Part shown: piece after piece, positions 1 through 64,000 of the stretch
Layout of the letters: every line of letters begins with the position of its first letter
How positions within the stretch are numbered: position 1 is the stretch's first letter
Source: Myxococcaceae bacterium
Lineage (GTDB): Bacteria > Myxococcota > Myxococcia > Myxococcales > Myxococcaceae
Reading direction: 5' to 3'
Assembly (NCBI GenBank): GCA_016793095.1
Contig: JAEUJQ010000037.1
Coordinates: forward strand, 76,244-140,243
DNA length: 64,000 bases
The notes under the pieces: generated by a model
Told to the model about the DNA's origin: nothing
Databases searched by the model: none
What the model saw: only the letters and a program-made list of their open reading frames with translations
Made by a program: the position numbers and the translations under genes

Positions 1-3
1 GCG

Positions 4-1236
4 ATGCTGTCGCACGCGAACGTGCTCGACGGGCTCGTCGCCATCTCCGCCGCGTTCGGCCTCAGCGACGACGGCGAGACGGTGGTGTCGTACCTGCCCT
101 TCTCACACATCGCCGAGCAGATCGTCTCGCTCTGGGGTCACGGGAAGCTGGGGACCCTGACGGGCTTCTGCGAAGACCTCGAGCAGCTCGGCGACGCGCT
201 CAGGGAGATCCGCCCGACGGTCTTCTTCGCCGTCCCCCGCGTGTGGGAGAAGATGCAGGCGAAGATGGTCGCAGCCGGCGCGCAGAACCCGTGGCTGCGC
301 AAGAAGATCGCCGCCTGGGCCCGCGGCGTCGGCCTGCGGGCGAACCTGGCGCGCATCGAAGGCCGGCCCCTGCCCGGCGGCTACGGCCTGGCGTCGAAGC
401 TCGTCTTCTCGAAGGTGCGCGAGCGCCTGGGGCTCGACCGCTGTCGCCTCGCGGTCAGCGGTGCAGCGGCGCTCCCACGCGCGACGCTCGACTTCTTCCT
501 GTCCCTCGACGTGCCCATCCTCGAGCTCTACGGCATGACGGAAGGCCTGGGCGTCGCGACGACGAACACGCCGACCGCGTTCCGGCCGGGCACCACGGGC
601 AAGAGCCTCGCCGGCTACCAGCTCGAGCTCGCGGCGGACGGAGAGATCCTCATGAAGGGGCCGCACGTCTTCAAGGGCTACTTCAAGGACCCGGTGATGA
701 CGGCCGAGGCCCTCGACGCCGACGGCTGGCTGCACTCCGGCGACATCGGCGAGCTCGACGCCGACGGGTTCTTGCGCATCACCGACCGGAAGAAGGAGCT
801 CTTCAAGACCGCGGGCGGCAAGTACATCGCGCCGCAGCACCTCGAGGGCCTGCTCAAGGGCATTCCGGGCATCGGCCAGGCGGTCGTCGTGGGCGGCGAC
901 GATCGGAAGTACGTGGCGGCGCTGCTCACGCTCGACCCCGAGAGCGCGCCACGGCTCGCGAGCACCCTGGGCGCTCCGGCGGAGCTCGCGGCCCTGTCCG
1001 CTCACCCCGGCTTCGTCGCGCACGTGCAGCGCGAGCTCGACCGCATCAACGAGAAGCTGGCGCGCTACGAGTCCATCAAGCGCTTCAAGCTGCTGCCCCG
1101 CGAGCTCTCGGTGGACGGCGGGGAGCTGACGCCGACGCTCAAGCTCAAGCGGAAGGTCATCGCGCAGAAGTACGCGGCCGACATCGAGGCGCTCTTCTCA
1201 GGGGAGCCGCCCTCGTCGGCGTCGTCAGCGGCGTGA
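4..1236 (+). CDS. Long-chain fatty-acid--CoA ligase (AMP-dependent synthetase), C-terminal part; 5' end lies outside the window
   Basis: Adenylate-forming enzyme C-terminal motifs are present (GWLHSGDIG, DRKKELFKTAGGKYIAPQ, LTPTLKLKRK). The frame is open from the window edge and third-position GC is high. Confidence 0.85.
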   Translation: MLSHANVLDGLVAISAAFGLSDDGETVVSYLPFSHIAEQIVSLWGHGKLGTLTGFCEDLEQLGDALREIRPTVFFAVPRVWEKMQAKMVAAGAQNPWLRKKIAAWARGVGLRANLARIEGRPLPGGYGLASKLVFSKVRERLGLDRCRLAVSGAAALPRATLDFFLSLDVPILELYGMTEGLGVATTNTPTAFRPGTTGKSLAGYQLELAADGEILMKGPHVFKGYFKDPVMTAEALDADGWLHSGDIGELDADGFLRITDRKKELFKTAGGKYIAPQHLEGLLKGIPGIGQAVVVGGDDRKYVAALLTLDPESAPRLASTLGAPAELAALSAHPGFVAHVQRELDRINEKLARYESIKRFKLLPRELSVDGGELTPTLKLKRKVIAQKYAADIEALFSGEPPSSASSAA

Positions 1237-1238
1237 CG

Positions 1239-1574
1239 TCAGTCGTCGAGGCGCACGACGAAGTGCTCGCCGCGCTGCCGCCTGACGCTGCTCACGAGGT
1301 ACCCGGACCGGTTGGCGACGTGGTACCCGCTCTGCACGGTGTCGTCGTCCATCACCGTCCACACGAACAGCTCGTCGCGCCCCTGCACGAAGTCGAGCTG
1401 CTCGCCGAACGTCTCGAAGAGGCAGCCCTCGTCGTCGTCGTTCTGCCACGCGGGCTCGGCGTCTTCGAAGGGGTTGGCGACGAGCGGGAAGCGCCGCTCG
1501 AACTCCGCGAGCGACAACACCGCCGGCTCCACCACTCCGCGCGCCGCCGGCCTCTTCCTCCGTTTCACCGCCAT
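1239..1574 (-). CDS. Hypothetical acidic small protein (111 aa)
   Basis: ATG at 1574, 10 bp downstream of the preceding gene's stop, in the rSAM operon. The sequence is protein-like (MAVKRRK...DDDEGCLFETFGEQLDF...). It converges on the acyl-CoA ligase stop. Confidence 0.45.
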   Translation of the reverse strand: MAVKRRKRPAARGVVEPAVLSLAEFERRFPLVANPFEDAEPAWQNDDDEGCLFETFGEQLDFVQGRDELFVWTVMDDDTVQSGYHVANRSGYLVSSVRRQRGEHFVVRLDD

Positions 1575-1584
1575 CGACCTGAGC

Positions 1585-2103
1585 CTACAGCGGAGCGCCG
1601 AGCTCGAGCGCGGTGAAGAGACGCCGCGACGAGGCGAAGAAGTCGTCGGCGTCGGCGAGGTGCAGCGCGTGCAGCGTCGACGGGCGCGGCAGCCTGCCCG
1701 CGAAGTCAACGGTGACGTTGCGCAGGGGCTCCCGCAGCGCGCGCTTGTGGTGGGCCAGCAGCGTGGCGTCGTCGAGGGACACCTCCCACGCCTCGGCCGG
1801 CTCGTCCGGAGCGACCTTCGCCCAGACGCGCTCGAACAACAGCGCGCGCCGCAGCGCCTCGCTCGTTCGCCTCGTCACCTGCAGCACCGTCGATAACCGC
1901 GGCCACGCGGACAGAACGAGCCGGGTCTGCACGCGCACGCCGAGCCGCTGGAGCGCGCCCTCGACTGCCGACCGGTCCGGCCAGCCGAGCGGCGTCACGA
2001 TGAAGTGGGTCGCCTCAGGGAGCGGCCTGGTGAGGCACCGCTCGTCGAGCGCCGTCAGCCACCGACGCAGGGCCTCGAGCTCGTGGGGGAAGGGCTCCGT
2101 CAC
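1585..2103 (-). CDS. Hypothetical protein (172 aa) translationally coupled to the radical SAM gene
   Basis: GTG start at 2103 overlaps the rSAM TGA stop (GTGA). The frame is open to 1585 and the product VTEPFPHELEALRRWL... looks globular. Confidence 0.5.
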   Translation of the reverse strand: MTEPFPHELEALRRWLTALDERCLTRPLPEATHFIVTPLGWPDRSAVEGALQRLGVRVQTRLVLSAWPRLSTVLQVTRRTSEALRRALLFERVWAKVAPDEPAEAWEVSLDDATLLAHHKRALREPLRNVTVDFAGRLPRPSTLHALHLADADDFFASSRRLFTALELGAPL

Positions 2104-3206
2104 CGTCGCCTCCTCGCGTTGACCGCGTCGTTGTACGCGCGGGTGCAGTGCAGGCAGTACCGCTGGCAGATGGCGTCGGCGGCGCAGTCGTGCGTGGCGA
2201 CGAAGCGCGCGCTCACCCGCCGCTGCACCTCGGGCGCGTCGGTCGTCGGTCCCAGCGGCGTGCCGCCTTCGCGCAGGTACACCGAGCACGGGTAGTAGGA
2301 CTCGCCGTCCACCGTGCGCTCGGTGAGCGGAATGAAGCAGCGCCAGCCGGAGCCCGCCGTCGCCTGCGGAAGGCCGATGGCGTCAGGCGCGAAGACGGTC
2401 TCGACCTTCCGGCGCAGCAAGGGGAACGACGTCGCCGGGTACCTCGCGAGCACCGCGTGCAGGCGCGCCTTCACCTCGGCCACACCCGGGAAGTCGCCGA
2501 GGTGTCCCTTCGCGTCGACGTCGGTGATGAGCTTCAGGTCGTCGATGCCCAGCGAGAGGAACAACCCGACGAGCTCGGGCAGGCGCGCGCGGTTCGCCAC
2601 GCCCACCACGGTGTTGACGATGAGGAAGAAGGGCGCGCCCTGGCGCCGCGCGGCGCAGAGCCCCTGCAACGTCGCCATCGCCCGCGCCCACGCGTTCTGC
2701 CTCCCCGTGAGCGCCGCGCCGAGCGCCGGCTCGCCCGCGTCGAGGGACAGGCGCAGCTCGTCGAGGCCCGCGTCCACCAGGCGGAGCAACCTCGCCGCCG
2801 GCAGCGTGCCGTTCGTCGTCATCGAGAGGCGCTCGACGCCCGCGCGCTTCGCGAGGCGAACCAGCTCGTCGAGGCCGTGCACGAGTGACGCCTCGCCCCC
2901 GGTGAAGTGCAGGTGCCGCAGCGGCGTGCCCGAGTGCTGGGCGAGCAGCGTGGAGAACTCCGCCTCCGTGAAGGTGCGCCGCTTCTGCGGCCTCGCGTCG
3001 AGCTCGGCCTCGCTGCGCGCGATGGTCTTGCAGTACGGGCAGTCGAGGTTGCAGCGGTAGGTGAGGAAGACGGTGAGGCGGTGGAGCGGCGTGCGGACGT
3101 TGACCCGGTCCGGCTCATTGACGAGGCGCCCGAGCTCGGCCACCCGCGCGTCGCGCTCGTCGTCGAACAGCAGGTCCGGCACCGGGCTCCGCACCGCGTC
3201 GGCCAT
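2100..3206 (-). CDS. Radical SAM domain protein with Cys-rich C-terminal (SPASM/twitch-like) region
   Basis: CNLDCPYC (CxxxCxxC) cluster motif and a glycine-rich SAM site (FTGGEAS). Six additional C-terminal Cys (WRC, PCS, HDCAADAICQRYCLHC). Strong Shine-Dalgarno GAGGAGG 5 nt upstream of ATG 3206. Confidence 0.85.
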   Translation of the reverse strand: MADAVRSPVPDLLFDDERDARVAELGRLVNEPDRVNVRTPLHRLTVFLTYRCNLDCPYCKTIARSEAELDARPQKRRTFTEAEFSTLLAQHSGTPLRHLHFTGGEASLVHGLDELVRLAKRAGVERLSMTTNGTLPAARLLRLVDAGLDELRLSLDAGEPALGAALTGRQNAWARAMATLQGLCAARRQGAPFFLIVNTVVGVANRARLPELVGLFLSLGIDDLKLITDVDAKGHLGDFPGVAEVKARLHAVLARYPATSFPLLRRKVETVFAPDAIGLPQATAGSGWRCFIPLTERTVDGESYYPCSVYLREGGTPLGPTTDAPEVQRRVSARFVATHDCAADAICQRYCLHCTRAYNDAVNARRRR

Positions 3207-3390
3207 CGCGCCTCCTCGATGTGCGACAGCGTGCTACATGGACCCGGACGAGTGCAAACGGGCTGTCAATTCAGCATCTTGCATGGTTGCTGAACGACCT
3301 GATTCGGCTCCCGACGACCCGAACAAGAACAGTCAACGGGGCCTCCGCCGGCCTGGGGTGGCCGCCTGGGAGCACGTGACGCGCTGACGG

Positions 3391-5514
3391 TCACGGCATC
3401 GGGACGAGCGTGCGCACGGACGCGACGCCGCTCGAGGCGCTCAGCTCGAGGTGCCCTCCTTCGAGGCCGTCGTGGGCGAGCACCACGTCTCCGTTGGTCG
3501 CGCGCAGGGTGAGCGTGGTGCGCTCATGACCGAAGTGGGCGACGGACAGGAAGGGAGCGCCCGCCCACTGCACGCGCACGGTGCGGGCGTCGACGCGGGT
3601 CACGCGCACGCCGTCGAGGGACAGGGGCTGCGCGGCCCGGCGCTCCACCACGGCGCCTCCGTGCAGCACCTCGGCCAGCGCGAGCGGCCCCACGTCCTCC
3701 ACCACGCCGAGCAGGTGCACGTCGTCAGACTCCGAGAGGGACGACTCGCGCAGCGACGCGGTGATGACGCGGCCCGAGGCCGAGGTGAGCCGCACGGCCC
3801 ACGCGCTGTCCGTCACCACGGTGCGCGCCGCGAGCGCCTGGTGCAACGGCTCGAGGTGCACCGTCGCCCCGCGCACCACCACCGAGACGATGACGGACGG
3901 CTCGAGCACCATCGCCTGCGGCGGCGTCGGCGCGTAGTCCCCGTCGCGCTCGAGGGCCGTCTGCGCTGCGCGGTACGTGTAGTCGCTGATCCACGTCGGG
4001 TTGCAGTAGCTCATCAGGTCCACGTACTGCGTCGGGTTCATGAACGACTGGCCGTTCCACCCCCACGAGCCGATGCGCGCACCCGCGTAGGGGTACGAGG
4101 GGTCGGTGCCTGCAGCCCCGCCACACGGCGCGTGAGGACGGCCGAAGTTGTGGCCCAGCTCGTGTGACGCGACCCCGACGGAGTCGTCACGGCCGATGGC
4201 GGTGGGCTGGCCGATATAGCCGATGCCAGCGACGCCGAAGGAGCCGACGCGGACGAAGCCGTAGTAGTGCCGCGCGCTCCCGTCGGCCGCGCGCACCTGG
4301 GCGATCTGCGAGAGCAGCGCGCCCCACGCCTGGGTGTCTCCGCCGGTCGGCACGACGCTGGTGGTGTACGGCGCGCGGGTGCGCGACTGCGAGTCGGCGA
4401 AGGGCCACTGCGAGACCATGGTGTCGCGCACGTCGACGACGCTCGAGGTGACGCCGCCCACCACCACCGGCACCGAGGTGAGGTGCAGCACGTTGCGCCG
4501 GCCCACCATCGGCGAGACGCGGCGCTCGTTGTTCTGCTCGTTGGACTCGGGCAGCTGCTCCATGGCGTCGGCCACCACCGCCACCTCGAGGCCCGGCGCC
4601 ACCCACTCGGCCGGCAGCGGCGCGGTGTACTGGCGGTTCACCTCGGCGGGCGCGGTCGGCGGCGCGGCGGGGCCCGTCATGCGCACGCGGCCGAGCTCCA
4701 CACCCTGGCGCCGCGCGACCACCTGCACCACGCACGCGAGGCTCGCGGTGTCCGAGACGATGGACGCAACGACGAGCGCCGGCTTGCCCTCGACGAGCTT
4801 CAGGCTCTCGGCCACCACCGACTGCGCGAAGGCCACGCGCTCGACCCGCACGTCACCGACCGGCTCCACGCCCGTGAGCGTCAGCACCTGGGTCGCCACG
4901 CCCCCGCGCCCGTCGCGCACCGTGAGCGTCACCGTGGTGGGCCCGCGCTGCGTCACCTCGAAGGGCCGCGTCGTCATCGCGCAGGGCACCGGGCCGCCGG
5001 GCGCGAGCTCGCAGGTGAGCGAGGTGGAGTCGGGGTCCACCGCGTCGATGGTGAGCGTCGTGGTGAAGGGCGTCACGCCGGTCGCGCGCGAGGCCGAGAA
5101 GGTCGTGATGCGCGGCGGCTGGTTCGGGGGCAGCAGCACCTCGACTGACACGCTGCGCTCGACCTGCTGGCCTTCGGCGTCGACGACCACGAGCTTGAGC
5201 GTGGCCTGGCCGGGCGTCATCAGGCGCACCTGGGTCGCCGACTCGGAGGAGCAATCGCCGAGCTCGACGCGCTCGCCGGTGGACGTCTCGAGGCGGCAGC
5301 TCAGCACGCCACCACGCGGCGCGACGGCCATCGCCGAGCACGCGAGGGGCACCGTCGCCTCGATCGAGCGGCTCGCGCAGGCGAACGACGTCACCCTCGG
5401 CGTCCCCGCCACCAGGATGACGCCATCGACGGGTCCGGGGTCGGTCTGGAGCAGCGCCGAGCCCTCACACGCGGCGAACGCAAGCAGACACGTCCAGAGC
5501 AGGCGGCGGTTCAT
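3391..5514 (-). CDS. Secreted metzincin-type zinc metalloprotease with N-terminal Ig/PKD-like repeats
   Basis: Signal peptide MNRRLLWTCLLAFAAC, HELGHNFGRPH (HExxHxxGxxH) and a downstream Met-turn (LMSYC). ATG at 5514 is preferred over the TTG at 5532. Confidence 0.8.
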   Translation of the reverse strand: MNRRLLWTCLLAFAACEGSALLQTDPGPVDGVILVAGTPRVTSFACASRSIEATVPLACSAMAVAPRGGVLSCRLETSTGERVELGDCSSESATQVRLMTPGQATLKLVVVDAEGQQVERSVSVEVLLPPNQPPRITTFSASRATGVTPFTTTLTIDAVDPDSTSLTCELAPGGPVPCAMTTRPFEVTQRGPTTVTLTVRDGRGGVATQVLTLTGVEPVGDVRVERVAFAQSVVAESLKLVEGKPALVVASIVSDTASLACVVQVVARRQGVELGRVRMTGPAAPPTAPAEVNRQYTAPLPAEWVAPGLEVAVVADAMEQLPESNEQNNERRVSPMVGRRNVLHLTSVPVVVGGVTSSVVDVRDTMVSQWPFADSQSRTRAPYTTSVVPTGGDTQAWGALLSQIAQVRAADGSARHYYGFVRVGSFGVAGIGYIGQPTAIGRDDSVGVASHELGHNFGRPHAPCGGAAGTDPSYPYAGARIGSWGWNGQSFMNPTQYVDLMSYCNPTWISDYTYRAAQTALERDGDYAPTPPQAMVLEPSVIVSVVVRGATVHLEPLHQALAARTVVTDSAWAVRLTSASGRVITASLRESSLSESDDVHLLGVVEDVGPLALAEVLHGGAVVERRAAQPLSLDGVRVTRVDARTVRVQWAGAPFLSVAHFGHERTTLTLRATNGDVVLAHDGLEGGHLELSASSGVASVRTLVPMP

Positions 5515-5677
5515 GGAGCCCGTCGGGTGCAAGACGAGCGCCCCGCCCCGCGGGCGTGCTTCCGGTCACTTCCGCCTGCCCGCCCTGAGCACCGGCGTGA
5601 TCAGCCCGCGCCCGCGCGCTCCACCGCGGCGGCGTTTCTCGTCGCCCAAGGCGCGGTGTTCACCGGGGTGCACACCG

Positions 5678-6460
5678 TCACTTCACGAACTCAAGCCCGG
5701 CGGGCCCGATGCGCACCTGCGACGGCTCGACCTTCAGGTACCCGGTGATGATGGCGCGCGCGGCCTCCTTCGCGGTGGCCCTCAGCTGCGCGTCCTTCGT
5801 CTCCTCGGCCTGCTGCCAGGTGGCGAGCAGCCAGGTGCCGAGGCTCACCATCAGCTCGTAGAACTGCTGCTTGTCGGCGTCGGGCACCTTCTTCAGCTCG
5901 GGCGTCTCGAGGGCCTGCTGGAGCTGCCGGGCGAGCAGCGTGACGCCGTCTTCGTCGGGCTCCTGGCCGTCGTGCGACACCATCCACCCGATGCCGATGA
6001 AGAACGTCATCGCGCCGGCGAGGTCGTTGGCGAGGCCCTCCTTCGCGGCCTCGGTCTCGTACGCCGTGAGGCCCGCCTCGAAGAGGGTCTTGAGCGCGGC
6101 CTGCTGCTCGGGGTCCTTCGTCATCGCGGCGGCGAGGGAGGGAACGAGCAGGCGCTTCTTCGCCGGCTTGAAGCGTGAGGCGGTCGGCGCGGGGAGCGCC
6201 TTCGACGCCTCGACGGCCTGCTTGCTGCCGCCGAGCACCTCGAGCATCTGCGCCGTCGTCATCTGGCCGAGCTGCGCGTCGGTGTAGCCGCGCTTCTTCA
6301 GCATCACGCGGTACACCAGGCGCGAGTTCATCCGGTCCCAGAACATCGAGTTGACGCTGGCCGAGATGGGGTTGTTGAAGCTGTAGCCGTACGAGTTCGT
6401 GTACTGCGCGGACGCGGTGACGGCAGCCAGGGCGACGACGACGAGCGTGAAGCGCTTCAT
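5678..6460 (-). CDS. Secreted hypothetical protein (261 aa, Ala/Lys/Glu-rich)
   Basis: ATG 6460 is preceded by AAGGAGG. Signal peptide MKRFTLVVVALAAVTASA. The upstream part of the long ORF is Arg-rich junk. Confidence 0.7.
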   Translation of the reverse strand: MKRFTLVVVALAAVTASAQYTNSYGYSFNNPISASVNSMFWDRMNSRLVYRVMLKKRGYTDAQLGQMTTAQMLEVLGGSKQAVEASKALPAPTASRFKPAKKRLLVPSLAAAMTKDPEQQAALKTLFEAGLTAYETEAAKEGLANDLAGAMTFFIGIGWMVSHDGQEPDEDGVTLLARQLQQALETPELKKVPDADKQQFYELMVSLGTWLLATWQQAEETKDAQLRATAKEAARAIITGYLKVEPSQVRIGPAGLEFVK

Positions 6461-6705
6461 GCGGCCTCCTTCCCCCCGGCGCGTCCCAGCATCGCAGGCC
6501 ACACGTGCCGTGTCGCGAGGCGCGTCTTCGACAGCAGCGATGCACAGGCTGGAGGCACCGCATTCTCCGCCTCCCCGTCGGCGCCCACTCTCCTGCCCGC
6601 GACGAGCTTCAGGTGACGGCCGACGACGACGTGCGCGAATGCACTGGCTCCATCGGGTCGATGCGTGAGTCCGTGCCTGGCGCGGCTGTTGCTGACCGGC
6701 GGACC

Positions 6706-7524
6706 ATGCGGCTCCGGTCCAGGCTCTCCGTTGCAGCGGTTGCGTTGATTCTGTTCGCGTGGTTCGGCTGCCACGTCGCCACGCGAGCGCACGCCGCGGA
6801 CAGATCGCCACGGTGCCTGCGCGTGATGACCTACAACATCCTCGCGGGCGATCGAGGGCTCGATGGCATCCGCAAGACCCTTGAGGCTGCCGACGCCGAC
6901 GTCATCGCGCTGCAGGAAGTCGATGAGAAGACCAGACGCTCTGGCCGGGTCGACCAGGCTGCCGCGCTCGGCAAGGCGCTCTCGATGCAACACACCTTCG
7001 CAGCGCACTTCCCCTATCAGGGCGGGCGCTACGGAGTCGCGCTCCTCTCGAGGTACCCCATCGTCAGCTCGCTGCGACGCACGGTGAAAGGGAGCCGGCT
7101 CGCACAGCTCGACGCCACCGTTCGAACGCCCTCGGGCGACGTGCGGATCATCGTGGTGCACTACACCGTCACCTTTCCTCTACGAGACGAGCAGGAGACC
7201 GCGGCTACTGACGCAGCCCGCCTCGCCGAGGCGACCGCCACCGCGACGCTCGCGAAGGCGACCGGGGGCCCCGTGCTCGTCCTCGGCGACATGAACGACG
7301 ACACCGGGTCGCCGACCTACGAGCAGCTCGCCCCGACGATGCAAGACGCCTGCGAGGTGAAGGGGAAGGGGCTGGCGAAGACGTGGAACAGCGCCTTCGC
7401 CTTCACCCGCATCGACTACGTGTGGGCGAGCACGCACTTCGAGGTCGAGGGTTGCGGCACGCTCCCGGGCACCGCGAGCGATCATCTGCCCGTCGTGGCC
7501 GACCTCTGCCTCAGGGAACGGTGA
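6706..7524 (+). CDS. Endonuclease/exonuclease/phosphatase (EEP) family secreted protein
   Basis: Signal peptide MRLRSRLSVAAVALILFAWFGC. EEP motifs MTYNIL, DVIALQEV, GDMNDD, RIDYVWAS, SDHLPV. Confidence 0.8.
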   Translation: MRLRSRLSVAAVALILFAWFGCHVATRAHAADRSPRCLRVMTYNILAGDRGLDGIRKTLEAADADVIALQEVDEKTRRSGRVDQAAALGKALSMQHTFAAHFPYQGGRYGVALLSRYPIVSSLRRTVKGSRLAQLDATVRTPSGDVRIIVVHYTVTFPLRDEQETAATDAARLAEATATATLAKATGGPVLVLGDMNDDTGSPTYEQLAPTMQDACEVKGKGLAKTWNSAFAFTRIDYVWASTHFEVEGCGTLPGTASDHLPVVADLCLRER

Positions 7525-7593
7525 GCGACTGCAGCGTCACGCGGCGCGCGCACCAACCAACGCGCGAGGCAGGGGCTAAGCTGAGCGGCCGTC

Positions 7594-8406
7594 ATGACAC
7601 CCGGGCGCGCGCGCACGCTCGAAGACTGGCTGGCGGCGCCGGCAGGGCGTTGGTTTCCCGGCCGCTGCTTCGTCACCTTCTGTCCGACGCCGACGCTCTT
7701 CGGCTTCGCGCTGTGGGGCCGGCCGGGCCGCGCCGACATCGAGCGCCTCACCCGTGCGCTGCTCGTCGAGCTGGGCCCCAACGCCGGGCCGCACCGCTCG
7801 CTCGTTGACGTGCGGTTCGTCGAGAGCGTCGACGGCGCCGCCTTCGAGGTGCTGCAGCGGTACGTGCAGTCGCACCACGCGGCGCTGAAGGAGCGCGTCA
7901 CCTCGCTCGCCCTCGTGCGCCCCGCCGGCCTCGTGGGCGCCGTGGTGGCGGGCTTCTACTCGGTCCTCGACTCACCCTACCCCACGAAGGACTTCGGGAC
8001 CCTCGGCGAGGCCGTGCGCTGGCTCGGGCTCGACGCGGACGTGGGCGATGGCGTCGCGGCCCTCGTCGCGGAGCACTCCGGCCAGTCACCCCTGCTCGTC
8101 GACCTGCACGCGTGCCTCGACGCGCTGGGCCCGAAGGCGCCGATGGCCCGCATCGCGAAGCAGCTCGGCGTCGCCACGAGGACGCTCCAGCGCAGGCTCT
8201 CGGAGCAGCGCACCTCGTTCGCGCGCGAGGTGATGGCCCACCGGCTGCGCGCCGCCCGCGCCCGCATGCTCGAGACCGACGAGCCGCTCACCGCCATCGC
8301 CCTCGACTGCGGCTTCGCCTCGCTGCAGCACTTCAGCGCCGCCTTCCGCAAGGCCGAGGGCGCCTCGCCCGCGCAGTGGCGCAAGGCCCGCGGCGCCGGG
8401 CGCTGA
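7594..8406 (+). CDS. AraC family transcriptional regulator
   Basis: C-terminal AraC helix-turn-helix region (IAKQLGVATRTLQRRL...IALDCGFASLQHFSAAFRKAEGASP). Confidence 0.85.
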   Translation: MTPGRARTLEDWLAAPAGRWFPGRCFVTFCPTPTLFGFALWGRPGRADIERLTRALLVELGPNAGPHRSLVDVRFVESVDGAAFEVLQRYVQSHHAALKERVTSLALVRPAGLVGAVVAGFYSVLDSPYPTKDFGTLGEAVRWLGLDADVGDGVAALVAEHSGQSPLLVDLHACLDALGPKAPMARIAKQLGVATRTLQRRLSEQRTSFAREVMAHRLRAARARMLETDEPLTAIALDCGFASLQHFSAAFRKAEGASPAQWRKARGAGR

Positions 8407-8407
8407 C

Positions 8408-8656
8408 TCAGCGAGGCTTCTCGTCACCCGGACTCGCGCCCGACGGCCACAGCGCCAGCAGCGCGCCGACGAAGACGACGACGAGCGCGATGGCGCCAGC
8501 CGCGAGGCCGCCGCTGAAGCCGAAGAGGAAGCCAAGGCCCGACGAGGCGCGCGGCGTGTCCACCATGTCGCGCGAGAAGAGCCAGGTCGCCGCCGTGGTG
8601 ACGAGCAGGAACGCGAGCCCCGCCAGGAACCCGCTCAGCGCGAAGACGCGGCACAT
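8408..8656 (-). CDS. Small two-helix membrane protein (83 aa)
   Basis: Hydrophobic segments FLAGLAFLLVTTAATWLF and LAAGAIALVVVFVGALLAL. Start taken at MCRV; the RBS is weak. Confidence 0.45.
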   Translation of the reverse strand: MCRVFALSGFLAGLAFLLVTTAATWLFSRDMVDTPRASSGLGFLFGFSGGLAAGAIALVVVFVGALLALWPSGASPGDEKPR

Positions 8657-8775
8657 GACGCGAGCGTACCCGCGCTCCCCGCGGCGAGCACGGCGCAAGG
8701 CCCGCGGCGCGAAGACGTAAACGATTGGCGCGTTCTCGTACGCACCAGCGGCGCGCTCCGGGCGACAAGACGGGC

Positions 8776-9609
8776 ATGAACGCTCCCGCCTTCGAGCCGA
8801 TGACCGACGCCTCGTCCTTCCGCCGCATGGCCGCCGCGATGTGGAGGAGCCCCGCCGACCCCACCATCTTCGGCGCGATGGACCTCGACGCCACCGCCCT
8901 GCTCGCCTTCATCGACGAGCACCGCGCGCGCACGGGCCAGCGCCTCACCGTCACGCACCTCGTCTCGCAGGCCGTCGCGCGGGCCTTCGCCCAGCACCCC
9001 ACGCTCAACGCCAAGGTGCGCTTCGGGGGCCGCCTCGAGCGCCGCACCTCGGTGGACCTCTTCGTGTCCGTCAGCACCGAGAACGGGAAGGACCTGTCGG
9101 GCGTGCGGGTGGACGGGGCCGACCGGCTCGACCTCGCGGGCTGGGTCGACACGCTGGCGGTGAAAGCGAGGGACATCCGCTCCGGGCAGGACGCGAGCTT
9201 TCAGAAGACGCGCAGCCTCTTCAAGCTGATGCCCTTCTGGTTGCTCCGGCCGTTCCTGCGGCTCGTCGACGTGCTCGCGAACGAGCTGCACGTGCACCTG
9301 CCCGCGCAGGGCCTGCCGCGCGACCCGTTCGGCACCGCCGTCATCACGAACGTGGGCTCGTTCGGCATCGACACCGCGTTCGCGCCCTTCGTGCCCATGG
9401 GCCGCTGCCCGATGCTGCTGCTCATCAACGAGGTGCGCGAGCGTCCGTGGGTCGTCGACGGCGCGCTGGCGGTGCGGCCGGTGCTGCGCCTGTGCGGCAC
9501 CTTCGACCACCGCATCATCGACGGGCACGCGGCTGGCCTCATCGCCCGCGCCATTCGCACCGCGCTCGAGCAGCCGGCCGGGCTCGCGCCGCTGGCCCGC
9601 GCCGCCTGA
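8776..9609 (+). CDS. 2-oxoacid dehydrogenase acyltransferase (E2) catalytic-domain-only protein
   Basis: DHRIIDG catalytic motif of the E2/CAT fold with no lipoyl or subunit-binding domains. Start at MNAPAFEP. Confidence 0.75.
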   Translation: MNAPAFEPMTDASSFRRMAAAMWRSPADPTIFGAMDLDATALLAFIDEHRARTGQRLTVTHLVSQAVARAFAQHPTLNAKVRFGGRLERRTSVDLFVSVSTENGKDLSGVRVDGADRLDLAGWVDTLAVKARDIRSGQDASFQKTRSLFKLMPFWLLRPFLRLVDVLANELHVHLPAQGLPRDPFGTAVITNVGSFGIDTAFAPFVPMGRCPMLLLINEVRERPWVVDGALAVRPVLRLCGTFDHRIIDGHAAGLIARAIRTALEQPAGLAPLARAA

Positions 9610-9623
9610 CGAGAGGAGCCACC

Positions 9624-10829
9624 ATGCACTTCGACCTCCTCATCGCGCTCGACGGAAACGGGCTCAACGGCTTCGAGGGCTTCGCCGGCATCGCGAAGCT
9701 GACGTGCGACCCCGACCACGACCGCTACGACATCCAGGTGCGGTACTACGACGGGCTCGCGGGCGGCCACGCGACGCAGCTCAACCCGTCGGGCACCGTC
9801 GGCTACCTCGGCAACCTCTCGCAGACCCTCTTCTTCTACGACCCGCGCACGCTGAACGAGGTCGCGCGCCTGTCGACGCTGCGCTTCCGCGCGCCGTCCA
9901 CGTTCTACGAGAGCCAGACGCACGTGGCGTGGCTCGACGACGCGACCTTCGTCACCGTGCTGGGGCCCGACTTCTACCGCTTCCGGCTCGACGACCTCTC
10001 GCACCCCGAGCGGCTCGGCGCGCACGGCGTCACGCTCCCGCACGCGCTCAAGAAGTCACCGTCTGGGCGCTTCCTCTTCTACGGCGCGATGGACCACGAC
10101 TCCCGCGGCTACGCGAACGAGGTGGGCGTATTCGACCTGAAGGAGCGCACTGCCCGCGTGGTGAAGCTGCCGGCGACGGCGTGGCACCTCGGCGTGCACC
10201 CGACGCGAGACGTCTTCTACGCGCCGACGCAGCGCTGCGCGCCGCAGGGCACCGAGTTCGTCGAGTACACCATCGGCCACTTCAAGAACTACCTGTTCGA
10301 GGTGGACGGCGAGACGGCGAAGGTGACGCGGCACGTGGCGATTCCGAAGGACCTGCCGGGCTCGCTCACCTCCGACGTCGTCGTGACGGAGGACGCGGTG
10401 CTCTACAACGCCTGCGCGAGCGGCGCGGTGGTGCGGGTGGACCTCGAGACGTTCTCGCGCGTCGAGTGGCTCGACGAGCGCGTCACCGGCTGGGAGACGC
10501 TCACCCACCTGCCGACGGCCTGGTCGAACCTGGTGGAGAGCGCGTCACGCGCGAACCTCTTCGGCGCGCCGCACGTGCTCTTGAAGGCGCTGCGGGCCAC
10601 GCGCTTTTCGGCGCTGGACGGCAGCTACGGGCTGCAGCGCTCTCCGTGTGGCCGCTACCTGCTGTCGGCGCACCGGGGCCTCAACGAGGTCCGCGTGTAC
10701 AAGATGAGCGACTTCTCGCTGCACCGGCGCGTGCGGTTTCCGCCGATTCAGCGGTCGTTCCCGCAGCACTTCGGCCTGCTCGACGACCCGCGCCTGGGCT
10801 TCCACCACACCGCGCTCCGGGCGCCCTGA
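9624..10829 (+). CDS. Hypothetical protein, beta-propeller-like (401 aa)
   Basis: GAGAGGAG RBS before ATG 9624, 14 bp after the E2-like gene. Repetitive beta-rich sequence and high GC3. Confidence 0.75.
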   Translation: MHFDLLIALDGNGLNGFEGFAGIAKLTCDPDHDRYDIQVRYYDGLAGGHATQLNPSGTVGYLGNLSQTLFFYDPRTLNEVARLSTLRFRAPSTFYESQTHVAWLDDATFVTVLGPDFYRFRLDDLSHPERLGAHGVTLPHALKKSPSGRFLFYGAMDHDSRGYANEVGVFDLKERTARVVKLPATAWHLGVHPTRDVFYAPTQRCAPQGTEFVEYTIGHFKNYLFEVDGETAKVTRHVAIPKDLPGSLTSDVVVTEDAVLYNACASGAVVRVDLETFSRVEWLDERVTGWETLTHLPTAWSNLVESASRANLFGAPHVLLKALRATRFSALDGSYGLQRSPCGRYLLSAHRGLNEVRVYKMSDFSLHRRVRFPPIQRSFPQHFGLLDDPRLGFHHTALRAP

Positions 10830-10959
10830 CGCGGTCCGTTCACGTCAACGAGGCGCTCGAGGACTCCCAGCGTCGGGAAGGATGGCCGGGACGACGACGA
10901 ACATCGGGCGGCGGCAGCGATTGCGTGACAGCGGGGGGCTGGTCCACGATGCGCGCGCC

Positions 10960-11370
10960 ATGACGGAGCATCAGGAAGCGAGGCGGTGGCAGACGAGCTG
11001 GGGGTACGCCGCCGGCGTCGCCTTCGCGCTGAGCGCGCTGCCGTTCCTCGCCCTCGGTCCGTTCCTTGCCCTGGCGGCGGGGGTGCCCGGCGTGCTGGCC
11101 TTCTTCGCGTTCAAGCTGGCGCGCGAGGGCGTGACGACGGTGCAGTTGGGGGTGGTGGCCGTGGGTTCAGTGGCGACGTCTGGCTTCGGCGTGGCCATGC
11201 TGGGCGTCGAGAAGGGCACCGACGTGTTCGAGGGGCTCGCGTACCTGGTGTGGACCCTGGGTGCGTGGCAGCTGGCCACCGGCACCATCGGGGTCGGCGC
11301 GTGCGTGCGTGCCTTCCTCCGCTCCAGCAGGGAGCCCGGCCCCGGCCAGCCTTCCTCGACCTCTTCATGA
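10960..11370 (+). CDS. Hypothetical membrane protein
   Basis: Three or four hydrophobic helices (GVAFALSALPFLALGPFLALAAGVPGVLAFFAF...). Confidence 0.5.
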   Translation: MTEHQEARRWQTSWGYAAGVAFALSALPFLALGPFLALAAGVPGVLAFFAFKLAREGVTTVQLGVVAVGSVATSGFGVAMLGVEKGTDVFEGLAYLVWTLGAWQLATGTIGVGACVRAFLRSSREPGPGQPSSTSS

Positions 11371-11864
11371 CCGCTCGCCGTGTGACGTGGTGAGCCACGC
11401 CCGCAGGCGCGAGCCCTTGGCCGGCCGAGGTCGCTGGTTTGAGCTTCGGCCAAGAACGCTCGACGTCTGTGGGTGGGGCTGTGGCTGATGGCCACGTGGT
11501 GCGCGTCGGTCGGCAACGTGCAGCGCGCCGACACTCTGGGAAGAGGGAACTCGTACCGGCACAGCGCCAGCCGCACACGCTCGGGGCCCTCGTCGCGGGC
11601 TGCCTCCAGCTCCCTCACCGTCACGGCGCGGAGCTCATCCCACGGGCTCCCTGAGGGTACGCCGGCTCGTGCTCCGCGTTGGGCTGCGGCGCGGCGGGAG
11701 GCCCCACGGCGACTTCCTCCTCACCATCGAACAGCCCGAGCTGCGTCAGACGTCGGGTGGCCATGCGCTACGGACAACACCAGTGCTGCGCCAGCGCACG
11801 TCACCCTCGACGTCCGAGAAGCGCCCGACCAGGCCGTTCACCCACGGCAGATCGGTACGACGCC

Positions 11865-13223
11865 TCAGCTCGTTCCTCGACGGCGTCCGCGACGGCGACG
11901 AGCCAGCACCCAGGCGGCGAGCGGGGCGCACCCGAGGAGCGTCGTGCTCGAGCACCCCCCCGTCATCGCCGCAACCTCACGCGCCTCCCCTTCGCCAGCA
12001 GGAGCCGAAGCCTGCTGCGACGGAGGCGGCGCCGTCCCTGCGTCCTGCGTACCTGTCGGAGCCGGGTTCGAGGTCGCGCCCCCGTCGGAAGGCGCGGGCT
12101 GACTCACGACGTTTCCCGCGTCTGGCGGTGGGCCGGCGTCCGGGGGCTCAGGAAAGGCGGGCCGCGGGCCGGGCGTCACCTCGAGCACGGGCTTCACGTC
12201 GGCCGATTCGCGCGAGAAGTAGCCTGAGCCGTCCGGGTCGAGCGAGCTGATGGCGAACGCGTATTGCCCATCGCCCGCGACTGCGCGCGTCACGTCGAAC
12301 GCCGCGGTCGCGCCCAGCTCCACCCGCCCCTGCGTCGAGAGCACGACGCCGAGCGCCGGCCTGCTCGCGAACGACACGGCGCCCTCGGCCCACGAGGTGT
12401 CTGCGACGGCGTGCGCCTGGCCCGCGCCTCCGGCGTTGAGCGCCTTGAGCACCAGGCGCGCGGACGAGACCGAGGTCATCAGGCCTCTGACGTCGAAGCG
12501 GAGGTAGATGACGCGTCCATCACCGCCAACCCGGAGCTCACCACTCGCCCCGTTCACAGAGCCGAGCGCGCTGGGGTCGACCCAGGTGTCGGCGACGGGC
12601 GCGAAGCACCGCGCCGCTCCACACGTCGCCGGTGGTGGCTGCGGCGTCGTTGCTGGCGCGCTCGCCTCGTCCCAGCGGATGTTCGTGAGCACCGCTCCTT
12701 CGGCGCCGTTGCGCACGCTGGGGGGCCACCCGTAGCCCATCGTCACCCGCGCAGGAGCCGCGCCGCTCACCGTGGCGCTCGAGACGACCGCGCCGCCCTG
12801 CCGGACCGTGTACTCGGCACGGTCGATCTTGATCTCCATCCGCACCCGGTACGACAGCGGTGGGCTCCACGGAACCCAGATGCGGCGCTCGCCCGCGTAC
12901 TGGGTCACCGAGTAGAGCTTGAGCTTGTAGTCGCGGAAGGCAGCGGCGTACGTCCCCGCAGGCGGGTTGCCTCCCGACCAGTCACGGCCCTCGGCGACGG
13001 CCCACCCGAGGTGCTCCTCCACCAGCCCGGGAGCGCCGGGCGTCGTGCCCTCGTTCGTCGGTTGCTTTCCCATCACGTCGAACTCGAGCGCGCACGGCAC
13101 GTTGAGCGTGCGCTCGACCCGCTGCCCTCGTGTGACGGTGTATGTCTGCGCCTGCACCGACCCCGAGAGCGACGCGACCACGAGCATCAGGCCGCGCCAT
13201 GAGCAGGTGTTGGGAAGCGTCAT
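11865..13223 (-). CDS. Secreted MYXO-CTERM domain protein (possible DNRLRE/CBM-like module)
   Basis: Signal peptide MTLPNTCSWRGLMLVVASLSGSVQA. C-terminal GGCSSTTLLGCAPLAAWVLARRRRGRRR is a typical MYXO-CTERM sorting signal. Confidence 0.75.
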   Translation of the reverse strand: MTLPNTCSWRGLMLVVASLSGSVQAQTYTVTRGQRVERTLNVPCALEFDVMGKQPTNEGTTPGAPGLVEEHLGWAVAEGRDWSGGNPPAGTYAAAFRDYKLKLYSVTQYAGERRIWVPWSPPLSYRVRMEIKIDRAEYTVRQGGAVVSSATVSGAAPARVTMGYGWPPSVRNGAEGAVLTNIRWDEASAPATTPQPPPATCGAARCFAPVADTWVDPSALGSVNGASGELRVGGDGRVIYLRFDVRGLMTSVSSARLVLKALNAGGAGQAHAVADTSWAEGAVSFASRPALGVVLSTQGRVELGATAAFDVTRAVAGDGQYAFAISSLDPDGSGYFSRESADVKPVLEVTPGPRPAFPEPPDAGPPPDAGNVVSQPAPSDGGATSNPAPTGTQDAGTAPPPSQQASAPAGEGEAREVAAMTGGCSSTTLLGCAPLAAWVLARRRRGRRRGTS

Positions 13224-13437
13224 GTCTGCCCACGATGCGACGGCTGTGCCGTTGGCATCGCGAGAGAGTGCCAGAGGTTGCGGACTCCGGGCGGAGCGGC
13301 GCTGCTCCGGTCCACGCGGCGCTGGTGCGCCACGCCCACGCGAAGTCGGCTTACAGCGCTCGCGCTCGACCGTGGTGCCAGGCACGCCTGAGGAGGCACG
13401 GTAAGCGTTTCCCCGGCTGTTCTGCGAGACTCGGCCC

Positions 13438-14403
13438 ATGCGTACGACGACGCGGTGGGTGGGGATGACCAGCCTGATGCTCGCTGCGACGGCCGGCGCG
13501 GGCCCGAAGAACTCGCAGAAGAAGGCCGAGCTCGAGCGGAGCAGGGAGGGCGTCGAGCGGATCTCGAAGGCCTGCGGCTGCACGGTGGGGGTGGACTTCA
13601 AGTTCGACGGCTTCCCCGACGACACCGGTCTGATGGGCGCTGGGCACCAGGTGAGCGAGCTCGCCGAGGCCGCCGAGCGGCAGTGTCAAACGAAGGCGAC
13701 GAAGCAGGTCTTCTGCAAGGCCGTCGCGAAGGTCGAGGTCGCCTGGGGCGGCAAGGCCTGCGAGAGCGGCGCGGACTTCCCAGCGCCAGAGCTCGTGGAC
13801 AGGACGCTCAGGACCATCCACTGCATCGGCTCGGGCACGGGCTCGCGGGCCATCTGGGACCTGTTCGACTCGAAGCTCGAAGCGCCGACCACGGAGGTCG
13901 GCGACAGCGCGGATGAGGCCGACCCGGGCGTGAAGACCACCGAAGAGCTGGCGCGCTTCCCCGGCAGCAAGGCCCGCCCGGACGGAGTCAGCGGCGAGGA
14001 GCTGCGACGGATCAACTCGTACTGGGAAGACATTCTCGCCAGGACCGACGACGTGGTGCGCAACTGCCGCTCGCGGCCGAAGACCGACATCGACTGGGCC
14101 TCCTTCAAGGGCCCCCTGGTGCAGTACGGCTCGATGGTCTGCGTGTCGGCGCTCGCCGCGCTCCGCGACGCCTGCAACCCGGTACACCGCGACAAGACCG
14201 ACTACGCCGAGGTCATCGGCAAGAAGGTCAAAGTGGTGCGCTGCCACTACGACCCGAACCTCAAGGCTGATTCGGACGGCAACGTCAGATCGCGCTACGC
14301 CTTCAAGGACGGCGTGTTCGAGATGTGGGCGAAACCCGCGGAGTACGCTGGCGACCACGACGCCGCGTACGCCGTCCAGTTCCTGCGCTTGAACGTCCGC
14401 TGA
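13438..14403 (+). CDS. Secreted Cys-containing hypothetical protein (321 aa)
   Basis: N-terminal signal sequence, about 12 Cys, Lys-rich and coherent codon usage. Divergent from the MYXO-CTERM gene. Confidence 0.7.
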   Translation: MRTTTRWVGMTSLMLAATAGAGPKNSQKKAELERSREGVERISKACGCTVGVDFKFDGFPDDTGLMGAGHQVSELAEAAERQCQTKATKQVFCKAVAKVEVAWGGKACESGADFPAPELVDRTLRTIHCIGSGTGSRAIWDLFDSKLEAPTTEVGDSADEADPGVKTTEELARFPGSKARPDGVSGEELRRINSYWEDILARTDDVVRNCRSRPKTDIDWASFKGPLVQYGSMVCVSALAALRDACNPVHRDKTDYAEVIGKKVKVVRCHYDPNLKADSDGNVRSRYAFKDGVFEMWAKPAEYAGDHDAAYAVQFLRLNVR

Positions 14404-14498
14404 CGGCACCGGGCACCGTTCCCGGAAGGGCGCCAACGCACCCGCACTGACCGGAGAGGTCGCCGAAGAGCCGACCTGAGCGCTCGAGCTGAGCTGCG

Positions 14499-16220
14499 TC
14501 AGGGACAGCACCACTGCTGCGCCAGCGCGCGCGGCGTGCCCGGCCCAGGCGCGTAGACGTACGCCGGCGTCGGCACGAGCGCCTGGCACAGCGGCTCGTT
14601 GTTCGTGTCCCACGAGGCCGCCGTGCCGACGCGCAGGTGGCGCACCGCGAGCTCGGTGCACGCGGCGCAGGCGGCCGTCTTCGACGTCGCGTCGAGCAGC
14701 GGGTCCTGCGCGTGGGCCTTCAACGCGTCGAGCTGGGCCGTCGTCGTCGCGGCGCACCACTCCTTCGCGTGGGCCACGTGGAAGACGCGGGCCAGGGTCA
14801 CCGCGCGCGGCGGCCCACCCGGACCCCATGGCAGCGGCGGGTCTTCATAGGCGGCCGGCGAGGCGTACGCGCCGTTGGGGCTGACGCCCATGAAGTCGCC
14901 GAGCCCACCCTCGGCCAGCGACGTGCCCTGCGGGTCGTCCTTCGCGGTGAGGCGCGCCATCGTGGTGACGCGCTCGAGCGAGAGGCGGAACTCGTTCTTC
15001 GTCTTCTTCGCCACCGGCACCTTGCCGGACGCGCGCGCGACCTGCGGCACCATCCACGAGGCGAAGCGCGCATCGAGCGGAATCGTCGTCTGAAGGCCGA
15101 TGACCTTCAGCTGAATCGCCATGCCGCGCACGATGGCCTCGTTGGTCGCGCGCTGGCCGAAGCAGTGGTCCGACGTCGGGTCCACCGAGGAGAGGCCCTG
15201 CGCCGGCTGCCCGAGCGCGCCCAGCGACATGCCCGTCGCCTGGTACACCTGCAGCAGGCCCGAGGTCGCGCAGTCGAAGAAGCGCTGCTTCTGCGCGGCC
15301 GTCATCTGCGCGACGTAGAGGTCGCCCACCGCGTGCGAGACGAGCCCGTCTTTCGCGACGAAGCGCACGTCGTCGTGCGGCGCGCACATCGCGTCGTTCA
15401 CGTCGTACGTCGTCCACGTCGGCAGCGCCTGCAGCACGCCGCGCGCGCCGTGCACGAAGCCCGAGACGAGCGCCGAGAGCACCGCCTTGTCACGCTTCTC
15501 CTCCACCGTCGCCCCGGGGAAGTCCTCGAGCGTCGAGGAGCCCCAGCGCTGCCACATGTGGCCCATGCTCCAGGCGTCCTGCAGGAAGTGCTGGCCCATC
15601 GCCTCGAGCGCGAGCGCCTCGACCTCACACGCGCGGGACACCTCGGGGAAGCGGCCCTGCACCGCCGTCGCGAGCGGGCGGCACTCGGCGGCGCGGGCCA
15701 GGGCGAGCGCGTGAACGCGGGCGTAGAGGCGCTGCGACTGCGGCACGAAGTGGTTCGAGTTCACCGGCCCCATGTGGCTCGCGAAGTCGTGGCACAGCGT
15801 CGCGTCGGTGCCGTCGGCCAGGGGACACGTCTCGTGACCGCTCGCCCAGTCCCACAGCGCGTACGAGAAGTCGGGCAACTGCGCGAGCTCGCCCACGGTG
15901 AACGTGCGCGTCTGCGCGCGCGTCGTCTGCTCGAAGGCCGCCGGCTGCAGCGTCGGCGCGGGGGTGCCGCCGATGTCCACCGTCGCCGAGGTGGTGAAGA
16001 CGGTGAGCGTCTGCGGGTCCGACACCGACAGCGGCAAGCCCGCCTGCGCGCGCGTCTGCTCGAAGAGCTGCCGGTGCTCGTCGCTGGGGCCGACCCACCG
16101 GTTCCGCGCCGTCTGAGGACCTGCGAAGGGAGAGCAGGAGCGGCCGCCAGCCTCGTAGCAGACCGAGTCCCACGCGAGCGCCGGCAGCGGCAGCAAGATG
16201 ACGAGGAGGAGCCGGTTCAT
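14499..16220 (-). CDS. Secreted Cys-rich hypothetical protein (574 aa); mature N-terminus predicted to begin with Trp
   Basis: ATG 16220 overlaps the upstream stop (ATGA). Signal peptide MNRLLLVILLPLPALA followed by WDSVCYEAGG. Confidence 0.75.
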   Translation of the reverse strand: MNRLLLVILLPLPALAWDSVCYEAGGRSCSPFAGPQTARNRWVGPSDEHRQLFEQTRAQAGLPLSVSDPQTLTVFTTSATVDIGGTPAPTLQPAAFEQTTRAQTRTFTVGELAQLPDFSYALWDWASGHETCPLADGTDATLCHDFASHMGPVNSNHFVPQSQRLYARVHALALARAAECRPLATAVQGRFPEVSRACEVEALALEAMGQHFLQDAWSMGHMWQRWGSSTLEDFPGATVEEKRDKAVLSALVSGFVHGARGVLQALPTWTTYDVNDAMCAPHDDVRFVAKDGLVSHAVGDLYVAQMTAAQKQRFFDCATSGLLQVYQATGMSLGALGQPAQGLSSVDPTSDHCFGQRATNEAIVRGMAIQLKVIGLQTTIPLDARFASWMVPQVARASGKVPVAKKTKNEFRLSLERVTTMARLTAKDDPQGTSLAEGGLGDFMGVSPNGAYASPAAYEDPPLPWGPGGPPRAVTLARVFHVAHAKEWCAATTTAQLDALKAHAQDPLLDATSKTAACAACTELAVRHLRVGTAASWDTNNEPLCQALVPTPAYVYAPGPGTPRALAQQWCCP

Positions 16221-16705
16221 GGCGTCTCCAGCGCGGCGCGAACGCCGGGGAAGCAGTCGGGCTGGCGGAAGAGCACCTTCTCGAGCGCGGGGTTCGGCGC
16301 CGTCCCCGCCGCGACCTCTCGCTCGAACGCCTCGCGGCACGTCGCCGGGCAACAGGCCGGCTCGGTCCACGGCTCCATCGTCGAGCACCCGCGCACGCTG
16401 GCGAAGCAGCTGGCCAGGGTGAAGTTCGGCGGCGCGTAGCAGTACGAGAGCAGGTCGGCGCACTCTCCCAGCGCCGTCAGCGCGTCACGCTGGGTCGGAT
16501 CGAGCTCGACCCGCGCGTTGGAGACCTCGGCGAGCAGCTTCGTCGCTCCGGCGCCCACCGGCGCGAACACGGCGAGGTTCAGCACCGGCGGCAGCGACGG
16601 CAGCCTGAAGGCGCTCCCTCCACCGGCGCCACCGTCGGCCCCACCGCCGCCTCCTCCAAGCACTCCGCAGGACGTACAGAGCAGTACACTGAGGACTCGT
16701 TTCAT
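16217..16705 (-). CDS. Cys-rich lipoprotein (163 aa) with poly-Gly linker
   Basis: MKRVLSVLLCTSCG lipoprotein signal. Its stop overlaps the start of the downstream gene. Confidence 0.65.
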   Translation of the reverse strand: MKRVLSVLLCTSCGVLGGGGGGADGGAGGGSAFRLPSLPPVLNLAVFAPVGAGATKLLAEVSNARVELDPTQRDALTALGECADLLSYCYAPPNFTLASCFASVRGCSTMEPWTEPACCPATCREAFEREVAAGTAPNPALEKVLFRQPDCFPGVRAALETP

Positions 16706-16928
16706 GTGGCTCGCTTTCGTGCACGCCCGGTGCCGATGGCAGTGTGGCACGAAGCGCGGTCGCTTCGGCCGGGGACGTTGCGCAGGAAGACGCGCAGTCG
16801 TCGGTTGGCCCTGACGCCCGTGTCATCCCGAAGAGCCCAACAGACGCGCGGGTCGTCGAGCCGCGCCCTCGACAGGCAGCTCGACGGAGCAGGGACGTCG
16901 TCGAAGACCACGTCTCGCGCTGAGCGCG

Positions 16929-17180
16929 TCACGGAGAGAACGCGAAGACGAGCGCCTTGCGTCCGAAGGTGACGCGCTTCTTCGTCGCGTCCCACGTCAC
17001 GCGCTCGCGCTGGAGCGAGTCGACGTACTGCTGGAAAAAGTGCGGCAGGCTGCGGGCGACTCCTCTTCCCACGCCGTAGTCTTCGCGGTCGCGAAAGACG
17101 ACCCGACCGGCGGCGGGTGCCGTCAGCTCAATCCACAAGCCTGCGCCGAACGAGTTCGTCGAAGGCCACGACACGCGCAC
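16929..17180 (-). CDS. Possible small protein (83 aa, GTG start); weakly supported
   Basis: Protein-like 3' portion of an otherwise junk antisense ORF (…GLWIELTAPAAGRVVF…HFFQQYVDSLQRERVTWDATKKRVTF). GC3 about 84 %. No SD and no ATG. Confidence 0.25.
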   Translation of the reverse strand: MRVSWPSTNSFGAGLWIELTAPAAGRVVFRDREDYGVGRGVARSLPHFFQQYVDSLQRERVTWDATKKRVTFGRKALVFAFSP

Positions 17181-17252
17181 CAGCCCGGGCCAGCAGGGCG
17201 CTGTTCCCAGTCGCCGGATGACTGCGTGTCCGAAACCGGCGAACGTGAGCCC

Positions 17253-17813
17253 ATGGCCGTCCCGGGCTTCGAAGTGACTGGCATCTTCGTCGCGGCGTTC
17301 CGCAAGGCGCTTCAGGACCTCGGGCTGCTCGAGCAGGTGACGGCGAAGCTGCAACCCTCGACGAGGGCCGTTCTCGACGCGCCACACAGCAAGCGCACCC
17401 ACGACGCCGGTGTGCTCAAGGACCTCTCCGACACGCTGTACGCGGTCGCGGGGAACGAGGTCTCTCAGCAGCACGCCTACCTGATGGCGCGGGACTCGCT
17501 GGGGAAGATCCTCATCCCCATGTTCAAGGTCGCCCTCGCGCTCACCGGGCGAACCCCAGCCACCCTGCTCTCCCGCGTCCCCGACTCGGTGCGCCAGGCC
17601 CTCCGCGGGGTGAAGGCCACCTGGAACCCCGACGGTCCGAACGCTGGCACGCTGCAGATCGACTACCCCGAGCCGGTGACGGCCGTCGCCGCGGTGACCT
17701 GGCGCGGCACGCTGAGGTTCCTCTTCGAGCTGGTCGAGGGCACGCCCGCGCACATCGAGCGAATCGACCTCACGAACGAGCTGCGCACCATCGTCATCGT
17801 CGTGCGCTGGTGA
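17253..17813 (+). CDS. Hypothetical protein, TIGR02265/DUF2378-like (Myxococcales paralogous family); family assignment tentative
   Basis: Very high GC3 and a globular sequence from MAVPGFEVTG. The upstream part of the ORF is junk. Confidence 0.7.
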   Translation: MAVPGFEVTGIFVAAFRKALQDLGLLEQVTAKLQPSTRAVLDAPHSKRTHDAGVLKDLSDTLYAVAGNEVSQQHAYLMARDSLGKILIPMFKVALALTGRTPATLLSRVPDSVRQALRGVKATWNPDGPNAGTLQIDYPEPVTAVAAVTWRGTLRFLFELVEGTPAHIERIDLTNELRTIVIVVRW

Positions 17814-17913
17814 CGGTCCGCCGGGTGTGGCCGAGGCTGTTACAGGTGACCCGCCTGCTCACACGCCTGCCATCCGGCGGTTGAAACCACGTTGATCTTC
17901 CAGCGCACCGAGC

Positions 17914-17928
17914 TGGCACCCGCGTTGC
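17914..17928 (+). promoter_or_regulatory. Sigma-54 (RpoN) promoter, -24/-12 elements TGGCAC-N5-TTGCT
   Basis: Exact consensus with correct spacing, 37 bp upstream of the ATG of the S8 protease gene. Confidence 0.5.
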
Positions 17929-17964
17929 TCACGCACCGTCATCCCCCGCCACACGGAGACGGTC

Positions 17965-20900
17965 ATGAAGACACGATACACGCTGATGCCCGGGCTCATC
18001 GCCCTCTGCGCCTGCAGCACCCTGCCGCCGTCCTCGGAACCGAAAGGCGCCGATGCGACGCTCACCTTGAACGTCCCTCAACGCGTCATCGCCTCGGCCG
18101 ACGCGCCTGCCCGCTTCACGGTGCTGGTGTCCGGCAGCGCGGAGCCCGTCCGGCTCACCATCGAAGGCGCGCCGGCTGGCGTGACGACCCAGCTCGACCA
18201 GCCAGAGACGACGACGTCGTCGGTGGTGACGGTGAAGGTCGAAGCCGGCACCTCGCCGATGACGGCGGAGCTGACGGTGCGCGCGACGGTCGGCACCGTG
18301 GAGGCGAAGAAGAGCGTGCGTCTCGACGTCGTGGGCGCGCCGAAGCTGCCCACCCGCGCCCCCGAGATCAGCGTCACGCTCGACCAGCTCTTCTACGCCG
18401 CGGGCCAGCGCGTGGAAGCCGTCGTGGACTTCGGCGCCCTCACCCCGCCCTCGACGGTGACCCTCTTCCTGTCTTCGACGGACTCGCGGGACGCGGAGCG
18501 ACTCGTGCTCGAGCGCGGGCCGGGCAACACCTTCCGGACGGCGGCGGGTGTGCCGACGTCCGCGCTCACGACGGGTGAGGGCGCGCCAAACGACGGCACG
18601 CTGCAGCTCCACCCGGGCGACAGCTTCTACGCGCTGTACTTCGTCGACCCCTCGCTCCCGAACCTCGAGGTCGGGCTCGTGTCCGACCTCGCGTTCCTCG
18701 ACGGCCCAGCGCGCGCCGAGACCCCGACCCACCTCGACAGCCGGCTCGCCCTGACGCCCGACGAGGCCTCGGCGATGAGGCCCATCGCGACGCTGCTGCG
18801 CAAGAACGAGCTGCCGCTGCAGCTCGCCGCTCGGGAGCTCATCGCCACCCCGTCCAGTCAGCGAGAGCTCGACCGCATCGTCGCCCTCACCGGTGGGCGC
18901 GTGGTGGATCAGCAGCCGGTGGGCCTCGACGGCACCGCCCTGGCCTACCTGCTCGAGGTGCCGACGGAGCGGGTGACCGCCGAGCGGCTCAGCATCATGC
19001 GGCACTTCGTCGGCGAGCTCGGCGAGCTCGCGTCCAGTCGCCCTGAAGGCCTCGGCGTGTACGCCCTGGCTCTGGCCGCGCGCCTCGAGGGGCTGCCAGT
19101 CACCGTCAACCCCAGGCTCGGCAGCCACGCGGCGCCCACCACCATCGAGGGTGAGCCGCCCAGCGACAACATGAGGGCGCTGGGCCGCGCCGGAGACACG
19201 GGCCCCTGCCTGCCAGGCGCCGACGCCGGCAACCCCTGCGTGCGGAACGCGCCGGCTCTGTGGACGTGGCTGTCGCTCATGGACCGGGACACCGAGCGGG
19301 TGCGCGTCGGCGTGCTCGACTACGGCTTCGCGCCGAACGCGGACTTCCGCCCGGACGCGGACGGTGGCTTTCGTGAGTGTGACATGACGGGCGGCGCAGC
19401 ACGGTGTGCCCCGGGGGCAGCGCGGGCGGCGCCGAACGCGGGCGCCTTCGGCGGCGACCGGGTGTGGCACGGCACCGGCTCGGTGACGGCGCTCGGCGGG
19501 GTGGTGAACGACGGCTTCGGCGGCGCTGGCACGGGTGGCCAGGTCGCGGTGCCGATGATGTACCGGTACGACAACCTCAACTTCGTCTTCAACATCGGCC
19601 GGGGCGTGCGACAGGCAGTGAACGACGGCGCGTCGGTCATCAACATCAGCGCCGGCTACCCGTGCAGCGTCGCGGTGAACGTCGGCCCCGACCTCGACCT
19701 CTGCACCGTCGCGGGCCGCGCTGCCATCTGCGCGGTGGTGAGCTTCGGAGTGCTGGGCGCCGCAGCCCTCGTCTGCCAGATCGACCCGCTCCTCTCGTGC
19801 GCGGTCGCCAACGGCATCGCGGCGACGGCAGTGACGGCGTGCGTGGGTACGCTCCAGACGAGCTTCGCGCTGGGAGACCCGCGCGACCCGATGCGCTCGG
19901 GCATCGTCTACGCGAAGAGCCGCGGCGTGCCGGTGGTGGTGTCGGCGGGCAACGCCTACCCGAGCAGCGTGCTGCCCGACGTGATTCGCGACTACGTCAA
20001 CCTGAACGACCGCAACACCAGCCGCTGGGGCGTGGTGCCCGCCTCGTTCCCTGAGGTCATCACGGTGGGCGCCGTCAACACCGCCCTCGACAACCAGGAG
20101 TTCCTCGGGCCCCGCGTCGACGTCTGGGCGCCCATCTTCACGCGCTACGCCCGGCCCTCGACTGACGACCCGGCGTCGGCGACGGTGTTCGACACCTTCA
20201 GCGGCACCTCGGACGCGGCGCCCTACACCACCGGCGTCGTGGCCGCGATGCAGGCCGCGAACCCGCGCCTCAACCCTGCCACCACGACGCTCACGGCCGA
20301 GGAGCGGCGCACCCTCACCGAGCGGGTGAAGGCGCTGTTGCGGGACACCGCGTGGACGAACAGCCAGCTCGTCTCGTACGGCTATCAGCACCAGCCGACC
20401 GAGCGCCCCCGGCTGCTCAACCCCCTCGGCGCGGTGAAGGCGGCCGCTCGAGGCGCGCTGCCCGACCTGCTGGCCCTGGGGTACGACGACCAGCTCAACT
20501 TCGAGGAGCACACCACCGTCGATGACCTGCCGTCCCAGGCGCGCGTCATCTCGGTCGGCTCGTGGGTGACCGGGTCCATCGTGGGCATCCCTGCCGTGCG
20601 CCTCGCCTCACCGCCGACCGATGTCGACTCTTTCCGGGTGCGGGGCGTGACGTCCGGGCGGGAGATGGTCTCGCAGGAGCTGCGCCTGCGGGTGCTGGCG
20701 GGCGTCACCGAGCTGCCGGTGCTCGTCGTCGATCGCGCCCTCGTGCAGTTCGAGCGTGTGTCCACGACGCGGCTGGGCGACGCCGAGTGGGAGCTCGTGT
20801 ACCGCTTCTTCACCCGCGAGCCGGACCTGACGTTCGGCGTGACGGCGGCGCCAGGCGACGACTTCGCCTACCGGCTGCGGCTCGAACCACCGGTGCGCGC

Positions 20901-21510
20901 GACGCCGTCGGTCCGAATCACTGAGCCTGCGGTGGCGATGTCGCGGATCTGCGTCGGTCAGTCGTTCGCGCTCAACGGCCGCGTCTCGTACCCGCCCACC
21001 ACTTTCACCGAGACGATGGGGCGCTGGCTCATCGATGGCGTCGTGGTGCGGAACACCGCCGACCGCTTCACGCCCACCTTCACCACCGCCGGTCTGCGCC
21101 GGATCGTCCTCGAGAGCGGAGGGGCCATGGACTCCATCACCGTCGAGGCGGTCCCGTGCTCGGTGTTCGTACGCATGGCAACTCCGGGCGGGAACGTCGC
21201 GGACTATCCATCGGGCTCGAACTCGTATTTGAGCGTGCCCCTGGGAGGGGAGCTGCGGGACGTGTCGGGCAACCTCTTGCCGACGGCGGGCTACACGTTC
21301 GAGTGGGTGACGGATCGCGCCGACGCGCAGCCGGGTGGACCGACGTCAGGGACCCAGGTCGTCGCGACGGGCAGCAGCGCCACGGGCCTCTTCTACGCGG
21401 TGCCGGGCGAAGCGGCGACCGAGCACCGGCTCGTCCTCATCGTCCGGCAGGGCGGCGTCGAGGTCGGTCGCTCGATCACGCGCCTCATCACCGTGCTGCA
21501 GCTCATCTGA
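17965..21510 (+). CDS. Subtilisin-like (S8) serine protease lipoprotein, 1181 aa
   Basis: Lipoprotein signal MKTRYTLMPGLIALCAC. S8 catalytic motifs HGTGS and GTSDAAPYTTG. GGAG RBS. Confidence 0.9.
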   Translation: MKTRYTLMPGLIALCACSTLPPSSEPKGADATLTLNVPQRVIASADAPARFTVLVSGSAEPVRLTIEGAPAGVTTQLDQPETTTSSVVTVKVEAGTSPMTAELTVRATVGTVEAKKSVRLDVVGAPKLPTRAPEISVTLDQLFYAAGQRVEAVVDFGALTPPSTVTLFLSSTDSRDAERLVLERGPGNTFRTAAGVPTSALTTGEGAPNDGTLQLHPGDSFYALYFVDPSLPNLEVGLVSDLAFLDGPARAETPTHLDSRLALTPDEASAMRPIATLLRKNELPLQLAARELIATPSSQRELDRIVALTGGRVVDQQPVGLDGTALAYLLEVPTERVTAERLSIMRHFVGELGELASSRPEGLGVYALALAARLEGLPVTVNPRLGSHAAPTTIEGEPPSDNMRALGRAGDTGPCLPGADAGNPCVRNAPALWTWLSLMDRDTERVRVGVLDYGFAPNADFRPDADGGFRECDMTGGAARCAPGAARAAPNAGAFGGDRVWHGTGSVTALGGVVNDGFGGAGTGGQVAVPMMYRYDNLNFVFNIGRGVRQAVNDGASVINISAGYPCSVAVNVGPDLDLCTVAGRAAICAVVSFGVLGAAALVCQIDPLLSCAVANGIAATAVTACVGTLQTSFALGDPRDPMRSGIVYAKSRGVPVVVSAGNAYPSSVLPDVIRDYVNLNDRNTSRWGVVPASFPEVITVGAVNTALDNQEFLGPRVDVWAPIFTRYARPSTDDPASATVFDTFSGTSDAAPYTTGVVAAMQAANPRLNPATTTLTAEERRTLTERVKALLRDTAWTNSQLVSYGYQHQPTERPRLLNPLGAVKAAARGALPDLLALGYDDQLNFEEHTTVDDLPSQARVISVGSWVTGSIVGIPAVRLASPPTDVDSFRVRGVTSGREMVSQELRLRVLAGVTELPVLVVDRALVQFERVSTTRLGDAEWELVYRFFTREPDLTFGVTAAPGDDFAYRLRLEPPVRATPSVRITEPAVAMSRICVGQSFALNGRVSYPPTTFTETMGRWLIDGVVVRNTADRFTPTFTTAGLRRIVLESGGAMDSITVEAVPCSVFVRMATPGGNVADYPSGSNSYLSVPLGGELRDVSGNLLPTAGYTFEWVTDRADAQPGGPTSGTQVVATGSSATGLFYAVPGEAATEHRLVLIVRQGGVEVGRSITRLITVLQLI

Positions 21511-21582
21511 TGGCTCCGAGCGCGCTGGCGGCGACCTCGTCGTGCGTGGTGAGCCGACCACGCCCGTGAGAGAGTCGCCGCC

Positions 21583-24456
21583 GTGCGCGCCGACGTGTCG
21601 GTCCAGCTGGTGAACCCACCCGCGGCCCCGCCTCCCGGGTCGTCGCCGCGGGCGCTGGGCCAGGGTCGCCTCGTGACCGCGTCGGGCTGGGAGGTGCCGA
21701 CGCTGAAGGACCCGCGGCTTCCGTTCGGCCTGCTGCTCTTCTCGTACGCCGTCGCGGGCTTCACCTTCCTCGGCTTCAACCGGCAGTGGTGGCAGATGGC
21801 CATCATCATGGGCAGCGCGTCGCTGCTCGAGGTGGCGCTGAGCTGGCTGCTGCACCGGCGGAAGATCGTCCCCGTCTCGGCCTTCATCACGAGCTGCTCG
21901 CTCGCCATCCTCCTCAACTACTCGCACCACTCGTGGGTGCTGCTGTTCCCCGTCTTCCTCGCCATCGGCTCGAAGTACGTGCTCACCGTCGAGGGCCGGC
22001 ACGTCTTCAACCCCGCCATGTTCGGCGTGGCGGTCTCGCTGCTCGTCTCGCGCGAGTGGATCACCGCGGCGCCGGCCTACCAGTGGGCCGGTGGTGACGT
22101 GACCATCAGCGTCTTCATCGCCACCGCCGCGCTCATGCTCTTCCTCTTCCGCGTGGGGCGCGGGCCGCTGGTGGTGAGCTTCCTCGTGCTCTACGCCCTG
22201 CAGACGGCGCTGCGCGCGTACATCATGCGGCACCACCTGCCGTGGCAGACGCTCTTCTTCGGCACCCTCGAGTCGCCGCCCTTCTACCTCTTCACGTTCT
22301 ACATGATCACCGACCCGGCCACGTCGCCGGCCGGCACACGCGGCCAGGTGCTGGTCGCCCTCGCGCTCGTCGTCATCGACGGCGTGCTGCACTTCAAGGA
22401 GAGCGTCTACACGTTCTTCTACGCGGCGCTGACCGTGGGCGTGGTGCGCTTCCTGTGGGCGCACGGCGCGCTGCTGGTGAAGGGTGGCGCGGCCCGGCTC
22501 GCGCGGCTCTTCGACCGGGACTCCTTCCTGCGCGTGGGCGCCGTCGGGGGCCTCGGCGTCGGGCTGCTCACCGCGTGGACGACCGTGCTCGCGCCGCTCG
22601 ACGCGCCGGCCGACGTGGGCTTCCGCTTCGAGCGGGTGGACGTGAAGCAGGCGGGGCTGCACTCCGAGCTGGGCACGACGCTGACCGAGGTCGACCCGCG
22701 CCTGCGCCACGTCGCCAAGTGGGTGCTCTCGGTGGGCGACGCCATCGTGACCGGCGACGTGGACGGAGACGGCTTCACCGACGTGCTGCTGACGCACCCG
22801 CTCGCGACCGCGAAGGACCGCGTCGGGCTGTACCGGAACCGGGGGGACTTCACGTTCGAGCGGCTGCCCCTTCCGGCGCTCGAGCCCTTGATGAACGACC
22901 CGAAGACGCACGGGCTCGCGAGCGGCGGCGTCTTCATCGACGACGACGGGGACGGCGATCAGGACCTGCTCCTCACCGTGGCGTTCGGCAAGACGCGCCT
23001 CCTGCGCAACCGCCTGAAGGAGACCGGCGCGCTCTCGTTCGAGGACGTGTCGCTGGCAGCGGGCCTCGACGCGCACACCGTGTCACTCGCGGCGACCTTC
23101 TTCGACTTCGACCAGGACGGCGTGCTCGACCTGCTCGTCACCAACGCGCTCACCACGCACCTGCCGGACTACGAGGCGCCGACGCCCCTCAACGTCTTCG
23201 CCTTGCCGCCGCCGGCCTCCGAGGGCGACCGCCGCATGTTCCGCTTCATGCACAACGGGTGGCACGACGCCGACAACGGCGGGGTGAACCACCTCTACCG
23301 GGGCCGCGGGGACGGCTCCTACGAGCGCCTCGACGAGAAGACCTGGGGCCTGCCCGAGACCCACTGGACGCTGGCCGTCGGCACCCAGGACTTCAACCAC
23401 GACGGCTTCACCGACCTCTACCTCGCCAGCGACTTCGGCCCCGACGACGTCTACCTGAACGAGGGCGGCCGCCACTTCCGCCGCATCGCGGGGCCGCGCT
23501 TCGGCGACGTCGGCAAGGACACCTACAAGGGCATGAACGTCTCCATCGCCGACTTCGATCGCGACGGCTTCTCCGACGTCACCGTCTCGAACGTGCACCA
23601 CGCGCTGCAGTCCGAGGGCAGCCTGCTGTGGATGGTGCGGCCCTCGAAGAGCGACCCCTTCGTGCCGACCTTCACCGACGAGGCGACGCAGCGGGGCATG
23701 TTGAACGAGCGGCGCTTCGGCTGGGGCGCGGCGGCGGGCGACCTCGACCTCGACGGCTGGGACGACCTCGTGCAGGCGAACGGCATGGTGGACACGCGCC
23801 TCGACCCCGAGCTCCTGACGCCGAGCCGCGAAGGCTTCGAGTGGCCCTGGAACAAGGGGCGCACCGACTACTGGTACGTGAACCAGAAGCTCATGCAGTC
23901 GGGGCCAGACATTCACACGTACGCCGACCGCTGGGGCGACATCCGCGGGCGCCACATCTACGCGAACGAGGCGCGGCGCGCGTACCTGAACCTCGGCCCC
24001 GGCAAGCCCGGCCAGTTCGTCGACGCGGCGAAGGCCCTCGGCGTGGACGACCCGGACAACTCCCGCGGGGTCTTGCTCGCCGACTTCGATCGCGACGGAG
24101 ACCTGGACCTGCTCATCAGCAACCAGCACGGCCCGGCGTCGCTCTACCGCAGCACGCTGCGCTCGAAGCCTGCTCGGCCGCACTTCGTCGCGCTCGAGCT
24201 GCACGGAGCCAGCGGCAACGGGGCGGCGGTGGGCGCGGTGGTGACGGTGAGCGCGACCGTCGAGGGACGTCCACTGACTCAGCGGCGTGAGGTGCAGCTC
24301 ATGGCCGGCTTCGCGGCGCAGGCCGAGCGGCGCCTCCTCTTCGGGCTCGGTGACACGGGTGAGCGACAGGTCGAGGTCACCGTGCAGTGGCCACGCGGCG
24401 ACCGTCGTTCCCTGCGGCTCGACGTCGATGCGCTCCACGTGGTGCGCGAGGAGTAG
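21583..24456 (+). CDS. Polytopic membrane domain fused to FG-GAP/VCBS repeats and a C-terminal ASPIC/UnbV domain (CRTAC1-like)
   Basis: About eight N-terminal TM helices with an RnfD/NqrB-like FNPAMFG motif. Repeated DxDGDGxxD FG-GAP loops. C-terminal LMAGFAAQAERRLLFGLGD (UnbV/ASPIC). GTG start. Confidence 0.85.
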   Translation: MRADVSVQLVNPPAAPPPGSSPRALGQGRLVTASGWEVPTLKDPRLPFGLLLFSYAVAGFTFLGFNRQWWQMAIIMGSASLLEVALSWLLHRRKIVPVSAFITSCSLAILLNYSHHSWVLLFPVFLAIGSKYVLTVEGRHVFNPAMFGVAVSLLVSREWITAAPAYQWAGGDVTISVFIATAALMLFLFRVGRGPLVVSFLVLYALQTALRAYIMRHHLPWQTLFFGTLESPPFYLFTFYMITDPATSPAGTRGQVLVALALVVIDGVLHFKESVYTFFYAALTVGVVRFLWAHGALLVKGGAARLARLFDRDSFLRVGAVGGLGVGLLTAWTTVLAPLDAPADVGFRFERVDVKQAGLHSELGTTLTEVDPRLRHVAKWVLSVGDAIVTGDVDGDGFTDVLLTHPLATAKDRVGLYRNRGDFTFERLPLPALEPLMNDPKTHGLASGGVFIDDDGDGDQDLLLTVAFGKTRLLRNRLKETGALSFEDVSLAAGLDAHTVSLAATFFDFDQDGVLDLLVTNALTTHLPDYEAPTPLNVFALPPPASEGDRRMFRFMHNGWHDADNGGVNHLYRGRGDGSYERLDEKTWGLPETHWTLAVGTQDFNHDGFTDLYLASDFGPDDVYLNEGGRHFRRIAGPRFGDVGKDTYKGMNVSIADFDRDGFSDVTVSNVHHALQSEGSLLWMVRPSKSDPFVPTFTDEATQRGMLNERRFGWGAAAGDLDLDGWDDLVQANGMVDTRLDPELLTPSREGFEWPWNKGRTDYWYVNQKLMQSGPDIHTYADRWGDIRGRHIYANEARRAYLNLGPGKPGQFVDAAKALGVDDPDNSRGVLLADFDRDGDLDLLISNQHGPASLYRSTLRSKPARPHFVALELHGASGNGAAVGAVVTVSATVEGRPLTQRREVQLMAGFAAQAERRLLFGLGDTGERQVEVTVQWPRGDRRSLRLDVDALHVVREE

Positions 24457-24810
24457 AGGCCCTCACTGCGCCGTGCACGCGAACCATGCGTCGAGGCCGA
24501 CGTTGTACGGCCCGGGCGGGTTGAAGCTGCTGAGCACGGGCGACGGGCTGACGGAGTCGATCGCCTCGTTCGGTCCTCACACCGTCTTGTCGCAGACGAC
24601 GGTGTGGCGTCGTCGCGACCTTCCCTCTTCGGACAACCCGCTGGGACGGTGCGCCGCCGGCGCAGAAGTCCTCGGAGCCGCGCGAAGATTGCGCCTCGTC
24701 ACCGCTCAACCGTCCGCGCCCGCGCGGTGGCGACAGGCATCGCAGATGCAGCTTCCGCCCTGCCCTGCGCGCGTCGCGCAGCACGCTTCATCATGATCAA
24801 GAGGCACGCC

Positions 24811-25641
24811 ATGACTCTGCATCGCGCATTCCTCGCCCTGGCCCTCCTTGGTGCCGGCGCTGCATTCGCGGCCGACAAAGAGAAGGCCGGCTGCAAGGAC
24901 TACCCGGTCTTCCCCACCCGCATGCCGGACTACTTCCTCATCGACTGCCAGATGCGCGAGTTCGACAAGTTCGAGTTCCAGACAGGGAAGCGCGAGAAGA
25001 ACCGCGTCGAGGGCAAGTTCACGATGCTGAAGTACCAGATCGGCGAGAAGAAGACGCAGCAGAGCGGCCTCGCCATCACCCGCAACTACGAGAACGCGAT
25101 CAAGCAGCTGGGCGGCACCATCGCCGCCAGCGACCCGGACCGCTGGGTCAACGGCAGCGTGAAGGTGGACGGTAAGGAGATCTGGGTCGAGGTCTACAAG
25201 GGCAACGGCTTCTACACGCTCAACATCATCGAGAAGCAGGCCATGGAGCAGCACATCGTCGCCGACGCCGCGTCACTCACCGCCGACCTCGCGCGCACCG
25301 GCCACGTCACCGTGCACGGCATCTTCTTCGACACCGGAAAGACCGAGCTCAAGGCCGAGTCGAAGGCCGCGCTCGACGAGGTCGCGAAGCTGCTCAAGGC
25401 CGACGCCGCGCTGAAGCTGTGGGTCGTGGGGCACACGGACTCGGTGGGCTCCGTCGATGACAACATGAAGCTCGCCCAGGGCCGCGCCGAGGCAGTGGTG
25501 AGCTCCCTCGTCAGCGCGCACGGCATCGCGGCGGCGCGGCTCAAGGGGTACGGCGTGGGGCCGCTCGCGCCCATCTCGAGCAACGACGCCGAAGACGGCC
25601 GCGGGAGGAACCGGCGCGTCGAGCTCGTGAAGCAGCCCTGA
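24811..25641 (+). CDS. OmpA family protein
   Basis: Signal peptide MTLHRAFLALALLGAGAAFA, AAGAGG RBS. OmpA C-terminal domain (GHTDSVGSVDDNMKLAQGRAEAV, NRRVELV). Confidence 0.85.
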   Translation: MTLHRAFLALALLGAGAAFAADKEKAGCKDYPVFPTRMPDYFLIDCQMREFDKFEFQTGKREKNRVEGKFTMLKYQIGEKKTQQSGLAITRNYENAIKQLGGTIAASDPDRWVNGSVKVDGKEIWVEVYKGNGFYTLNIIEKQAMEQHIVADAASLTADLARTGHVTVHGIFFDTGKTELKAESKAALDEVAKLLKADAALKLWVVGHTDSVGSVDDNMKLAQGRAEAVVSSLVSAHGIAAARLKGYGVGPLAPISSNDAEDGRGRNRRVELVKQP

Positions 25642-25681
25642 CGCACCAGCAGCGCACGCGCCCGGTGTAGAACGAGCCGCG

Positions 25682-27643
25682 GTGATCCTCTGCTGCCAGC
25701 AGTGCCAGACCAGGTTCGACCTCGCAGACGCGCTCGCCACGCCCGGCACTGCGGTGCAGTGCAGCCGGTGCGGACAGCTCTGGACCCTGGCCGCGACCGT
25801 CATCTTCAACTGCCGTCATTGCCGGCTGAGCCAGCCCTTCCAGCGCAGCGCCCCTGGAGCCGATGACTGGGCGTGCACGCGCTGCGGCACCCTGCTGCAA
25901 CCAGGCGGCGCGGTGCGTCGTCCGCCAGCCGAGCCGCCAGCACGGGCGCCGGTGAACACGGGGCGGGTCATGATCTTTGGCGCACCGGCGGGCCAGGTCA
26001 ACGCGCCGGCCCCCAATCCCCGGTCGCAGATGATGGTGTTCGGTGAGCCGCGCGCGAACGCGATGATGTTCGGCTCGCCAGCCCACACCGGACCGCCGCC
26101 GCCCGAGCCCGTCATCGCGCCGTGCGAGACGTGCGGTGAGCTTCGCCTCGAGCGAGGCCCCGCGCCGCTGGGCCTCGTCTTTCACGGCTGCGGTCGCTGC
26201 GCCCACACCGTCCTCGACAAGGTGCACGTGGCGGCCCAGCGGGCGCAGGTTCGTTCGAAGGGTTACCGGCCAGGCAGCCGCTGCCCCATCTGCGAGACGC
26301 GCGCCCTCGTCGAAGAGCCGCAGACGGGCGAGCGCCCACGGCAGTACCGCTGCACTGCCTGCGACGCGGCGTTCCCGTTCGGCGCCCTGCCGGTGCCCGA
26401 CCAGCCCGGGCCACGCACGCGCCCTGCGCGCTGGGCGAACTGCAGCGACTGCAGCTCCACCGTCTGGCGCCTCGGCCAGGCCCCGCGCTCGGTCCCCTCG
26501 TCCACCTGCGACCGCTGCGGCCGTCGGAAGTTCGACGACGTCGCCCTCGGCCACCGCCGCGCGTGGGCCCGCCAGATGACGGCGCCCCAGCGCCTCGTGT
26601 TCGGACTCGGGCCGTCGCCGTACGACTTCTGCATCGTGTGTGGCCACCAGCGCGTCATCGAGGGCCGGTGCGCAGCCTGTGGGGAGGTCTACGACGGCAA
26701 GCCGCTCGGGCCGTCTCCCGACGAGCGCTCCGAGGCGACGCTGCTCGAGCGCATCGCCGCCGCTCCCGACGACGACGCGCCCCGGCGCGTGCTCGCGGAC
26801 GTGCTGCTCGACCGTGGGGACGAGCGCGGTGAGTTCATCACCCTGCAGCTCGACGCCGAGGCGGGCCCGTTGACGGCAGCGGCGCAACAGCGGCTGGACA
26901 ACCTGCTGGTGCAGATGCGGCACCGTGCCGCCCCGCCTGGCGTCGAGCACACCGGTGTCACCTTCCGCCGTGGGTTTCCCGACGCGGTCGTGTGGCCCGG
27001 GTGGACGGACCCGCAGCACCCGGGCTGGCGGACCGTCACCGAGCTGCTCGTCCCCGCGTTCGCGCCCGACGCAGGCCGCCGCGACCTCACCCCGCTCGGC
27101 GGCCCTCCGCTCACGAGCCTGCGCCAGCTGCGAGGCGCCGGGCGCACCATCGCGGGGTTTCTCGTCGAGAACCCGCCGCCCAACCTCACGACGCTCGGGC
27201 TGTGGCTGGAGCCGCCCGTCGGCGACGGGGACCTCTCGCTGCTTCAGCGCCTGCTCGACGCGCTGCCACGGCTCAACGACCTCTCCGTCCACGAGCGAGG
27301 GCCCCAGCGCTTCGGCGCCCGCCGGTGGGGGCCCACGGTGGCCCGCCTCGTCGCGGCCCGGCTCTTCCGCCTGCGCCTGCACCTCGACGAGCTGACTCCG
27401 GGGCAGGCCCGCGAGCTCGTCGCCCGGGACGCGCCACACCTCACCCTGCAGCTCGAGCCGGAGCCGTCGATTCGCGCGCGCGCGTGGGTCGAGGTCGATG
27501 ACGAGGGGACCCGGCTCGTGCTGCGCGAGCAGGTCGAGGCGCCGCTCCTCGAGCGGGTGGCCCTCGCGCTGCGCGCCTCGGGGCTCACCGGCGTCGATGC
27601 GCTCGACCTCGCCTCAGGACAGCGGTCGCGCTGGGAGCTGTAG
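25682..27643 (+). CDS. Multi-zinc-ribbon protein with TIGR02996 repeat-companion domain
   Basis: Six CxxC...CxxC zinc-ribbon modules (the first is MJ0042-like), then LLERIAAAPDDDAPRRVLADVLLDRGDERGEFITLQ. GTG start. Confidence 0.8.
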   Translation: MILCCQQCQTRFDLADALATPGTAVQCSRCGQLWTLAATVIFNCRHCRLSQPFQRSAPGADDWACTRCGTLLQPGGAVRRPPAEPPARAPVNTGRVMIFGAPAGQVNAPAPNPRSQMMVFGEPRANAMMFGSPAHTGPPPPEPVIAPCETCGELRLERGPAPLGLVFHGCGRCAHTVLDKVHVAAQRAQVRSKGYRPGSRCPICETRALVEEPQTGERPRQYRCTACDAAFPFGALPVPDQPGPRTRPARWANCSDCSSTVWRLGQAPRSVPSSTCDRCGRRKFDDVALGHRRAWARQMTAPQRLVFGLGPSPYDFCIVCGHQRVIEGRCAACGEVYDGKPLGPSPDERSEATLLERIAAAPDDDAPRRVLADVLLDRGDERGEFITLQLDAEAGPLTAAAQQRLDNLLVQMRHRAAPPGVEHTGVTFRRGFPDAVVWPGWTDPQHPGWRTVTELLVPAFAPDAGRRDLTPLGGPPLTSLRQLRGAGRTIAGFLVENPPPNLTTLGLWLEPPVGDGDLSLLQRLLDALPRLNDLSVHERGPQRFGARRWGPTVARLVAARLFRLRLHLDELTPGQARELVARDAPHLTLQLEPEPSIRARAWVEVDDEGTRLVLREQVEAPLLERVALALRASGLTGVDALDLASGQRSRWEL

Positions 27644-27652
27644 CGTCACCCG

Positions 27653-29431
27653 CTACAGGCGCAGCTTCTTCACCGTCGTCTGGCCGGCCTTGATCTCCAC
27701 CTCGATGGAGCTGTCGAGGCCCGCCTCGGAGTTGGTCAGCTTGAGCAGGTGAGTCCCGACGGGCACCGGCACGTCCACCAGCGGCGTGTCGCCCAGCTTC
27801 TTGCCTCCGAGGAACACGCTCGTCCACGGCGTCGTCTTGAGCGTGAGCTTGCCCAGCTGCTTCGGCTTCACCGCGACGGTCTTCGGCTTCTCGGCGCTGG
27901 TGTCGGCGACGGGCGGCGGCGATGGAGCCAGCGCCACCTCGACCATCAAGCGCTCCCCGGGCTTCGGCAACGGTACGGTGCGTGACGCTGGCAGGTGTCC
28001 CTCGAGGGTGGCCTCGAGCAGGTGGTCGCCCGGCGTGAGCGAGTCCAGGGTGACGGGCGCGGTGCCCACGCTCTTCCCGTCGACGGTGATGCTGGCCCCT
28101 GGCGGCGAGCTGCTGATGACGAGGACGGGCGGAGCCGGTGGAGGCGGCGTCGGCGCGACGATGGGCTGCACGACCGGGGGTGGAGGCGCCGGGTTTCGGG
28201 CAGCCAACAACGCGAAGGTCAGCACCGCGATGACGATGGACCCCACCGCGCCACCGACGAAGACCGGCACCATCGAGCGACGTCCGCCGGTGACCGGCTC
28301 AGCGCGGCTCTTCGAGGTGACGCCCGAGCCCGCCGACTGCGCGAGCCGCCGCACGTTGGCGACGCCGTTGGGGGTCATCTCGGCCCGCATCGCCGCCTCG
28401 ATGAGCTGCCGTCGGTCGTGAATGCGCCGGGCGAACAGCGCGCGCAGGTAGTCGGCGAGGTCGCTCGTCGTGACCGTGAGGCCTCGGCGGCCGAGCCAGC
28501 CCTCGAGCGCGTCCTGAAGCTCGCGGGCGCTCTGGTAGCGCTCCTCCTTCCGCGGAGCCATCGCCTTCAAGACGATCTGCTCGAGCTCGGGGTCGAGGTC
28601 GGCGCGACGGTCACGCGGCTTCGGCAGGTTTCCGTGCGCGATGGCGCCGAGCACCTGGGTGTCTTCCATCTGGGGGAAGAGCCGGCCACGCGTCACCAGC
28701 TCGAAGAGCACGATGCCGAGCGCGAAGACGTCGCTGCGGGCGTCGAGCTGCTCGCCCCTCGCCTGCTCGGGCGACATGTAGCCGAGCTTGCCCTTCAGCT
28801 TGCCCGAGGTGGTGTGCTGGCTCGCGAGCTTCGCCACCCCGAAGTCGAGCACCTTGAGCCCGCCGTCGAAGGTGGCGAACAGGTTCTGCGGCGAGATGTC
28901 GCGGTGAACGATGCCGAGCGTCCTGCCATCGACGCCCACGCGGGTGTGTGCGTAGTGCAGCCCGTCGGCGGCCCAGGCCACCATCCGCACGGCGTGGTGG
29001 TCGAGCAGCGGGAGCTGGTGCTTGATGCCCATGCGCCGCACGACCGCCAGGTTCTCGCCGTCGAGGTACTCCATGACGAGGTAGAGCGACTGGCCGGCCT
29101 CGCCGAGATCGAAGATCTGCACGACGTGCGGGTGGTTGAGCTGCGCCGCCAGCCGCGCCTCGGTGAGGAACATGTCCACGTGCTCGGGGTCCGACTCGAG
29201 CGCGTCAATCATGCGCTTGATGACGACCAGCCGCTCGAAGCCCTTGGGGCCCGACTGCCGCGCGAGCCAGATCTCAGCCATGCCTCCCTGGGCGATCGGC
29301 GTCATCAACAGGTACGAGCCGACCGTCGTCCCGGGCTCCCAGCCGGAACGTGTCTCGGGAAGGCTCACGCTGCTCTCTCGTGCGAAGGGCGCTGCATCGC
29401 GGGTAGGTGAGTGTGGTGGCGGGGCACTCAC
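27653..29431 (-). CDS. Ser/Thr protein kinase with TM segment and C-terminal PEGA domains
   Basis: Hanks kinase motifs (GGMAEIW, VVIKRM, HRDISPQN, DFG, GKLGYMSPE). One TM helix. Two PEGA-like repeats. GTG start. Confidence 0.9.
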   Translation of the reverse strand: MSAPPPHSPTRDAAPFARESSVSLPETRSGWEPGTTVGSYLLMTPIAQGGMAEIWLARQSGPKGFERLVVIKRMIDALESDPEHVDMFLTEARLAAQLNHPHVVQIFDLGEAGQSLYLVMEYLDGENLAVVRRMGIKHQLPLLDHHAVRMVAWAADGLHYAHTRVGVDGRTLGIVHRDISPQNLFATFDGGLKVLDFGVAKLASQHTTSGKLKGKLGYMSPEQARGEQLDARSDVFALGIVLFELVTRGRLFPQMEDTQVLGAIAHGNLPKPRDRRADLDPELEQIVLKAMAPRKEERYQSARELQDALEGWLGRRGLTVTTSDLADYLRALFARRIHDRRQLIEAAMRAEMTPNGVANVRRLAQSAGSGVTSKSRAEPVTGGRRSMVPVFVGGAVGSIVIAVLTFALLAARNPAPPPPVVQPIVAPTPPPPAPPVLVISSSPPGASITVDGKSVGTAPVTLDSLTPGDHLLEATLEGHLPASRTVPLPKPGERLMVEVALAPSPPPVADTSAEKPKTVAVKPKQLGKLTLKTTPWTSVFLGGKKLGDTPLVDVPVPVGTHLLKLTNSEAGLDSSIEVEIKAGQTTVKKLRL

Positions 29432-29507
29432 CAGTCAAACGATCATCTCGTCACAATCCACGCGAGTGCTTCACGGCCCGCCGACACGGTTGATCTATGG
29501 TCATGAC

Positions 29508-30545
29508 ATGCGCGTGCTCGCGGTGACTGCGGCGGTGGTGGCGTTTTGGGTCGCCGCCGCCGCTCCCAACCCGAAGATCGGTGAGGGCCGCAAGCTGCTC
29601 GAAGACCTCGAGCTGGAGAAGGCGGCTCGCACGCTGGCGGCGGCCGAGTCGCAAGCTGGCAACGACCGCGCGCAGGTGCTCGAGATCCTCGAGCTGCAGG
29701 CAGTGGTGTACGGCACGATGAACAAGGAGGCGAAGGCCCGCGACGCGTTCCGCGAGCTGTTGACGCTCAACCCGGGCTTCAAGCTCCCGCCCGAGCACCC
29801 GCCGCGCGTGCGGACGCCGTTCTACGAAGCGAAGGAGTGGGTCGCGCAGAACGAGCCCCTGAAGCTCGAGCAGACCGCGACCACCGAGGCCGGCGTCACC
29901 ACGCTCACGCTCTCGGTGAAGAAGGACCTCCTGCGGCTCGTGAAGAAGGCGCGCTTCGTCTTGACGGACGGGCCGGCGCCCCAGGTTCGTGAGGCGGCGC
30001 TCGAGGCTGGCCTCGCGAAGACGACGGTGGAGGCTCCGAAGCTCGGGTGGACGATTCAGGTGCTGGGCGCCCGCGACGCCATCGTCATCGAGCTGGGGCC
30101 CTTCACGCACGAGGTGCCCACCGGCGCTCCGGTGTCGGTCGAGCAGACGAGGGCAGAGGGGAACGAGGGGGTTTCCACGGCCGCGTCCGCCCCGGCCTCG
30201 CCGTCGCCGCTGAGGCCTGTCGGGTACGCGCTCTTCGGAGCGGGGGTGGTCGCCGCAGGAGTCGGGGTGGTCTTCGGAGTGCTCGCGAACGGCGCGAGGG
30301 CGCGGGTGACCGGAGCGACGCAGGACGGGCAGGGGCTCATCACGTCGCTGACGCAACGGCAGGCGCAGACCCTGGAGCAGCAGGCGCGCTCGCAGGCGGT
30401 GCTCGCGAACGTGCTCTTCGGGGTCGGCGGGGCGCTCGCGGCCGCTGGCGTCGTGCTCTTCTTCGTGGGTGCGCCCACGTCGGAGGCTCCCGTGTCGCTG
30501 ACCATCGCGCCCGGCGGAGTCGTGGTGACCGGAGCGTTCCCATGA
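29508..30545 (+). CDS. Secreted TPR-like protein with C-terminal membrane anchor
   Basis: Signal peptide MRVLAVTAAVVAFWVAAAA. Helical TPR-like N-terminal region. C-terminal TM (VLFGVGGALAAAGVVLFFV). Its stop overlaps the next start. Confidence 0.65.
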   Translation: MRVLAVTAAVVAFWVAAAAPNPKIGEGRKLLEDLELEKAARTLAAAESQAGNDRAQVLEILELQAVVYGTMNKEAKARDAFRELLTLNPGFKLPPEHPPRVRTPFYEAKEWVAQNEPLKLEQTATTEAGVTTLTLSVKKDLLRLVKKARFVLTDGPAPQVREAALEAGLAKTTVEAPKLGWTIQVLGARDAIVIELGPFTHEVPTGAPVSVEQTRAEGNEGVSTAASAPASPSPLRPVGYALFGAGVVAAGVGVVFGVLANGARARVTGATQDGQGLITSLTQRQAQTLEQQARSQAVLANVLFGVGGALAAAGVVLFFVGAPTSEAPVSLTIAPGGVVVTGAFP

Positions 30546-32848
30546 AGGTCACCCTGCGCGCCACTCCACCCCTGCTCCTCGTCGCGTTCATCGCCTGCGA
30601 CAGCGGTCCCCTGGGCGTCGACCAGCGTCGCTTCAGTTGTCGGAGCGACGAGGACTGCATCGACGGCTTCGTCTGCGCGGACCGTGGCGACGGGCGGGAG
30701 TGCGTCCAGAGCGCAGCGGCCGGCGGCGGTACCACGGCAGGGGGCGGTGGAGGAAGCAGCGCAGGTGGAGACGCGGGAGGCAGCGCGGGCGGAGACGCAG
30801 GAGGCAGCGCGGGCGGAATCGCAGGAGGCAGCGCGGGCGGGGACGCAGGAGGCAGCGCGGGCGGGGACGCAGGAGGCAGCGCGGGCGGAGACGCAGGAGG
30901 CAGCGCGGGCGGCTCCGCAGGTGGCTCTGCAGGTGGCGGCGCGGGTGGCAGCGCGGGTGGCTCCGCAGGTGGCAGCGCGGGTGGCTCCGCAGGTGGCAGC
31001 AGCGCGGGCGGCTCCGCAGGTGGCAGCAGCGCGGGCGGCTCCGCAGGTGGCAGCGCGGGCGGCTCCGCAGGTGGCAGCGCGGGCGGCTCCGCAGGTGGCG
31101 CAGTCGGTCCGCCGACGCAGCTCGTCTTCTCGAATACGGCGCGGACCTTCCCGATCGCGACCTGCTCACCAGCCATCACCCTCGAGACGCGCGACGCGAT
31201 GGGTCGGGCGAGCCCGGTCAGCGCCGCCACCACCGTGACGCTCACCATCTCCTCGTCCGTGTCGCTGTACCTCTCGGCGAGCTGCGCCGGCTCGCCCCTT
31301 CCGACGATGCCGAGCCTCACCGTCTCGCTGACGGCGGGGAGCTCCCAGACGACGTTCTATGCGCGCGGCAGCTCGCCGGGCACCTTCGCGCTCACGGCGA
31401 CCGCGCCCACCTTCACGCCCGTGATGCAGAACGTCACGCTGCTCAACGGCCCCGACACGCTCGTCTTCACCAACGCGCCGCCTTCACCTCACCGCGCGGG
31501 TGACTGCTTCCCGCTCAGCTACCAGACCCAGCGCACGGGCAGCGCGAACCCGGTCGCGTCGAACACGAGCGTCGCCTTCGGCGTGAGCCCCAGCGGCGCC
31601 GCCCGCTACTACTCGGACGCGACCTGCACGACGCTCACCTCGTCGCAGATCATCCCCGGGGGCACGTCGACGGGCACCGTCTTCGTCCGCGTCTTGACGG
31701 GCGGGACGCCGGTGACGCTCCAGGCGAACGCGGGGCTCTTCACGCCGGCGTCTCGCGTGACGACGGCGCTGCCGATGGTGCGGCGTGGCGCGTGCACGTT
31801 CCCAGCCCAGTCCTGGATTGAACTCGACGGTGGCGTGGATGCTGGAGCCCTCGACGGCGGGGTGAGCCAGACGCTCAACCTCAACTGCGGGTTGTCGCCG
31901 TTGCCTGTCGATCTCACGAACACGATGCTCTTCATCCAGTCCTCGACGTCGGGGCCGTTCAGCGACGCGCTGATCAGGTGCCGACTCGGCGCCACGCCAG
32001 GTGACAGCCTGCGCTGCGTCCGCCGTGCTGGTGAAGCGGGCGCGTCGGTGAACTGGCAGGTCGTCGAGGTGCCCATGGGCGTTCGGGTGGCGACAGCCTC
32101 ATCCTCCAGCTGCCCGAGCGCCGTGACGTTGTCGGCGATGGTGGACCCCGCGAAGGCGTTCTTGTTGAAGACCCAGGCCAACTCCTCGACGGCGTTCGAT
32201 GATGAGGACCTCGTCGTGCTGACGCTGACCGGGCCGACGTCGGTGTCCCTGTCGCGGACGGACTGCCAGGGCATCGATGTGCAGGCCGTCGAATGGGAAG
32301 GCGTGACCGTGACGCGCGGCGTGCTCGACGGTGGGCTCGCGGCGCAGCGGACCTCCGGTTCGATTCTGGGGCTCACTCCCGCGACGACGCAGCGCGCGCT
32401 GCTGGCGCAGCCGGGCACGATGACGAACGGAGACCTGCCGATGTGCGGGGTTCTGGCGCGCGCGACGGCCCCTGGACCCGGCGAGGTCGCGTTCACGAGG
32501 GCCATGGGTGACGGTGGCTGCAGCACCAACGCGCTCGACCGCGTCGAGTTCGAGCGGCTCGACTTCGGCTCACGCGCCACCGTGCAGGAGCGCACGCTGA
32601 CCTTCAACCCGACCGTCAGCAACCTGGTCTCGACCATCACCGCCGTCGACCCCACCAGGACCTTCATCTTCGCGAGCAACCAGGGCGCCTTCGGGCAGAG
32701 CCTGGGAGAGACGTCGTCCCCCGTCTTCGCGTCGCCGCACGAGGCGACGTTCAGCTTCGATCTGACGACCCCGACGACGGTGACGGTGCGCCGGCCGAGG
32801 TCGGCCTCGACGGCGGCCGTGACCTTCTACGTCGTGCAGCTCGAGTAG
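30542..32848 (+). CDS. Lipoprotein with Cys-rich head and a long Gly/Ser/Ala/Asp repeat linker (768 aa)
   Basis: ATGA overlap with the upstream gene. LLLVAFIACDSG lipobox. About 115-aa (GGSAGGD)n/(GGSAGGSA)n tract encoded by tandem 21/24-bp DNA repeats. Beta-rich C-terminal region. Confidence 0.75.
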   Translation: MKVTLRATPPLLLVAFIACDSGPLGVDQRRFSCRSDEDCIDGFVCADRGDGRECVQSAAAGGGTTAGGGGGSSAGGDAGGSAGGDAGGSAGGIAGGSAGGDAGGSAGGDAGGSAGGDAGGSAGGSAGGSAGGGAGGSAGGSAGGSAGGSAGGSSAGGSAGGSSAGGSAGGSAGGSAGGSAGGSAGGAVGPPTQLVFSNTARTFPIATCSPAITLETRDAMGRASPVSAATTVTLTISSSVSLYLSASCAGSPLPTMPSLTVSLTAGSSQTTFYARGSSPGTFALTATAPTFTPVMQNVTLLNGPDTLVFTNAPPSPHRAGDCFPLSYQTQRTGSANPVASNTSVAFGVSPSGAARYYSDATCTTLTSSQIIPGGTSTGTVFVRVLTGGTPVTLQANAGLFTPASRVTTALPMVRRGACTFPAQSWIELDGGVDAGALDGGVSQTLNLNCGLSPLPVDLTNTMLFIQSSTSGPFSDALIRCRLGATPGDSLRCVRRAGEAGASVNWQVVEVPMGVRVATASSSSCPSAVTLSAMVDPAKAFLLKTQANSSTAFDDEDLVVLTLTGPTSVSLSRTDCQGIDVQAVEWEGVTVTRGVLDGGLAAQRTSGSILGLTPATTQRALLAQPGTMTNGDLPMCGVLARATAPGPGEVAFTRAMGDGGCSTNALDRVEFERLDFGSRATVQERTLTFNPTVSNLVSTITAVDPTRTFIFASNQGAFGQSLGETSSPVFASPHEATFSFDLTTPTTVTVRRPRSASTAAVTFYVVQLE
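30755..31106. repeat. In-frame tandem repeats (about 7 x 21 bp, then about 8 x 24 bp) encoding a Gly/Ser/Ala linker
   Basis: Direct reading: gcaggaggcagcgcgggcggagac units followed by ggctccgcaggtggcagcgcgggt units. Confidence 0.9.
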
Positions 32849-32949
32849 CGCCCGGGCCGTCGGGCAGCACGAGCGAGATTGCTGCTCGTCGTGCTCGACA
32901 GGCCGCCTCGCTGCGGCTTTGGTCTGCCCTCACCAACCCTGGAGGGGAC

Positions 32950-34617
32950 ATGACCCGACTGATGCTCGACTACCTCTACGACCACGAGTCCACCCGCGCC
33001 CAGCAGGTGTACCTGACCCAACCCCTCGGCGGCGGACAGGCGAGGGACTACACGTGGGCCCAGGTGATGAGCGAGGCGCGCAAGATGGCCGCGCACCTGC
33101 GCACGCTGGGCCTCTCGCCCGGCGACAAGGTGGCCATGCTGTCGAAGAACTGCGCCCACTTCTTCATCGCTGAGATCGCCATCTGGATGGCGGGCTACAC
33201 GACGGTCGCCATCTTCCCCACCGAGGGCCCGGACACCATCCGCTTCGTGCTCGAGCACTCGGACTCGAAGGTCCTCTTCGTCGGCAAGCTCGACAACTGG
33301 GCCTCGCAGGCGCCAGGCGTTCCCGCGCACCTCAAGCGCATCGCCTTCCCGCTCGGCCCGAAGAGCGACGACGCCGGCGACAAGTGGGACGACCTCGTGG
33401 CGAAGACCGCGCCGCTCGACGGCAAGCCAGCGCGTGACCCGAAGGACCTCGCGATGATCATCTACACCTCGGGCTCCACCGGGCAGCCCAAGGGCGTGAT
33501 GCACAGCTTCGAGCGCGCGACCGAGGCGACCCGACGCATCGTCGAGCGCATCAAGCTGGGCGACGGCGACCGGGCGCTCTCGTACCTGCCCCTCGCGCAC
33601 ATCTTCGAGCGCGCGTACATCGAGTGCGCGTCGATGCTGACCGGCGGCGCCCACATCTTCTTCGCCGAGTCGCTCGAGACCTTCGTCGCCGACCTCAAGC
33701 GCGCGCACCCGACGCTCTTCCTCTCGGTGCCCCGTCTCTGGCTCAAGTTCCAGCAGGGCGTCTTCACCAAGCTGCCCCCACAGCGCCTCGACCTCTTGCT
33801 CAAGCTGCCCATCATCAAGGGCCTCATCTCGAAGAAGGTCCTCACGGGCCTGGGCCTCGACGCCGTGCGCCTCGCTGGCAGCGGGTCGGCGCCCATTCCT
33901 GCCGAGCTCATCGCCTGGTACCGCCGCCTCGGCCTCAACCTGCTCGAGGGGTACGCGATGACCGAAGACTTCGCGGTCTCGCACCTGTCCACCGAGACGT
34001 TGAACGCGCCGGGCTACGTGGGCGTGCCGTACCCGGGCGTCGACGTGAAGATCACCGAAGAGGGAGAGGTGCTCATCAAGTCGCCGGGCACGATGGTGGG
34101 CTACTACAAGCGGCCCGATCTCGACGCCGAGGCCTTCTCCGCTGACGGCTTCTTCCGCACCGGTGACAAGGGCGAGCGACGCCCTGACGGCCTGCTCAAG
34201 CTGACCGGCCGCGTGAAGGAGCTCTTCAAGACGGCCAAGGGCAAGTACGTGTCGCCGGCGCCCATCGAGAACAAGCTGAACGAGCACGCGCTCATCGAGC
34301 TGTCGTGCGTGTCGGGGGTTGGCCAGCCGTCGGCCTTCGCGATGGTGGTGCTGGCCGAGGACATCCGCAAGACGCAGACGAGCCCCGAGACGCGCGCGCG
34401 GGTCGAGAAGGAGCTGGGCGAGTGGCTCAAGCAGGTGAACGCGGGGCTGTCGGCCTACGAGCAGCTGCAGATGCTCATCGTGATGCCGGGGCCATGGACC
34501 ATCGAAGAGGGCACGCTCACGCCGACGATGAAGCTCAAGCGCGCGAAGATCGAGGCGCTCATCGGGCCGAAGCAGGAAGGCTGGTTCGCCAACTCCGCGC
34601 CCGTGCAGTGGGCGTGA
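32950..34617 (+). CDS. AMP-dependent synthetase/ligase (long-chain acyl-CoA synthetase-like)
   Basis: YTSGSTGQPKGV, GYAMTE and LTPTMKLKR motifs. GGAGGGG RBS. Confidence 0.9.
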   Translation: MTRLMLDYLYDHESTRAQQVYLTQPLGGGQARDYTWAQVMSEARKMAAHLRTLGLSPGDKVAMLSKNCAHFFIAEIAIWMAGYTTVAIFPTEGPDTIRFVLEHSDSKVLFVGKLDNWASQAPGVPAHLKRIAFPLGPKSDDAGDKWDDLVAKTAPLDGKPARDPKDLAMIIYTSGSTGQPKGVMHSFERATEATRRIVERIKLGDGDRALSYLPLAHIFERAYIECASMLTGGAHIFFAESLETFVADLKRAHPTLFLSVPRLWLKFQQGVFTKLPPQRLDLLLKLPIIKGLISKKVLTGLGLDAVRLAGSGSAPIPAELIAWYRRLGLNLLEGYAMTEDFAVSHLSTETLNAPGYVGVPYPGVDVKITEEGEVLIKSPGTMVGYYKRPDLDAEAFSADGFFRTGDKGERRPDGLLKLTGRVKELFKTAKGKYVSPAPIENKLNEHALIELSCVSGVGQPSAFAMVVLAEDIRKTQTSPETRARVEKELGEWLKQVNAGLSAYEQLQMLIVMPGPWTIEEGTLTPTMKLKRAKIEALIGPKQEGWFANSAPVQWA

Positions 34618-34633
34618 GCTGACAGGAGCCCCC

Positions 34634-37600
34634 ATGCCGCTGCGCTCGCGGGTCGCCGCGCTGCTCTTCTTCTCGGGCGCGTGCGCCCTCGTCTACCAGG
34701 TGGCATGGCTCCGCGAGCTCCGGCTCATCTTCGGGGCCTCGACCGCGGCGTCGGCGGCGGTGCTCGCCATCTTCATGGGCGGGCTCGGCCTCGGCGGCGC
34801 GCTGCTGGGCCGGCGGGTGGACGCGAACCCGCAACCCCTGCGGCTGTACGCGAAGCTCGAGCTCGCGGTGGCCGGCGTGACGCTGGTGACGCCGGTGCTG
34901 GTGGGGCTCGCGCGCGCCGTCTACATCGCGGTGGGCGGCGCGGCGACGCTGGGCGACGTGGGCGCGACGCTGGCGCGGCTCGTGCTCGCGGTGCTGGTGC
35001 TGGGGGCGCCGACGTTCCTGATGGGGGGCACGCTGCCGGCTGCCGCGCGCGCCATCGAGACCGCTGGCGACAAGGGGCGCAGCGGCGTGGCGACGCTCTA
35101 CGGCGTCAACACCTTCGGCGCGGTGACGGGCGCGGTGCTGGCCAACTTCGTGCTCATCGAGGCGCTGGGGACCCGCCAGACGCTCTTCTTCGCGTGCGTC
35201 GTCAACGCCGTGGTGGCTGGCGTCGCCTGGCGCCTGTCGCAGGGCCTGGGCGCGGCCTCGAAGAGCGGGGCTCAGCCCGAGCAGGAAGACGACGTGGCCC
35301 CCTCGGCGCCGCCGCGCTTCGTCCTCGTCTCTGCGGGTGTCGTGGGCTTCGCCTTCTTCCTGATGGAGCTCGTCTGGTACCGCATGCTCGGGCCGCTCCT
35401 GGGCGGCAGCTCGTACACCTTCGGCCTCATCCTCGCGGTGGCGCTCGTCGGCATCGCGGTGGGTGGCGTGCTCTTCGCGGCAATGGGGCGGCAGCGCGCG
35501 CCCACCCTCACCTCGTTCGCCCTCACCTGCGCGGTCGAAGCGGCGCTCGTCATCATCCCCTTCGCGCTCGGGGACGAGGTGGCGCTGCTGGCGCTCTTCC
35601 TTCGCCCGCTGCGGGGCTTCGGCTTCCTGGGGCTCGTCGCGGCCTGGAGCGTGGTGGCGGCGCTGGTGGTGCTGCCGGCCGCCATCGTGTCGGGCTACCA
35701 GTTCCCGATGCTCATCGCGCTGCTGGGCAGCGGGAAGAAGAACGTCGGGCGCCACATCGGCAACGCGTACGCCGCGAACACCGTGGGCGCCATCGCCGGC
35801 TCACTGGCGGGGGGCTTCGGGTTGCTGCCGTTGCTCGGCGCCACGGGCTCGTGGCGGCTCGTGGCGGCGGTGCTGGCCGCGCTGGGCGCGAGCGCGGTGG
35901 GGCTGGCCCTTCGCGCGAAGACGCCCGTGCGTGCGTTCCTGGCCCCGGTGGCGTTCACCGCGGTGTCCGTCGCGCTGCTCTTCGCGACCGGTCCCACGGC
36001 GGCCTGGCGCCACAGCCCCATCGGGGTGGGCCGCGCCGACGACATCATCGCCCGGCCGTCCGAGGTCGCCGTCGAGAACTGGCTGCGCGCGTCGCGCGAC
36101 GGGATTCTGTGGGAGGCCGACGGGAGGGAGAGCTCGGTGGCCCTCAACGGCCGCCTCGGCATGGCCTTCATCGTGAACGGGAAGAACGACGGCAACGCGC
36201 GGAGCGACGCGGCGACGCAGGTCTTCTCGGGGTTGATGGGCGCGGCGCTCCACGCGGCGCCGAAGCGCGCGATGGTGGTCGGCCTCGGCACCGGCAGCAC
36301 CGCCGGGTGGCTCGGCGTCATCCCCGGCATGGAGTCAGTGGACGTGGTGGAGCTCGAGCCCGCCATCCTCCGCGTCGGCGATGACTGCACGCCGGTCAAC
36401 GCGGGGGTGATGAAGAACCCGAAGGTGCACCTGTCCATCGGCGACGCGCGCGAGGTGTTGCTCACCACGCGCGAGCAGTACGACATCGTCTTCTCGGAGC
36501 CGTCGAACCCGTATCGCGCCGGCATCTCGAGCCTCTACACGCGCGACTTCTACGAGGCGGTGAAGACGCGCCTGTCGTCGAAGGGCGTCTTCCTGCAGTG
36601 GCTGCAGGCCTACGAGGTTGACGCGACCGCGCTGCGCATCGCGATGACGACGCTCTCGAGCGTCTTCGCCCACGTCTCCGTGTGGACGACCCAGCAGGGC
36701 GACCTCATGCTCATCGCCACCGCCGAGCCGCTGACCATCGACGCACCCACCCTGCGCGCACGGCTCGAGACCGAGCCCTGGCGCAGCGCGATGGCGCACG
36801 TGTGGCGCGCGACCGGGCTCGAGACCTTCCTCGCGCACCACCTGGCCACGCCGCAGTTCACGAAAGGCATCGCGGACGAAGAGGGCCCGGGCCGCGTCAA
36901 CTCCGACGACCGCAACCTGCTCGAGTTCGCCTTCGCCGGCGCGGTGGGGCGGGGCGCGGGCTTCCCGGTCACCGACGTGTGGAACGCAGCGATGGCGAAG
37001 AAGGCCGACCGGCCCGCCGTCACCGGAGACGTCGATTGGGTGAAGGTGGCGGAGCGCCGCGCGCAGATCAGCCGGGTGCCGTTGCCGCGCGGCGTGTCGC
37101 TGAGCCCGCCCCGCGCCGCGATGCTGCGCGCCGTGTGGCGGCACGCGGCCGACGACCTGCAAGGCACGCTCGCTGCGCTCAAGAGCGACGAGGCCATCGG
37201 CTCCGAGACGCTGCTCGAGGCCGAGGCCGCGGCCGAGGCGTTCGCCGAGGTGGGCGACGCACGGGCGCTCACGCACCTCGAGCTGGTGCGCGCGCAGGAG
37301 CCGGTCGAGGCCGATGCGCTCGAGGCGCGCTACCTGCTGCGCAGCGGGAAGGCTGACGAGGCGTCGCAGAAGCTGGCCGCGGCGCTCGTCGCCTACCGGA
37401 GCGATCCGTGGCCACGCGCGCGGGTGATGTACCGGGCCATTCTGCTCGCCGGTGAGCTGGCCAACCTCGGTCCCCCGCACGCCGAGCGGCTCTTCGCGGC
37501 GCTCGAGAAGCCCTTCTCGGTGACGATGCACGACGGCGCGCGGCGCATGGCGCTGCTCGAGGTGGCGATGCGCCTCGACGGGACGAAGTGCGCGACCGCC

Positions 37601-37783
37601 GTCGCCCAGCTCGAGCCCCACTTCCCCTTCGAGCGCGGGCCGCTGGAGAAGCGCGTGGCGTGTCTCAAGCGCGGAGGAGCGGCCGCCGAGCTCGCCCGGG
37701 CCACCGCCGACCTGCAGCGCTTCGTCGCGGCCAGCCCCCCGCCCTTCGCGAGGTCGGGTGGAGGGACCGGCGACGGCGACTGA
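34634..37783 (+). CDS. Fused polytopic membrane (MFS-like) / spermidine-synthase-like aminopropyltransferase family protein (1049 aa)
   Basis: About 12 N-terminal TM helices. Spermidine-synthase-like GLGTGSTAGW and DIVFSEPSNP motifs. Long helical C-terminal tail. AGGAG RBS, 16 bp after the ligase gene. Confidence 0.85.
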   Translation: MPLRSRVAALLFFSGACALVYQVAWLRELRLIFGASTAASAAVLAIFMGGLGLGGALLGRRVDANPQPLRLYAKLELAVAGVTLVTPVLVGLARAVYIAVGGAATLGDVGATLARLVLAVLVLGAPTFLMGGTLPAAARAIETAGDKGRSGVATLYGVNTFGAVTGAVLANFVLIEALGTRQTLFFACVVNAVVAGVAWRLSQGLGAASKSGAQPEQEDDVAPSAPPRFVLVSAGVVGFAFFLMELVWYRMLGPLLGGSSYTFGLILAVALVGIAVGGVLFAAMGRQRAPTLTSFALTCAVEAALVIIPFALGDEVALLALFLRPLRGFGFLGLVAAWSVVAALVVLPAAIVSGYQFPMLIALLGSGKKNVGRHIGNAYAANTVGAIAGSLAGGFGLLPLLGATGSWRLVAAVLAALGASAVGLALRAKTPVRAFLAPVAFTAVSVALLFATGPTAAWRHSPIGVGRADDIIARPSEVAVENWLRASRDGILWEADGRESSVALNGRLGMAFIVNGKNDGNARSDAATQVFSGLMGAALHAAPKRAMVVGLGTGSTAGWLGVIPGMESVDVVELEPAILRVGDDCTPVNAGVMKNPKVHLSIGDAREVLLTTREQYDIVFSEPSNPYRAGISSLYTRDFYEAVKTRLSSKGVFLQWLQAYEVDATALRIAMTTLSSVFAHVSVWTTQQGDLMLIATAEPLTIDAPTLRARLETEPWRSAMAHVWRATGLETFLAHHLATPQFTKGIADEEGPGRVNSDDRNLLEFAFAGAVGRGAGFPVTDVWNAAMAKKADRPAVTGDVDWVKVAERRAQISRVPLPRGVSLSPPRAAMLRAVWRHAADDLQGTLAALKSDEAIGSETLLEAEAAAEAFAEVGDARALTHLELVRAQEPVEADALEARYLLRSGKADEASQKLAAALVAYRSDPWPRARVMYRAILLAGELANLGPPHAERLFAALEKPFSVTMHDGARRMALLEVAMRLDGTKCATAVAQLEPHFPFERGPLEKRVACLKRGGAAAELARATADLQRFVAASPPPFARSGGGTGDGD

Positions 37784-37799
37784 GCTATGACCAGGCTCC

Positions 37800-39485
37800 A
37801 TGCCTCGTCGAGTCACCACGCCGCAGGTCCCCGCCGTTCCTTCTCCCACGCCAGCGACGACGCCGTCCGTCAACGGCACCACCGCGACGCCCGCGACCAC
37901 CGCGGTGAGCGGCGTTCGCGACGCCTTCACCAGCTCGGCGGCGCCGGCCATCGAGACCGTCTTCACGCCCGGCAACCAGGCGCTGCAGATGGAGCTCAAG
38001 GAGCTCGACGCCATCATCAACGCGCGCCGGGCCGACGCCAGGCAGTTCGCCACTCCTGGCGAGAACCCGTACCGGATTCAGTACGCGGTCTACAACCTCA
38101 CTGATCCGCAGGTCATCGCGAAGCTGACCGAGGCCTCGCGCGCCGGCATTCACGTGCAGCTGCTCATCGACTCGGCGCAGATCGCGCCCGACCGGCCCTG
38201 GAACACGGTGGTGGACGAGCTCAAGAGCGCGGGCTTCTCGCACGCCGAGACGCACAAGGGGCTGACCGAGGCTCAACGCCGCGACACGCAGATCATCGAG
38301 ATCGACATGGGGCGGGGCCTCTTCCACCTGAAGGCCCGCACCTTCCGCTACCCGGACCCGCAGACCGGCGCGCTCAAGGAGACGCTCCTCACCGGCTCGC
38401 ACAACCCGCAGGAGTCGGCGCACAAGAACAACGAGAGCCTGCACCGCGTCACCGACCCGGGCCTCATCGCGAAGTACACGGCGGCCATCGAAGCGCTGAA
38501 GGCGGGCAAGCCGATTCAGAACTCGTGGGACGAGGCGGCGCCGGTCAACGTCCTCTTCACCTCGCCGACCGCGAAGGGCACCCGCGTCGCCGACAAGCTG
38601 TTCTCGATGATCCGCGACGAGAAGGAGCTCATCTTCATCTCCGTCTTCACCCTGCGGAACATCACCAACAGCGAAGGGCGGACGAAGCTGGTGGACGAGC
38701 TGGCCGCGGCGAAGGCGCGCGGGGTGAAGGTGACGGTGGTGACCGACCAGAAGCAGGCTGACGGCGTGGACGTGGACGGGAACCCGCGCCCCGACTCGAG
38801 CGACGACGACACCGAGGACCTGCTGCGCGCCGCCGGTATCCCCACGTACGAGGTGACGAACCGCGCGGGCCCGCACACCGCGATGCACCTCAAGTCAGCA
38901 GTCTTCGGCCTCACCGACATGAAGGTCGTCACCGACGCGGGCAACTGGACCTTCTCGGCCATGGGCAGCAAGGCGTCGAGGCCGAAGAACGCCGAGTCGG
39001 TGCTCTTCATCGACTCGAAGAAGGCCGACGGGAACAAGACGGGCATGCAGTACCTCGGCGAGTACCTCAGCATCCTGAGGCGCTACGCCCCGCAGAACCA
39101 CGGCGGCCCCGAGGTCGAGAACCTCATTCGCGACCTGCAGGCCACGCCGGGCTGGCCGAAGGTGAAGGTGAACTTCGACGTCATCGCGCGCACGAACTGG
39201 GGCCAGGACGTCTACCTCGTCGGGAACACCCCCGAGCTCGGCGGCTGGGGCCAGACCGGGCCGGGCCTCAAGCTCGACACCGACTCCAGCACGTACCCGT
39301 CGTGGAAGGCGAAGGACGTCGAGCTGCCGCTGGGCACGACGCTCGAGTACAAGGTCATCAAGCGCAACCCCGACGGCCGCATCGACTGGGAGCCCGGGCA
39401 GAACGCCGTGCTGGTCGTGGACAACTCGCGCACGCAGACGCCGAAGACGCTCGACGTCCGCGATGACTTCAACGGCGACAGTTGA
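37800..39485 (+). CDS. Phospholipase D-like (HKD) protein with C-terminal CBM20-like domain
   Basis: Two HxK...GSHN/GNWT motifs (FHLKARTF...GSHNPQES; MHLKSAVF). C-terminal WGQDVYLVGNTPELGGWG...LEYKVIK resembles a starch-binding domain. 16 bp after the upstream gene. Confidence 0.8.
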   Translation: MPRRVTTPQVPAVPSPTPATTPSVNGTTATPATTAVSGVRDAFTSSAAPAIETVFTPGNQALQMELKELDAIINARRADARQFATPGENPYRIQYAVYNLTDPQVIAKLTEASRAGIHVQLLIDSAQIAPDRPWNTVVDELKSAGFSHAETHKGLTEAQRRDTQIIEIDMGRGLFHLKARTFRYPDPQTGALKETLLTGSHNPQESAHKNNESLHRVTDPGLIAKYTAAIEALKAGKPIQNSWDEAAPVNVLFTSPTAKGTRVADKLFSMIRDEKELIFISVFTLRNITNSEGRTKLVDELAAAKARGVKVTVVTDQKQADGVDVDGNPRPDSSDDDTEDLLRAAGIPTYEVTNRAGPHTAMHLKSAVFGLTDMKVVTDAGNWTFSAMGSKASRPKNAESVLFIDSKKADGNKTGMQYLGEYLSILRRYAPQNHGGPEVENLIRDLQATPGWPKVKVNFDVIARTNWGQDVYLVGNTPELGGWGQTGPGLKLDTDSSTYPSWKAKDVELPLGTTLEYKVIKRNPDGRIDWEPGQNAVLVVDNSRTQTPKTLDVRDDFNGDS

Positions 39486-39492
39486 GCGCGCG

Positions 39493-41076
39493 ATGTCGAG
39501 GCTCCTGTTGCTGGTGACCATCTCCGGCGTCTTCGCCTGTGGAACCACGCCGACCCGTCCCTGCTCGGCGGCGTCCTGCCCGCTCGGCTGCTGCAGCGCA
39601 GGCCGGTGCGAGCCCGGCACGCTCCCGTCGGCGTGCGGAACGAACGGCGCCGCCTGCGTCACCTGTCGAACGGGAGATCAGTGCACCTTGAACCGGTGCA
39701 CGTCCGCGGGTGGCGGGAGTTCTGGCGGCTCCTCGGCTGGCGGCTCCGCGGCTGGCGGCTCCTCGGCTGGCGGCTCCTCGGCTGGCGGCTCCACGGCTGG
39801 CGGCTCCGCGGCTGGCGGCTCCGCGGCTGGCGGCTCCACGGCTGGCGGCTCCGCGGCTGGCGGCTCCGCGGGTGGCGGCAGCGCGGGGGGCATGGCGGGA
39901 GGTGGTGCTGCGCGACGGTGGGCGAACCTGCAGTGGCCCCCCTGGGCGACCCTCGACGCCGGGGCGAGCCTGACGATGTACGGGCAGGTCTGGGTCGAGG
40001 GACGCACGGGCAGCGTCGGCGCGACGCCCGGACTCAGCGGAGAGGTGGGCTTCGGTCCTCACGGCACCCGGCCTGACGACCCGGACGCTGGCTGGAGCTG
40101 GCAGAGCACGACCTTCAACGTGGACGTCGGAAACAACGACGAGGTGCAGGGACCCGTGACGCCGCTGACGCCCGGCGTGTGGGACGTCGCGTTCCGCATG
40201 CGGCTGCCGGCGGCTTTCGCGGGAGCGGTCTTCGGCGACCGGAGCGACCGCGGCCGGGTCGGCAGCGACGACGGCTATCAGACGGAGAACGCAGGCCGGC
40301 TCGTGGTGCCCGGCCCGGGCGCGCGGCTCGAGGTCGCGAGCCTCAACCTCCAGTGCCTCACCGGTGACGTGGCGGCACGGCTCGACGCCGCGGCGCAGCG
40401 GTTCGCACAGCTCGGCACCGACGTCATCGCGCTGCAGGAGGTCTGTGTCCCGGCTCAAGACGCGGGCGTGACCGACACCGCTGAGATGCTCGCTGGCCTC
40501 CTCAGCACGCGCACGGGCCGACGCTGGACGAGCCGCTTCGCCTTCACGCACCTCGCGAACAACGTGACGCCCGAGGGCCTGGGCCTGGTGACGGCGCTGC
40601 CGCTGAGTGAGCTGCAGGTCATCGACCTGCCCGTGGGGGACTTCCAGCGGCGCGCCCTCATCGGCGTCGTCGCGTCCTCCGTCGGCATGGTCGCGGTGGC
40701 GGCGACCCACTTCTCGTTCCGCACCCAGGACGCGCAGGTGCGGGTCGCGCAGGCGAACGCCATCGTCACCGCCCTCGGCCAGTTGATGCCCGCCACGCCG
40801 CGCCAGTTGGTGCTCGGTGACCTGAACGCGATTCCCACCGAGGCCTGCCACGACGTCTTCCGCATGGCGGGCTTCGTCGATGCATGGAACGCAGTGCACC
40901 CCTCCCTCCCCGGCTTCACGCACACGAGCACGAGCCCCACCCGGCGCATCGACTACGTGTGGGCGCGAGGTCCGCTCGACGCGGTCGCGGCGGAGACCCA
41001 GTTCGGCGCCCCCTTCCGCGGTACCGAGTACGTGTCGGATCACCTCGGCCTGACCGTGGAGTTCTCGACGCGCTGA
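39493..41076 (+). CDS. EEP-family lipoprotein with Cys-rich head and Gly/Ser/Ala linker
   Basis: MSRLLLLVTISGVFACG lipobox. About 12 Cys in the first 60 aa. (AGGSx)n linker. EEP motifs DVIALQEV, GDLNAIP, RIDYVWA, SDHLGL. Confidence 0.8.
   Translation: MSRLLLLVTISGVFACGTTPTRPCSAASCPLGCCSAGRCEPGTLPSACGTNGAACVTCRTGDQCTLNRCTSAGGGSSGGSSAGGSAAGGSSAGGSSAGGSTAGGSAAGGSAAGGSTAGGSAAGGSAGGGSAGGMAGGGAARRWANLQWPPWATLDAGASLTMYGQVWVEGRTGSVGATPGLSGEVGFGPHGTRPDDPDAGWSWQSTTFNVDVGNNDEVQGPVTPLTPGVWDVAFRMRLPAAFAGAVFGDRSDRGRVGSDDGYQTENAGRLVVPGPGARLEVASLNLQCLTGDVAARLDAAAQRFAQLGTDVIALQEVCVPAQDAGVTDTAEMLAGLLSTRTGRRWTSRFAFTHLANNVTPEGLGLVTALPLSELQVIDLPVGDFQRRALIGVVASSVGMVAVAATHFSFRTQDAQVRVAQANAIVTALGQLMPATPRQLVLGDLNAIPTEACHDVFRMAGFVDAWNAVHPSLPGFTHTSTSPTRRIDYVWARGPLDAVAAETQFGAPFRGTEYVSDHLGLTVEFSTR
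39711..39905. repeat. In-frame tandem 15-bp repeats (about 12 copies) encoding (S/A)AGGS linker
   Basis: gctggcggctccNcg units read directly. Confidence 0.85.
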
Positions 41077-41162
41077 CCTCGGCGCGCCGGCTCCGGCGTG
41101 ACGGAGCGGGGCATGCTCGCGAGGGCGCGCTGGCCCGAGGGGGGCCTTCCCCGGCCGTCCAC

Positions 41163-41345
41163 CGACCTCACCATCGGCGACGTCCACTGGCTGAAGGTGG
41201 CCGAGCGCGAGGTGAACCGCGTGCAGCGCCCTCGTGGCCGAGCCGACCGCACCTGGACTGCTGCACGCCGGGTGGCAGCACGCGGCAGACGACCTGCCCG
41301 GCACGCTCGCCGCGTTGAAGGCGGACGAGGCCATCGTGTCCAGCA
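41163..41345 (+). pseudogene. Degenerate, frameshifted partial copy of codons about 37021-37205 of the spermidine-synthase-like gene
   Basis: Nucleotide and peptide similarity: AVWRHAADDLQGTLAALKSDEAIGSE versus AGWQHAADDLPGTLAALKADEAIVSS, and DVDWVKVAERRAQISRVPLPRG versus DVHWLKVAEREVNRVQRPRG, with a frame switch near 41235. Similarity is lost after 41345. Confidence 0.5.
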
Positions 41346-41476
41346 CGCCGCGCGACGCCGAGCGGGCCGTACACGGCGACCGTCACCGTCCCCTTGAGGG
41401 AGCGGCGGCCGAGGGGTGCAGCCTGAGCGCCTGGGCAGGCGGGGTAGCTCCGGTTCGGTGGCGCGGGCGGCGGTCT

Positions 41477-41854
41477 TCACCGCGACGCCGGGGGCCGCAG
41501 GTCGGCGAGCGCCTGGTCGACGTCGATGGTCGGGTCCGGCGTGAGGCTGATGACGAGGTCCTGCCTGCTGGGGACGACCTCGACGCGTACGCCCACCGTC
41601 GCCGGGCGCACCAGCGCTGTCCTGCGCCACAGCCGCCAGCCTCCATCGGGCGTCATCGCCTCGAGCTGGCCGAGCCACGCCCCCGGCACGCCACCCGACA
41701 CGACACGCCACCGCAGGAGCGAGGGGCTGCACGCCTCGAGGCGCTCGCCGGGCGCGTCGCTCAACGCGGTCAGCTCCCAGCCCTTCCATGGCTCGCAGGG
41801 CGCGACCTTCGGACAGCCGGACAAGGCGGGGACGAGCAGGAGCCAGCGCATCAT
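41477..41854 (-). CDS. Small lipoprotein (125 aa)
   Basis: MMRWLLLVPALSGC lipobox at the protein-like 3' end of an otherwise antisense-to-pepN ORF. Weak RBS. Confidence 0.5.
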   Translation of the reverse strand: MMRWLLLVPALSGCPKVAPCEPWKGWELTALSDAPGERLEACSPSLLRWRVVSGGVPGAWLGQLEAMTPDGGWRLWRRTALVRPATVGVRVEVVPSRQDLVISLTPDPTIDVDQALADLRPPASR

Positions 41855-41899
41855 CGAGACGATGCCGCACCGGCGGCCGGTGCTGCTACATCTCCCGCC

Positions 41900-44566
41900 A
41901 TGCTGAAGGACGCCACGCCGAAGACCATTCGCCTGTCCGAGTACCGCCCGCCCGACTTCGCCATCGAGCGCGTCGCCCTCACCTTCGACCTCGACGTGGA
42001 CCGCACCGAGGTCGAGGCCGAGCTCGTCTTCCGACGCCTCGGCGGCCTGGGTCCGCTCGTGCTCGACGGCGCCGACGACGCCGAAGGTTCGGGCCAGCTG
42101 CTCTCGCTGCGCATCGACGGCGTGGAGCCACCGGCCAGCGCGTTCACCGTCTCCGAGAACGGGCTCACCCTGCACGCCCCGAAGGACCGGTTCACGCTGA
42201 CGACCCGCCGCCGCCTGACGCCGTCGAAGAACAAGAGCCTCGAGGGCCTCTACGCCTCGGCGAGCGGGCTCTACACGCAGTGCGAGGCCGAGGGCTTCCG
42301 GAAGATCACCTGGTACCTCGACCGCCCCGACGTGATGAGCGTCTTCACCGTCACCCTGCGCGCCGACCCCGAGCGCTTCCCGGTGCTGCTCAGCAACGGC
42401 AACAAGGTGAGCGAGCGCGACGAGGTGGTGAACGGCCAGCGCCGGCGCGTGGCCGTGTGGCACGACCCGTTCAAGAAGCCCTGCTACCTCTTCGCCGTCG
42501 TCGCGGCGGACCTGGTGGCGCGCAAGGGCTCGTTCACCACCAGGAGCGGCCGCGCCGTCGAGCTCAACGTCTGGGTGCAGCCGCACGACCTCGACCAGAC
42601 GGCGCACTGCCTCGACAGCCTCGTCAAGTCGATGAGCTGGGACGAGACGCGCTTCGGCCGCGAGTACGACCTCGACGTCTTCAACCTCGTCGCCGTGTCG
42701 GACTTCAACATGGGCGCGATGGAGAACAAGGGCCTCAACGTCTTCAACACGAAGTTCGTGCTCGCCCGCCCCGACACCGCGACCGACGTGGACTTCGCGA
42801 ACATCGAGGGCGTCGTCGGCCATGAGTACTTCCACAACTGGTCGGGCAACCGCGTCACCTGCCGCGACTGGTTCCAGCTCTCGCTGAAGGAGGGCTTCAC
42901 GGTCTTCCGCGACCAGGAGTTCTCGAGCGACGTCGGCTCGCGCGCGGTGAAGCGCATCGAAGAGGTGCGGCGCCTGCGCAGCCTGCAGTTCCCCGAGGAC
43001 CAGGGACCGACGGCGCACCCGGTGCGACCCGATAGCTACGTCGAGATCTCCAACTTCTACACCGTCACCATCTACGAGAAGGGCGCCGAGGTGGTGCGCA
43101 TGTACCTCACGCTGCTCGGCGAGGAGGCCTTCCGCCGCGGCACCGACCTCTACTTCTCGCGGCACGACGGCCAGGCCGTGACGACCGACGACTTCCTCGC
43201 GTGCATGGCCGAGGTGAGCGGCCGCGACTTCCGCCAGTTCAAGCGCTGGTACTCGCAAGCCGGGACGCCGCGGGTGAGCGCGCGCGGAGCCTGGGACGAG
43301 CCCACGAAGACGTGGACGCTCACGCTCTCGCAGACGGTGCCGCCGACGCCGGATCAGCCGAGGAAGGAGCCGATGCACATCCCCGTCGTCACCGCACTGC
43401 TGGGGCGCGACGGCAAGCGGCTGCCGCTGGTCGTGAACGGCGAGCGGCGCGGCGTCGAGACCGTGCTCGAGCTCACCACCGACGAGGAGCGCTTCGCCTT
43501 CACCGGCCTGTCCGAGAAGCCGGTGCCGTCGCTCCTGCGGGGCTTCTCGGCGCCGGTGCAGCTCGAGACTGACGACGACGAGGCCGCCATCCTCTTCCGG
43601 CTCGCTCACGACGACGACGCCTTCAACCGCGTCGAGGCCGGCCAGGAGCTGTTCTTCCGGCACCTCTTCGCGAACGTCGCCGCGCTGCAGGCGGGCGGGG
43701 CACTGACCGAGCCTTCGACGGCGCTCGTCGATGCCGTGAAGACCGCGCTCGCGACCTCGCTCGAGCAGGGAGACCCGGCGTTGCTCGCCCTCGCGCTCTC
43801 GGTGCCAGGCATCGACCTCATCGGCGACCGGCTGCCGTGGGCGGACTACGCGAACGCCTTCCTCGCGCGCGAGCACCTCGTCACGGCGCTCGCCTCCACG
43901 CTCAGGCCCCTCATCAGCGACGTTGACGCGCACCTCTCGAAGGGCCTCGACGGAGCGCCGTACCGCTTCACCCCCGACGACGTGGGCCGCCGCAGCCTGC
44001 GCAACCTGATGGTGTCGTGGCGCGCGCGCCTGCCGGACGGAGAGCACCACGTCGTGGGCCACCTCCGCCGCGCCGGCTGCATGACCGACACCCAGGCCGC
44101 CCTCGCGCTGCTCGCGAACACCGAGAGCCGCGCACGCGACGAGGCGTTCGCCGCCTTCTACGCGCAGTGGAAGGGCGAGGCGCTCATGGTGGACAAGTGG
44201 TTCACCATGCAGGCCATGAGCACGCGGGCGCGGGCGCTCGACGATGTGCTCACGCTCACGACCCACGAGGCCTTCACGCTCGAGAACCCCAACCGCGCGC
44301 GCTCGGTCATCGCGTCGTTCGGCATGGCGAACCCGCTGCGCTTCCACGAGGCGTCGGGGCGCGGCTACGTCTTCCTGGCCGAGCAGGTGCGGGCCCTCGA
44401 CGTCTTCAACGCGCAGATCGCCGCCCGGTTGATGACGCCGCTGACGCGCTGGAAGCGGCAGGACCCGCCGCGGCAGGCGCTCATGAAGCGCGAGCTGCAG
44501 CGCATCCTCGACCGGGAGGGCTGCAGCAAGGACGTGTACGAGATCGCGACGAAGTCGTTGGCCTGA
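41900..44566 (+). CDS. pepN: Aminopeptidase N (M1 family)
   Basis: GAMENKGLNVFN and HEYFHNWSGN motifs with a PepN-like N-terminus (IRLSEYRPPDF). 888 aa. Confidence 0.92.
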   Translation: MLKDATPKTIRLSEYRPPDFAIERVALTFDLDVDRTEVEAELVFRRLGGLGPLVLDGADDAEGSGQLLSLRIDGVEPPASAFTVSENGLTLHAPKDRFTLTTRRRLTPSKNKSLEGLYASASGLYTQCEAEGFRKITWYLDRPDVMSVFTVTLRADPERFPVLLSNGNKVSERDEVVNGQRRRVAVWHDPFKKPCYLFAVVAADLVARKGSFTTRSGRAVELNVWVQPHDLDQTAHCLDSLVKSMSWDETRFGREYDLDVFNLVAVSDFNMGAMENKGLNVFNTKFVLARPDTATDVDFANIEGVVGHEYFHNWSGNRVTCRDWFQLSLKEGFTVFRDQEFSSDVGSRAVKRIEEVRRLRSLQFPEDQGPTAHPVRPDSYVEISNFYTVTIYEKGAEVVRMYLTLLGEEAFRRGTDLYFSRHDGQAVTTDDFLACMAEVSGRDFRQFKRWYSQAGTPRVSARGAWDEPTKTWTLTLSQTVPPTPDQPRKEPMHIPVVTALLGRDGKRLPLVVNGERRGVETVLELTTDEERFAFTGLSEKPVPSLLRGFSAPVQLETDDDEAAILFRLAHDDDAFNRVEAGQELFFRHLFANVAALQAGGALTEPSTALVDAVKTALATSLEQGDPALLALALSVPGIDLIGDRLPWADYANAFLAREHLVTALASTLRPLISDVDAHLSKGLDGAPYRFTPDDVGRRSLRNLMVSWRARLPDGEHHVVGHLRRAGCMTDTQAALALLANTESRARDEAFAAFYAQWKGEALMVDKWFTMQAMSTRARALDDVLTLTTHEAFTLENPNRARSVIASFGMANPLRFHEASGRGYVFLAEQVRALDVFNAQIAARLMTPLTRWKRQDPPRQALMKRELQRILDREGCSKDVYEIATKSLA

Positions 44567-44569
44567 GCG

Positions 44570-45025
44570 ATGTCCTCCACGTCGCGGGCGACGACGCTCT
44601 ACCGATGGATGCCGGTGCTGCTCGCCGCGCTGCCGGTCCTCCTGTGCCTCGCGAGCGGGCTCGTTCGCCGCGCCTTCCCACCCCCGCCTCCAGAGCCCTT
44701 TCCGCGCCTGCTCATCCCCGGGGGCGCGGCGTTCCTCTCGAAGGACGCTGGCGAGTCCGAGCACTGCTACGCGCACACCGTCGCCCGCGTGGGTCCCGTG
44801 TCGTCCGACGCCGCCGCGAGCTGGGCGAAGCGCCTCGACCTGCCCTGTGACGCCGACGTCGACGGCGGCGCTCCGTGTCCCGCGTGGTCGACCGCGCACC
44901 GCAAGGATCGGTCCTGGGGCCATGAGCAGGACGAGCCCGACGGCCTCGACACGGTGCAGGCGCGGCTCGACGGCACCACGCTGGTCGTGGACTGGGGTGA
45001 CTACCTCTGCGCCGGGCCGCTGTGA
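44570..45025 (+). CDS. Small secreted hypothetical protein (151 aa, 4 Cys)
   Basis: 3 bp after the pepN stop. Hydrophobic N-terminus MPVLLAALPVLLCLASGL. High GC3. Confidence 0.55.
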   Translation: MSSTSRATTLYRWMPVLLAALPVLLCLASGLVRRAFPPPPPEPFPRLLIPGGAAFLSKDAGESEHCYAHTVARVGPVSSDAAASWAKRLDLPCDADVDGGAPCPAWSTAHRKDRSWGHEQDEPDGLDTVQARLDGTTLVVDWGDYLCAGPL

Positions 45026-45148
45026 CGCCGCGCCGGCCTCACGTCCACCTCGCGCACGACACGTTGGCGAGCAGCACCTCGTCTGCGGCTAGCAACGAGG
45101 CGCCAGCAGCCAGCGCCCAGCCAGACCGCGACATGCGTCGCGAGCGAC

Positions 45149-45727
45149 TCAAGCCCCGATGTGGCGCACGTCGATGACTGCGTCCACGACGTGGCGCAGG
45201 CGCCGGCGCTGCCGCACGAGCGGCCACCAGTCGTAGAGCAGCGCCTCGAGCGGCCGCCACATCGCGACCCACCCGGTGATGACGAGGCCCTCGCGAACGA
45301 TCTGCCGCAGCGGCCCCTCGTCCATCCGGCGCCCCACCACCTCGGCCAGCGCGAGGAAGGACACGAGCACCGAGAGCCCGACCGCGAAGAGGTACCGGGT
45401 GCGCTGCCAGTGCGTCGTGAGCCGCGCCTGGGCGCGCTCCGCCTCGTGCCGGAAGTGGACGCGAATGGCCTCCGCAACCACCTCGGTCGGCAGCAACGGG
45501 TCCGCGTCGTCGAAGACCAGCACGAGGCTCACCGGACTGCTGGTGCCGACCTCCGCCACCGACGACACGATGTACTCGACCGCCTCGGGGTCGAGCTCAC
45601 GCTCTCGAAACGGCGCGGGGTCGCGGTTGTCGAAGAGGTGCCGCGGGCTCTTCAAGCGCAGGTCGATGCACCATCGCCCGTCGGCGAAGCGATAGCGCGA
45701 AGGCTGTGCCGGGGTGCTCGTCGTCAC
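45149..45727 (-). CDS. Hypothetical protein (192 aa) with C-terminal hydrophobic segment
   Basis: Protein-like composition, whereas the overlapping plus-frame ORF is Arg/Pro-rich junk. GTG start. Confidence 0.55.
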   Translation of the reverse strand: MTTSTPAQPSRYRFADGRWCIDLRLKSPRHLFDNRDPAPFRERELDPEAVEYIVSSVAEVGTSSPVSLVLVFDDADPLLPTEVVAEAIRVHFRHEAERAQARLTTHWQRTRYLFAVGLSVLVSFLALAEVVGRRMDEGPLRQIVREGLVITGWVAMWRPLEALLYDWWPLVRQRRRLRHVVDAVIDVRHIGA

Positions 45728-45851
45728 GTCGCGCTCTTACACCGCTCCCCCGGCCGCTCGGGCGACTCTTCTCGCAGCGCAACGTCCGTCTGTTGGGCGT
45801 TGACTCCCGCGTCCGTCGAGGCGAACACGTCACCCCTCAGGAGGCCCTCAC

Positions 45852-48800
45852 GTGGGTTCGTTCAAGGACGTCTCGTCGGAAGTCGAGTTCGGCGCACAGG
45901 AGCACGGCGTCATCGAGCTGTGGAAGCGGCAGAACACCTTCCAGCGCTCGGTGGACCAGCGCAAAGACGCGAGGAACTTCATCTTCTACGACGGGCCTCC
46001 GTTCGCGACCGGCCTGCCCCACTACGGACACCTCGTCGCCTCGACGCTGAAGGACATCGTGCCGCGCTACTGGACGATGCGCGGCTTCCGCGTCGAGCGG
46101 CGCTTCGGCTGGGACACGCACGGCCTGCCCATCGAGATGCAGGTCGAGAAGACCCTGAACCTCTCGGGGCCACAGAGCATCCGCGAGTACGGCATCGCGA
46201 AGTTCAACGAGGCCTGCCGCGGCTCGGTGCTCACCTACGTCGAGGAGTGGCGCCGCACCGTCACCCGCGTCGGCCGCTGGGTCGACTTCGACAACGACTA
46301 CAAGACGATGGACCTCTCGTTCATGGAGAGCGTCTGGTGGGTCTTCGCCGAGCTGTGGAAGAAGGGCCTCGTCTACCAGGGCCGCCGGGTGATGCCGTAC
46401 TCGTGGCGCCTCTCGACGCCGCTGTCGAACTTCGAGGCCGGCCTCGACTATCGCGACGTCGATGACCCGGCGCTCACCATCCGCCTCGCGCTCGACGAGC
46501 CCATGGGCGGGAAGAAGACCTCGCTGCTCGTGTGGACGACGACGCCGTGGACGCTCCCGTCCAACCTCGCGGTCGCGGTGTCGAACGACATCGACTACGT
46601 GCTGGTCGATCACGAAGACGGCCAGCGGTACGTGGTGGCGAAGGACCTGCTCGCGGCGACGCTGGGCGAGAAGGCCACGGTCGTCTCGACGCTCAAGGGC
46701 AAGGACCTCGTCGGCAAGACGTACGCGCCGCTCTTCCCCTTCTTCGCCGCGCGGAAGCAGGCGGGCGCGTTCCGCGTCATCCACTCCGAGCACGTCACCA
46801 CCACCGACGGTACGGGCCTGGTGCACATGGCGCCGGCCTTCGGTGAAGACGACTTCGTCGCCTGCCAGAAGGAAGGCATCGAGCTGGTCGACCCCATCGA
46901 CCCCGAGGGCAACTTCACGAAAGACGTGCCGCCCTACGCCGGCAAGAACGTGAAGGACGCGGACAAGCAGATCATCCACGACCTCAAGGCGCAGGGCTCG
47001 GTGCTGAAGCACGCGCAGCTCCGCCACCCGTACCCGTACTGCTACCGGTCGGGCACGCCGCTCATCTACAAGACGACGCCGTCCTGGTACGTGAAGGTCG
47101 AGCCGCTGCGCGAGCGCATGGTGGCGAACAACCGCACGATCCACTGGGTGCCGGACTTCGTCGGTGAGAAGCGCTTCGAGAACTGGCTCAAAGAGGCGCG
47201 CGACTGGTCCATCAGCCGCTCGCGCTTCTGGGGCACGCCAATTCCGCTGTGGACGAGCGACGACGGCGCCGAGCTGCACTGCGTCTCGTCGGTGCAGGAG
47301 CTCGAGCAGCTCACCGGCACGACGGTCACCGACCTCCACCCGCACAAGATCGACCACCTCACCTTCACGCAGAACGGCAAGGTGATGAGGCGCATCGGCG
47401 ACGTGTTCGACTGCTGGTTCGAGTCGGGCTCGATGCCGTACGCGCAGCTGCACTACCCGTTCGAGAACAAGCAGGTCTTCGAGCAGGCCTTCCCCGCGCA
47501 GTTCATCGCCGAGGGGCTCGATCAGACGCGCGGCTGGTTCTACACGCTGCTGGTGCTGTCCACGGCGCTGTTCGACAAGGCGCCCTTCAAGAACGTCATC
47601 GTGAACGGGCTCGTCCTCGCGGAGGACGGCTCGAAGATGTCGAAGAGCAAGCAGAACTACCCCGACCCGAACAAGGTCATCGAGCAGCACGGCGCCGACG
47701 CGCTCAGGGCGTACCTCATCAACTCGCCGCTCGTGCGCGCCGAGCCCCTGCGCTTCTCGGAGAGCGGCGTGAAGGAGGTCGTGCGCACGGTGCTGCTGCC
47801 GCTGCAGAACGCGTGGAGCTTCTTCACCACCTACGCGAACGTCGACGGCTGGAACCCGAAGACCGACCTCGCGAAGGCGCCGGCGCTGCAGCAGCGGCCC
47901 GAGCTCGACCGGTGGATCGTCTCGGTGCTGCAGTCGCTGGTGCGCGAGATCAACACGCAGATGGAGGGCTACTACCTCGACCGCGTGGTGCCGCCGATGC
48001 TCGGCTTCATCGACGACCTGACGAACTGGTACATCCGCCGGTCGCGCCGCCGCTTCTGGAAGAGCGAGGACTCGACCGACAAGGCGGCGGCGTACGCGAC
48101 GCTCTACGAGGTGCTGACGACGTTCTCGAAGGTGGTGGCGCCGGTGCTGCCGTTCTTCGCCGAGCGGCTGTACCAGAACCTCGTCGTCGAGCCGGGCCTC
48201 GCGGCGCCGGGCCAGGACAGCGTGCACCTCTGCGACTACCCGCAGCCCGACGAGAAGAAGATCGACCTGCACGTCGAGCAGGCGATGGCGTCGGTGCGGC
48301 AGACGGTGGTGCTCGGCCGGGCGCTCCGTGAGAAGCACAAGCTCAAGACACGGCAGCCCCTCGCGACGCTCACCGTCGTCTCCACGAACGAGGCGGTCCG
48401 CAAGGCCCTCGTCGCCCACGCGGAGCTGCTCGAAGACGAGCTCAACGTGAAGCAGGTGGTGGCGCTCGCCGACGACGCCGCGCTCGCGACGCTCACCTTC
48501 AAGCCGAACCTGAAGACGCTCGGGAAGCGGCTCGGCAAGAAGCTGAAAGACGCGACGACGGAGATCGCCGCCTTCACCCGCGAGCAGTGGGCGGTGCTCG
48601 AGGCTGGTGGCTCCATCACCGTGCAGGGCGAGGCCATCCTCAAGGACGACGTGTTGGTGACGCGCACGGCGAAGGGTGAGGTGGTGGTGGAGTCTGCTGG
48701 AGACCTCACCGTCGCCCTCGACACCCACGTCACCGAGGTGCTGCGCCGCGAGGGGCTGATGCGCGAGGTGGTGTCGCGCGTGCAGAAGCAGCGCAAGGAC

Positions 48801-48998
48801 CAGGGGCTCGAGGTGTCAGACCGCATCGTGCTGACGCTCGCGACGGCCGACGCCGAGCTGAAGGCCTGCTTCACCGAGCACGAAGCCCGCATCAAGGACG
48901 AGGTCCTCGCGGTGAAGCTCGAGGCGCCCGCGACCGCGGAGGGCGAGGCGATGGACGTCGACGGCCACCAGGTGACGGTCAAGGTGACGAAGGCTTGA
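45852..48998 (+). CDS. ileS: Isoleucine--tRNA ligase, type 2 (eukaryote-like)
   Basis: HIGH (PHYGHL) and KMSKS motifs. 1048 aa with no C-terminal zinc finger. GGAGG RBS before the GTG start. Confidence 0.95.
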   Translation: MGSFKDVSSEVEFGAQEHGVIELWKRQNTFQRSVDQRKDARNFIFYDGPPFATGLPHYGHLVASTLKDIVPRYWTMRGFRVERRFGWDTHGLPIEMQVEKTLNLSGPQSIREYGIAKFNEACRGSVLTYVEEWRRTVTRVGRWVDFDNDYKTMDLSFMESVWWVFAELWKKGLVYQGRRVMPYSWRLSTPLSNFEAGLDYRDVDDPALTIRLALDEPMGGKKTSLLVWTTTPWTLPSNLAVAVSNDIDYVLVDHEDGQRYVVAKDLLAATLGEKATVVSTLKGKDLVGKTYAPLFPFFAARKQAGAFRVIHSEHVTTTDGTGLVHMAPAFGEDDFVACQKEGIELVDPIDPEGNFTKDVPPYAGKNVKDADKQIIHDLKAQGSVLKHAQLRHPYPYCYRSGTPLIYKTTPSWYVKVEPLRERMVANNRTIHWVPDFVGEKRFENWLKEARDWSISRSRFWGTPIPLWTSDDGAELHCVSSVQELEQLTGTTVTDLHPHKIDHLTFTQNGKVMRRIGDVFDCWFESGSMPYAQLHYPFENKQVFEQAFPAQFIAEGLDQTRGWFYTLLVLSTALFDKAPFKNVIVNGLVLAEDGSKMSKSKQNYPDPNKVIEQHGADALRAYLINSPLVRAEPLRFSESGVKEVVRTVLLPLQNAWSFFTTYANVDGWNPKTDLAKAPALQQRPELDRWIVSVLQSLVREINTQMEGYYLDRVVPPMLGFIDDLTNWYIRRSRRRFWKSEDSTDKAAAYATLYEVLTTFSKVVAPVLPFFAERLYQNLVVEPGLAAPGQDSVHLCDYPQPDEKKIDLHVEQAMASVRQTVVLGRALREKHKLKTRQPLATLTVVSTNEAVRKALVAHAELLEDELNVKQVVALADDAALATLTFKPNLKTLGKRLGKKLKDATTEIAAFTREQWAVLEAGGSITVQGEAILKDDVLVTRTAKGEVVVESAGDLTVALDTHVTEVLRREGLMREVVSRVQKQRKDQGLEVSDRIVLTLATADAELKACFTEHEARIKDEVLAVKLEAPATAEGEAMDVDGHQVTVKVTKA

Positions 48999-49108
48999 GC
49001 ATCAGCGCGCGGGAGCCTGAGGAAGCGGGCCACCCGGTGACGGTCGGGGTGAACGGCTGAGCACCACCGCTCGAGGCTGACGCTCACGCCTCGGCACCAC
49101 CTCCGTCG

Positions 49109-49836
49109 CTACCGCGGGTCGCGCGAGAGGCCGCACGCGGTGGCGACGTCGTCGCGGTAGACGAGCCAGGCGGACAGCACCTGCTCCATCGAGGCGATGA
49201 CGGCGGCGTGGTCCGCCTCGGGCACGTGGTCGAGCATCACCCTCCAGGCTGCCATGCGGTGCTCGCCCTCGACGCCGCGTGAGCCTTCGTCAGCGCGAGC
49301 GACGCGACCGGCAGCCCATAGTGCTTCACGAGCGGGTGCTGCTCGAGCGGCGGCTCCGGGCGGGGCGGCGCCGAGGGGTCGAAGAGCGCGCGCTCGTGCG
49401 GCGTGCCCTCGAGGAAGAGCGTCACCACCGCCGCGGCGACGCTCCAACCGCGCGTCTGCGTCGCCTCGTCGAGCAGCCCCCGGTACAGCCTCGCGCCCGG
49501 CAGCAGCGTGACGTGCTCGAAGCGCGACACGTCGAACCCGAGGCCCTTCGGGTACTCGAGGAACAGCTCGGGGTGTGGCCGGCCCGCGTGCAGCCCGCCC
49601 GTCTCCTCCTCGTACATGTTCTCAGCCAGCTCGCGGCGCACCGCGGGGATGGGGCACTGCACGTACGCGCGCGCGACCAGCACCGGGAAGTCACGCACGT
49701 AGACCGCGTACTCCTGCTCGAGGTGTACGTGCAGCCGCGCCTTCGCCACCGTGCCGTTCGTGAACGAGCTCCACGCCCAATGCTGCTTCTTCTCCATCAC
49801 CTGGAGCAGCGCCTCGCGGAACCCGTCGCGCGTCAT
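49109..49836 (-). pseudogene. PqqC-like / TenA (haem-oxygenase-like) family gene with apparent +1/-1 frameshift near 49280
   Basis: N-terminal 200 aa in frame A (stop at 49237). C-terminal about 60 aa (EHRMAAWRVMLDHV...) continues in another frame to 49109. Joined, they reproduce the PqqC H-x5-6-H spacing and a typical length of about 240 aa. Confidence 0.6.
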
Positions 49837-49927
49837 GAGGGGATTGTCGGCGCTCCAGCTCGTCGCCTCAAGCCGTGCGCCGCGCGCAGGCGGAACCGGT
49901 CGCGAGTCGTGCAGACGCTGAACGGCG

Positions 49928-50075
49928 CTCCAGCCCGTCCGCGGAGCGCTTCGCCCGTCACGCTCGGAGTGGCGGCGCTTCAGCCCGTCCACCCGCGGAG
50001 CGCTTCGCCCGTCCCGCACGGAGTGGCAGCGCTCGAGCCCGTCCACCCGCGAAGAGCTTCGCCCGTCACACGACA
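49928..50075. repeat. About 53-bp direct tandem repeat, about 2.7 copies, intergenic
   Basis: cagcccgtcc(acc)cgcggagcgcttcgcccgtc(a/c)cgc(t/a)cggagtggc(g/a)gcgct units read directly. Confidence 0.85.
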
Positions 50076-50158
50076 CCCGCAACGCGGTGGACCTGCGCAA
50101 GGTGGACAAGTGGGTCGCGACCGCGGCGAAGCACCCCTCGTCGCCCCAGCCGGTCGCC

Positions 50159-51139
50159 TCAGGCCGTGGGCCGCGGCCCGCTGGACGAGACCAGCCGCAG
50201 CAACTCGACGTACCCGCTGGCGAGCGTCGCGTCTGCGAGCACACCCCGTTCGCCCAGCAGCCGGTGCAGCGCCTCGAGCCGGTGATGCGGCACGGTCATC
50301 AGCAGGTGATGCTCGAGGTGGAAGTTCACGTGGTGCGGCGCGACGGTGAGCCGCGCGAGCAGGTTCGCCTTCGTCGTGCGCGTGTTGCGGAGCGGGTCGG
50401 CTGAGCGCTCGGTGCAGGCGTGCTCGGCGAGCGAACGGAGGCGCAGGAAGAGGCTGAACGTCGTCAGGTACGCCCCGAGCCAGAGCAGCGAGAGCCAGGG
50501 CGCGCCGATGAGCACCGTCACCCCGACGAGCGCGCCGTTCGCCAGCAGCACCGGCCCCAGCCGACGGACACCGAAGGCCAGGACCTCGCCGAGCGGCCGC
50601 CCGCGCCCGGTCCACCGCGCGCCGACCGACGCCGTGTACGTCAGGTACCCGAGGTCCATCAGCGCGAGGCCGACGACGCGCTTGAGGCCGGTGACGCCGA
50701 AGAGGTCTCGCGCCAGCTTGCGCACGAGCGACGCCTTCGAGACCGGGAACGGTGTGACGAGCCCGAGGTCCGGGTCTTCGTCGAGCCCGGTGAAGGAGTG
50801 GTGTCGAAGGTGGTGCTCCCGATACTCGTCGAGGTGCAGCCACACGGGCGCGGCGCACAGCCACGCTCCGACGCCGTCGTTGAGCCAGCGTGTCTTGAAG
50901 AGCGACCTGTGGGACGCCTCATGCATCAGAATGGCGAGCGCCAGCTGCCGGCCGCCGAGCACGACGAGCGCCACGGCGACCGTCAGCGCGTTGGGCCAGC
51001 GCCAGACGAGCGCGAAGGCGAAGGTGATGAGGCTCCACGTCACCACGACGCTCCACGCGCCGCGCACGTCGCTCGCCTCGGTGAGGTGGGCGATCTCCTC
51101 GCGGGTGAGGACCTCGGTCACGCGACGCATCGCCCTCAC
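50159..51139 (-). CDS. Fatty acid desaturase family membrane protein
   Basis: Three His boxes HEASH, HHLRHH and HLEHH plus TM helices. GTG 51139 overlaps the upstream stop (GTGA); an alternative ATG is at 51130. Confidence 0.85.
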   Translation of the reverse strand: MRAMRRVTEVLTREEIAHLTEASDVRGAWSVVVTWSLITFAFALVWRWPNALTVAVALVVLGGRQLALAILMHEASHRSLFKTRWLNDGVGAWLCAAPVWLHLDEYREHHLRHHSFTGLDEDPDLGLVTPFPVSKASLVRKLARDLFGVTGLKRVVGLALMDLGYLTYTASVGARWTGRGRPLGEVLAFGVRRLGPVLLANGALVGVTVLIGAPWLSLLWLGAYLTTFSLFLRLRSLAEHACTERSADPLRNTRTTKANLLARLTVAPHHVNFHLEHHLLMTVPHHRLEALHRLLGERGVLADATLASGYVELLRLVSSSGPRPTA

Positions 51140-51720
51140 CTGAGCCGACGCGCCCGGTCCGATGCAACCGGGGGCCGGCGCTCCCTTTGCGTCAGCAGGT
51201 CGAGCAGCGCGGTCGTGGTGTTCCAGGTGCGAACGGTGAGGTCCTTGTACACGGCGAGGCCCATCAGCTTCGGCAGCCGGCTCTGCGAGGCCTTCGCGAT
51301 GAGCCGGCGGAAGTACAGCGCGTGCGTGCCGGCGCTCACCTCGTCGACGCCCGCCTTCACGCTCAGCTGCGGCAGCACCTGCTTCGCCGTCACCGGCGCG
51401 CGGGCGAAGAGCACGTCGTAGCGGAAGCGGGCCGGCTGCTTGCCGAAGCCCCGCGGCGCCTCGGCGACCGCCCTGCCGAGCTGCGCCGCCGTCAGCAGCA
51501 CCACCTTCGCCGAGTACGAGAAGCGCTTGGCCAGCATCGCCTCGATGGCCTCGCGCGACGGCGCCTTCGCTGCCGAGAACACCACGTTGCCGCTGGCGAT
51601 GTACGTGCGGACCTCGCCAAAGCCGAGCGCCTCGAAGGCCTCGCGCAGCTTCACCATGGGGATGAGGTTGTTCCCGCCGACGTTGATGCCGCGCAGCAGC
51701 GCCAGGTGTCTCGTGCCCAT
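51136..51720 (-). CDS. DUF1697 domain protein
   Basis: N-terminal LALLRGINVGGNNLIPMVKL signature. Confidence 0.75.
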   Translation of the reverse strand: MGTRHLALLRGINVGGNNLIPMVKLREAFEALGFGEVRTYIASGNVVFSAAKAPSREAIEAMLAKRFSYSAKVVLLTAAQLGRAVAEAPRGFGKQPARFRYDVLFARAPVTAKQVLPQLSVKAGVDEVSAGTHALYFRRLIAKASQSRLPKLMGLAVYKDLTVRTWNTTTALLDLLTQRERRPPVASDRARRLR

Positions 51721-51778
51721 GGGCGAGGACTACCCCACGTCGGGGCGGGAAGGGGGAGCGCGAAGGGAGCTCTCGTGC

Positions 51779-52558
51779 TCAGCCGGTGAACGTCAAGGCT
51801 CCGGTCGAGACGAGCCAGGTGAGCACGGGCAGCTGCGCGTCCATCAGGGCGTGAACGACGAGGAGCCACGGCAGCAGCGTGGGCCGGCGGTACACCACGA
51901 GCCCCACCAGGAGCGCGAACGGCAGGAACATGAGCCCCCGCCACGCGAAGAATCGCCAGTCGGGCTCGAGCGGCATCGCGACGTGCTGGACGGCGAGCAC
52001 CAGGGACGGGACGAGCACCGAGGGCGCGCTCGCCCACCCGGCGCGCCGCAACGCCGGGCCCATCTGGCCGAAGTAGAACGGCAGCTCGGCGAGCGCCTGC
52101 GTCACCGGGAAGGCGACCAGCAACACCGCGAGCACGGGGAGCGGCAGCGGGCGGAAGAGCACCGCATTGCCGGTGTCGGGCGCGTCCCACAACACGCTTG
52201 CGAGGGCGACGTTCGGCAGCCAGCCGACGGGCCCGGCGACCACCGTGAAGGCGACGAACCAGCCGAGGTCGCCCTTCCAGGTCGCCCTGCTGAATCGCCA
52301 CAGGCGTCGGACGCCGCCCTCTTCACGTCGCAGGCGGGACAGCAGCGCGATCGTCCCGACGTTGGCCACCGTCACCGACACCAGCCACCAGCGGCCTGCC
52401 GACGAGAACGGCGCGCCGTCTCCAGTCGCCCAGCACACGAGCGCCACGATGGCCTGCGCCCCGGCGATGGCCAGGGCCCGGGACAGGAGCAGCCAGGCGG
52501 CCGAGCGCTCGCTCATGACGGGCTCACTGGCGACGGAGCCAGCCCGCTCCGTCGCCAT
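51779..52558 (-). CDS. Polytopic membrane protein, possibly CPBP/Abi-type intramembrane protease family
   Basis: Six to seven TM helices. Family assignment is weak. An alternative start lies at 52516. Confidence 0.55.
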   Translation of the reverse strand: MATERAGSVASEPVMSERSAAWLLLSRALAIAGAQAIVALVCWATGDGAPFSSAGRWWLVSVTVANVGTIALLSRLRREEGGVRRLWRFSRATWKGDLGWFVAFTVVAGPVGWLPNVALASVLWDAPDTGNAVLFRPLPLPVLAVLLVAFPVTQALAELPFYFGQMGPALRRAGWASAPSVLVPSLVLAVQHVAMPLEPDWRFFAWRGLMFLPFALLVGLVVYRRPTLLPWLLVVHALMDAQLPVLTWLVSTGALTFTG

Positions 52559-52574
52559 CGTCCCGAGAGCGCCC

Positions 52575-55340
52575 TCAGCGGTTCACGATCGCCGCGTGCG
52601 CCGCCGCGAGCCGGGCGATGGGCACCCGGAACGGTGAGCAGCTCACGTAGGTGAGGCCGAGGCGGTGGCAGAAGTCGATGCTCTTCGGGTCGCCGCCGTG
52701 CTCGCCGCAGATGCCCACCTCGAGCGTCGGGCGCACCTTCCGGCCCTTCTTCACCGCCATCTCCATCAGCCCACCGACCCCGTTCTGGTCGATGGTCGCG
52801 AACGGGTTCTCGGGGAGGATGCGCTTCTCGAGGTACTCGAGCAGGAAGCCCGTCTCGGCGTCGTCGCGGCTGATGCCGAACGTCGTCTGCGTGAGGTCGT
52901 TGGTGCCGAACGAGAAGAACTCGGCGAGCGAGGCGATCTCGTCGGCCACCACCGCGGCGCGGGGAATCTCGATCATCGTGCCGAACTGGTACTTCACCTT
53001 CACGCCCTGCTCGGTCATCACCTTCTTCGCCTCCTCCTCGAGGATGCCGCGCTCGAAGATGAGCTCGGCCTTCAGCGACGTCAGGGGGATCATCACCTTC
53101 GGGTAGACCTTGACGCCGTCTTTCTGGCACGCGCAGGCCGCCTCGAAGATGGCGCGCACCTGCATGCGCACCAGCGCCGGCAGGTGAATGCCCAGGCGCA
53201 CCCCGCGCAGGCCGAGCATGGGGTTCTGCTCCCGCATGCCGTCCACGGCCGCCAGCATGCGCTTCTGCTTCGACAGCCGGCTCTCGAGGCCGAGGGCGTC
53301 GACCGTCACCCCGTCCATCTTCAGGCGCGTCTCGAGCTCGGTCACCTCCTGCAGCAGCGAGTCGTGGCTCGGGAGGAACTCGTGCAGCGGCGGGTCGATG
53401 AGGCGGATGGTGACCGGCTGCCCGTTCATCGCGCGGAACAGGCCGTCGAAGTCACCCCGCTGCATCGGCAACAGGGCCGCGAGCGCCTCGGTCTGCTCGG
53501 CCTCGTTCGCCGCGAGGATCATCTTCTGCACGATGGGCAGGCGCTCGGTCTCGAAGAACATGTGCTCGGTGCGGCACAACCCGATGCCCTCGGCGCCGTA
53601 GCCACGGGCGCGCTCGGCGTCGCGCGGGTAGTCCGCGTTCGTCCACACGCCCAGCTCGCGGATCTCGTCCGCCCACTTGAGGAGCGTCATCAGGAACGGG
53701 TCGTTGAACTCCGGCACCATGGTGGGCACCTCGCCGGCGAACACCTCACCGGTGGTGCCGTCGAGCGAGACGATGTCGCCCTGGTTGAAGGTGCGACCCT
53801 TCACCGTCATGCGCTTGTTCTCGACGTCCACGTCGAGCGTGGTGATGCCGACGACGGCTGGCTTGCCGAACTGCCGGGCCACCAGCGCTGCGTGGCTGGT
53901 GCGGCCCCCGCGCGAGGTGAGGATGCCCTTCGCCGCGAGCATGCCGTGCACGTCGTCGGGCTTCGTCTCGGGGCGCACGAGGATGACCGACTTCTTCTCT
54001 TTCCGGCCCAGCTGCTCGGCGGTGTCGGGGTCGAACACCACCGCGCCCGTCGCCGCGCCGGGTGACACGTTGAGCCCCTTCGCGAGCAGGTCGCCGCGAT
54101 CCACCGCTGCTTTGCGGGCCTTCATGTCGAACTGCGGGTGCAGGAAGAAGTCCACGTGCTCGGGCTTGACGCGCAGCACCGCCTCTTCCTTCGTGATGAG
54201 GCGCTCCTTGGTGAGCTCGACGGCGATGCGCACCGCGGCCTGGGCCGTGCGCTTGGCGTCACGGGTCTGCAGGATCCACAGCTTGCCGTCCTCGACCGTG
54301 AACTCGACGTCCTGGGTGTCGCGGAAGTGCTTCTCGAGGCGCTGGCAGTGCTTCGCGAACTCGGCGGCCACGTCGGGCATGTCGGCGGTCATGTCCGAGA
54401 TGCGCTTCGTCATGCGCGTGCCCGAGACGACGTCTTCGCCCTGCGCGTTGAGCAGGTAGTCGCCCTCGAGCTGCTTCTCGCCGGTGGACACGTTGCGCGT
54501 GGTGACGACGCCGGTGCCCGAGCGGGGCCCGGTGTTGCCGAACACCATCATCTGGATGTTCACGGCGGTGCCGAGGTCGTGCGCGATGCCCGCGGCGTTG
54601 CGGTAGTCGATGGCGCGCTTGCCGTTCCACGACTTGAAGACCGCCTCGATGGCGAGCCGCATCTGCTCGAGCGGGTCCTGCGGGAAGTCCCTGCCCGTCT
54701 TCTCCTTCACGATGCCCTTGAAGACCTCGGTGACGCCCTGAAGCGCCGCCGCGTCGAGCTGCGAGTCGTTCTCGACGTTGGCGGCAGCGCGACGCTTCTT
54801 GAGCTCGTTCTCGAACGGGTGGTGGTCGAGCTCGAGCACGACGGTGCTGAACATCTGAATGAGGCGCCGGTACGAGTCCCAGACGAAGCGGGTGCGCTCG
54901 GGGTTCGCCGCCAGCGCCGCGGCGATGTCGTCGTTGAGCCCGATGTTGAGGACCGTGTCCATCATGCCGGGCATCGAGAACTTCGCGCCCGAGCGGCACG
55001 ACACGAGGAGCGGCGCAGCGAGGTCTCCGAAGCGACGGCCGCTCTGCACCTGGAGCGTCTCGAGCGCCTTCAGCACCTGCGGCCAGAGGTCCTTCGGGAA
55101 GCCCTTCGCGTCGAAGTACGCGTTGCAGGCCTTCGTCGAGACGATGAAGCCCGGCGGGACCGGCAGCCCGAGCCGCGTCATCTCGCACAGGTTGGCGCCC
55201 TTGCCTCCGAGCAGGCCCTTCTGATCAGCCCGCCCCTCCTTGAAGAGGAAGACCCACTTGGTGCTGGCGACCTTCTTCGCCCCCTTCTTCGCCTTCTTGC
55301 CCGACTTCGCACGCACTCGCTTCTCGCTGAGGTTGGCCAT
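52575..55340 (-). CDS. ppdK: Pyruvate, phosphate dikinase
   Basis: GGKGANLCEM, GGRTSHAALVARQFGKPAVVG and GICGEHGGDP motifs. 921 aa with a Lys-rich N-terminal extension. Confidence 0.93.
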   Translation of the reverse strand: MANLSEKRVRAKSGKKAKKGAKKVASTKWVFLFKEGRADQKGLLGGKGANLCEMTRLGLPVPPGFIVSTKACNAYFDAKGFPKDLWPQVLKALETLQVQSGRRFGDLAAPLLVSCRSGAKFSMPGMMDTVLNIGLNDDIAAALAANPERTRFVWDSYRRLIQMFSTVVLELDHHPFENELKKRRAAANVENDSQLDAAALQGVTEVFKGIVKEKTGRDFPQDPLEQMRLAIEAVFKSWNGKRAIDYRNAAGIAHDLGTAVNIQMMVFGNTGPRSGTGVVTTRNVSTGEKQLEGDYLLNAQGEDVVSGTRMTKRISDMTADMPDVAAEFAKHCQRLEKHFRDTQDVEFTVEDGKLWILQTRDAKRTAQAAVRIAVELTKERLITKEEAVLRVKPEHVDFFLHPQFDMKARKAAVDRGDLLAKGLNVSPGAATGAVVFDPDTAEQLGRKEKKSVILVRPETKPDDVHGMLAAKGILTSRGGRTSHAALVARQFGKPAVVGITTLDVDVENKRMTVKGRTFNQGDIVSLDGTTGEVFAGEVPTMVPEFNDPFLMTLLKWADEIRELGVWTNADYPRDAERARGYGAEGIGLCRTEHMFFETERLPIVQKMILAANEAEQTEALAALLPMQRGDFDGLFRAMNGQPVTIRLIDPPLHEFLPSHDSLLQEVTELETRLKMDGVTVDALGLESRLSKQKRMLAAVDGMREQNPMLGLRGVRLGIHLPALVRMQVRAIFEAACACQKDGVKVYPKVMIPLTSLKAELIFERGILEEEAKKVMTEQGVKVKYQFGTMIEIPRAAVVADEIASLAEFFSFGTNDLTQTTFGISRDDAETGFLLEYLEKRILPENPFATIDQNGVGGLMEMAVKKGRKVRPTLEVGICGEHGGDPKSIDFCHRLGLTYVSCSPFRVPIARLAAAHAAIVNR

Positions 55341-55460
55341 GGTGCCCGGGCGCTGTGCATCGTGCGGGCCATGCGCGCTCCCGGCTGACCGCGGACAAGA
55401 CGCGCAACCCTTGCGCGAAGGGGTTGGCGGCGGGGCGGACTTGCGCTCCACTGACGGGCC

Positions 55461-55778
55461 ATGAGCAAGGCTGACAAGGAAGATGACGAGGGGACGATTG
55501 AGAACCGCGTGTACCTCTTCGAGTCGCTCGCGCGCGGCTTCGTCGAGAAGGCGGCGGACGACCTGTCGGGGAAGAACCCCGAACGACGGGCGCGGGCCCT
55601 GAAGGCGCTGGCCGACCTCGCGTACGTGAGCTGTGTGGTGGCCGACACCGGGCAGGCGTCGCCGAAGGCAGTGCGTCGCAGGGTGCTGGCCGCCATCGCG
55701 CTCGAGGCGCCGGTCGCTGAGAGGCCAGAGGACGAGGAGTCCGACGAGGACGGCGACGACCCGCACGCCGAGGACTGA
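55461..55778 (+). CDS. Small acidic hypothetical protein (105 aa)
   Basis: Divergent from ppdK. Coherent sequence with an acidic tail. Confidence 0.45.
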   Translation: MSKADKEDDEGTIENRVYLFESLARGFVEKAADDLSGKNPERRARALKALADLAYVSCVVADTGQASPKAVRRRVLAAIALEAPVAERPEDEESDEDGDDPHAED

Positions 55779-55851
55779 AGGTGCCCGCCTTCGACGCGAG
55801 GCCTCACGCTTCTTCATGGTGTGGCATGGAGCGCTCCGCTACCTCTGGTGC

Positions 55852-56508
55852 ATGAAGACGGTGCTCTTCGGCGGCTCGGGGATGATTGGGCAAGGTGTGC
55901 TGCGGGAGCTGCTCGGCCGGCCCGAGGTGACGAAGGTGGTGTCGGTCGGCCGCACGCCAGTGCCGCAGAAGGACCCGAAGCTCGAAGAGGTGCTGTTGAA
56001 GGACCTCACCGACTACGCGTCCTGCGGCGCGGCGTTCGAGCGCGTCGACGCGGTGCTCTTCTGTCTCGGCGTCAGCGCCGGGGGCATGTCGGAGGCCGAC
56101 TACCGGCGCATCACGCTCGACGTCACCCTCGCGGCGGCGAAGGCGGTGCACGCGAAGAGCCCGGGCGCGACGTTCTGCTTCATCTCTGGCGCCGGCACGG
56201 ACGCGAAGAGCCGCACGATGTGGGCGAGGGTGAAGGGCGAGGCCGAGAACGCGCTCCAGCAGGTCGGCTTCAAGGCGGTGTACTGCTTCCGCCCGGCGAT
56301 GATCGAACCGATGGACGGCATCACCTCGAAGACGCCGTCCTACCGGTGGCTGTACGCGGTGATGACGCCGCTCTTCCCGCTCCTGCGCGGCCTGACGAAG
56401 TACGTCACCACGACGCGCCAGCTCGGGTTCACGATGGTCGAGGTGGCGACGAAGGGCTTCCCGAGACACATCCTCGAGAACGCGGACATCAACGCCCTTC
56501 GTCGGTGA
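55852..56508 (+). CDS. NAD(P)-binding Rossmann-fold protein (atypical SDR / NmrA-like)
   Basis: N-terminal VLFGGSGMIGQG, about 218 aa. Confidence 0.75.
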   Translation: MKTVLFGGSGMIGQGVLRELLGRPEVTKVVSVGRTPVPQKDPKLEEVLLKDLTDYASCGAAFERVDAVLFCLGVSAGGMSEADYRRITLDVTLAAAKAVHAKSPGATFCFISGAGTDAKSRTMWARVKGEAENALQQVGFKAVYCFRPAMIEPMDGITSKTPSYRWLYAVMTPLFPLLRGLTKYVTTTRQLGFTMVEVATKGFPRHILENADINALRR

Positions 56509-56694
56509 GCTCTCGGCGAGCGGGGCGGATCTCGTTGCAGCGCGACGCCCGGAAGGAACCCCCCGGGTCAGCTGCCGACACCCCAACGCCGGTTCGCAGA
56601 ACGCGTGGGTCTGCGAGGGCCCTTCGTGAAGGGCGGCGGCCAGGTCGCGGTCCTGATCGACGTGAAGAGGCTGCGCGAGGCGCTCGCCGGCTCG

Positions 56695-57144
56695 TCAGTC
56701 GCCCTCCACCGGCCACGGGAAGCGGACCGGCGGCACCCGCACCGTTGCCTGCGGGTCTGGCTCGTCCCAGCCGCGGCCGGTCTTGCCGAAGGCGTCGAGC
56801 GCTCCCTGGAGCCGCCGGGCCAGCTCGTCGCGCGCGCCCTGCACGTCGATCACCAGCGACTGCGAGATGATGAGCCCGAGCGGCTCACTCGCGCCGCTGG
56901 TGAAGACGACGCCGTCGTCACCGCTCGTCAGGACCCACGCGTCCCACTCGGGGGGCTGACCGTCTTCACCCACCGCGAGGTGGCACCAGCCGGCACGCTC
57001 GCGCTCGCACCAGGCGACGACCGAGGCGAGGTCACGCGCCCCGAGAATGGCCCGCCCCGCCCGCTGCAGCTGGGCGCGCCCGAGAGGCGGGAGCTGGTTC
57101 ACGTCACGCCGCGACTGCACCTTCCGCTGGAGGAACGCCCGCAT
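56695..57144 (-). CDS. Hypothetical protein
   Basis: More protein-like than the overlapping plus ORF. The start is uncertain (ATG 57144 or GTG 57180). Confidence 0.35.
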   Translation of the reverse strand: MRAFLQRKVQSRRDVNQLPPLGRAQLQRAGRAILGARDLASVVAWCERERAGWCHLAVGEDGQPPEWDAWVLTSGDDGVVFTSGASEPLGLIISQSLVIDVQGARDELARRLQGALDAFGKTGRGWDEPDPQATVRVPPVRFPWPVEGD

Positions 57145-57254
57145 GCCGACGTGATGTGCGGACCGGTGGATCTGGATCACGCAGGCCCGGAATCCGCGCG
57201 CACCGTCGGCGGCGCGTGGGCTACAGTGCGACCGTCTTCCACGCCGGAGCGCCC

Positions 57255-57926
57255 ATGCCCTCGATTCGTTACGGGAAGTTCGTGGCCGAGAACGTGCTGC
57301 ACGCCAACGGCCTGCACCGCAAGGTGTCGGTGCAGGAGCTGGTGAAGGAGGCGAAGAAGTTCGACACGAAGAACCGCGGCTACCTGAGCCAGGACGAGTT
57401 CCAGAAGGCCGCCGACGCCCTCAAGGCGCGCCTCGGAGACCGGCCGGTGAGCGGCCGTGACGGTGGCTTCCGCTACGCGCCGGGGCAGATGCGCGAGGTG
57501 CACCAGGAGTACCTGCGCGGCAATCCGAACAAGCGCTTCAGCGAGGCCCAGCTCGTCAACGCGGCGAAGGTGCACGACGACGGTGACAAGTACCTGTCGC
57601 GGGCCGAGCTCGAGGCTGGCGCCATCGACCTGCAGCGCGGCGTGGACGCCGGCACCCTGTCGAACAAGCTGCAGTCGCTGTGGGACCGCGGGCGCTTCCC
57701 CGCGAAGCTGTCACGCGAGCCCTCCACTGCGGGGCTGCGCAGCTTCGACGCCGGGCTCACTGCGCGCTCGATGAATGACGACGTCGAGTCGAAGGCCTTC
57801 GTCGACGAGGCGAAGGGCCGCGTGCTGGTGAAGGTGACCGTCACCGAACGCCTGCCGTGGGAAGGCGCGACCTCGACGAGCACCACCTGGCACGCGGTGC
57901 CGCTGCAAGAGCTGCGCGACCGATGA
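57255..57926 (+). CDS. Hypothetical protein with degenerate EF-hand-like loops
   Basis: GGAG RBS. DTKNRGYLSQDEF and DDGDKYLSRAEL motifs. Its stop overlaps the next start (ATGA). Confidence 0.55.
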   Translation: MPSIRYGKFVAENVLHANGLHRKVSVQELVKEAKKFDTKNRGYLSQDEFQKAADALKARLGDRPVSGRDGGFRYAPGQMREVHQEYLRGNPNKRFSEAQLVNAAKVHDDGDKYLSRAELEAGAIDLQRGVDAGTLSNKLQSLWDRGRFPAKLSREPSTAGLRSFDAGLTARSMNDDVESKAFVDEAKGRVLVKVTVTERLPWEGATSTSTTWHAVPLQELRDR

Positions 57927-58588
57927 ACGCCCGGGCCCTGCTCCTCGCCGCCGTCGCCTCGTCAGGGTGGGCCGAAGAGCGCCCGCCTTCGCGAGACCGC
58001 GCGCCGGCCGCGTTCTTCGCCGAGCCCCAGGGTGGTTCGACCACGCCCGGAGCCCGCTTCATCGCCTCGCTGCCCGAAGACGCACGGCGGGCGCTGGCGA
58101 AGGACCTGCAGGTGGTGCTCGACCAGTCGTCGAAGGACGGCGGGCCCGCGCTCATCCGCGCGGTGGCGAAGTTCGGCCGGCCGAAGGCCGAGGTCTGGGA
58201 GCTCATCACCCGCACCTCGGACCAACACACCTTCCTGCCCCACGTCACCCAGTCCCGGCGCGTCGGCGAGCGCACCGCCGAGGGCGAGGTGAACGACTAC
58301 GTCGTCGCGTTCTTCTTCACCTTCAAGTACCGCACGCAGCACTGGTTCTACCCCGACCAGTCGCGCCTCGAGTGGAACCTGGACCCGTCGGGCGAAGACG
58401 GCCTCGTCGAGCAGCTCGGCTTCTGGCAGCTCTACGAGCTCGACGAGAAGACGACGGTGGGCGAGTACGGCACCCGCATCGTCGTGCGCGGCTCGTTCAT
58501 CAACTTCCTGCGCAGCCTCGGCGAGCGCGGCGGCGTGAAGGACGCGCTGACGGCCTTCCGCAGGCACGTGAACGCCGCGAAGCTGTGA
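57923..58588 (+). CDS. Secreted protein, SRPBCC (Bet v1/polyketide-cyclase-like) fold suspected
   Basis: Signal peptide MNARALLLAAVASSGWA. Beta-rich FFFTFKYRTQHWFYPDQSRLEWNLD. Confidence 0.55.
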   Translation: MNARALLLAAVASSGWAEERPPSRDRAPAAFFAEPQGGSTTPGARFIASLPEDARRALAKDLQVVLDQSSKDGGPALIRAVAKFGRPKAEVWELITRTSDQHTFLPHVTQSRRVGERTAEGEVNDYVVAFFFTFKYRTQHWFYPDQSRLEWNLDPSGEDGLVEQLGFWQLYELDEKTTVGEYGTRIVVRGSFINFLRSLGERGGVKDALTAFRRHVNAAKL

Positions 58589-58701
58589 GCAAGCGCCCAC
58601 GGGAGGCGGAGAGCGACATGCAGGACATCGTGATGCGCTTCGAAGCGAAGTACGGCCCGGCACGGTAGGCCGCGAGCAGCGACTGGGGCGAGTGGCGCGA
58701 G

Positions 58702-59199
58702 GTGTGGGCACAGGGAGACCCCGCCTTCGACCTGCTGAACACCGATGAAGCGAACGAGACGGGTGGCGTCAGCCCGGCTCTCCTCGCAGCGCACGGCTGG
58801 CCGCTGACCGGGGGCACAGCGCTGCTCGACGAGGTACCGGTGCTGGACCTCGTGGCTCGCCTCGAAGGCGGCGAAGCGCTGCTCAGCGACGGGTACTTCC
58901 CTGACAACCTGCCCTCGCTGCTGGCCGCGCTCCCTTCGTCGGCCCACCTCGTCGGAGCAACGCTCGAGGTCTCGTGGGCAGCGGGACCCGACTGGCTCCA
59001 CGCCGAAGTTCACACCACTCCGGCCGAAGACGGCCCATCAGTCAGCTTCTCCGTCTTCATCAGGCACCTCGACGGTCAGACCGCAGCGGGCATCTTCGGG
59101 CACGCCAGACGAGACGAGCTGGCAGCGCTGTCTGGCCTGCCGCTCGACGACCTGAACGAGGCGCCCCGAGAGGTCCGGCAGGTGTTTCGGCCCTGGTAG
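58702..59199 (+). CDS. Hypothetical protein (165 aa, GTG start)
   Basis: The open frame begins after an in-frame TAG at 58666. Moderate coding character. Confidence 0.35.
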   Translation: MWAQGDPAFDLLNTDEANETGGVSPALLAAHGWPLTGGTALLDEVPVLDLVARLEGGEALLSDGYFPDNLPSLLAALPSSAHLVGATLEVSWAAGPDWLHAEVHTTPAEDGPSVSFSVFIRHLDGQTAAGIFGHARRDELAALSGLPLDDLNEAPREVRQVFRPW

Positions 59200-59718
59200 C
59201 AGGCGCCCGTCACTGGGCGCCCACCACCTTCTCGGCACCTTCTCAGGCCACGCCCGCACCGCGAGCGCCTCCTCCTGCTTCCCGGGAGAAGCACGGACGG
59301 TGAGCTGGGCATCCTCGAGGGGCACCACCGCCCCGACGTCGCGCTGACGCAAGGAGACTCCCACCCTGAGAGGTGGAGAAACCCCGCGGGCTCGAGCGCC
59401 TGTCGCCACGCGGCCTCGAGCACCGGGGACTCCGTCCCACCAGGATGTGACGACGGTCGCTGGGAGGCGGCCGCCGGCTTCTGGTCGATTGCGTCGGCCT
59501 CACTGGCGCGCCCGGAGCCTTCCCAGCAGGTCGAGCACGCTCGCGTACCGCCCCTCGACGCCCACGTACCGCTCGAGCACGTGGAAGAGGAAGTCGTACG
59601 CGCGCCGACGACCAGCTGCACGCCACGACGAGCCCCGCGCGCACGAGCCGCTCGTCCTCCACGACGAGCGGGCCCACGAGGAGGGCGAAGCGGCCGCTCG
59701 GGGGCCACACCACGCGCT

Positions 59719-59819
59719 TCAGGTCGTCGGTGAAAGTGCCGCGCTCACGAGCACGATGACGAAGACGAGGACTCCCCTGGCGACGATCCACCAGGTGTCG
59801 GTGAGGTCGCCCCCGACGC

Positions 59820-59823
<4 letters not shown>
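59719..59823 (-). CDS. Candidate 34-aa single-TM micropeptide
   Basis: GTG overlaps the M28 peptidase TGA (GTGA). VSVGGDLTDTWWIVARGVLVFVIVLVSAALSPTT. Confidence 0.25.
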
Positions 59824-62606
<2,783 letters not shown>

Positions 62607-62629
62607 CACGTCGCTCCTCTTCGCTCGGG

Positions 62630-63256
62630 TCAGGGGGCCGGCAGCTTCGCCCAGCGCATCTGGATGACGGCGGGCGTGCCGGCCTTGTCGTAGAAGCTCT
62701 CGAGGGCGACCTTGAAGTACTGCTGCTCGTCGCTCCTCACCACGTAGACGATGGGGCGCCCGAAGAGCGCATGAATCGTCGGGTCGTACCGGTACCAGGT
62801 CTCGGCGTTCTCGAAGACGGTGTCGGGCTCGGTGTTGGCGTCGTCGCCGTCGGGCTGGTCGTACAGGTAGCCGGCGTCGGGCGCGCGGGTGACGTCGGCG
62901 AAGCCCGCGTCGACGAGGGGAATGGCCGCCACCCCGCCGTCGCCGTTCACCCCACCGCGCAGCCGCACGCGCTGGCGGCGGAACGCGATGTCCCACTTCG
63001 CGTCGACGAAGGGCGCCTCTTCGCCGGTGTCGAAGTCGAAGGCGACGAAGACCTGGTCGCTGAGGGCCTGCACGATGGTGAGGTTGCCGCCGTCGACCGC
63101 GGTGGTGGCGAACTTCGGCTTCGGCGGCGCGCCGCCGTCCACCTGCACGCCCGCGTCCACGGCCACCTGCTCGTCGGGGCCCGGCGTCAGCTCGAGCGTC
63201 TCGCAGGCCGTCACCGTCACCACCGTCAGCACCGGGAGCAGGAAGAGAGGCTTCAT
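62630..63256 (-). CDS. Lipoprotein (208 aa), possible receptor-associated binding protein
   Basis: MKPLFLLPVLTVVTVTAC lipobox. 4 nt after the TonB-dependent receptor stop. Confidence 0.7.
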   Translation of the reverse strand: MKPLFLLPVLTVVTVTACETLELTPGPDEQVAVDAGVQVDGGAPPKPKFATTAVDGGNLTIVQALSDQVFVAFDFDTGEEAPFVDAKWDIAFRRQRVRLRGGVNGDGGVAAIPLVDAGFADVTRAPDAGYLYDQPDGDDANTEPDTVFENAETWYRYDPTIHALFGRPIVYVVRSDEQQYFKVALESFYDKAGTPAVIQMRWAKLPAP

Positions 63257-63260
63257 CGCG

Positions 63261-64000
63261 TCACCACGTGAACGAGAGGCCGCCGTACACCTGGCGGGGC
63301 GTGAGGAGCAGGTCGCTGGCGTTGCCCGCGCCCGCGAGGTTGTTGGCCACCAGGAACAGCTCGAGCCGCTCGAAGAACGTCTTCGACACGCGGGCGTCCA
63401 CCAGCACGAAGGGCGCGGTGTAGCGCGTCATCGCCTCGCCGTCGGACAGCGGCCGCCCCGAGGTGACGGACGCGCGCACGAAGCCGTTGACGCCGATGGA
63501 GCGGAACCGCAGGCGCAGCTGCGACACCGCGCGGAGCAGCGCCTGGTTGTCGAGCGGCTGGTCGAGCGAGAGGTTGCGCGCGTCGGTCACCGTCGCGCCC
63601 ACGCCCCAGCTCAGCCACGTTGCAGGGCTCACCGTCGCCGACAGCTCGCCGCCTCGCGTGCGGGCCCGCTCGATGTTCGCGTAGGTGAAGGTGAGGCCCA
63701 TGTCGCTCGTGCTGCTGTCGTAGGCGATCATGTTCGACAGCTCGTTCCAGAAGAGGCTGCCGGCGAACGCGAGGCGCGGGTGCGGCTGCCAGTCGGCCGA
63801 GAAGGTGAGGCCCACGCTGCGCTCGGGGCCCAGCAGCGGGTTGCCGTTGATGACGTAGCCGGCGCCGGTGTTCTCGAAGTCGAGGTACAGCTCCTGGAAG
63901 CTGGGCGCGCGGAAGCCGGTGCCCACGGCGGCGCGGAGCGCGACGGTCGAGTGCGGGTCGAAGCGGGCGGCGAGCCGCGGCGTCACCACCGGGCCGAACA
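63261..64000 (-). CDS. TonB-dependent outer-membrane receptor, C-terminal barrel portion; 5' end lies outside the window
   Basis: Beta-barrel strand pattern ending in the terminal aromatic ...GGLSFTW. The frame is open to the window edge. Confidence 0.8.
   Translation of the reverse strand, partial: FGPVVTPRLAARFDPHSTVALRAAVGTGFRAPSFQELYLDFENTGAGYVINGNPLLGPERSVGLTFSADWQPHPRLAFAGSLFWNELSNMIAYDSSTSDMGLTFTYANIERARTRGGELSATVSPATWLSWGVGATVTDARNLSLDQPLDNQALLRAVSQLRLRFRSIGVNGFVRASVTSGRPLSDGEAMTRYTAPFVLVDARVSKTFFERLELFLVANNLAGAGNASDLLLTPRQVYGGLSFTW

Follow-up and report, generated by a model that had tools for sequence, protein, structure and literature searches.

A probable sigma-54 promoter with a conserved upstream palindrome ahead of an S8 lipoprotein protease gene of Myxococcaceae

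Background

In sigma-54 (RpoN) promoters the GC element standardly lies at -13/-12 and transcription starts 11-13 nt downstream of the GC. The enteric glnAp2-NtrC system combines a -24/-12 promoter with two adjacent dyad activator sites that face the same side of the helix, looping of the DNA and an AAA+ ring. FHA-domain enhancer-binding proteins (EBPs) of Myxococcus xanthus were reportedly treated by Jelsbak, Givskov and Kaiser in 2005 (PNAS 102:3010). The genomes of Myxococcota encode many EBPs, and Myxococcia show an enrichment of sigma-54 control over envelope and secretion functions (PMC12316311). The sigma-54 core consensus of M. xanthus is TGGCACG-N4-TTGC(T/A), and in the same species Nla28 binds 8-bp half-sites, CT[C/G]CG[C/G]AG, at the actB, nla28 and pilA promoters (PMC9765219). 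NmpR has two sites, GCGCA-N5-TGCGC, at mxan_4236 and pilR (PMC11841059), and PexR has tandem palindromes, CACCG-N6-CGGTG, at katB (PMC12754779). Tandem dyad EBP sites upstream of sigma-54 promoters are a documented design in M. xanthus (PMC11841059, PMC12754779). Myxobacteria have dozens of sigma-54 activators, few of them with known DNA sites or targets. The promoter analysed here would offer a testable pairing of activator, site and target, with a candidate enhancer, a fixed geometry and, by linkage, an activator of FHA type. The large lipoprotein protease family that it precedes is uncharacterised and may serve predation or remodelling of the cell surface.

Results

We have analysed a 64-kb stretch of DNA from an uncultured Myxococcaceae bacterium (the window) with a G+C content of 70.8%, in which the gene calls are backed by a GC3 map. 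It holds what is very likely a functional sigma-54-dependent promoter, activated from one or more conserved palindromes and driving the gene of an S8 lipoprotein protease. The case for sigma-54 dependence, for the start site and for the kind of EBP that would bind is drawn from the motif, its conservation, the spacing of the palindrome and the linkage of EBP and protease genes in other genomes.

The -24/-12 element

17914-17929, + strand: predicted sigma-54 core promoter, TGGCACccgcgTTGCt, which reads TGGCAC-ccgcg-TTGC-T (direct read; alignment)
17938-17942, + strand: predicted transcription start, at ~17940 (from the standard placement of GC at -13/-12)
17956-17960, + strand: Shine-Dalgarno sequence GGAGA, 4 nt before the ATG (direct read)
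17965-21510, + strand: gene for an S8 (subtilisin-family) lipoprotein protease of 1181 aa (translation; Pfam; GC3 of 0.92)

The -24 GG occupies positions 17915-16 and the -12 GC positions 17927-28, giving exactly the GG-N10-GC spacing, and the motif agrees with the M. xanthus consensus at 11 of 12 positions. It shares its strand with the protease gene downstream and is placed between genes, in a gap of 151 bp (17814-17964); a co-oriented ORF ends at 17813, and 36 nt separate the C of TTGC from the protease ATG at 17965. A start near 17940 would leave a leader of about 25 nt, and GGAG or GGAGG is found at the place equivalent to GGAGA in five other loci (L001, L002, L003, L005 and L007). The original prediction of TGGCAC-N5-TTGCT, correctly spaced and just upstream of the ATG, was confirmed, and TGGCAC-N5-TTGC has no second exact match on either strand of the window.

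Taken alone, a lone exact match in 64 kb is only mildly improbable. Dinucleotide shuffles gave a mean of 0.14 matches per window, with at least one match in 12 of 100 shuffles, and looser forms of the motif are not enriched: 42 matches with up to two mismatches were seen where 60 were expected, and TGG-N8-TTGC occurs 5 times against an expectation of 4.7. The match is notable because of its position, intergenic and upstream of a co-oriented gene, rather than its mere occurrence. On these counts the motif might be a chance occurrence or a non-functional relic, the gene being driven in reality by a sigma-70 or ECF promoter or by read-through from upstream. A scan of 17600-18100 with the E. coli consensus found no sigma-70-like promoter, although such a scan models myxobacterial sigma-70 and ECF promoters poorly and may miss them; at one orthologous locus (L005) a gene for an ECF-type sigma factor lies ~1 kb upstream. 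No + strand terminator was found by a scan of the same interval, and with a co-oriented gene upstream and no clear terminator between, read-through could contribute to expression of the protease gene. The intergenic RNA from 17800 to 17915 is predicted to fold more stably than its shuffles (z = -2.96), and Rfam and tRNA scans of the window gave no matches.

The protease gene and its product

21520-21590, + strand: GC-rich hairpin, a candidate terminator or stabiliser of the mRNA 3' end (RNA fold)

Residues 446-800 of the product match the Pfam family Peptidase_S8 (PF00082) with E = 2e-16 and a score of 60.5 bits, where the cut-off is 21.8, and the Asp, His and Ser motifs of S8 proteases are visible in the translation as VLDYG, HGTGS and SGTSDAAPY. 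The sequence is identical to the NCBI protein P0001, an entry from a Myxococcaceae MAG that carries the annotation S8 family serine peptidase. The family is small: of 5.8 billion proteins, 13 reach E <= 1e-30, and these 13 include no orthologue from a cultured Myxococcus. A search of PDB sequences returned marginal similarity only, to the catalytic domain of PCSK9. The N-terminus, MKTRYTLMPGLIALCAC, is a lipoprotein signal peptide with a lipobox; this ends in LCAC in the window protein and in GC, AAC or VAC in the orthologues, and its cysteine is conserved in all of them. The product is therefore a lipoprotein, probably anchored to the envelope or the cell surface. The original prediction of a large secreted protease thus stands as regards the size and the S8 family, whereas the conserved lipobox indicates that the protein is not simply secreted.

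The hairpin just past the stop codon has a predicted energy of -54 kcal/mol (z = -5.2), a stability equalled in none of 200 shuffles. It has no U-tract and hence was not reported by a simple terminator scan. Comparable hairpins stand 3' of the protease gene in L010 and L008. Since a hairpin follows the stop codon and the genes further downstream differ among orthologous loci, the protease gene is probably monocistronic.

Conservation of the core at orthologous loci

At nine other loci, representing eight lineages (L001-L008 and L010), TGG-N8-TTGC stands just ahead of the start of the protease orthologue, as follows (locus; identity to the window protein; -24 hexamer; distance from TTGC to the start codon).

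Window; reference protein; TGGCAC; 36 nt
L001, L002/L006 and L004; 69-70%; TGGCAC; 39-45 nt
L003; 73%; TGGCGA; 46 nt
L005; 71%; TGGCAT; 40 nt
L007; 56%; TGGCGC; 45 nt
L008; 49%; TGGTTC; 14 nt
L010; 40%; TGGCGC; 13 nt

The core is thus kept while protein identity falls from 73% to 40%. A motif missing from orthologous promoters had been named at the outset as evidence against the promoter; the core was present in 10 of the 14 loci first examined (the window and L001-L013). It was missing upstream of the distant homologues L009 (43% identity), L011 and L012 (35-36%, from low-GC organisms) and L013. A further locus, L125, was reached independently, from the EBP homologue P0043, picked for its similar DNA-binding tail, and encodes an S8 protease of 1176 aa that aligns with the window protein along its entire length at 40% identity. 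Here the core is partial, the -24 element being kept (TGGCAC) and the -12 element degenerate (GTGG). Protease starts were reassigned to ATG 1523 in L008, to GTG 3923 in L005 and, probably, to ATG 3977 in L004; the gene caller had shortened these three N-termini, and the reassigned starts restore the lipoprotein signal. The distance from core to start is 39-46 nt in most orthologues and 13-15 nt in L008, L010 and L125. With the core so close to the ATG, these deep-branching members would make leaderless mRNA, an unusual feature in sigma-54 promoters.

The upstream neighbours of the protease gene are unrelated between loci (NYN, cellulase, YCII, HEAT, RVT_1, ABC1 and others), so that what is conserved goes with the protease gene. 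A core is found in 1-2.6% of dinucleotide shuffles of each locus's 200-nt upstream region. A MAFFT alignment of the nine lineages, run unguided, has no invariant columns other than those of TGG, TTGC, the start codon and the half-sites of the palindrome described below. A chance motif or relic is hard to reconcile with a core whose GG-N10-GC spacing survives in eight further lineages amid randomised flanks, with a composite footprint that includes an enhancer-like palindrome, or with EBP genes linked to the protease gene, and we regard it as very improbable.

The upstream palindrome

17846-17862, strand not assigned: predicted proximal UAS, the palindrome GTGACCCGCCTGCTCAC, of the form GTGA-N9-TCAC, centred at about -86 (conservation; spacing)
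17827-17843, strand not assigned: possible degenerate distal UAS, GTGGCcgaggctGTTAC (sequence inspection)

The search for EBP sites suggested with the original prediction revealed a conserved palindrome at enhancer distance. An exact GTGA-N9-TCAC, whose background frequency is 4.8e-5 per bp, stands 68 bp before TGG in the window and in L001, L002, L004, L005 and L006, and at 67 bp in L007, 58 bp in L010 and 57 bp in L125; palindromes with one mismatch lie at 70 bp in L003 and 80 bp in L008. The distance is fixed at 67-68 bp in five lineages. The deviant spacings of 57, 58 and 80 bp are roughly one helical turn off, and that of L003 is offset by 2 bp. Between palindrome and core, the 51-nt spacer shows 31-57% identity between lineages, against ~29% expected at random for this GC content, and inspection by eye found no convincing IHF site in it. 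A second copy of the palindrome, centred near -107, occurs 21-22 bp upstream of the proximal one in five loci (L001, L002, L003, L005 and L010). The corresponding candidate in the window, GTGGCcgaggctGTTAC, is 19 bp upstream of the proximal site and fits 8 of the 10 positions of GTGAC-N7-GTCAC; it is weak and could be of chance origin. A repeat finder run on 17600-17965, which is blind to half-sites of 4-5 bp, returned small chance repeats and one inverted repeat, whose arms (17818-27 and 17871-80) flank the UAS.

A composite, defined as a core with a palindrome (at most one mismatch) at 55-85 bp, is present in 9 of 13 non-redundant loci and in at most 0.1% of shuffles per locus. Beyond the protease promoters, the window and L001-L013 contain it at just two places: one further promoter of L010 and one site that is probably due to chance. 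This last, on the minus strand of L002/L006 (core TGGCTT...), lies inside a lipoprotein CDS of the + strand. With the start predicted near 17940, sites centred at about -86 and -107 fall within the range of roughly 70-150 bp upstream where sigma-54 enhancers classically lie.

Alternatively, the palindrome could serve a conventional regulator, repressing or activating, as its operator, or it could belong to a terminator or other RNA structure that pertains to the upstream gene; the core would then use another UAS. The stable fold of the intergenic RNA mentioned above would agree with such a role, as would the palindrome of L125 (GTGAAC-N5-GTTCAC, 57 bp before TGGCAC), which runs into the stop codon of the gene upstream. 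The distance of the palindrome is, however, fixed relative to the core and not to the upstream genes, which differ. The tandem copies are about two helical turns apart and the spacing variants about one turn, as predicted for an enhancer that acts from one face of the helix, and in L010 another gene beside the EBP gene has the same combination of palindrome and core. We therefore consider an operator or an RNA structure improbable, and treat the palindrome in what follows as a candidate enhancer.

The palindrome at other promoters

A metagenome scan with the pattern GTGAC-N8-TCAC, 50-52 nt and TGGCAC-N5-TTGC matched 111 contigs. No S8 orthologue was found on these 111 contigs, and the scanned collection evidently does not include the JGI contigs of L004 and L005. 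The recurrent downstream genes encode a type IV pilin (11 loci, including L021, L022, L029, L032, L048 and L100) and a protein of ~80 aa (13 loci); an operon of a sensor and a response-regulator EBP was also recovered, in 3-4 loci. Four of the pilin loci (L100, L048, L022 and L080) encode a response-regulator-type EBP beside the match. At the scan loci the palindrome is a strict GTGAC-N7-GTCAC, the extra G being more than the pattern demands, whereas the protease loci conserve no more than GTGA-N9-TCAC, their fifth base being C, A or G once both half-sites are put in one orientation. The EBPs next to the pilin genes are PilR-like response regulators with the recognition helix SFRSLRYRLAK, as compared with VDRVYLYRLMRR in the protease-linked EBPs. 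As the same class of palindrome fronts pilin genes beside PilR-like EBPs, the palindrome does not identify its EBP uniquely, and by sequence this class appears to be used by more than one EBP subfamily.

Candidate activators

The original prediction placed no EBP gene in the window, and none was found: phmmer with a genuine EBP gave no match among all six-frame ORFs, and neither the GAFTGA motif nor an RpoN box occurs in the window, which likewise has no rpoN gene. The flanks fetched for the close loci L001-L006 likewise contain no EBP gene adjoining the protease gene. A Pkinase-PEGA gene lies 6 kb away, at 27653-29431, and was given no weight because such kinases are abundant in the phylum. 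In more distant loci an FHA-EBP gene is linked to the protease gene, as follows.

L010: 1.7 kb downstream of the protease gene, convergent
L008: 88 nt downstream on the protease strand; the contig ends within the gene
L007: 22 nt downstream and convergent; here too the contig ends within the gene
L125: starts 15 nt after the protease gene ends, same strand

The linked EBPs consist of an FHA domain, a sigma-54 AAA+ domain with GAFTGA and a Fis-type HTH (FHA, Sigma54_activat and HTH_8 in L007, L008 and L010). PF00498 and PF00158 are matched by the proteins of both L010 and L125, PF02954 (weakly) by that of L010 only; GAFTGA is present in the L008 and L010 proteins, and the HTH tail is conserved. 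The NCBIfam models for NifA, NorR and NtrC match the central domain, all below their equivalog cut-offs. Homologues occur in several Myxococcaceae MAGs, and M. xanthus has a relative with 57% identity (P0086), but neither a particular M. xanthus orthologue nor a published binding site could be matched to the linked EBPs. In L010 the gene between the protease and EBP genes encodes a beta-propeller lipoprotein with a palindrome of its own, TGTGAACgtggagGTCACA; a core, TGGCAAggcgtGTGC (TGGCAA-N5-GTGC), lies 80 bp downstream of that palindrome, and the gene also has a Shine-Dalgarno sequence.

The linkage recurs in four more distant genomes under different gene arrangements, which speaks for the FHA-EBP subfamily as the cognate activator, and we lean towards an EBP of FHA type, encoded elsewhere in the genome, as the activator of the window promoter. 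The FHA input domain would imply control by Ser/Thr-kinase phosphorylation. Naming the cognate EBP by its recognition helix failed, VDRVYLYRL being common to most of the subfamily, whose members number in the thousands in Myxococcota and share a nearly unchanging helix, VDRVYLYRL(M/L)RK. Because paralogues carry near-identical helices, only a full assembly would allow the orthologue in the window genome to be picked out from sequence.

The promoter might also be a genuine sigma-54 promoter that answers to another EBP, of PilR-like or response-regulator type, reading GTGAC-N7-GTCAC, in which case the protease would belong to a pilus and motility regulon or to a two-component regulon. The 11 pilin loci with their four adjacent response-regulator EBPs share the promoter design, as do the operons of a sensor and a response-regulator EBP, and neither the window nor its closest relatives have an FHA-EBP gene next to the protease gene. 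The shared spacing was, however, set by the scan pattern, which fixed 50-52 nt; it is therefore not independent evidence and says nothing about a spacing preference. The pilin sites are also strict where the protease sites vary at the fifth base, the linkage in four genomes favours the FHA type, and the second L010 promoter with the same palindrome also adjoins an FHA-EBP gene. We hold an activator of response-regulator type to be rather unlikely.

Discussion

Control by an EBP, as originally proposed, is supported by the conservation of the core, the palindrome footprint and the linkage of EBP and protease genes in four loci. The further suggestion that this control may be developmental or nutritional is a conjecture that lies outside these results. 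The sigma-54 RNA polymerase would bind the -24/-12 element at 17914-17929 and wait there as a closed complex. Dimers of an AAA+ EBP would bind GTGA-N9-TCAC near -86 and possibly a weak second copy ~20 bp further upstream; the EBP ring would then assemble and contact the polymerase by looping out the spacer of ~50 bp. ATP hydrolysis by the EBP would open the promoter, and transcription would begin near 17940, the leader of ~25 nt carrying the GGAGA ribosome-binding site.

A wider reading, which we put forward tentatively as possible though somewhat doubtful, is that the promoter belongs to a module conserved in uncultured Myxococcota. In such a module an FHA-EBP, read by a kinase, would act through its own GTGA-N9-TCAC enhancer on a surface S8 protease of ~1180 aa and, in some genomes, on its own gene (L125 and L008, where protease and EBP genes stand in tandem) or on the beta-propeller lipoprotein (L010), with leaderless mRNA in the deep lineages.

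Comparison with known systems

The promoter is a further example of a well-known kind and leaves the understanding of sigma-54 control unchanged. It resembles the NmpR, PexR and Nla28 promoters in phylum, in core consensus and in having at least two dyad sites some tens of bp upstream of -24; the known sites of these activators are mostly intergenic, as is the window palindrome. Membership of the Nla28, NmpR or PexR regulons was rejected, since their published sites do not match the conserved GTGA-N9-TCAC footprint. The ideal form of the window palindrome, GTGAC-N7-GTCAC, is 17 bp long and differs from all three, and the target here is a large S8 lipoprotein protease known from sequence alone. 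The FHA-EBPs of M. xanthus have the same architecture as the protease-linked EBPs of L007, L008, L010 and L125, although in the window genome the EBP gene is not adjacent to the protease gene. The metagenomic pilin promoters, with GTGAC-N7-GTCAC, 50-52 nt and TGGCAC-N5-TTGC, are laid out like that of the window; they differ from the protease promoters in the strict palindrome, as opposed to a variable fifth position, and in having response-regulator EBPs with a different helix. With glnAp2-NtrC the promoter shares the layout of a -24/-12 element with adjacent dyad activator sites. The NtrC sites are at -108 and -140, whereas the predicted UAS here are closer, at about -86 and -107; NtrC has a receiver input domain, whereas the input here is probably FHA; and glnAp2 serves nitrogen assimilation, whereas the target here is a protease.

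A likely second regulon member and predicted short leaders

In one protease orthologue locus with an adjoining FHA-EBP gene (L010), a second promoter joins a palindrome to a sigma-54 core (the -24/-12 element) in the same design as the protease promoter.

L010 7751-7895: TGTGAACgtggagGTCACA, 80 bp on TGGCAAggcgtGTGC, then a Shine-Dalgarno sequence and ATG

It precedes a gene for a 439-aa beta-propeller lipoprotein, which lies between the protease and FHA-EBP genes and is likely a second member of the regulon. The minus strands of two other orthologue loci carry a composite of palindrome and core.

L002 ~6677-6770 (-): palindrome and TGGCTT-N5-TTGC, 79 bp spacing
L006 ~7776-7869 (-): palindrome and TGGCTT-N5-TTGC, 79 bp spacing

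Both lie within the coding sequence of the plus-strand lipoprotein gene directly downstream of the protease gene, and transcription from them would run antisense, toward the protease 3' end. These composites are probably due to chance.

Among the protease orthologues, the three most distant have only 13-15 nt between the end of the core and the ATG; the -12 element of L125 is degenerate (GTGG).

L008 1494-1525: sigma-54 core to ATG
L010 3973-4003: sigma-54 core to ATG
L125 6425-6457: sigma-54 core to ATG

At this distance the predicted transcription start falls at most ~3 nt from the start codon, so that these mRNAs would be leaderless or nearly so. Leaderless mRNAs are unusual among sigma-54 promoters.

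Surroundings of the protease gene

In the window, the gap from the protease stop codon to the next ORF, an FG-GAP/ASPIC gene, contains a very stable GC-rich hairpin that lacks a U-tract and overlaps that gene's first possible start (GTG 21583). Upstream of the protease gene, a 10-nt inverted repeat flanks the UAS palindrome on both sides, and the intergenic RNA around this palindrome has a fold with z = -2.96, which might serve as a terminator of the upstream gene.

21520-21590: hairpin, -54 kcal/mol, z = -5.2
17818-17827 and 17871-17880: inverted repeat, CCGCCGGGTG and CATCCGGCGG

The window holds several further large peptidase genes, and no sigma-54 core match was found ahead of any of the three listed here. 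A protein kinase encoded 6 kb downstream of the protease could provide an input to an FHA-type EBP; kinases of this type are very common in Myxococcota.

3391-5532 (-): M66/reprolysin-like peptidase
41234-44566 (+): M1 aminopeptidase
59820-62996 (-): M28 peptidase with PD40, PA and PDZ domains
27653-29431 (-): Ser/Thr protein kinase with PEGA domain

In the Myxococcota contig L007, a reverse-transcriptase (RVT_1) gene of 218 aa (3212-3868), which may be retron-like, lies directly upstream of the protease promoter.

Similar promoters in metagenome contigs

Promoters of like design precede several other kinds of gene in metagenome contigs. Thirteen GC-rich contigs encode a conserved ~80-aa protein of unassigned function, most copies beginning MDD, behind TGGCACG-N4-TTGCT with three half-sites (GCGTCACAATGTGACGC, then ...GTCAC); within the spacer, the block 'gcaagt..ctgatt' is conserved.

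L052, L065, L075, L077, L084, L096, L099, L101, L103, L108, L115, L122, L123: ~80-aa protein
L033 191-273 and 830-912; also L060 and L121: paired composites of palindrome and core
L021, L022, L029, L032, L037, L042, L048, L100, L114, L118, L119, L124: type IV pilin genes behind palindrome and core

The two composites of L033 (GC content 0.58) are 639 bp apart, ahead of two unrelated small genes. In L044, L045 and L053, tandem palindromes (CTGAC-N7-GTCAC and GTGAC-N8-TCAC) with TGGCACG-N4-TTGC precede a gene for a putative sensor of 481-529 aa followed by a response-regulator EBP gene, an arrangement that looks like an autoregulated two-component operon. Ahead of the type IV pilin genes, a strict GTGAC-N7-GTCAC lies 50-52 nt 5' of TGGCAC-N5-TTGC, a spacing fixed by the search pattern, and a PilR-like response-regulator EBP gene adjoins the match in four loci (L022, L048, L080 and L100). 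In these GC-rich bacteria the strict palindrome may serve as the site of PilR.

Follow-up and report, generated by a model that had tools for sequence, protein, structure and literature searches.

Gene, reading frame and domain architecture

The gene analyzed here lies on the forward strand of a 64-kb window (the whole stretch of DNA under study), exactly where an earlier sequence-only reading had placed it, and encodes a protein in which a polytopic membrane domain precedes an FG-GAP beta-propeller and a C-terminal beta domain (Table 1). In Pfam scans, the whole protein matched NQR2_RnfD_RnfE (PF03116) at residues 52-265 (E=1.7e-10; 41.2 bits, cut-off 27.7), FG-GAP_3 (PF13517) in six stretches (2.8e-33), FG-GAP (PF01839; 6.3e-22), and UnbV_ASPIC (PF07593); residues 1-345 scanned alone scored 45.5 bits against PF03116 at the same cut-off of 27.7. 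This four-domain architecture is found in all of at least 120 listed full-length homologs (52-92% identity), and full-length orthologs occur in at least 130 species-representative genomes (counted with the FMHNGWH and YVNQKLMQ motifs as search patterns), mostly of Myxococcota, including Myxococcus xanthus, with some from other phyla. Such recurrence means that the gene is neither a chance reading frame nor an assembly artefact. Evidence from sequence and fold bears out the initial description of an RnfD/NqrB-like N-terminus joined to a CRTAC1-like FG-GAP/ASPIC propeller, though not its characterization as an unusual fusion: with a mean column identity of 59%, and 52-58% identity between phyla, the many genomes that carry it define a conserved family. 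Our literature search returned no paper linking RnfD/NqrB with FG-GAP/VCBS. Some orthologs bear the NCBI name "CRTAC1 family protein"; both this label and "RnfD subunit" are misleading for fusion genes.

Codon-position GC along the reading frame (0.70/0.45/0.96) is the pattern of a real gene in a window of ~71% GC, and the long reading frames that overlap it do not have this pattern. Upstream, the frame is closed by a stop codon ending at 21552. Each candidate start up to residue 38 therefore lies ahead of the first transmembrane helix (TM1), which begins at about residue 45, as does every ATG or GTG before residue 72. The closest homologs share this N-terminal beginning (MRAD/VRAD). An internal start cannot take away the membrane domain. 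A scan of 21300-24800 found no promoter or terminator, and such a scan is uninformative at 71% GC in a myxobacterium.

The chance that a membrane-protein gene and a secreted-propeller gene were merged by frameshift or misassembly, or that an internal start leaves the membrane part untranslated, is negligible. Long spurious reading frames are abundant in high-GC DNA, and both parts are truly separate genes in enediyne PKS (PKSE) cassettes, but the frame is continuous with a uniform, coding-type GC3 of 0.96, the same single frame recurs in the homologs and genomes above across independent assemblies (complete genomes included), and the order UnbU to UnbV in the fusion is the opposite of the cassette gene order, so read-through cannot give the fusion. 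Merging and an internal start are ruled out by the start positions, GC3, the homologs, and their MRAD/VRAD beginnings. The sequence-only reading had named an N-terminus without transmembrane prediction or homology, for example through an internal start, as the case against itself; the positions of the starts and the Pfam match dispose of it.

Table 1. Features of the fusion gene and its product (positions are those of the window).
Feature	Residues	Positions	Strand	Basis or remark
UnbU(E5)-like/UnbV(E4)-like fusion protein, whole gene	957 aa	21583..24456	+	GTG start; stop included
N-terminal tail, predicted cytoplasmic, poorly conserved	1-44	21583..21714	+	ends in conserved GW.xP...DPRxPF motif
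RnfD/NqrB-fold core, 10 helices, UnbU/E5-like	45-301	21715..22485	+	predicted N-in/C-in
HVFNPAMFG motif	140-148	22000..22026	+	alignments; lines up with RnfD FNPA motif
Short periplasmic loop, SREWITAAPAYQWAGGD	156-172	22048..22098	+	HMM alignment to RnfD chains
YMITDPATSP motif	240-249	22300..22329	+	common to RnfD
Additional 11th TM helix, predicted to take chain outside	312-339	22516..22599	+	matches UnbV N-terminal hydrophobic anchor
GFRFERV ("FRF") motif	346-352	22618..22638	+	just beyond the membrane
FG-GAP/VCBS beta-propeller, seven blades, CRTAC1/UnbV-like	~378-860	22714..24162	+	predicted periplasmic
Seven DxDxDGxxD calcium-type loops	start at 392, 453, 508, 603, 657, 720, 834	22756..24108	+	regex
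FMHNGWH motif	555-561	23245..23265	+	invariant in fusion family
NVHH motif, in conserved low-confidence loop	670-673	23590..23601	+	fusion-family-specific
YVNQKLMQ motif	765-772	23875..23898	+	inside conserved low-pLDDT insertion, residues 745-793
UnbV_ASPIC C-terminal beta domain	882-944	24226..24414	+	Pfam PF07593, E=1.7e-11

The membrane domain and its flavin site

Hydropathy and an AlphaFold2 model place 11 membrane helices in residues 45-339, where about eight had been read at first. Conservation starts at W36/D43/R45, beyond a stretch of the tail (residues 1-22) with pLDDT below 50. The core has the three-dimensional RnfD/NqrB fold, in agreement with the resemblance and the FNPAMFG motif (residues 142-148) first pointed out and with the Pfam score above cut-off; its next-best structural relatives are the Amt/Rh/UT channels. 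Seven residues (K131, H140, N143, P144, M241, D244, and P245) are invariant across the fusion family and standalone UnbU-like proteins, which stop near query residue 300, before the 11th helix. Because many invariant polar residues (K131, H140, N143, and D244 among others) lie in the membrane domain, it probably does more than anchor the protein passively, contrary to the tether that had been suggested. Positively charged residues follow the positive-inside pattern (RRK at 92-94, R190/R193, and five K/R at 300-317), and the FMN loop of RnfD lies on the periplasmic side; together these predict a propeller on the outside, in an extracytoplasmic or periplasmic position.

The loop at residues 156-172 sits where RnfD carries a loop of ~35 residues with the flavinylated Thr. 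In HMM alignments to RnfD chains, the "..TTATPL.." stretch of RnfD is an insertion relative to the fusion family, within which APAYQ (A163-Q167) is invariant. Because the flavinylated-Thr loop is deleted, the covalent-FMN site is absent. In RnfD/NqrB, the FMN is bound covalently to a Thr/Ser within an [S/T]GA[S/T]-type motif of a periplasmic loop (motif as defined in bioRxiv 10.1101/2021.01.07.425746), and a search of the first 360 residues for [ST]G[AS][ST] found it in none of the family members (0/69). Scores with the NCBIfam rnfD model (TIGR01946) were 24.3-28.2 bits, where 207 is the cut-off, and nqrB (TIGR01937) gave no match; beyond these weak rnfD matches, no UnbU or UnbV model in NCBIfam responded to the fusion protein. 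A single-sequence phmmer search of residues 1-345 against PDB sequences also gave no match, so that a profile search was needed. Neither a Pfam scan of 30 window ORFs nor the precomputed Pfam annotation of related loci showed an Rnf/Nqr subunit or ApbE. A genuine Rnf/Nqr subunit is ruled out by the sub-cut-off scores, the loss of the FMN loop, and the missing partner genes: the fusion protein does not belong to the flavin-based electron-transfer subunits of Rnf/Nqr.

The flavin-less branch of the RnfD/NqrB fold is large (1315 representative clusters at E<=1e-3), and its members are repeatedly joined to periplasmic domains (FG-GAP, BNR, and DUF2330).

Alternatively, the membrane domain may hold a non-covalent cofactor (riboflavin or quinone) and exchange electrons across the membrane with an oxidoreductase site of the propeller on the periplasmic side, as a stripped-down Rnf/Nqr-like module powering extracytoplasmic oxidative chemistry. 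The RnfD/NqrB fold is unambiguous, other single genes are known that fuse RnfD-like with redox domains (NqrB/RnfD-like plus NqrF-like), redox enzymes (Rieske oxygenase and fatty-acid desaturase) are operon partners in relatives, one variant (P0265) carries an AurF-type di-iron domain at its C-terminus, and the invariant His-rich motifs FMHNGWH and NVHH of the propeller could bind metal. In addition, the E3-E5 genes of the enediyne cassette reportedly carry out oxidative steps on the polyene jointly. We nevertheless consider this explanation unlikely: the covalent-FMN loop and motif are missing in 69 of 69 members, neither FMN_bind nor an NAD-binding partner accompanies the gene, any more than ApbE or Rnf/Nqr subunits do, in the window or annotated related loci, the rnfD and nqrB scores are far under their cut-offs, and the next-best structural relatives are channels rather than redox proteins. 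The membrane domain could still have a redox role, since redox enzymes are among its partners and a second, non-covalent flavin is bound by NqrB.

The propeller and kinship with the enediyne E5/E4 pair

The best Foldseek match of the propeller was murine CRTAC1 (9etn_A; E=1.8e-20, TM-score 0.69 on the target), and integrin alpha headpieces were among its other structural neighbors. The Asp and Gly positions of its seven DxDxDGxxD loops are invariant in the fusion-family alignment. These loops and the CRTAC1 fold uphold the proposal of a calcium-type FG-GAP array, and calcium binding itself is predicted from the motifs. Just beyond the membrane, F347 of the FRF motif is nearly invariant, and the motif is clear in two UnbV proteins from enediyne cassettes (L006 and L007). 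Within the NVHH loop, H672 is invariant and H673 at least 90% conserved, with pLDDT below 50 at residues 672-677.

The minimal PKSE cassette consists of E3/E4/E5/E/E10 (for example, SgcE5/SgcE4 in C-1027), and the conservation of E3, E4, and E5 in enediyne cassettes dates back in the literature to 2002-2003. In 2023 these three were still described as genes of unknown function (PMC9992847; for E4 and E5 also PMC4480864). The E5/E4 pair is an obligatory part of the biosynthetic cassette (PMC4480864). With identities of 27-37% and E values from 1e-13 down to 4.7e-30, the N-terminal domain of the fusion matched proteins of 270-340 residues annotated "enediyne biosynthesis protein E5/UnbU". In all four E5/UnbU contexts checked, the same cluster holds an FG-GAP plus UnbV_ASPIC gene (600-665 residues) and, close by, a KS-AT-KR-DH PKS (1.9-2.2 kaa), adjacent in two; UnbU is directly downstream of the UnbV gene in three of the four, the genes sometimes overlapping. 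A 4HBT gene is also present in two of the UnbU loci, and a Bradyrhizobium locus (L089) has the complete set of DUF1702, UnbV, UnbU, PKSE, and 4HBT.

The C-terminal half of the fusion aligns with cassette UnbV near end-to-end, at 28-29% identity over ~500-650 residues (29% over 656 aligned columns, E=2.6e-31), and the two have in common the motifs NGGxN (which in the fusion follows FMHNGWH), DFGPD, D[ST][YF]KGM, and FGLG, the last within the UnbV_ASPIC domain. Furthermore, the 11th helix aligns with the N-terminal hydrophobic segment of all four cassette UnbV proteins (MAFFT). The contrast with ASPIC/UnbV proteins as normally soluble or secreted overlooks cassette UnbV, which has an N-terminal hydrophobic anchor and always comes with a separate UnbU/E5 membrane partner, the homolog of the N-terminal domain studied here. 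It is well supported that the fusion gene is a fused UnbU-UnbV (E5-E4) pair in a PKS-independent version, carried by an uncultured Myxococcaceae/Archangiaceae-like genome. What is new is the identity of both halves, as E5/UnbU and E4/UnbV; our literature search returned no paper naming UnbU/UnbV together with enediyne.

Four motifs (APAYQW, FMHNGWH, NVHH, and YVNxKLMQ) are invariant in the fusion family and missing from the cassette proteins. Because the cassette UnbV proteins have neither NVHH nor the other His-rich motif in the alignment, the cassette and fusion branches may differ in chemistry. A tblastn search of the window and 85 fusion loci (E<=1e-5, no coverage filter) found no PKSE, E3 (DUF1702), or E10 (4HBT); as a positive control, two cassette PKSEs found each other. 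The divergent fusions P0331 and P0348 were checked as bridges to the PKSE cassettes and do not bridge.

Genomic context, proposed role and related systems

In more distant orthologs, the fusion gene belongs to a conserved operon whose other members encode a GH3 ligase, a Rieske oxygenase, and a desaturase, along with three proteins that have no annotation; a 5-TM protein is also counted among the partners. The fusion, unk275, GH3, and Rieske genes form one operon with overlapping stop and start codons, each of these partners being present in 46-55 of 80 loci. Some partners are physically joined to the fusion: unk203 to its C-terminus (L067, L069, L071, and L073) or its N-terminus (P0261), and unk275 to its N-terminus (P0252). 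Searches with unk275, unk203, and unk405 against Pfam, NCBIfam, and PDB profiles gave no match. The term "GNAT-like" comes from a faint precomputed Pfam call on one homolog for unk405 and from a reading of the sequence for unk275. The clade of the window (67-92% identity) has none of these partners within 9 kb of the gene, and none occurs across the 64-kb window: this clade has lost the operon linkage, so that any lipid-pathway context for the gene comes from orthologs of <=63% identity.

In the clade of the window, the gene instead stands alone beside genes for envelope and secreted proteins (an S8 subtilase and an OmpA-like protein) and a Ser/Thr kinase, and the divergent fusion P0331 sits among two-component signaling genes. 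Both settings would suit an anchored adhesin or receptor, close to the tethering first proposed, in which matrix, polysaccharide, another cell, or some other extracellular ligand is bound by an integrin- or CRTAC1-like propeller and the polytopic domain serves mainly as anchor or signal transducer, as would the seven calcium-type loops and the CRTAC1 and integrin alpha neighbors. However, the level of identity given above, even between phyla, would be very high for a surface receptor, the membrane domain contains invariant polar and charged residues, most orthologs lie in a tight operon with cytoplasmic enzymes, some of them physically fused, and the homologous E5/E4 pair is obligatory in a biosynthetic cassette; we regard a receptor as very unlikely.

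With moderate confidence, we favor a fused E5-E4 membrane protein whose channel-like domain hands a lipid-like substrate to the propeller. The 10-helix RnfD/NqrB-fold domain without the covalent-FMN loop (UnbU/E5 type) forms its first part, the 11th helix substitutes for UnbV's own N-terminal anchor, and the seven-blade, calcium-type FG-GAP propeller with UnbV_ASPIC (UnbV/E4 type, CRTAC1 fold) makes up the last, predicted extracytoplasmic part. Within the membrane, the first domain may offer a hydrophobic, lipid-like molecule a path or a binding site, as its fold, common to Amt/Rh and urea channels, and its many invariant polar residues suggest, and the propeller, held right above it on the outer face, may bind or process that molecule. 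In distant orthologs, the probable sources of the substrate are the operon partners (GH3 ligase, GNAT-like proteins, desaturase, and Rieske oxygenase), and an N-acyl amino acid or other modified acyl lipid is one possibility for it, while in PKSE cassettes it would be a PKS-derived polyene. Both the kind of substrate and the mechanism of conduit plus processing are inferences. Because E5 and E4 are fused in one gene, the pair probably works as one membrane machine.

More speculatively, the UnbU-UnbV pair could be an old, general two-part membrane machine, a flavin-less RnfD/Amt-fold conduit with an outward-facing CRTAC1-like propeller, for processing or exporting lipid-like molecules, with enediyne E5/E4 as a specialized branch, an idea that we put forward only tentatively. 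If true, the fused form and its GH3, GNAT-like, Rieske, desaturase, and 5-TM partners would represent an undescribed envelope-lipid (possibly aminolipid) pathway that spans Myxococcota and several other phyla and is genetically tractable in Myxococcus xanthus, and would provide the first experimental handle on the roles of E4 and E5 in enediyne biosynthesis. The natural fusion argues that E5 and E4 form one physical unit, located in the membrane, with the E4 propeller on the outer face. The E4/E5 question becomes testable because the fused form lives in culturable, genetically tractable myxobacteria, free of toxic enediyne chemistry, and belongs to a compact operon with two partners that are sometimes fused to it.

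Several known systems resemble parts of this protein. The membrane domain shares its fold with Amt/Rh ammonium channels and urea transporters at 5-10% sequence identity, and no sequence-level homology to them was detected. RnfD/NqrB proteins have a flavinylated-Thr periplasmic loop and are encoded with the other Rnf/Nqr subunits and ApbE, whereas the fusion protein has neither this loop nor such neighbors and adds one more TM helix and a propeller part of 600 residues, predicted to be periplasmic. CRTAC1 is secreted into the matrix and has no polytopic membrane domain. It and the bacterial "CRTAC1 family" have the same FG-GAP propeller and UnbV_ASPIC domain as the fusion, which is 17% identical to CRTAC1, contains no EGF-like domain found by Pfam, and, in contrast to CRTAC1, is tied to metabolic enzymes in most lineages; a literature search found no CRTAC1 structure paper. 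OlsH-type GH3 enzymes make N-acyl amino acid lipids in planctomycete ornithine lipid synthesis (PMC12493201), and neither RnfD nor FG-GAP turned up in a word search of that paper. The GH3 partner of the relatives weakly resembles OlsH (40 bits; equivalog cut-off 620), and the window itself has no GH3 gene. The closest likeness is to the PKSE cassette. There, E4 and then E5 are separate genes, whereas the fusion is one chain with E5 first, the proteins are 27-37% (E5) and about 29% (E4) identical to their counterparts, and the operon partners of the fusion family are instead GH3, Rieske, GNAT-like, and desaturase proteins; yet both halves are homologous to the E5/E4 pair, and the E4 match is near whole-length, including the N-terminal anchor.

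The reading frame and its membrane half

Since GC content is ~71% throughout the window, many long overlapping ORFs are listed across it, including three that overlap the fusion of an UnbU (E5)-like membrane domain with a CRTAC1-like FG-GAP/UnbV_ASPIC propeller (see table). Coding-type composition is found only in the frame of the fusion (GC of 0.70, 0.45 and 0.96 at codon positions 1, 2 and 3), and the codon-position GC of the overlapping ORFs rules them out as genes. An in-frame stop upstream of the fusion ends at 21552. Because every candidate start as far as aa 38 lies before the first hydrophobic helix and the closest homologs share the MRAD/VRAD start residues, the internal start that the sequence-only reading had named as fatal to a membrane domain does not apply.

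Pfam recognizes four families across the whole protein (NQR2_RnfD_RnfE, FG-GAP_3, FG-GAP and UnbV_ASPIC), and aa 1–345 scanned alone reached 45.5 bits. The FNPAMFG motif noticed from the sequence is indeed present, at aa 142–148. The N-terminal region is polytopic, as had been proposed, with 11 membrane helices (aa 45–339) rather than about eight according to hydropathy and two AlphaFold2 models. AlphaFold2 modelled the full-length fusion with pLDDT 82.7 and pTM 0.82, and aa 1–345 with pLDDT 86.9 and pTM 0.84.

By fold, the membrane half is a member of the RnfD/NqrB superfamily, but it is not an RnfD. In a residue-level alignment, RnfD carries a ~35-residue periplasmic loop with the flavinylated threonine (‘..TTATPL..’) as an insertion relative to the fusion, which has at this position a short conserved loop, SREWITAAPAYQWAGGD (aa 156–172). 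The flavinylation motif [S/T]G[A/S][S/T], as defined by Méheust et al. (bioRxiv 10.1101/2021.01.07.425746), occurred in the first 360 residues of 0 of 69 family members. The fusion scored 24–28 bits against the rnfD NCBIfam model, whose cut-off is 207, and a scan of 30 window ORFs revealed no ApbE, Rnf or Nqr gene. With the cofactor, score and operon tests all negative, identity with RnfD/NqrB is ruled out, while the fold is shared.

In RnfD/NqrB, the FMN loop faces the periplasm. Since it maps to aa 156–172 of the fusion and six crossings follow (aa 173–191, 194–214, a broken helix at 221–242, 252–271, 277–301 and 312–339), we infer that the propeller lies outside the membrane and the N-terminus inside. 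The predicted cytoplasmic loops are positively charged (RRK at aa 92–94, R190/R193 and five K/R at 300–317).

Features of the fusion, the window and loci in other genomes
Feature	Position	Strand	Remarks
Fusion ORF	21583..24456	+	GTG start, 957 aa
NQR2_RnfD_RnfE	aa 52–265 of fusion		Pfam, 41.2 bits against a gathering score of 27.7
FG-GAP_3	six stretches of fusion		Pfam
UnbV_ASPIC	aa 882–944 of fusion		Pfam
High-GC artefact ORFs overlapping fusion	21346–23076 (-), 23083–24438 (-), 22242–24290 (+)		451–682 aa, other frames
S8 subtilase gene	17965..21510	+	1181 aa, domain at aa 446–800, long unannotated flanks
OmpA-like gene	24604–25641		other flank of fusion, opposite the subtilase
653-aa protein	25682–27643	+	N-terminal zinc ribbon; stretch LLERIAAAPDDDAPRRVLADVLLDRGDERGEFI
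AMP-binding enzyme, then directly 1049-aa protein	32950–37783	+	
Three-gene run	49237–51720	-	Haem_oxygenas_2 iron-containing redox enzyme, fatty-acid desaturase (50159..51139), DUF1697
UnbU locus	L006		UnbV-like (656 aa, FG-GAP_3 + UnbV_ASPIC), then directly UnbU-like; iterative KS-AT-KR-DH PKS ~4 kb away, opposite strand
UnbU locus	L007/L008		in order: UnbV (637 aa), UnbU (299 aa), PKS (2224 aa)
UnbU locus, Bradyrhizobium japonicum	L089		DUF1702, UnbV (665 aa), UnbU (332 aa), PKS (1865 aa), 4HBT thioesterase
UnbU locus	L090		PKS, 4HBT, UnbV (601 aa), 340-aa gene, UnbU (285 aa)
Unannotated cluster	L050:7000–15500; L002:3021–12497; L004:10001–18428; L005:2819–12811; most of L034–L088		
Triple fusions	L067:8997–12485; L069:8808–12413; L071:9093–12515; L073:8365–11790		unk203 at C-terminus
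HEAT/ketoacyl-synthase-like protein	L050:3855–6449	-	864 aa
DUF2169 protein	L050:7034–8071	-	

The two halves as homologs of E5 and E4

Searches with aa 1–345 returned two kinds of match: fragments of the fusion, and many standalone proteins of 270–340 aa with 27–37% identity, which are named ‘enediyne biosynthesis protein E5’ or ‘UnbU’ (JGI/KEGG, NCBI). Among 1.84 billion representatives, 1315 matched at E≤1e-3, 376 at ≤1e-10 and 53 at ≤1e-30. Cassette context was looked up for four standalone UnbU-like members. In the Bradyrhizobium japonicum locus, we take the DUF1702 protein to be E3 and the 4HBT gene to be E10, and given these assignments the locus reads as a complete five-gene cassette. 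The gene sets around these four members correspond to what the literature calls the ‘enediyne PKS cassette E10/E/E5/E4/E3’ (PMC4480864, PMC5181780).

The propeller half is similarly related to UnbV (E4), aligning almost end to end with the UnbV of one cassette locus (L007; 29% identity over 656 columns, E=2.6e-31) and with 28% identity to that of another (L006). A multiple alignment revealed motifs common to the fusion and four cassette UnbVs: M-x(5)-A-x-NGGxN, DFGPD, D[ST][YF]KGM and FGLG. Seven DxDxDGxxD loops, starting at aa 392, 453, 508, 603, 657, 720 and 834, mark seven calcium-type FG-GAP blades. In a Foldseek search with the full model, the best PDB match was the murine CRTAC1 crystal structure (9etn_A, E=1.8e-20), followed by integrin alpha headpieces.

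Helix 11 of the fusion (aa 312–339) aligns with the hydrophobic N-terminus of all four cassette UnbVs, and the adjoining GFRFERV (aa 346–352) with the post-anchor ‘FRF’ motif of the L006 and L007 UnbVs. Because the standalone UnbU-like proteins stop near aa 300 of the fusion and the UnbV N-terminus aligns with helix 11, the layout is UnbU, the former UnbV anchor, then UnbV. In the cassettes the genes stand in the opposite order, which rules out an origin of the fusion by simple read-through. Membership of the fusion in a PKSE cassette is likewise ruled out: no homolog of PKSE, DUF1702 (E3) or 4HBT (E10) was found in the window or in 85 fusion loci, while in a positive control the cassette PKSEs found each other.

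A conserved family and its gene clusters

Although the fusion had been read as an oddity, at least 120 full-length relatives (~900–970 aa, 52–92% identity) among the matches listed from a full-protein search, and 130 genomes encoding a relative in a scan of one genome per species, make it a conserved family. The listed full-length relatives have the same Pfam set, and their database names vary among ‘FG-GAP-like repeat-containing protein’, ‘CRTAC1 family protein’, ‘enediyne biosynthesis protein E4’ and ‘RnfD subunit’. Carriers among the 130 include Myxococcus xanthus, Corallococcus, Pyxidicoccus, Archangium, Cystobacter, Hyalangium, Vitiosangium, Sandaracinus, Bradymonadales MAGs, and MAGs labelled Sericytochromatia, Planctomycetota, Eisenbacteria and Gemmatimonadaceae. 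Haliangium ochraceum has an ortholog (P0102), and the nearest genomes are uncultured Myxococcaceae/Archangiaceae MAGs (84–85% identity). Furthermore, the flavin-less membrane domain occurs after a BNR_2 propeller (P0349), with DUF2330 (P0325, P0353), and with FG-GAP plus an AurF-type di-iron oxygenase (P0265), which suggests a general theme of a membrane module combined with a periplasmic domain.

Where the protein is ≤63% identical to that of the window, a conserved cluster surrounds the fusion gene. Upstream, in divergent orientation, is unk203, a small unannotated 5-TM protein that a fatty-acid desaturase often accompanies; downstream of the fusion come unk275, a soluble protein of ~257 aa, then a GH3-family ligase and a Rieske/VanA_C oxygenase. 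A further protein of ~370–405 aa (unk405) is often nearby. Across 80 loci, GH3 was counted in 46, Rieske in 55, and unk275 and unk203 in 47 each, and cluster genes of Myxococcus sp. Y35 (L050) have overlapping stop and start codons. Fusions of partners to the protein itself reinforce this linkage: besides the triple fusions in the table, P0261 carries unk203 at its N-terminus, and P0252 carries unk275 there, at the predicted cytoplasmic end. Near the M. xanthus-type cluster, the Myxococcus sp. Y35 locus also encodes a protein that combines a TIGR02270-family/HEAT part with a ketoacyl-synthase-like domain, and a DUF2169 protein.

The GH3 partner bears a weak likeness to OlsH, a GH3-type lyso-ornithine-lipid synthetase, and the Rieske partner to a sterol monooxygenase. 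The OlsH example shows N-acyl amino acid synthesis by bacterial GH3 enzymes (PMC12493201). Redox-type operon partners and His-rich motifs could point to a cofactor-dependent redox conduit, the main rival explanation, which is weakened by the absence of both the flavinylation site and the expected partners.

Pairwise identities set the window protein apart in a group that comprises 17 of 69 sequences (67–92%). Family HMMs for unk275, unk203, unk405 and GH3 had no match in loci L009–L033, L035 and L001 or in the whole 64-kb window, and seven clade members (~70% identity) keep just the Rieske ortholog, 1–8 kb downstream. Because all of the family's invariant residues are kept, the window-clade protein is probably functional, its partners being elsewhere in the genome or lost. 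A pure adhesin or anchor would agree with this orphan context, but fits poorly with the conservation of the protein, the operons in relatives and the biosynthetic relatives.

On the same strand, 72 nt separate the end of the subtilase gene from the fusion downstream of it; the subtilase gene was beside the fusion in none of the related loci. The only neighbourhood shared with the closest relatives is a downstream Ser/Thr kinase region; relative to L001, the OmpA-like gene and the gene for the 653-aa protein are inserted between it and the fusion. We take the tabulated stretch of the 653-aa protein to resemble the TIGR02996 repeat-companion domain, which is common in Myxococcota and Planctomycetota. 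The window desaturase lies 26 kb from the fusion and has 26.6% identity to the Haliangium cluster desaturase, a weak kinship. Elsewhere, the 1049-aa protein after the AMP-binding (adenylate-forming) enzyme has an unusual, large architecture with a spermine/spermidine-synthase-like domain mid-chain.

Possible role and relation to known systems

Because the membrane domain combines a channel-type fold with invariant polar residues (K131, H140, N143 and D244, and in the fusion family also R211, R216, H218, D266 and H270), a hydrophobic, lipid-like molecule may find a path or a binding site in it, and the propeller would then process or capture this molecule. Three conserved loops of low model confidence (APAYQW, aa 163–168; NVHH, aa 670–673; and aa 745–793 with YVNxKLMQ) might contribute to a shared substrate site.

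In the literature searched, which did not extend to the key enediyne papers, no paper describing the fusion or its operon was found. The window gene is one ortholog among many and lacks the informative operon; the family as a whole offers the better way into E4/E5 function. We regard this family as real, conserved and uncharacterised, and best seen as a fused, PKS-independent variant of the known but unexplained E5/E4 pair. Among known systems, CRTAC1 resembles the propeller half, while the UnbU/UnbV (E5/E4) pair is homologous to the fusion and its closest likeness in working.

Follow-up and report, generated by a model that had tools for sequence, protein, structure and literature searches.

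Within a 64,000-nucleotide stretch of a Myxococcaceae bacterium contig (the window), four plus-strand genes, g1–g4, follow one another so closely that the question arises of whether they serve a single function. A preliminary description took them for one lipid-related pathway. Its coordinates were confirmed, with intergenic gaps of 16, 16 and 7 bp, as were its domain assignments, by matches to AMP-binding in g1, NF037959 in g2, PLDc_2 and CBM_20 in g3, and Exo_endo_phos in g4. The genes and their immediate neighbours are the following:

30539–32848, plus strand: upstream lipoprotein gene without a Pfam match, from its translation, 101 bp from g1
32950–34617, plus strand: g1, AMP-forming acyl-CoA-synthetase-like adenylating enzyme, 555 aa (Pfam AMP-binding, 234.8 bits)
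34634–37783, plus strand: g2, polytopic membrane domain, spermidine-synthase-fold domain and helical C-terminal region of about 350 aa, 1049 aa in total (NF037959)
37800–39485, plus strand: g3, double-HKD PLD-superfamily enzyme, 561 aa (Pfam PLDc_2 and CBM_20)
39493–41076, plus strand: g4, lipoprotein EEP phosphoesterase, 527 aa (Exo_endo_phos, 58.2 bits)
41477–41857, minus strand: small convergent lipoprotein gene, orthologue of a 128-aa gene in the related locus L062, which closes the plus-strand unit before pepN

Co-transcription of g1–g4 is plausible from their arrangement, because the gaps are short, contain no terminator and leave no room for a promoter of g3 itself; the four genes thus combine a common strand, short gaps and the lack of an internal terminator, as in an operon. 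No terminator-like site was found in the three gaps, and the frequency of such sites was not above that in shuffled sequences. The regulatory-signal scan found no sigma-70-like sites, the Rfam search gave no match and none of the intergenic RNA folds was significant. The 101-bp spacer between the upstream lipoprotein gene and g1 holds a GC-rich hairpin, the fold of 32846–32950 not being significant (z = −1.56), and the ATG of g1 is preceded by GGAGG, 8 nt upstream. The coding status of g1–g3 is backed by a third-position GC of 0.87–0.95, a filter that g4 failed. The ORF of g4 opens at 39463 and stops at 41076; the start that gives it a lipoprotein-type N-terminus is at 39493 (ATG; MSRLLLLVTISGVFAC), and the alternative ATG at 39463 would produce a 23-bp overlap with g3. 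Downstream, the small lipoprotein gene is the tail of a minus-strand ORF (41477–44923), as compared with the translation of L062 8367–8753, and the coding signal of pepN begins near 41900.

The products of g1 and g2 belong to broad families. The top NCBIfam matches of g1 are FadD11 and long-chain FACS, both far under their equivalog cut-offs (215.8 against 950 bits for FadD11), and its matches in the PDB are CAR A-domains and ttLC-FACS. By score, g2 is a member of the fused MFS/spermidine synthase family (NF037959, score 119 bits, cut-off 40), of which no characterised member was found in the literature searched. About 12–14 hydrophobic segments are present in residues 1–457, and the more than 4000 homologues are conserved over the full length. 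The Rossmann-like domain aligns with SpeE (E = 3e-10), including G-x-G-x-G and the acidic nucleotide-binding positions, but an E-P-S-N-P motif, invariant in 14 homologues, occupies the position of D-L-T-D-P in SpeE, replacing the catalytic D-x-x-D-P, and g2 is extended at its C-terminus by a conserved region of about 350 aa. A role as a SpeE polyamine aminopropyltransferase was rejected on the absence of this catalytic motif and on scores far below the cut-offs of all SpeE equivalog models.

Gene order was surveyed in genome contigs retrieved with a g3 profile (61 loci), in metagenome contigs retrieved with a g2 profile (80 loci) and by exact-protein context look-ups. The four-gene block was absent from every related locus examined. 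Neither g1 nor g2 adjoins g3 in any of the 50 g3 loci whose upstream sequence reaches 4 kb or more, and none of g1, g3 and g4 lies near g2 in 83 more distant g2 loci. Orthologues of g1 adjoin g2 only in the closest relatives, L062 (amino-acid identity to the window of 94% for g1, 90% for g2 and 94% for both pepN and ileS) and L151 (87%); this adjacency is missing in L063 (83%), L065 and the 80 metagenome loci. The relatives at 87–90% do not carry g3–g4 after g2, and g3–g4, as an independent pair, occurs without g1 or g2 throughout the 61 genome loci as well as in L149, L150 and L152.

These data bear directly on the reading of the block as a true lipid-remodelling operon, in which g1 would activate a fatty acid, g2 would build or export an aminopropylated amphiphile, and g3 and g4 would trim phosphodiester head groups. 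Such an operon is very improbable: conserved synteny of g1–g4 was found nowhere, g1–g2 and g3–g4 occupy separate loci in close relatives, g2 lacks the aminopropyltransferase motif, and neither g3 nor g4 matches any NCBIfam cardiolipin synthase, PLD or sphingomyelinase model at E ≤ 0.01. The single pathway of the preliminary description, which had been staked on orthologues being syntenic in related genomes, is not supported, as the block is syntenic in none of those examined.

A smaller unit does recur. An EEP gene adjoins g3 in 17 of the 61 loci, co-oriented and downstream in 12 of them, and is not beside it in the other 44, some of whose contigs are too short to judge; in the closer clade, with g3 at least 45% identical, the two are adjacent in 10 of 14 evaluable loci. 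The genes overlap by 4 bp in L066 and L068, and the pair extends, with a 4-bp overlap, to Bradymonadaceae at 41% identity. When the ORFs flanking g3 were clustered all against all, only the EEP, a second PLD paralogue and generic kinases/histidine kinases recurred; the EEP is the sole recurrent partner of g3 beyond generic kinases. It is this repeated adjacency that defines g3–g4 as a two-gene module.

The boundaries of the module in the window can be placed by comparison with its relatives, and two further features are involved:

37784–41476, no strand: 3.7-kb segment absent from L062 (blastn)
41172–41362, plus strand: degenerate partial copy of g2 (codons ~797–864) with a shifted frame, a direct repeat of 37021–37225

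By blastn, L062 3463–8361 matches window positions 32893–37784 and L062 8387–11910 matches 41497–45027. The spacer at this point in L062 is 6 bp, between the stop of g2 and the stop of the convergent small lipoprotein gene, and the order there is kinase–ACS–SpdSyn, small minus-strand gene and pepN, with no g3 or g4. In L151 (g2 87%) homology to the window likewise ends at the g2 stop. The complementary segment, window positions 37798/9–41077/8, aligns with L004, L150, L149, L152 and L001 at 77–92% nucleotide identity between unrelated flanks, the homology running from the ATG of g3 to the stop of g4; the cassette lies between bestrophin and PTS-IIB genes in L149 and has SpoIIE-STAS upstream in L152. 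The decayed g2 fragment (73% over 206 nt by blastn, with blastx matches in two frames, and recovered by the repeat search too) looks like the scar of a rearrangement, and would indicate that one occurred, not its direction. The difference would reflect a gain in the window, although loss of the cassette from L062 and L151 could account for it equally. A search around the cassette for signatures of a mobile element gave neither terminal inverted repeats nor IS-like features, but only the degenerate direct repeat derived from g2.

The best explanation, which we consider likely, is that the four-gene block is an evolutionary mosaic, brought together recently and carrying a self-contained g3–g4 module, rather than one pathway. 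In this mosaic, g1 and g2 would be neighbours only within this genus-level lineage, and g3–g4 would be an independent two-gene module conserved from Myxococcaceae to Bradymonadales. In the lineage of the window, the module would have been placed into the convergent spacer of a few base pairs between g2 and the small lipoprotein gene, where read-through from g1–g2 probably provides its transcription today.

What the module might do was approached through its two proteins. From the N-terminus, g3 consists of a disordered Pro/Thr-rich segment, the PLD part and a CBM20 domain, and its Pfam matches are well above the cut-offs (PLDc_2, 76.9 bits in two stretches against 27; CBM_20, 80 bits against 23.3). 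All 26 sequences compared share residues H176, K178, G199, S200, N202, N210, E212, H363, K365, N382, N397 and E399 without exception. As in PLD (HKD) enzymes of the Nuc/NucT and PLD3/PLD4 types, two HKD halves lie in one chain, with the His, the Lys, G-S-x-N and a downstream N-x-E. The protein belongs to the superfamily but has not kept the Asp of HxK(x)4D; it stands apart also in its identity to the solved members (11–16%), in an insertion of about nine residues between HxK and GSxN of motif 1, and in the added C-terminal CBM20 and disordered N-terminus, and it reaches no equivalog model. The predicted model (pLDDT 85.5) matches the fold of the PLD 7e0m, PLD3/4, F13, PPK1 and Tdp1 (Foldseek E of 1e-14 to 1e-10 against PLD-family structures). 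The best match is a PLD, at only 15% identity and level with nucleases, and such structure searches, for g3 as for g4, cannot separate nuclease, lipase and phosphatase subfamilies. A defence-system assignment was discarded, as PADLOC gave only weak DrmC matches that reflect the generic PLD fold.

The CBM20 aligns to the starch-binding domain of Aspergillus niger glucoamylase (E = 4.6e-15), which places it among the modules of that family. Its ligand residues W483, W502, K518, W530 and N535, which we take to be equivalent to W543, W563, K578, W590 and N595 of glucoamylase, are kept in 19–22 of 26 homologues, and both predicted α-glucan binding sites are apparently intact. None of the 58 g3 proteins of the window's own clade has a signal peptide; among more distant homologues, 34 of 49 are lipoprotein-like by a simple pattern rule. 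Because the g3 proteins of the window's clade lack a signal peptide, g3 and g4 may not share a compartment.

For g4, the preliminary assignment as a lipoprotein holds, the lipobox lying in MSRLLLLVTISGVFAC with its Cys at residue 16, after the positively charged n-region and hydrophobic core typical of bacterial lipoproteins; the simple pattern rule also classes 16 of its 28 homologues as lipoprotein-like. The signal peptide and lipobox are followed by a Cys-rich stretch, a (GGSAG)n linker, a β-sandwich domain and the EEP domain, two of these elements being distinct features of the gene:

39677–39921, plus strand: linker repeat of g4, 15-nt tandem, 12 registers, encoding a Gly/Ser/Ala linker (repeat search)
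39910–40329, plus strand: β-sandwich domain of g4, belonging to a large repeat family without a Pfam model

Relatives align with one another over the whole cassette except for the linker repeat (blastn gaps at window positions 39700–39910). By sequence, the N-terminal β-sandwich has no PDB match, and its Pfam matches are faint and under cut-off. The EEP domain retains its catalytic residues and combines the Pfam match, the four-layer α/β sandwich and the N, E, D, N, D, D-H set of that superfamily. The g4 family is rare, with 40 matches in 5.8 billion proteins. Compared with ExeM/NucH, TDP2, neutral and bacterial sphingomyelinases and uncharacterised EEPs of Bacteroides and Leptotrichia (3g6s, 3teb, 3mpr and 4ruw), g4 has 16–26% identity, and it is distinguished from them by the lipoprotein anchor, the Cys-rich segment, the low-complexity linker and the N-terminal β-sandwich.

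Mechanistically, g3 is expected to be a metal-independent double-HKD enzyme that would act through a covalent phospho-histidine intermediate while tethered by its CBM20. For g4 the expectation is an EEP enzyme dependent on Mg2+, joined to its lipoprotein anchor through a flexible linker and an E-set-type β-sandwich. The two would act outside the cytoplasm, on envelope or polymer surfaces, where a substrate that is polymeric or bound to a surface would be cut at its phosphodiester or phosphomonoester bonds; the CBM20 would steer g3 to α-glucan. Any ranking of substrates is much less certain than the claims of a mosaic and of an independent module.

Nucleic acid is the foremost candidate, though a tentative one. 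The pair would then be secreted or surface nucleases digesting prey or matrix DNA/RNA, with g3 a Nuc/PLD3-like exo- or endonuclease, g4 an ExeM/NucH- or TDP2-like enzyme, and the binding modules serving as anchors only. The only non-generic sequence matches of g3 point in this direction, namely NucT (E = 1.7e-9), DrmC (E = 7e-10) and Nuc (1byr; E = 5.5e-4), as do the presence of the 5′ exonucleases PLD3 and PLD4 among its top folds, the sole NCBIfam match of g4 (the ExeM/NucH DNase model, E = 1.3e-4) and the confinement of the g3 family almost entirely to Myxococcota and Bradymonadales. However, all the nuclease matches are far under family cut-offs, both proteins are acidic (pI 6.1 for g3 and 5.4 for g4), no DNA-binding domain was detected in them, and it is not obvious what a nuclease would do with a CBM20 whose starch-binding sites are intact; we regard this reading as possible at best.

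Membrane phospholipid is an unlikely substrate. It would make g3 and g4 envelope phospholipases, a PLD and a sphingomyelinase-C- or PLC-like EEP, that attack prey membranes or remodel the bacterium's own outer membrane. The top 50 Foldseek matches of g4 include no bacterial sphingomyelinase, and uncharacterised EEPs and TDP2 score above the sphingomyelinases. Lipid-specific families give no match at the sequence level, no NCBIfam model of a lipid-acting PLD subfamily being reached by g3 at E ≤ 0.01, and the immunity-like gene typical of lipase effectors is not adjacent. The link to lipids proposed earlier for g3 and g4 is likewise not borne out by their nearest neighbours in sequence and structure, which are generic PLD and EEP superfamily members, nucleases included.

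A phosphorylated α-glucan or another phospho-glycopolymer is a comparably doubtful candidate, suggested by the CBM20. Several eukaryotic enzymes carry this module: laforin with a dual-specificity phosphatase, GDE5/GPCPD1 with a GDPD and PWD/GWD3 with a dikinase. Like them, g3 joins a starch-binding CBM20 with its ligand residues kept to a phosphate-ester enzyme; it differs in having an HKD fold instead of the DSP, GDPD or dikinase, in being bacterial, in the C-terminal position of the CBM20 and in its pairing with a second phosphoesterase gene. In its most speculative form, this reading might make g3–g4 a glycan-targeted phosphoesterase system that has gone unrecognised in predatory Myxococcota and Bradymonadales. 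It would strip phosphodiester and phosphomonoester groups from α-glucans or other phospho-glycopolymers, for example glycogen or starch in phosphorylated form, phosphoglycans or polymers resembling teichoic acid, and its cassette would relocate without a transposase.

The two-gene module is undescribed in the literature searched, in which nothing on point was found for CBM20 with PLD or for myxobacterial PLDs or nucleases in predation. For annotation, the locus illustrates that genes cannot be assigned to one pathway from their close packing alone, since a 3.7-kb cassette in a 6-bp spacer made an apparent four-gene operon. For the organisms, g3–g4 is a conserved pairing of an HKD enzyme bearing an apparently functional CBM20 with a lipoprotein EEP, almost confined to two predatory lineages, and the β-sandwich of g4 exposes a very large family of surface-protein repeats without a Pfam model. 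If the two enzymes are nucleases or lipases, they would be additions to the catalogue of predation enzymes. If the CBM20 directs phosphoester hydrolysis to α-glucan, they would represent a new route for phosphorylated polysaccharides and, should the glycan-targeted reading be true, a functional counterpart of laforin/SEX4 in bacteria, with catalytic folds wholly different from theirs.

The four plus-strand ORFs g1–g4 lie in 71% GC DNA with ordinary chromosomal surroundings (a PEGA-domain Ser/Thr kinase, pepN and ileS). Their coordinates confirm the spacing in the preliminary description, 16, 16 and 7 bp with the g4 start set at ATG 39493, and the profile matches uphold its domain calls:

~30539–32848, + strand: lipoprotein gene without Pfam match, 101 bp before g1
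32950–34617, + strand: g1, AMP-binding ligase (Pfam AMP-binding, 234.8 bits)
34634–37783, + strand: g2, fused membrane/spermidine-synthase-fold protein (NF037959, “fused MFS/spermidine synthase”, 119 bits vs a cut-off of 40)
37800–39485, + strand: g3, phospholipase-D-superfamily (PLD) protein (two PLDc_2 halves and CBM_20, 80 bits)
39463/39493–41076, + strand: g4, endonuclease/exonuclease/phosphatase (EEP) protein (Exo_endo_phos, 58.2 bits)
39910–40329, in g4 (residues ~140–279): β-sandwich without Pfam model
41172–41362: decayed, frame-shifted copy of g2 codons ~797–864 (C-terminal coding region), a direct repeat of 37021–37225
41477–~41857, − strand: small convergent lipoprotein gene between g4 and pepN

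Third-position GC of 0.87–0.95 indicates that g1–g3 are coding. The three gaps contain no terminator-like hairpins, and an Rfam search found no element. The small convergent gene, whose orthologue is a 128-aa gene in the metagenomic locus L062, is masked by long spurious ORFs on each strand; the coding signal of pepN begins near 41900, its true start, the ORF having been listed from 41234. The g3 protein is 100% identical to JNJ54_14780, a hypothetical protein of a “Myxococcaceae bacterium” MAG, with the g4 match on the same 204-kb contig. The lipoprotein gene upstream of g1 is built like g4, with a long (GGSAG)n linker behind a Cys-rich stretch, and L062 has a region that cross-matches the repeat DNA of this gene.

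The proposal that these genes form one lipid-related operon does not agree with the gene order in relatives. A profile of 26 g3 homologues, searched against species-representative genomes, gave 61 loci (50 with at least 4 kb upstream), nearly all from Myxococcota or Bradymonadales MAGs. A tblastn screen of these loci with every protein of the window placed no homologue of g1 or g2 next to g3 at any of the 61; the sole similar matches were a ligase of 22% identity, 7 kb off on the opposite strand (L026), and a SpdSyn-like fragment of 28%, 9 kb off (L032). Conversely, no g1-like ligase, PLD or EEP gene was found near distant g2 genes in 80 metagenome loci and L063–L065. A genuine four-gene lipid pathway is therefore very improbable, and the earlier interpretation is partly supported, its annotation being right and its pathway not.

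The closest relatives show where the block is joined. L062 has the order of the window, with g1 (94%), g2 (90%), pepN (94%) and ileS (94%), and there 6 bp separate the g2 stop from that of the small convergent lipoprotein gene. By blastn, L062 3463–8361 corresponds to window 32893–37784 and L062 8387–11910 to 41497–45027, so that window 37784–41476, comprising g3, g4 and ~400 bp, is an indel in that spacer. Homology to L151 (g1 87%, g2 87%) likewise ends with the stop codon of g2, beyond which L151 carries another gene. The g3–g4 pair (the cassette) aligns to L004, L150, L149, L152 and L001 at 77–92% nucleotide identity, from window 37798/9, 2 nt 5′ of the g3 ATG, to 41077/8, at the g4 stop, with unrelated flanks. 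In L149, whose contig stems from the metagenome sample that also yielded L062, it is flanked by bestrophin and enoyl-CoA hydratase genes and, at the other end, by PTS IIB/IIA. In L152 it lies downstream of a SpoIIE phosphatase and STAS, and the Archangium MAG L004, which matches L150, provides a third context. In the window, the cassette is bracketed by the degenerate direct repeat, with the g2 copy just 3′ of g4. This copy looks like the scar of a rearrangement and is its sole trace found; a repeat search around the cassette revealed neither an IS nor an inverted-repeat signature. The juxtaposition belongs to the window lineage alone, whether by insertion here or by loss elsewhere, and a local rearrangement created the “four-gene operon” as a by-product.

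The two cassette genes do keep company elsewhere. A g4-type EEP gene stands beside g3 in 17 of the 61 loci (12 downstream on the same strand, 5 adjoining on the opposite strand), and in 10 of the 14 evaluable loci whose g3 is at least 45% identical. Because the g4 family is small (40 matches), this pairing is far beyond chance. Gene calls place a 4-bp overlap between g3 and g4 in L066 (Myxococcales) and L068 (Bradymonadaceae), and in L067 a second PLD–CBM20 paralogue lies between g3 and the EEP gene. Second PLD paralogues occur at 11 loci; clustering of all flanking ORFs gave no other recurrent neighbours beyond generic kinases and histidine kinases. The block is probably a mosaic in which g3–g4 forms an independent conserved module. 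A divergent second PLD (~25–31% identity) was seen beside g3 in L003, L014, L021–L023, L033, L038, L045, L051, L052, L059 and L067. A scaffold labelled Herbiconiux (Actinomycetota; L060) carries a g3 homologue of 38% identity (10001–11446) ~3 kb from ileS (3683–6793), which could reflect horizontal transfer or a mis-binned contig.

The g2 family is very large, with more than 4000 matches; its members belong to Myxococcota and Acidobacteriota, cultured Myxococcus and Archangium among them. The protein has ~12–14 hydrophobic segments, and conservation extends along all 1050 aa, averaging 61% column identity across 14 homologues. Its spermidine-synthase-fold domain lacks the aminopropyltransferase motif: where SpeE has the catalytic D-x-x-D-P (D-L-T-D-P in T. 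thermophilus), g2 has E-P-S-N-P (window 36494–36514, residues ~621–627), invariant in the 14 homologues. Tandem g2-family genes occur on metagenome contigs L086, L092 and L108.

The g3 model (pLDDT 85.5) comprises a disordered, Pro/Thr-rich segment (residues 1–46, pLDDT <50), a two-lobed PLD fold (~50–450) and the CBM20 (454–556). Among 26 homologues there is no variation at H176, K178, G199, S200, N202, N210 and E212 or at H363, K365, N382, N397 and E399, and each half-site looks competent. An alignment of the CBM20 with the starch-binding domain of Aspergillus glucoamylase (E 4.6e-15) shows counterparts of the residues of sites 1 and 2 (W483, K518, W530, N535; W502, Y499), assigned by the glucoamylase reference numbering. 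They are kept in 19–22 of the 26 homologues, and the module looks intact. In their targeting signals the g3 homologues (P0001–P0107) divide sharply, which makes localisation a puzzle. None of the 58 close-clade g3 proteins (at least 45% identity), window protein included, has a signal sequence; their N-termini are disordered and Pro/Thr-rich (window 37800–37940), and the 5′ side of g3 leaves no space for an earlier start. Among more distant homologues (<45%), 34 of 49 are lipoprotein-like, and g4 is lipoprotein-like in both clades.

In g4, ATG 39493 opens a textbook lipoprotein leader, MSRLLLLVTISGVFAC, in accord with the lipoprotein call of the preliminary description. Behind the lipobox come a Cys-rich region, a (GGSAG)n linker whose coding DNA is a 15-nt tandem repeat, the 135-aa β-sandwich and the EEP domain, whose catalytic set is complete and invariant in the homologue alignment (model pLDDT 93.4). 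The β-sandwich belongs to a very large repeat family (P0268–P0416 among its proteins): with a threshold of E ≤ 1e-3, an exhaustive profile search gave 3511 representative proteins that contain it, often in arrays, which reach 31 tandem copies in chains 4–7 thousand residues long. Its partners (TIG, LTD, cohesin, TSP3, FlgD_ig and MopE-type motifs) read as the grammar of extracellular proteins, and g4 combines a lipoprotein-type leader with an extracellular-type architecture.

Superfamily membership is clear for each protein (PLD/HKD, CBM20, EEP, NF037959, ANL adenylating enzymes); none of g1–g4 reached an equivalog-level match in NCBIfam. A structure search with g3 gave similar scores across the superfamily (bacterial PLD 7e0m, the 5′-exonucleases PLD3/4, vaccinia F13, PPK1 and Tdp1), and its only sub-threshold sequence matches were NucT, DrmC and Nuc; nucleic acid is a possible, tentative substrate of the pair, and membrane phospholipid a rather unlikely one. 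A phosphorylated glucan or phospho-glycopolymer is a similarly slim candidate. A literature search returned no description of a bacterial PLD–CBM20 fusion or a g3–g4-type pairing. As background, the eukaryotic CBM20–phosphoesterase fusions laforin and GDE5 are the nearest conceptual precedents. Judging from the alignments, g3 and g4 both keep their catalytic residues. The cassette would be expressed here by read-through from g1–g2, as suggested by the 16-bp gap and by homology that begins 2 nt before the g3 ATG. Both proteins would have an extracytoplasmic role, acting on the phosphoester bonds of a substrate that is polymeric or surface-bound, and the CBM20 may dock g3 to α-glucan.

Follow-up and report, generated by a model that had tools for sequence, protein, structure and literature searches.

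A decayed partial gene copy at the edge of a two-gene insertion in a Myxococcaceae bacterium

Layout of the locus

The locus lies within a 64,000-nt stretch of Myxococcaceae DNA (the window; G+C 70.8%). An AMP-binding enzyme gene is followed by the gene for a 1049-residue fused membrane protein (the parent gene), then by a pair of genes encoding a PLD-like protein with a CBM20 domain and an endonuclease/exonuclease/phosphatase (EEP) protein. Beyond the pair, a 400-bp gap separates the convergent stops of the EEP gene (41076) and a small lipoprotein-like gene (41477), and pepN follows. The element studied here, a short fragment resembling part of the parent gene, sits in this gap. The features are listed below; the insertion is defined relative to L084, the orthologous locus of the closest relative.

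32950-34617: AMP-binding enzyme gene (Pfam)
34634-37783, plus strand: parent gene, 1049-aa fused MFS-like membrane/spermidine-synthase-like protein (Pfam Spermine_synth at residues 535-683)
37003-37236, plus strand: source segment within the parent gene, residues ~790-868 (alignments with the fragment)
37784-41476, plus strand: 3.69-kb insertion relative to L084, from the parent stop codon to the lipoprotein stop codon
37800-39485, plus strand: PLD-like + CBM20 gene, first cassette gene (Pfam: two PLDc_2 stretches and CBM_20)
39463-41076, plus strand: EEP gene, second cassette gene (Pfam Exo_endo_phos)
41077-41152, plus strand: gap head, of uncertain origin (weak peptide alignment; GC3 periodicity framed as in the first half of the fragment)
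41153-41370, plus strand, same orientation as the parent gene: fragment, a decayed and frame-broken partial parent copy (alignments, indels)
41371-41476, no strand assigned: gap tail, 106 bp with no assignable source (no match in any fetched locus)
41477-41854, minus strand: lipoprotein-like gene, 125 aa, starting MMRWLLLVPALSGC... (GC3 frame signal and translation)
41900-44566, plus strand: pepN, aminopeptidase N, 888 aa (Pfam Peptidase_M1_N, Peptidase_M1, DUF3458 and DUF3458_C)

Frame-specific GC3 and the translation place the pepN start at 41900 (MLKDATPK...). A longer open reading frame runs from 41234 to 44566, across part of the fragment. Its Pfam matches begin only at residue 333, and the long frame is a mere upstream extension of the pepN reading frame. 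A preceding sequence-only reading had described the fragment as lying between the EEP gene and pepN. It does lie within that interval, but the 125-aa minus-strand gene at 41477-41854 separates it from pepN. GC3 periodicity in the gap tracks the frames derived from the parent gene and switches with them near 41240. A gene would keep to a single frame throughout; this pattern is that of former coding sequence.

The lipoprotein-like gene carries an LSGC lipobox and is divergent from pepN, with 45 bp between them. It has no Pfam family in the precomputed annotation of its relatives. The pairing of the two genes is kept in L084 (77% identical) and in L088 (59%). L088 was the one distant locus recovered by a second metagenome scan with an alignment query, and has a different gene beyond the lipoprotein stop; a first scan with the lipoprotein itself as query returned no match.

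The longest open frame of the EEP gene overlaps the PLD gene by 23 bp. A database protein (P0001) is 100% identical to the window EEP, has 527 aa and starts 10 codons later, so that the true EEP start is probably at ~39493. Exact-sequence look-ups of the window EEP, the lipoprotein and P0001 returned no record. Within the EEP gene, positions 39677-39921 form a tandem array in which a 15-nt unit (CTGGCGGCTCCNCGG) recurs ~12 times with identity of up to 96%; the array encodes a low-complexity linker rich in Gly, Ser and Ala. The N-terminal part of the protein is variable, since many homologues align with just its C-terminal 59-80%.

Two further observations concern the wider window. Positions 30772-31091 gave staggered blastn matches of 70-76% to L084 15979-16299; the sequence is internally repetitive and is shared with an L084 gene at a different relative position. 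Near the window start, the nucleotides of 636-846 are ~71-79% similar to those of the AMP-binding genes of L084 (4636-4846) and L087 (2-118) in their 3' part, which suggests, from these alignments, a paralogous AMP-binding gene there.

Homology between the fragment and the parent gene

Smith-Waterman alignment of 41080-41480 with 36800-37783 gave a score of 143. By comparison, 200 dinucleotide-preserving shuffles averaged 28.4 (sd 3.3) and never exceeded 41. The alignment paired 41153-41370 with 37003-37236, with 176 of 239 positions identical when gaps are counted. By blastn, 41172-41362 matched 37021-37225 at 72.8% over 206 nt (E ~1e-25), and over the 64-kb window this pair was the only strong second copy of the segment. 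The best ungapped block joined 37122-37225 to 41259-41362 at 81% over 104 nt. With the two copies 27% diverged, an artefactual join in the assembly over 37700-41900 is unlikely.

The resemblance extended to the encoded peptides. In one frame, 41243-41368 corresponded to parent residues 825-866 at 62% identity, and in another 41176-41238 corresponded to residues ~798-820 at 61%, with the frame switch near 41240. A tblastn search with the 1049-aa protein likewise returned residues 830-866 (68%) and 798-820 (61%) in different frames. The likeness to an internal segment of the fused gene, at both nucleotide and peptide level and with a single frame switch, had been proposed from the sequence together with a shuffled-control check; that check was run, and the proposal is borne out. 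The extent had been given as 41163-41345. Its location stands, while secure homology is slightly longer, at ~41153-41370.

Extending the homology 5' to 41080 gave a score of 21 against 20.7±3.5 for shuffles, which is not significant, and 41079-41160 resembled neither the parent gene nor L084 above shuffles. A tblastn extension to 41080 was weak (parent residues 773-797), and the gap head (41077-41152) may belong to the same copy in a more decayed state. On the 3' side, 41371-41476 scored no higher than shuffles against either the parent gene or L084. No remnant of parent positions 37237-37783 was detectable in the gap when 37226-37790 was compared with 41371-41476. Among 90 fetched loci, no further copy of the segment was found except in the parent genes of four close relatives.

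The parent gene is intact

The parent belongs to a family named 'fused MFS/spermidine synthase' in the database. In species-representative genomes, 79 homologous loci matched it over residues ~5-1040, and the homologues were all ~1040-1064 aa long. Its closest database orthologues have 1048 aa (90% identity), 1064 aa (87%) and 1047 aa (83%), against 1049 aa in the window. The segment repeated by the fragment (residues ~790-868 of 1049) is internal and still present in the parent. Because the parent is full-length by comparison with its orthologues, the fragment is not its 'former 3' region'. The idea that an insertion had cut the gene from such a region, and the accompanying expectation that the fused gene would be longer elsewhere, are thus not borne out: the gene is of normal length and has retained the segment.

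We also considered an imported donor allele at the 3' end of the parent. The distance between the window and L084 was 0.108 in the 5' part of the gene and 0.118 in its last 834 bp, and a control pair gave 0.119 and 0.144. This candidate was rejected, as divergence runs along the gene without a step and tracks the control pair.

An insertion between convergent stop codons

In L084 the gene order is AMP-binding gene, parent gene, a 128-aa minus-strand gene and an 888-aa pepN. Positions 3463-8361 of L084 matched window 32893-37784 at 89.9%, and 8387-11910 matched window 41497-45027 at 89.4%. Between these blocks, the TGA of the parent gene and the lipoprotein stop lie only 6 bp apart (GGCCCG; 8358-8369), and the lipoprotein C-terminus is of equal length in window and L084. 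Since the L084 stops are 6 bp apart and the flanks collinear, the window carries a 3.69-kb insertion at 37784-41476. Its three parts are a 16-bp leader, the gene pair (PLD-CBM20 and EEP) and the 400-bp gap in which the fragment lies. The 6-bp spacer of L084 leaves no room for terminators, so that the convergent transcripts must overlap or end inside the opposing gene.

The reading of the fragment as a footprint of an old rearrangement, with the gene pair possibly inserted here, had come with the proposal to see whether relatives lack the pair. L084 supports both points, being collinear at ~90% on either side with neither pair nor fragment. No second copy was present in L085, L086 or L087; L085/L086 and L087 carry other genes after the parent, and no second genome with the same insertion was found among the relatives compared. 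Synteny breaks repeatedly at the stop-to-stop junction that follows the parent gene.

The gene pair itself occurred elsewhere in other surroundings. Its closest relative, L080, matched window 37798-41078 as one block (L080 455-3765; 82.6%) with unrelated flanks, and its EEP is 84% identical to that of the window. L081 matched 37799-41077 at 80.7%, and the PLD-CBM20 gene shared 81-83% nucleotide identity with L080, L081 and L082. The pair, or EEP alone on short contigs, was found in six neighbourhoods (window, L080, L081, L082/L083, L089 and L090/L091). The limits of the homology blocks coincide very nearly with the start codon of the first gene and the stop codon of the second. A 313-aa gene downstream of the L080 EEP was tried as the intact version of the fragment and rejected, being unrelated to both parent and fragment.

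Searches for mobility functions were negative. Pfam found only PLDc_2/CBM_20 and Exo_endo_phos in the insertion, with no transposase or integrase and no vector, plasmid or phage functions. There were no terminal inverted repeats at the insertion borders and no tRNA genes in 33000-46000. Codon composition of the cassette was native-like, with no foreign signal in GC3 (PLD 0.95, EEP 0.88, flanking genes 0.95-0.97). Four-fold-site divergence of the cassette from L080 was 0.315, and the genome-level value between relatives is 0.22-0.28. These comparisons show the PLD-CBM20/EEP pair acting as a two-gene unit that relocates and carries no mobility genes.

One metagenome sample (JGI 3300045950) holds both L084, with the empty site, and L081, with the cassette in another context. 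If L084 and L081 belonged to one organism, the cassette's alternative location in the sister lineage would be directly shown.

Neutral decay and the question of function

Relative to the parent, the fragment has lost 6, 7 and 1 nt in three deletions and gained a single nucleotide by insertion, and these indels break the frame. At codon positions 1, 2 and 3 that are invariant among orthologues, it has private changes at 12%, 29% and 30% of sites. The four orthologues vary mainly at third positions (38, 21 and 9 variable sites at positions 3, 1 and 2). Frame-breaking indels, together with second-position changes as frequent as third-position changes, indicate neutral decay with no coding constraint. 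The fragment is a gene remnant, in the form of a partial duplicate: it is homologous to a functional gene, truncated, frame-disrupted, free of purifying selection and absent at the orthologous site.

Were the fragment functional, it would encode a small protein (ORF 41098-41397, 99 aa), or it would give rise to a regulatory or antisense RNA that acts on the parent mRNA through the 73-81% similar stretch. In its favour, a 99-codon open frame spans the fragment and strong codon-position GC periodicity is retained. No terminator being seen, the EEP transcript probably runs on through the region as its 3' end. However, the GC3 periodicity changes frame midway, as the parent-derived frames do, so that the 99-codon frame reads half out of frame, and the substitution pattern is that of sequence without constraint. 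The copy lies in the orientation of the parent, and its transcript would therefore be sense, not antisense. RNA folding on both strands gave no structure beyond shuffles (z = +1.5 and 0.0). In Rfam no family scored above threshold; the sole match, to ZTP, reached 21 bits (E=0.63) against a gathering score of 39 and falls in the gap tail at 41371-41476. No terminator- or promoter-like sites were found, and the fragment is missing from the closest relative, L084. We consider a functional role extremely unlikely. As part of the explanation preferred below, and to judge from sequence features, the fragment in all likelihood does nothing beyond forming part of the 3' untranslated spacer between the EEP and lipoprotein genes.

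Origin and age of the copy

Among the fetched loci (87+), the gap sequence matched only parent genes: L084 at 73.7%, L087 at 72.6% and L085/L086 at 70.1%. When the frame was repaired, the fragment peptide matched only the window parent and the database proteins P0018, P0019 and P0020 (E 1e-18 to 1e-19). Other family members gave E>0.05, because the source segment is poorly conserved across the wider family. As the matches are limited to the clade, the copy comes from this clade's version of the gene, and neither a distant paralogue nor a foreign donor was its source.

Within the clade, the fragment was not closer to its resident parent than to the L084 orthologue. It shared lineage-specific states with the window (3 of 8), L084 (3 of 7) and L087 (3 of 15), and none with L085 (0 of 14). 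At sites that differ between window and L084, it carried the window state in 11 cases and the L084 state in 16 (p=0.44). Its private branch accounts for 37 changes over 222 sites, corresponding to 23-29% of the ortholog-invariant ones. Total four-fold-site divergence between window and L084 is 0.22-0.28, and the private branch exceeds the per-lineage share of this. On that comparison, the copy seems to be at least about as old as the split between the window and L084. Such an age sits uneasily with a simple history in which the insertion followed the split. Possible reconciliations are that four-fold sites are constrained in the source genome (GC3 ~0.95), that recombination between the repeats, while these were still fresh, removed the insert from L084, or that the copy came from a sister lineage.

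An alternative that would accommodate this age is a once-complete tandem paralogue downstream of the parent, overwritten at its 5' side by the cassette and deleted at its 3' side. The apparent age of at least the window/L084 split speaks for it, and several genomes do hold two family members, on different contigs (L031/L076, L003/L029, L025/L045 and L032/L079). However, L084, collinear at ~90%, has 6 bp at this place and no room for a paralogue, and no close orthologue locus holds a second copy of the segment. An old paralogue would also be expected to be as distant as the family at large (E>0.05), whereas the fragment matches only the clade orthologue, at 71-73% nucleotide identity. We regard a decayed paralogue as very improbable.

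Possible routes to a probable junction duplicate

Very probably, the fragment is a non-functional remnant, most likely a junction duplicate produced by the rearrangement that placed the cassette and since decayed neutrally. In this explanation, a rearrangement would have brought the PLD-CBM20 + EEP pair to the 6 bp that separated the parent stop from the convergent lipoprotein stop. The same event, most likely, would have copied at least ~0.3 kb of sequence, lying 0.5-0.8 kb upstream of the breakpoint, and left it at the insert's distal junction. The copy would then have decayed through point changes and small frame-breaking deletions. The end product is an intact gene, the cassette, a short internal copy in the same orientation, unassignable sequence and the original downstream gene. 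Against this explanation, 74 bp and 106 bp of the gap have no explained source.

We infer that duplication and cassette insertion were one event. Its molecular route would have been the integration of a circle followed by deletion, a tandem duplication followed by deletion, or a templated patch laid down during break repair. For a tandem duplication, ~36950-41078 would have been duplicated and most of the second unit then deleted, and the gap holds no trace of the rest of a decayed tandem copy. The lack of any remnant of parent 37237-37783 argues against both the circle and the tandem-duplication routes, unless further deletion is assumed.

In the first of these routes, a Campbell-type integration, a circle carrying the cassette and the 3' part of the parent (from ~36950 to the stop) would have integrated, and the 3' two-thirds of the second copy would later have been deleted. 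Such an integration leaves the gene intact ahead of the cassette and, behind the cassette, a second copy truncated at its 5' end. The architecture fits: the cassette directly follows the stop of the intact gene and precedes a same-orientation copy without its 5' part, which is followed by the original downstream gene. Single-crossover integration of circularised incoming linear DNA is documented in E. coli (PMC3240628). Precise loss through recombination between the repeats would moreover explain how a copy that appears so old can go with an empty site in L084. However, of the direct copies expected to flank the insert, the left is the intact gene end and the right only 37003-37236. The right-hand copy does not continue to the gene end, and an extra deletion of ~450 bp must be assumed. 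No step in divergence marks an imported allele in the last 834 bp of the intact gene. Nor is there other sign of a circular or imported donor, with no hybrid allele, no vector functions, and an insert encoding PLD-CBM20 and EEP only. We hold this route to be doubtful.

A related and bolder reading takes the locus as the fossil of a reversible single-crossover cassette move, whose direct repeats would later have allowed precise loss in L084. We think this quite unlikely. If true, it would explain both the age of the copy and the different site of the cassette in every relative, and would provide a natural example of the relocation of a non-mobile gene pair in large myxobacterial genomes.

Templated insertions of the break-repair kind occur in microhomology-mediated replicative repair or end joining. 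Here, a single complex repair would have copied the cassette from another locus, switched template to add a patch of ~0.2-0.3 kb from upstream, and rejoined at the lipoprotein stop. The copy is short, internal and truncated at both ends, its source lies <1 kb from the breakpoint, and it is flanked by short unassignable stretches (74 and 106 bp). The absence of transposon and integrase hallmarks and the native-like codon composition of the cassette (GC3 0.88-0.95) also agree with such a repair. The four-fold divergence between cassette and L080 (0.315), similar to the genome-level 0.22-0.28, fits an intragenomic relocation. On the other side, junction microhomologies are unreadable after such decay, and the copy ends may have decayed beyond recognition instead of being original. 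We put break repair forward as a tentative possibility.

Implications

Whichever route produced it, the fragment is an ordinary scar of an old genome rearrangement and not a functional element, and it has no bearing on the function of the genes involved. It is a datable by-product of one cassette relocation, and less decayed versions, if found, could reveal the recombination route that moves cassettes in very large, high-GC genomes. For annotation, the 99-codon fragment frame, the upstream extension of pepN and the long antisense frames should not be gene calls, and the small lipoprotein gene at 41477-41854 should be called.

Comparison with known systems

Bacterial gene remnants undergoing deletion-biased neutral decay are among the described systems that come close. 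Like them, the fragment shares homology with a functional gene, lacks both of its ends and has a frame broken by small indels, mostly deletions; its substitutions ignore codon position, and it is absent from the orthologous site of a relative. It differs in being a partial duplicate, with the functional gene intact 3.4 kb upstream, and not a gene inactivated in place.

Campbell-type insertion-duplications, as when circularised incoming DNA integrates by a single crossover (PMC3240628), share an insert lying between same-orientation copies, the upstream one complete and the downstream one without its 5' part. In contrast to those, the downstream copy here stops short of the gene end and of the original flank, and the insert carries no vector, plasmid or phage functions and no detectable imported allele.

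Tandem duplications and merodiploids formed by recombination or transformation span ~100-900 kb, with pre-existing repeats, for example IS copies, at their borders (Johnston et al. 2013, PMC3784515). The likeness to these lies in a partial, direct-orientation chromosomal duplication that can be lost by recombination between the repeats. However, the present copy measures only ~0.2 kb, lacks IS sequences and lies beside a relocated pair of genes.

The borders of transposons and genomic islands can likewise show a duplicated target-proximal piece at the insertion edge, but the insertion described here has no transposase or integrase, no terminal inverted repeats and no tRNA target. Compared with target-site duplications, the duplicated piece is far longer and comes from 0.5-0.8 kb upstream of the insertion point.
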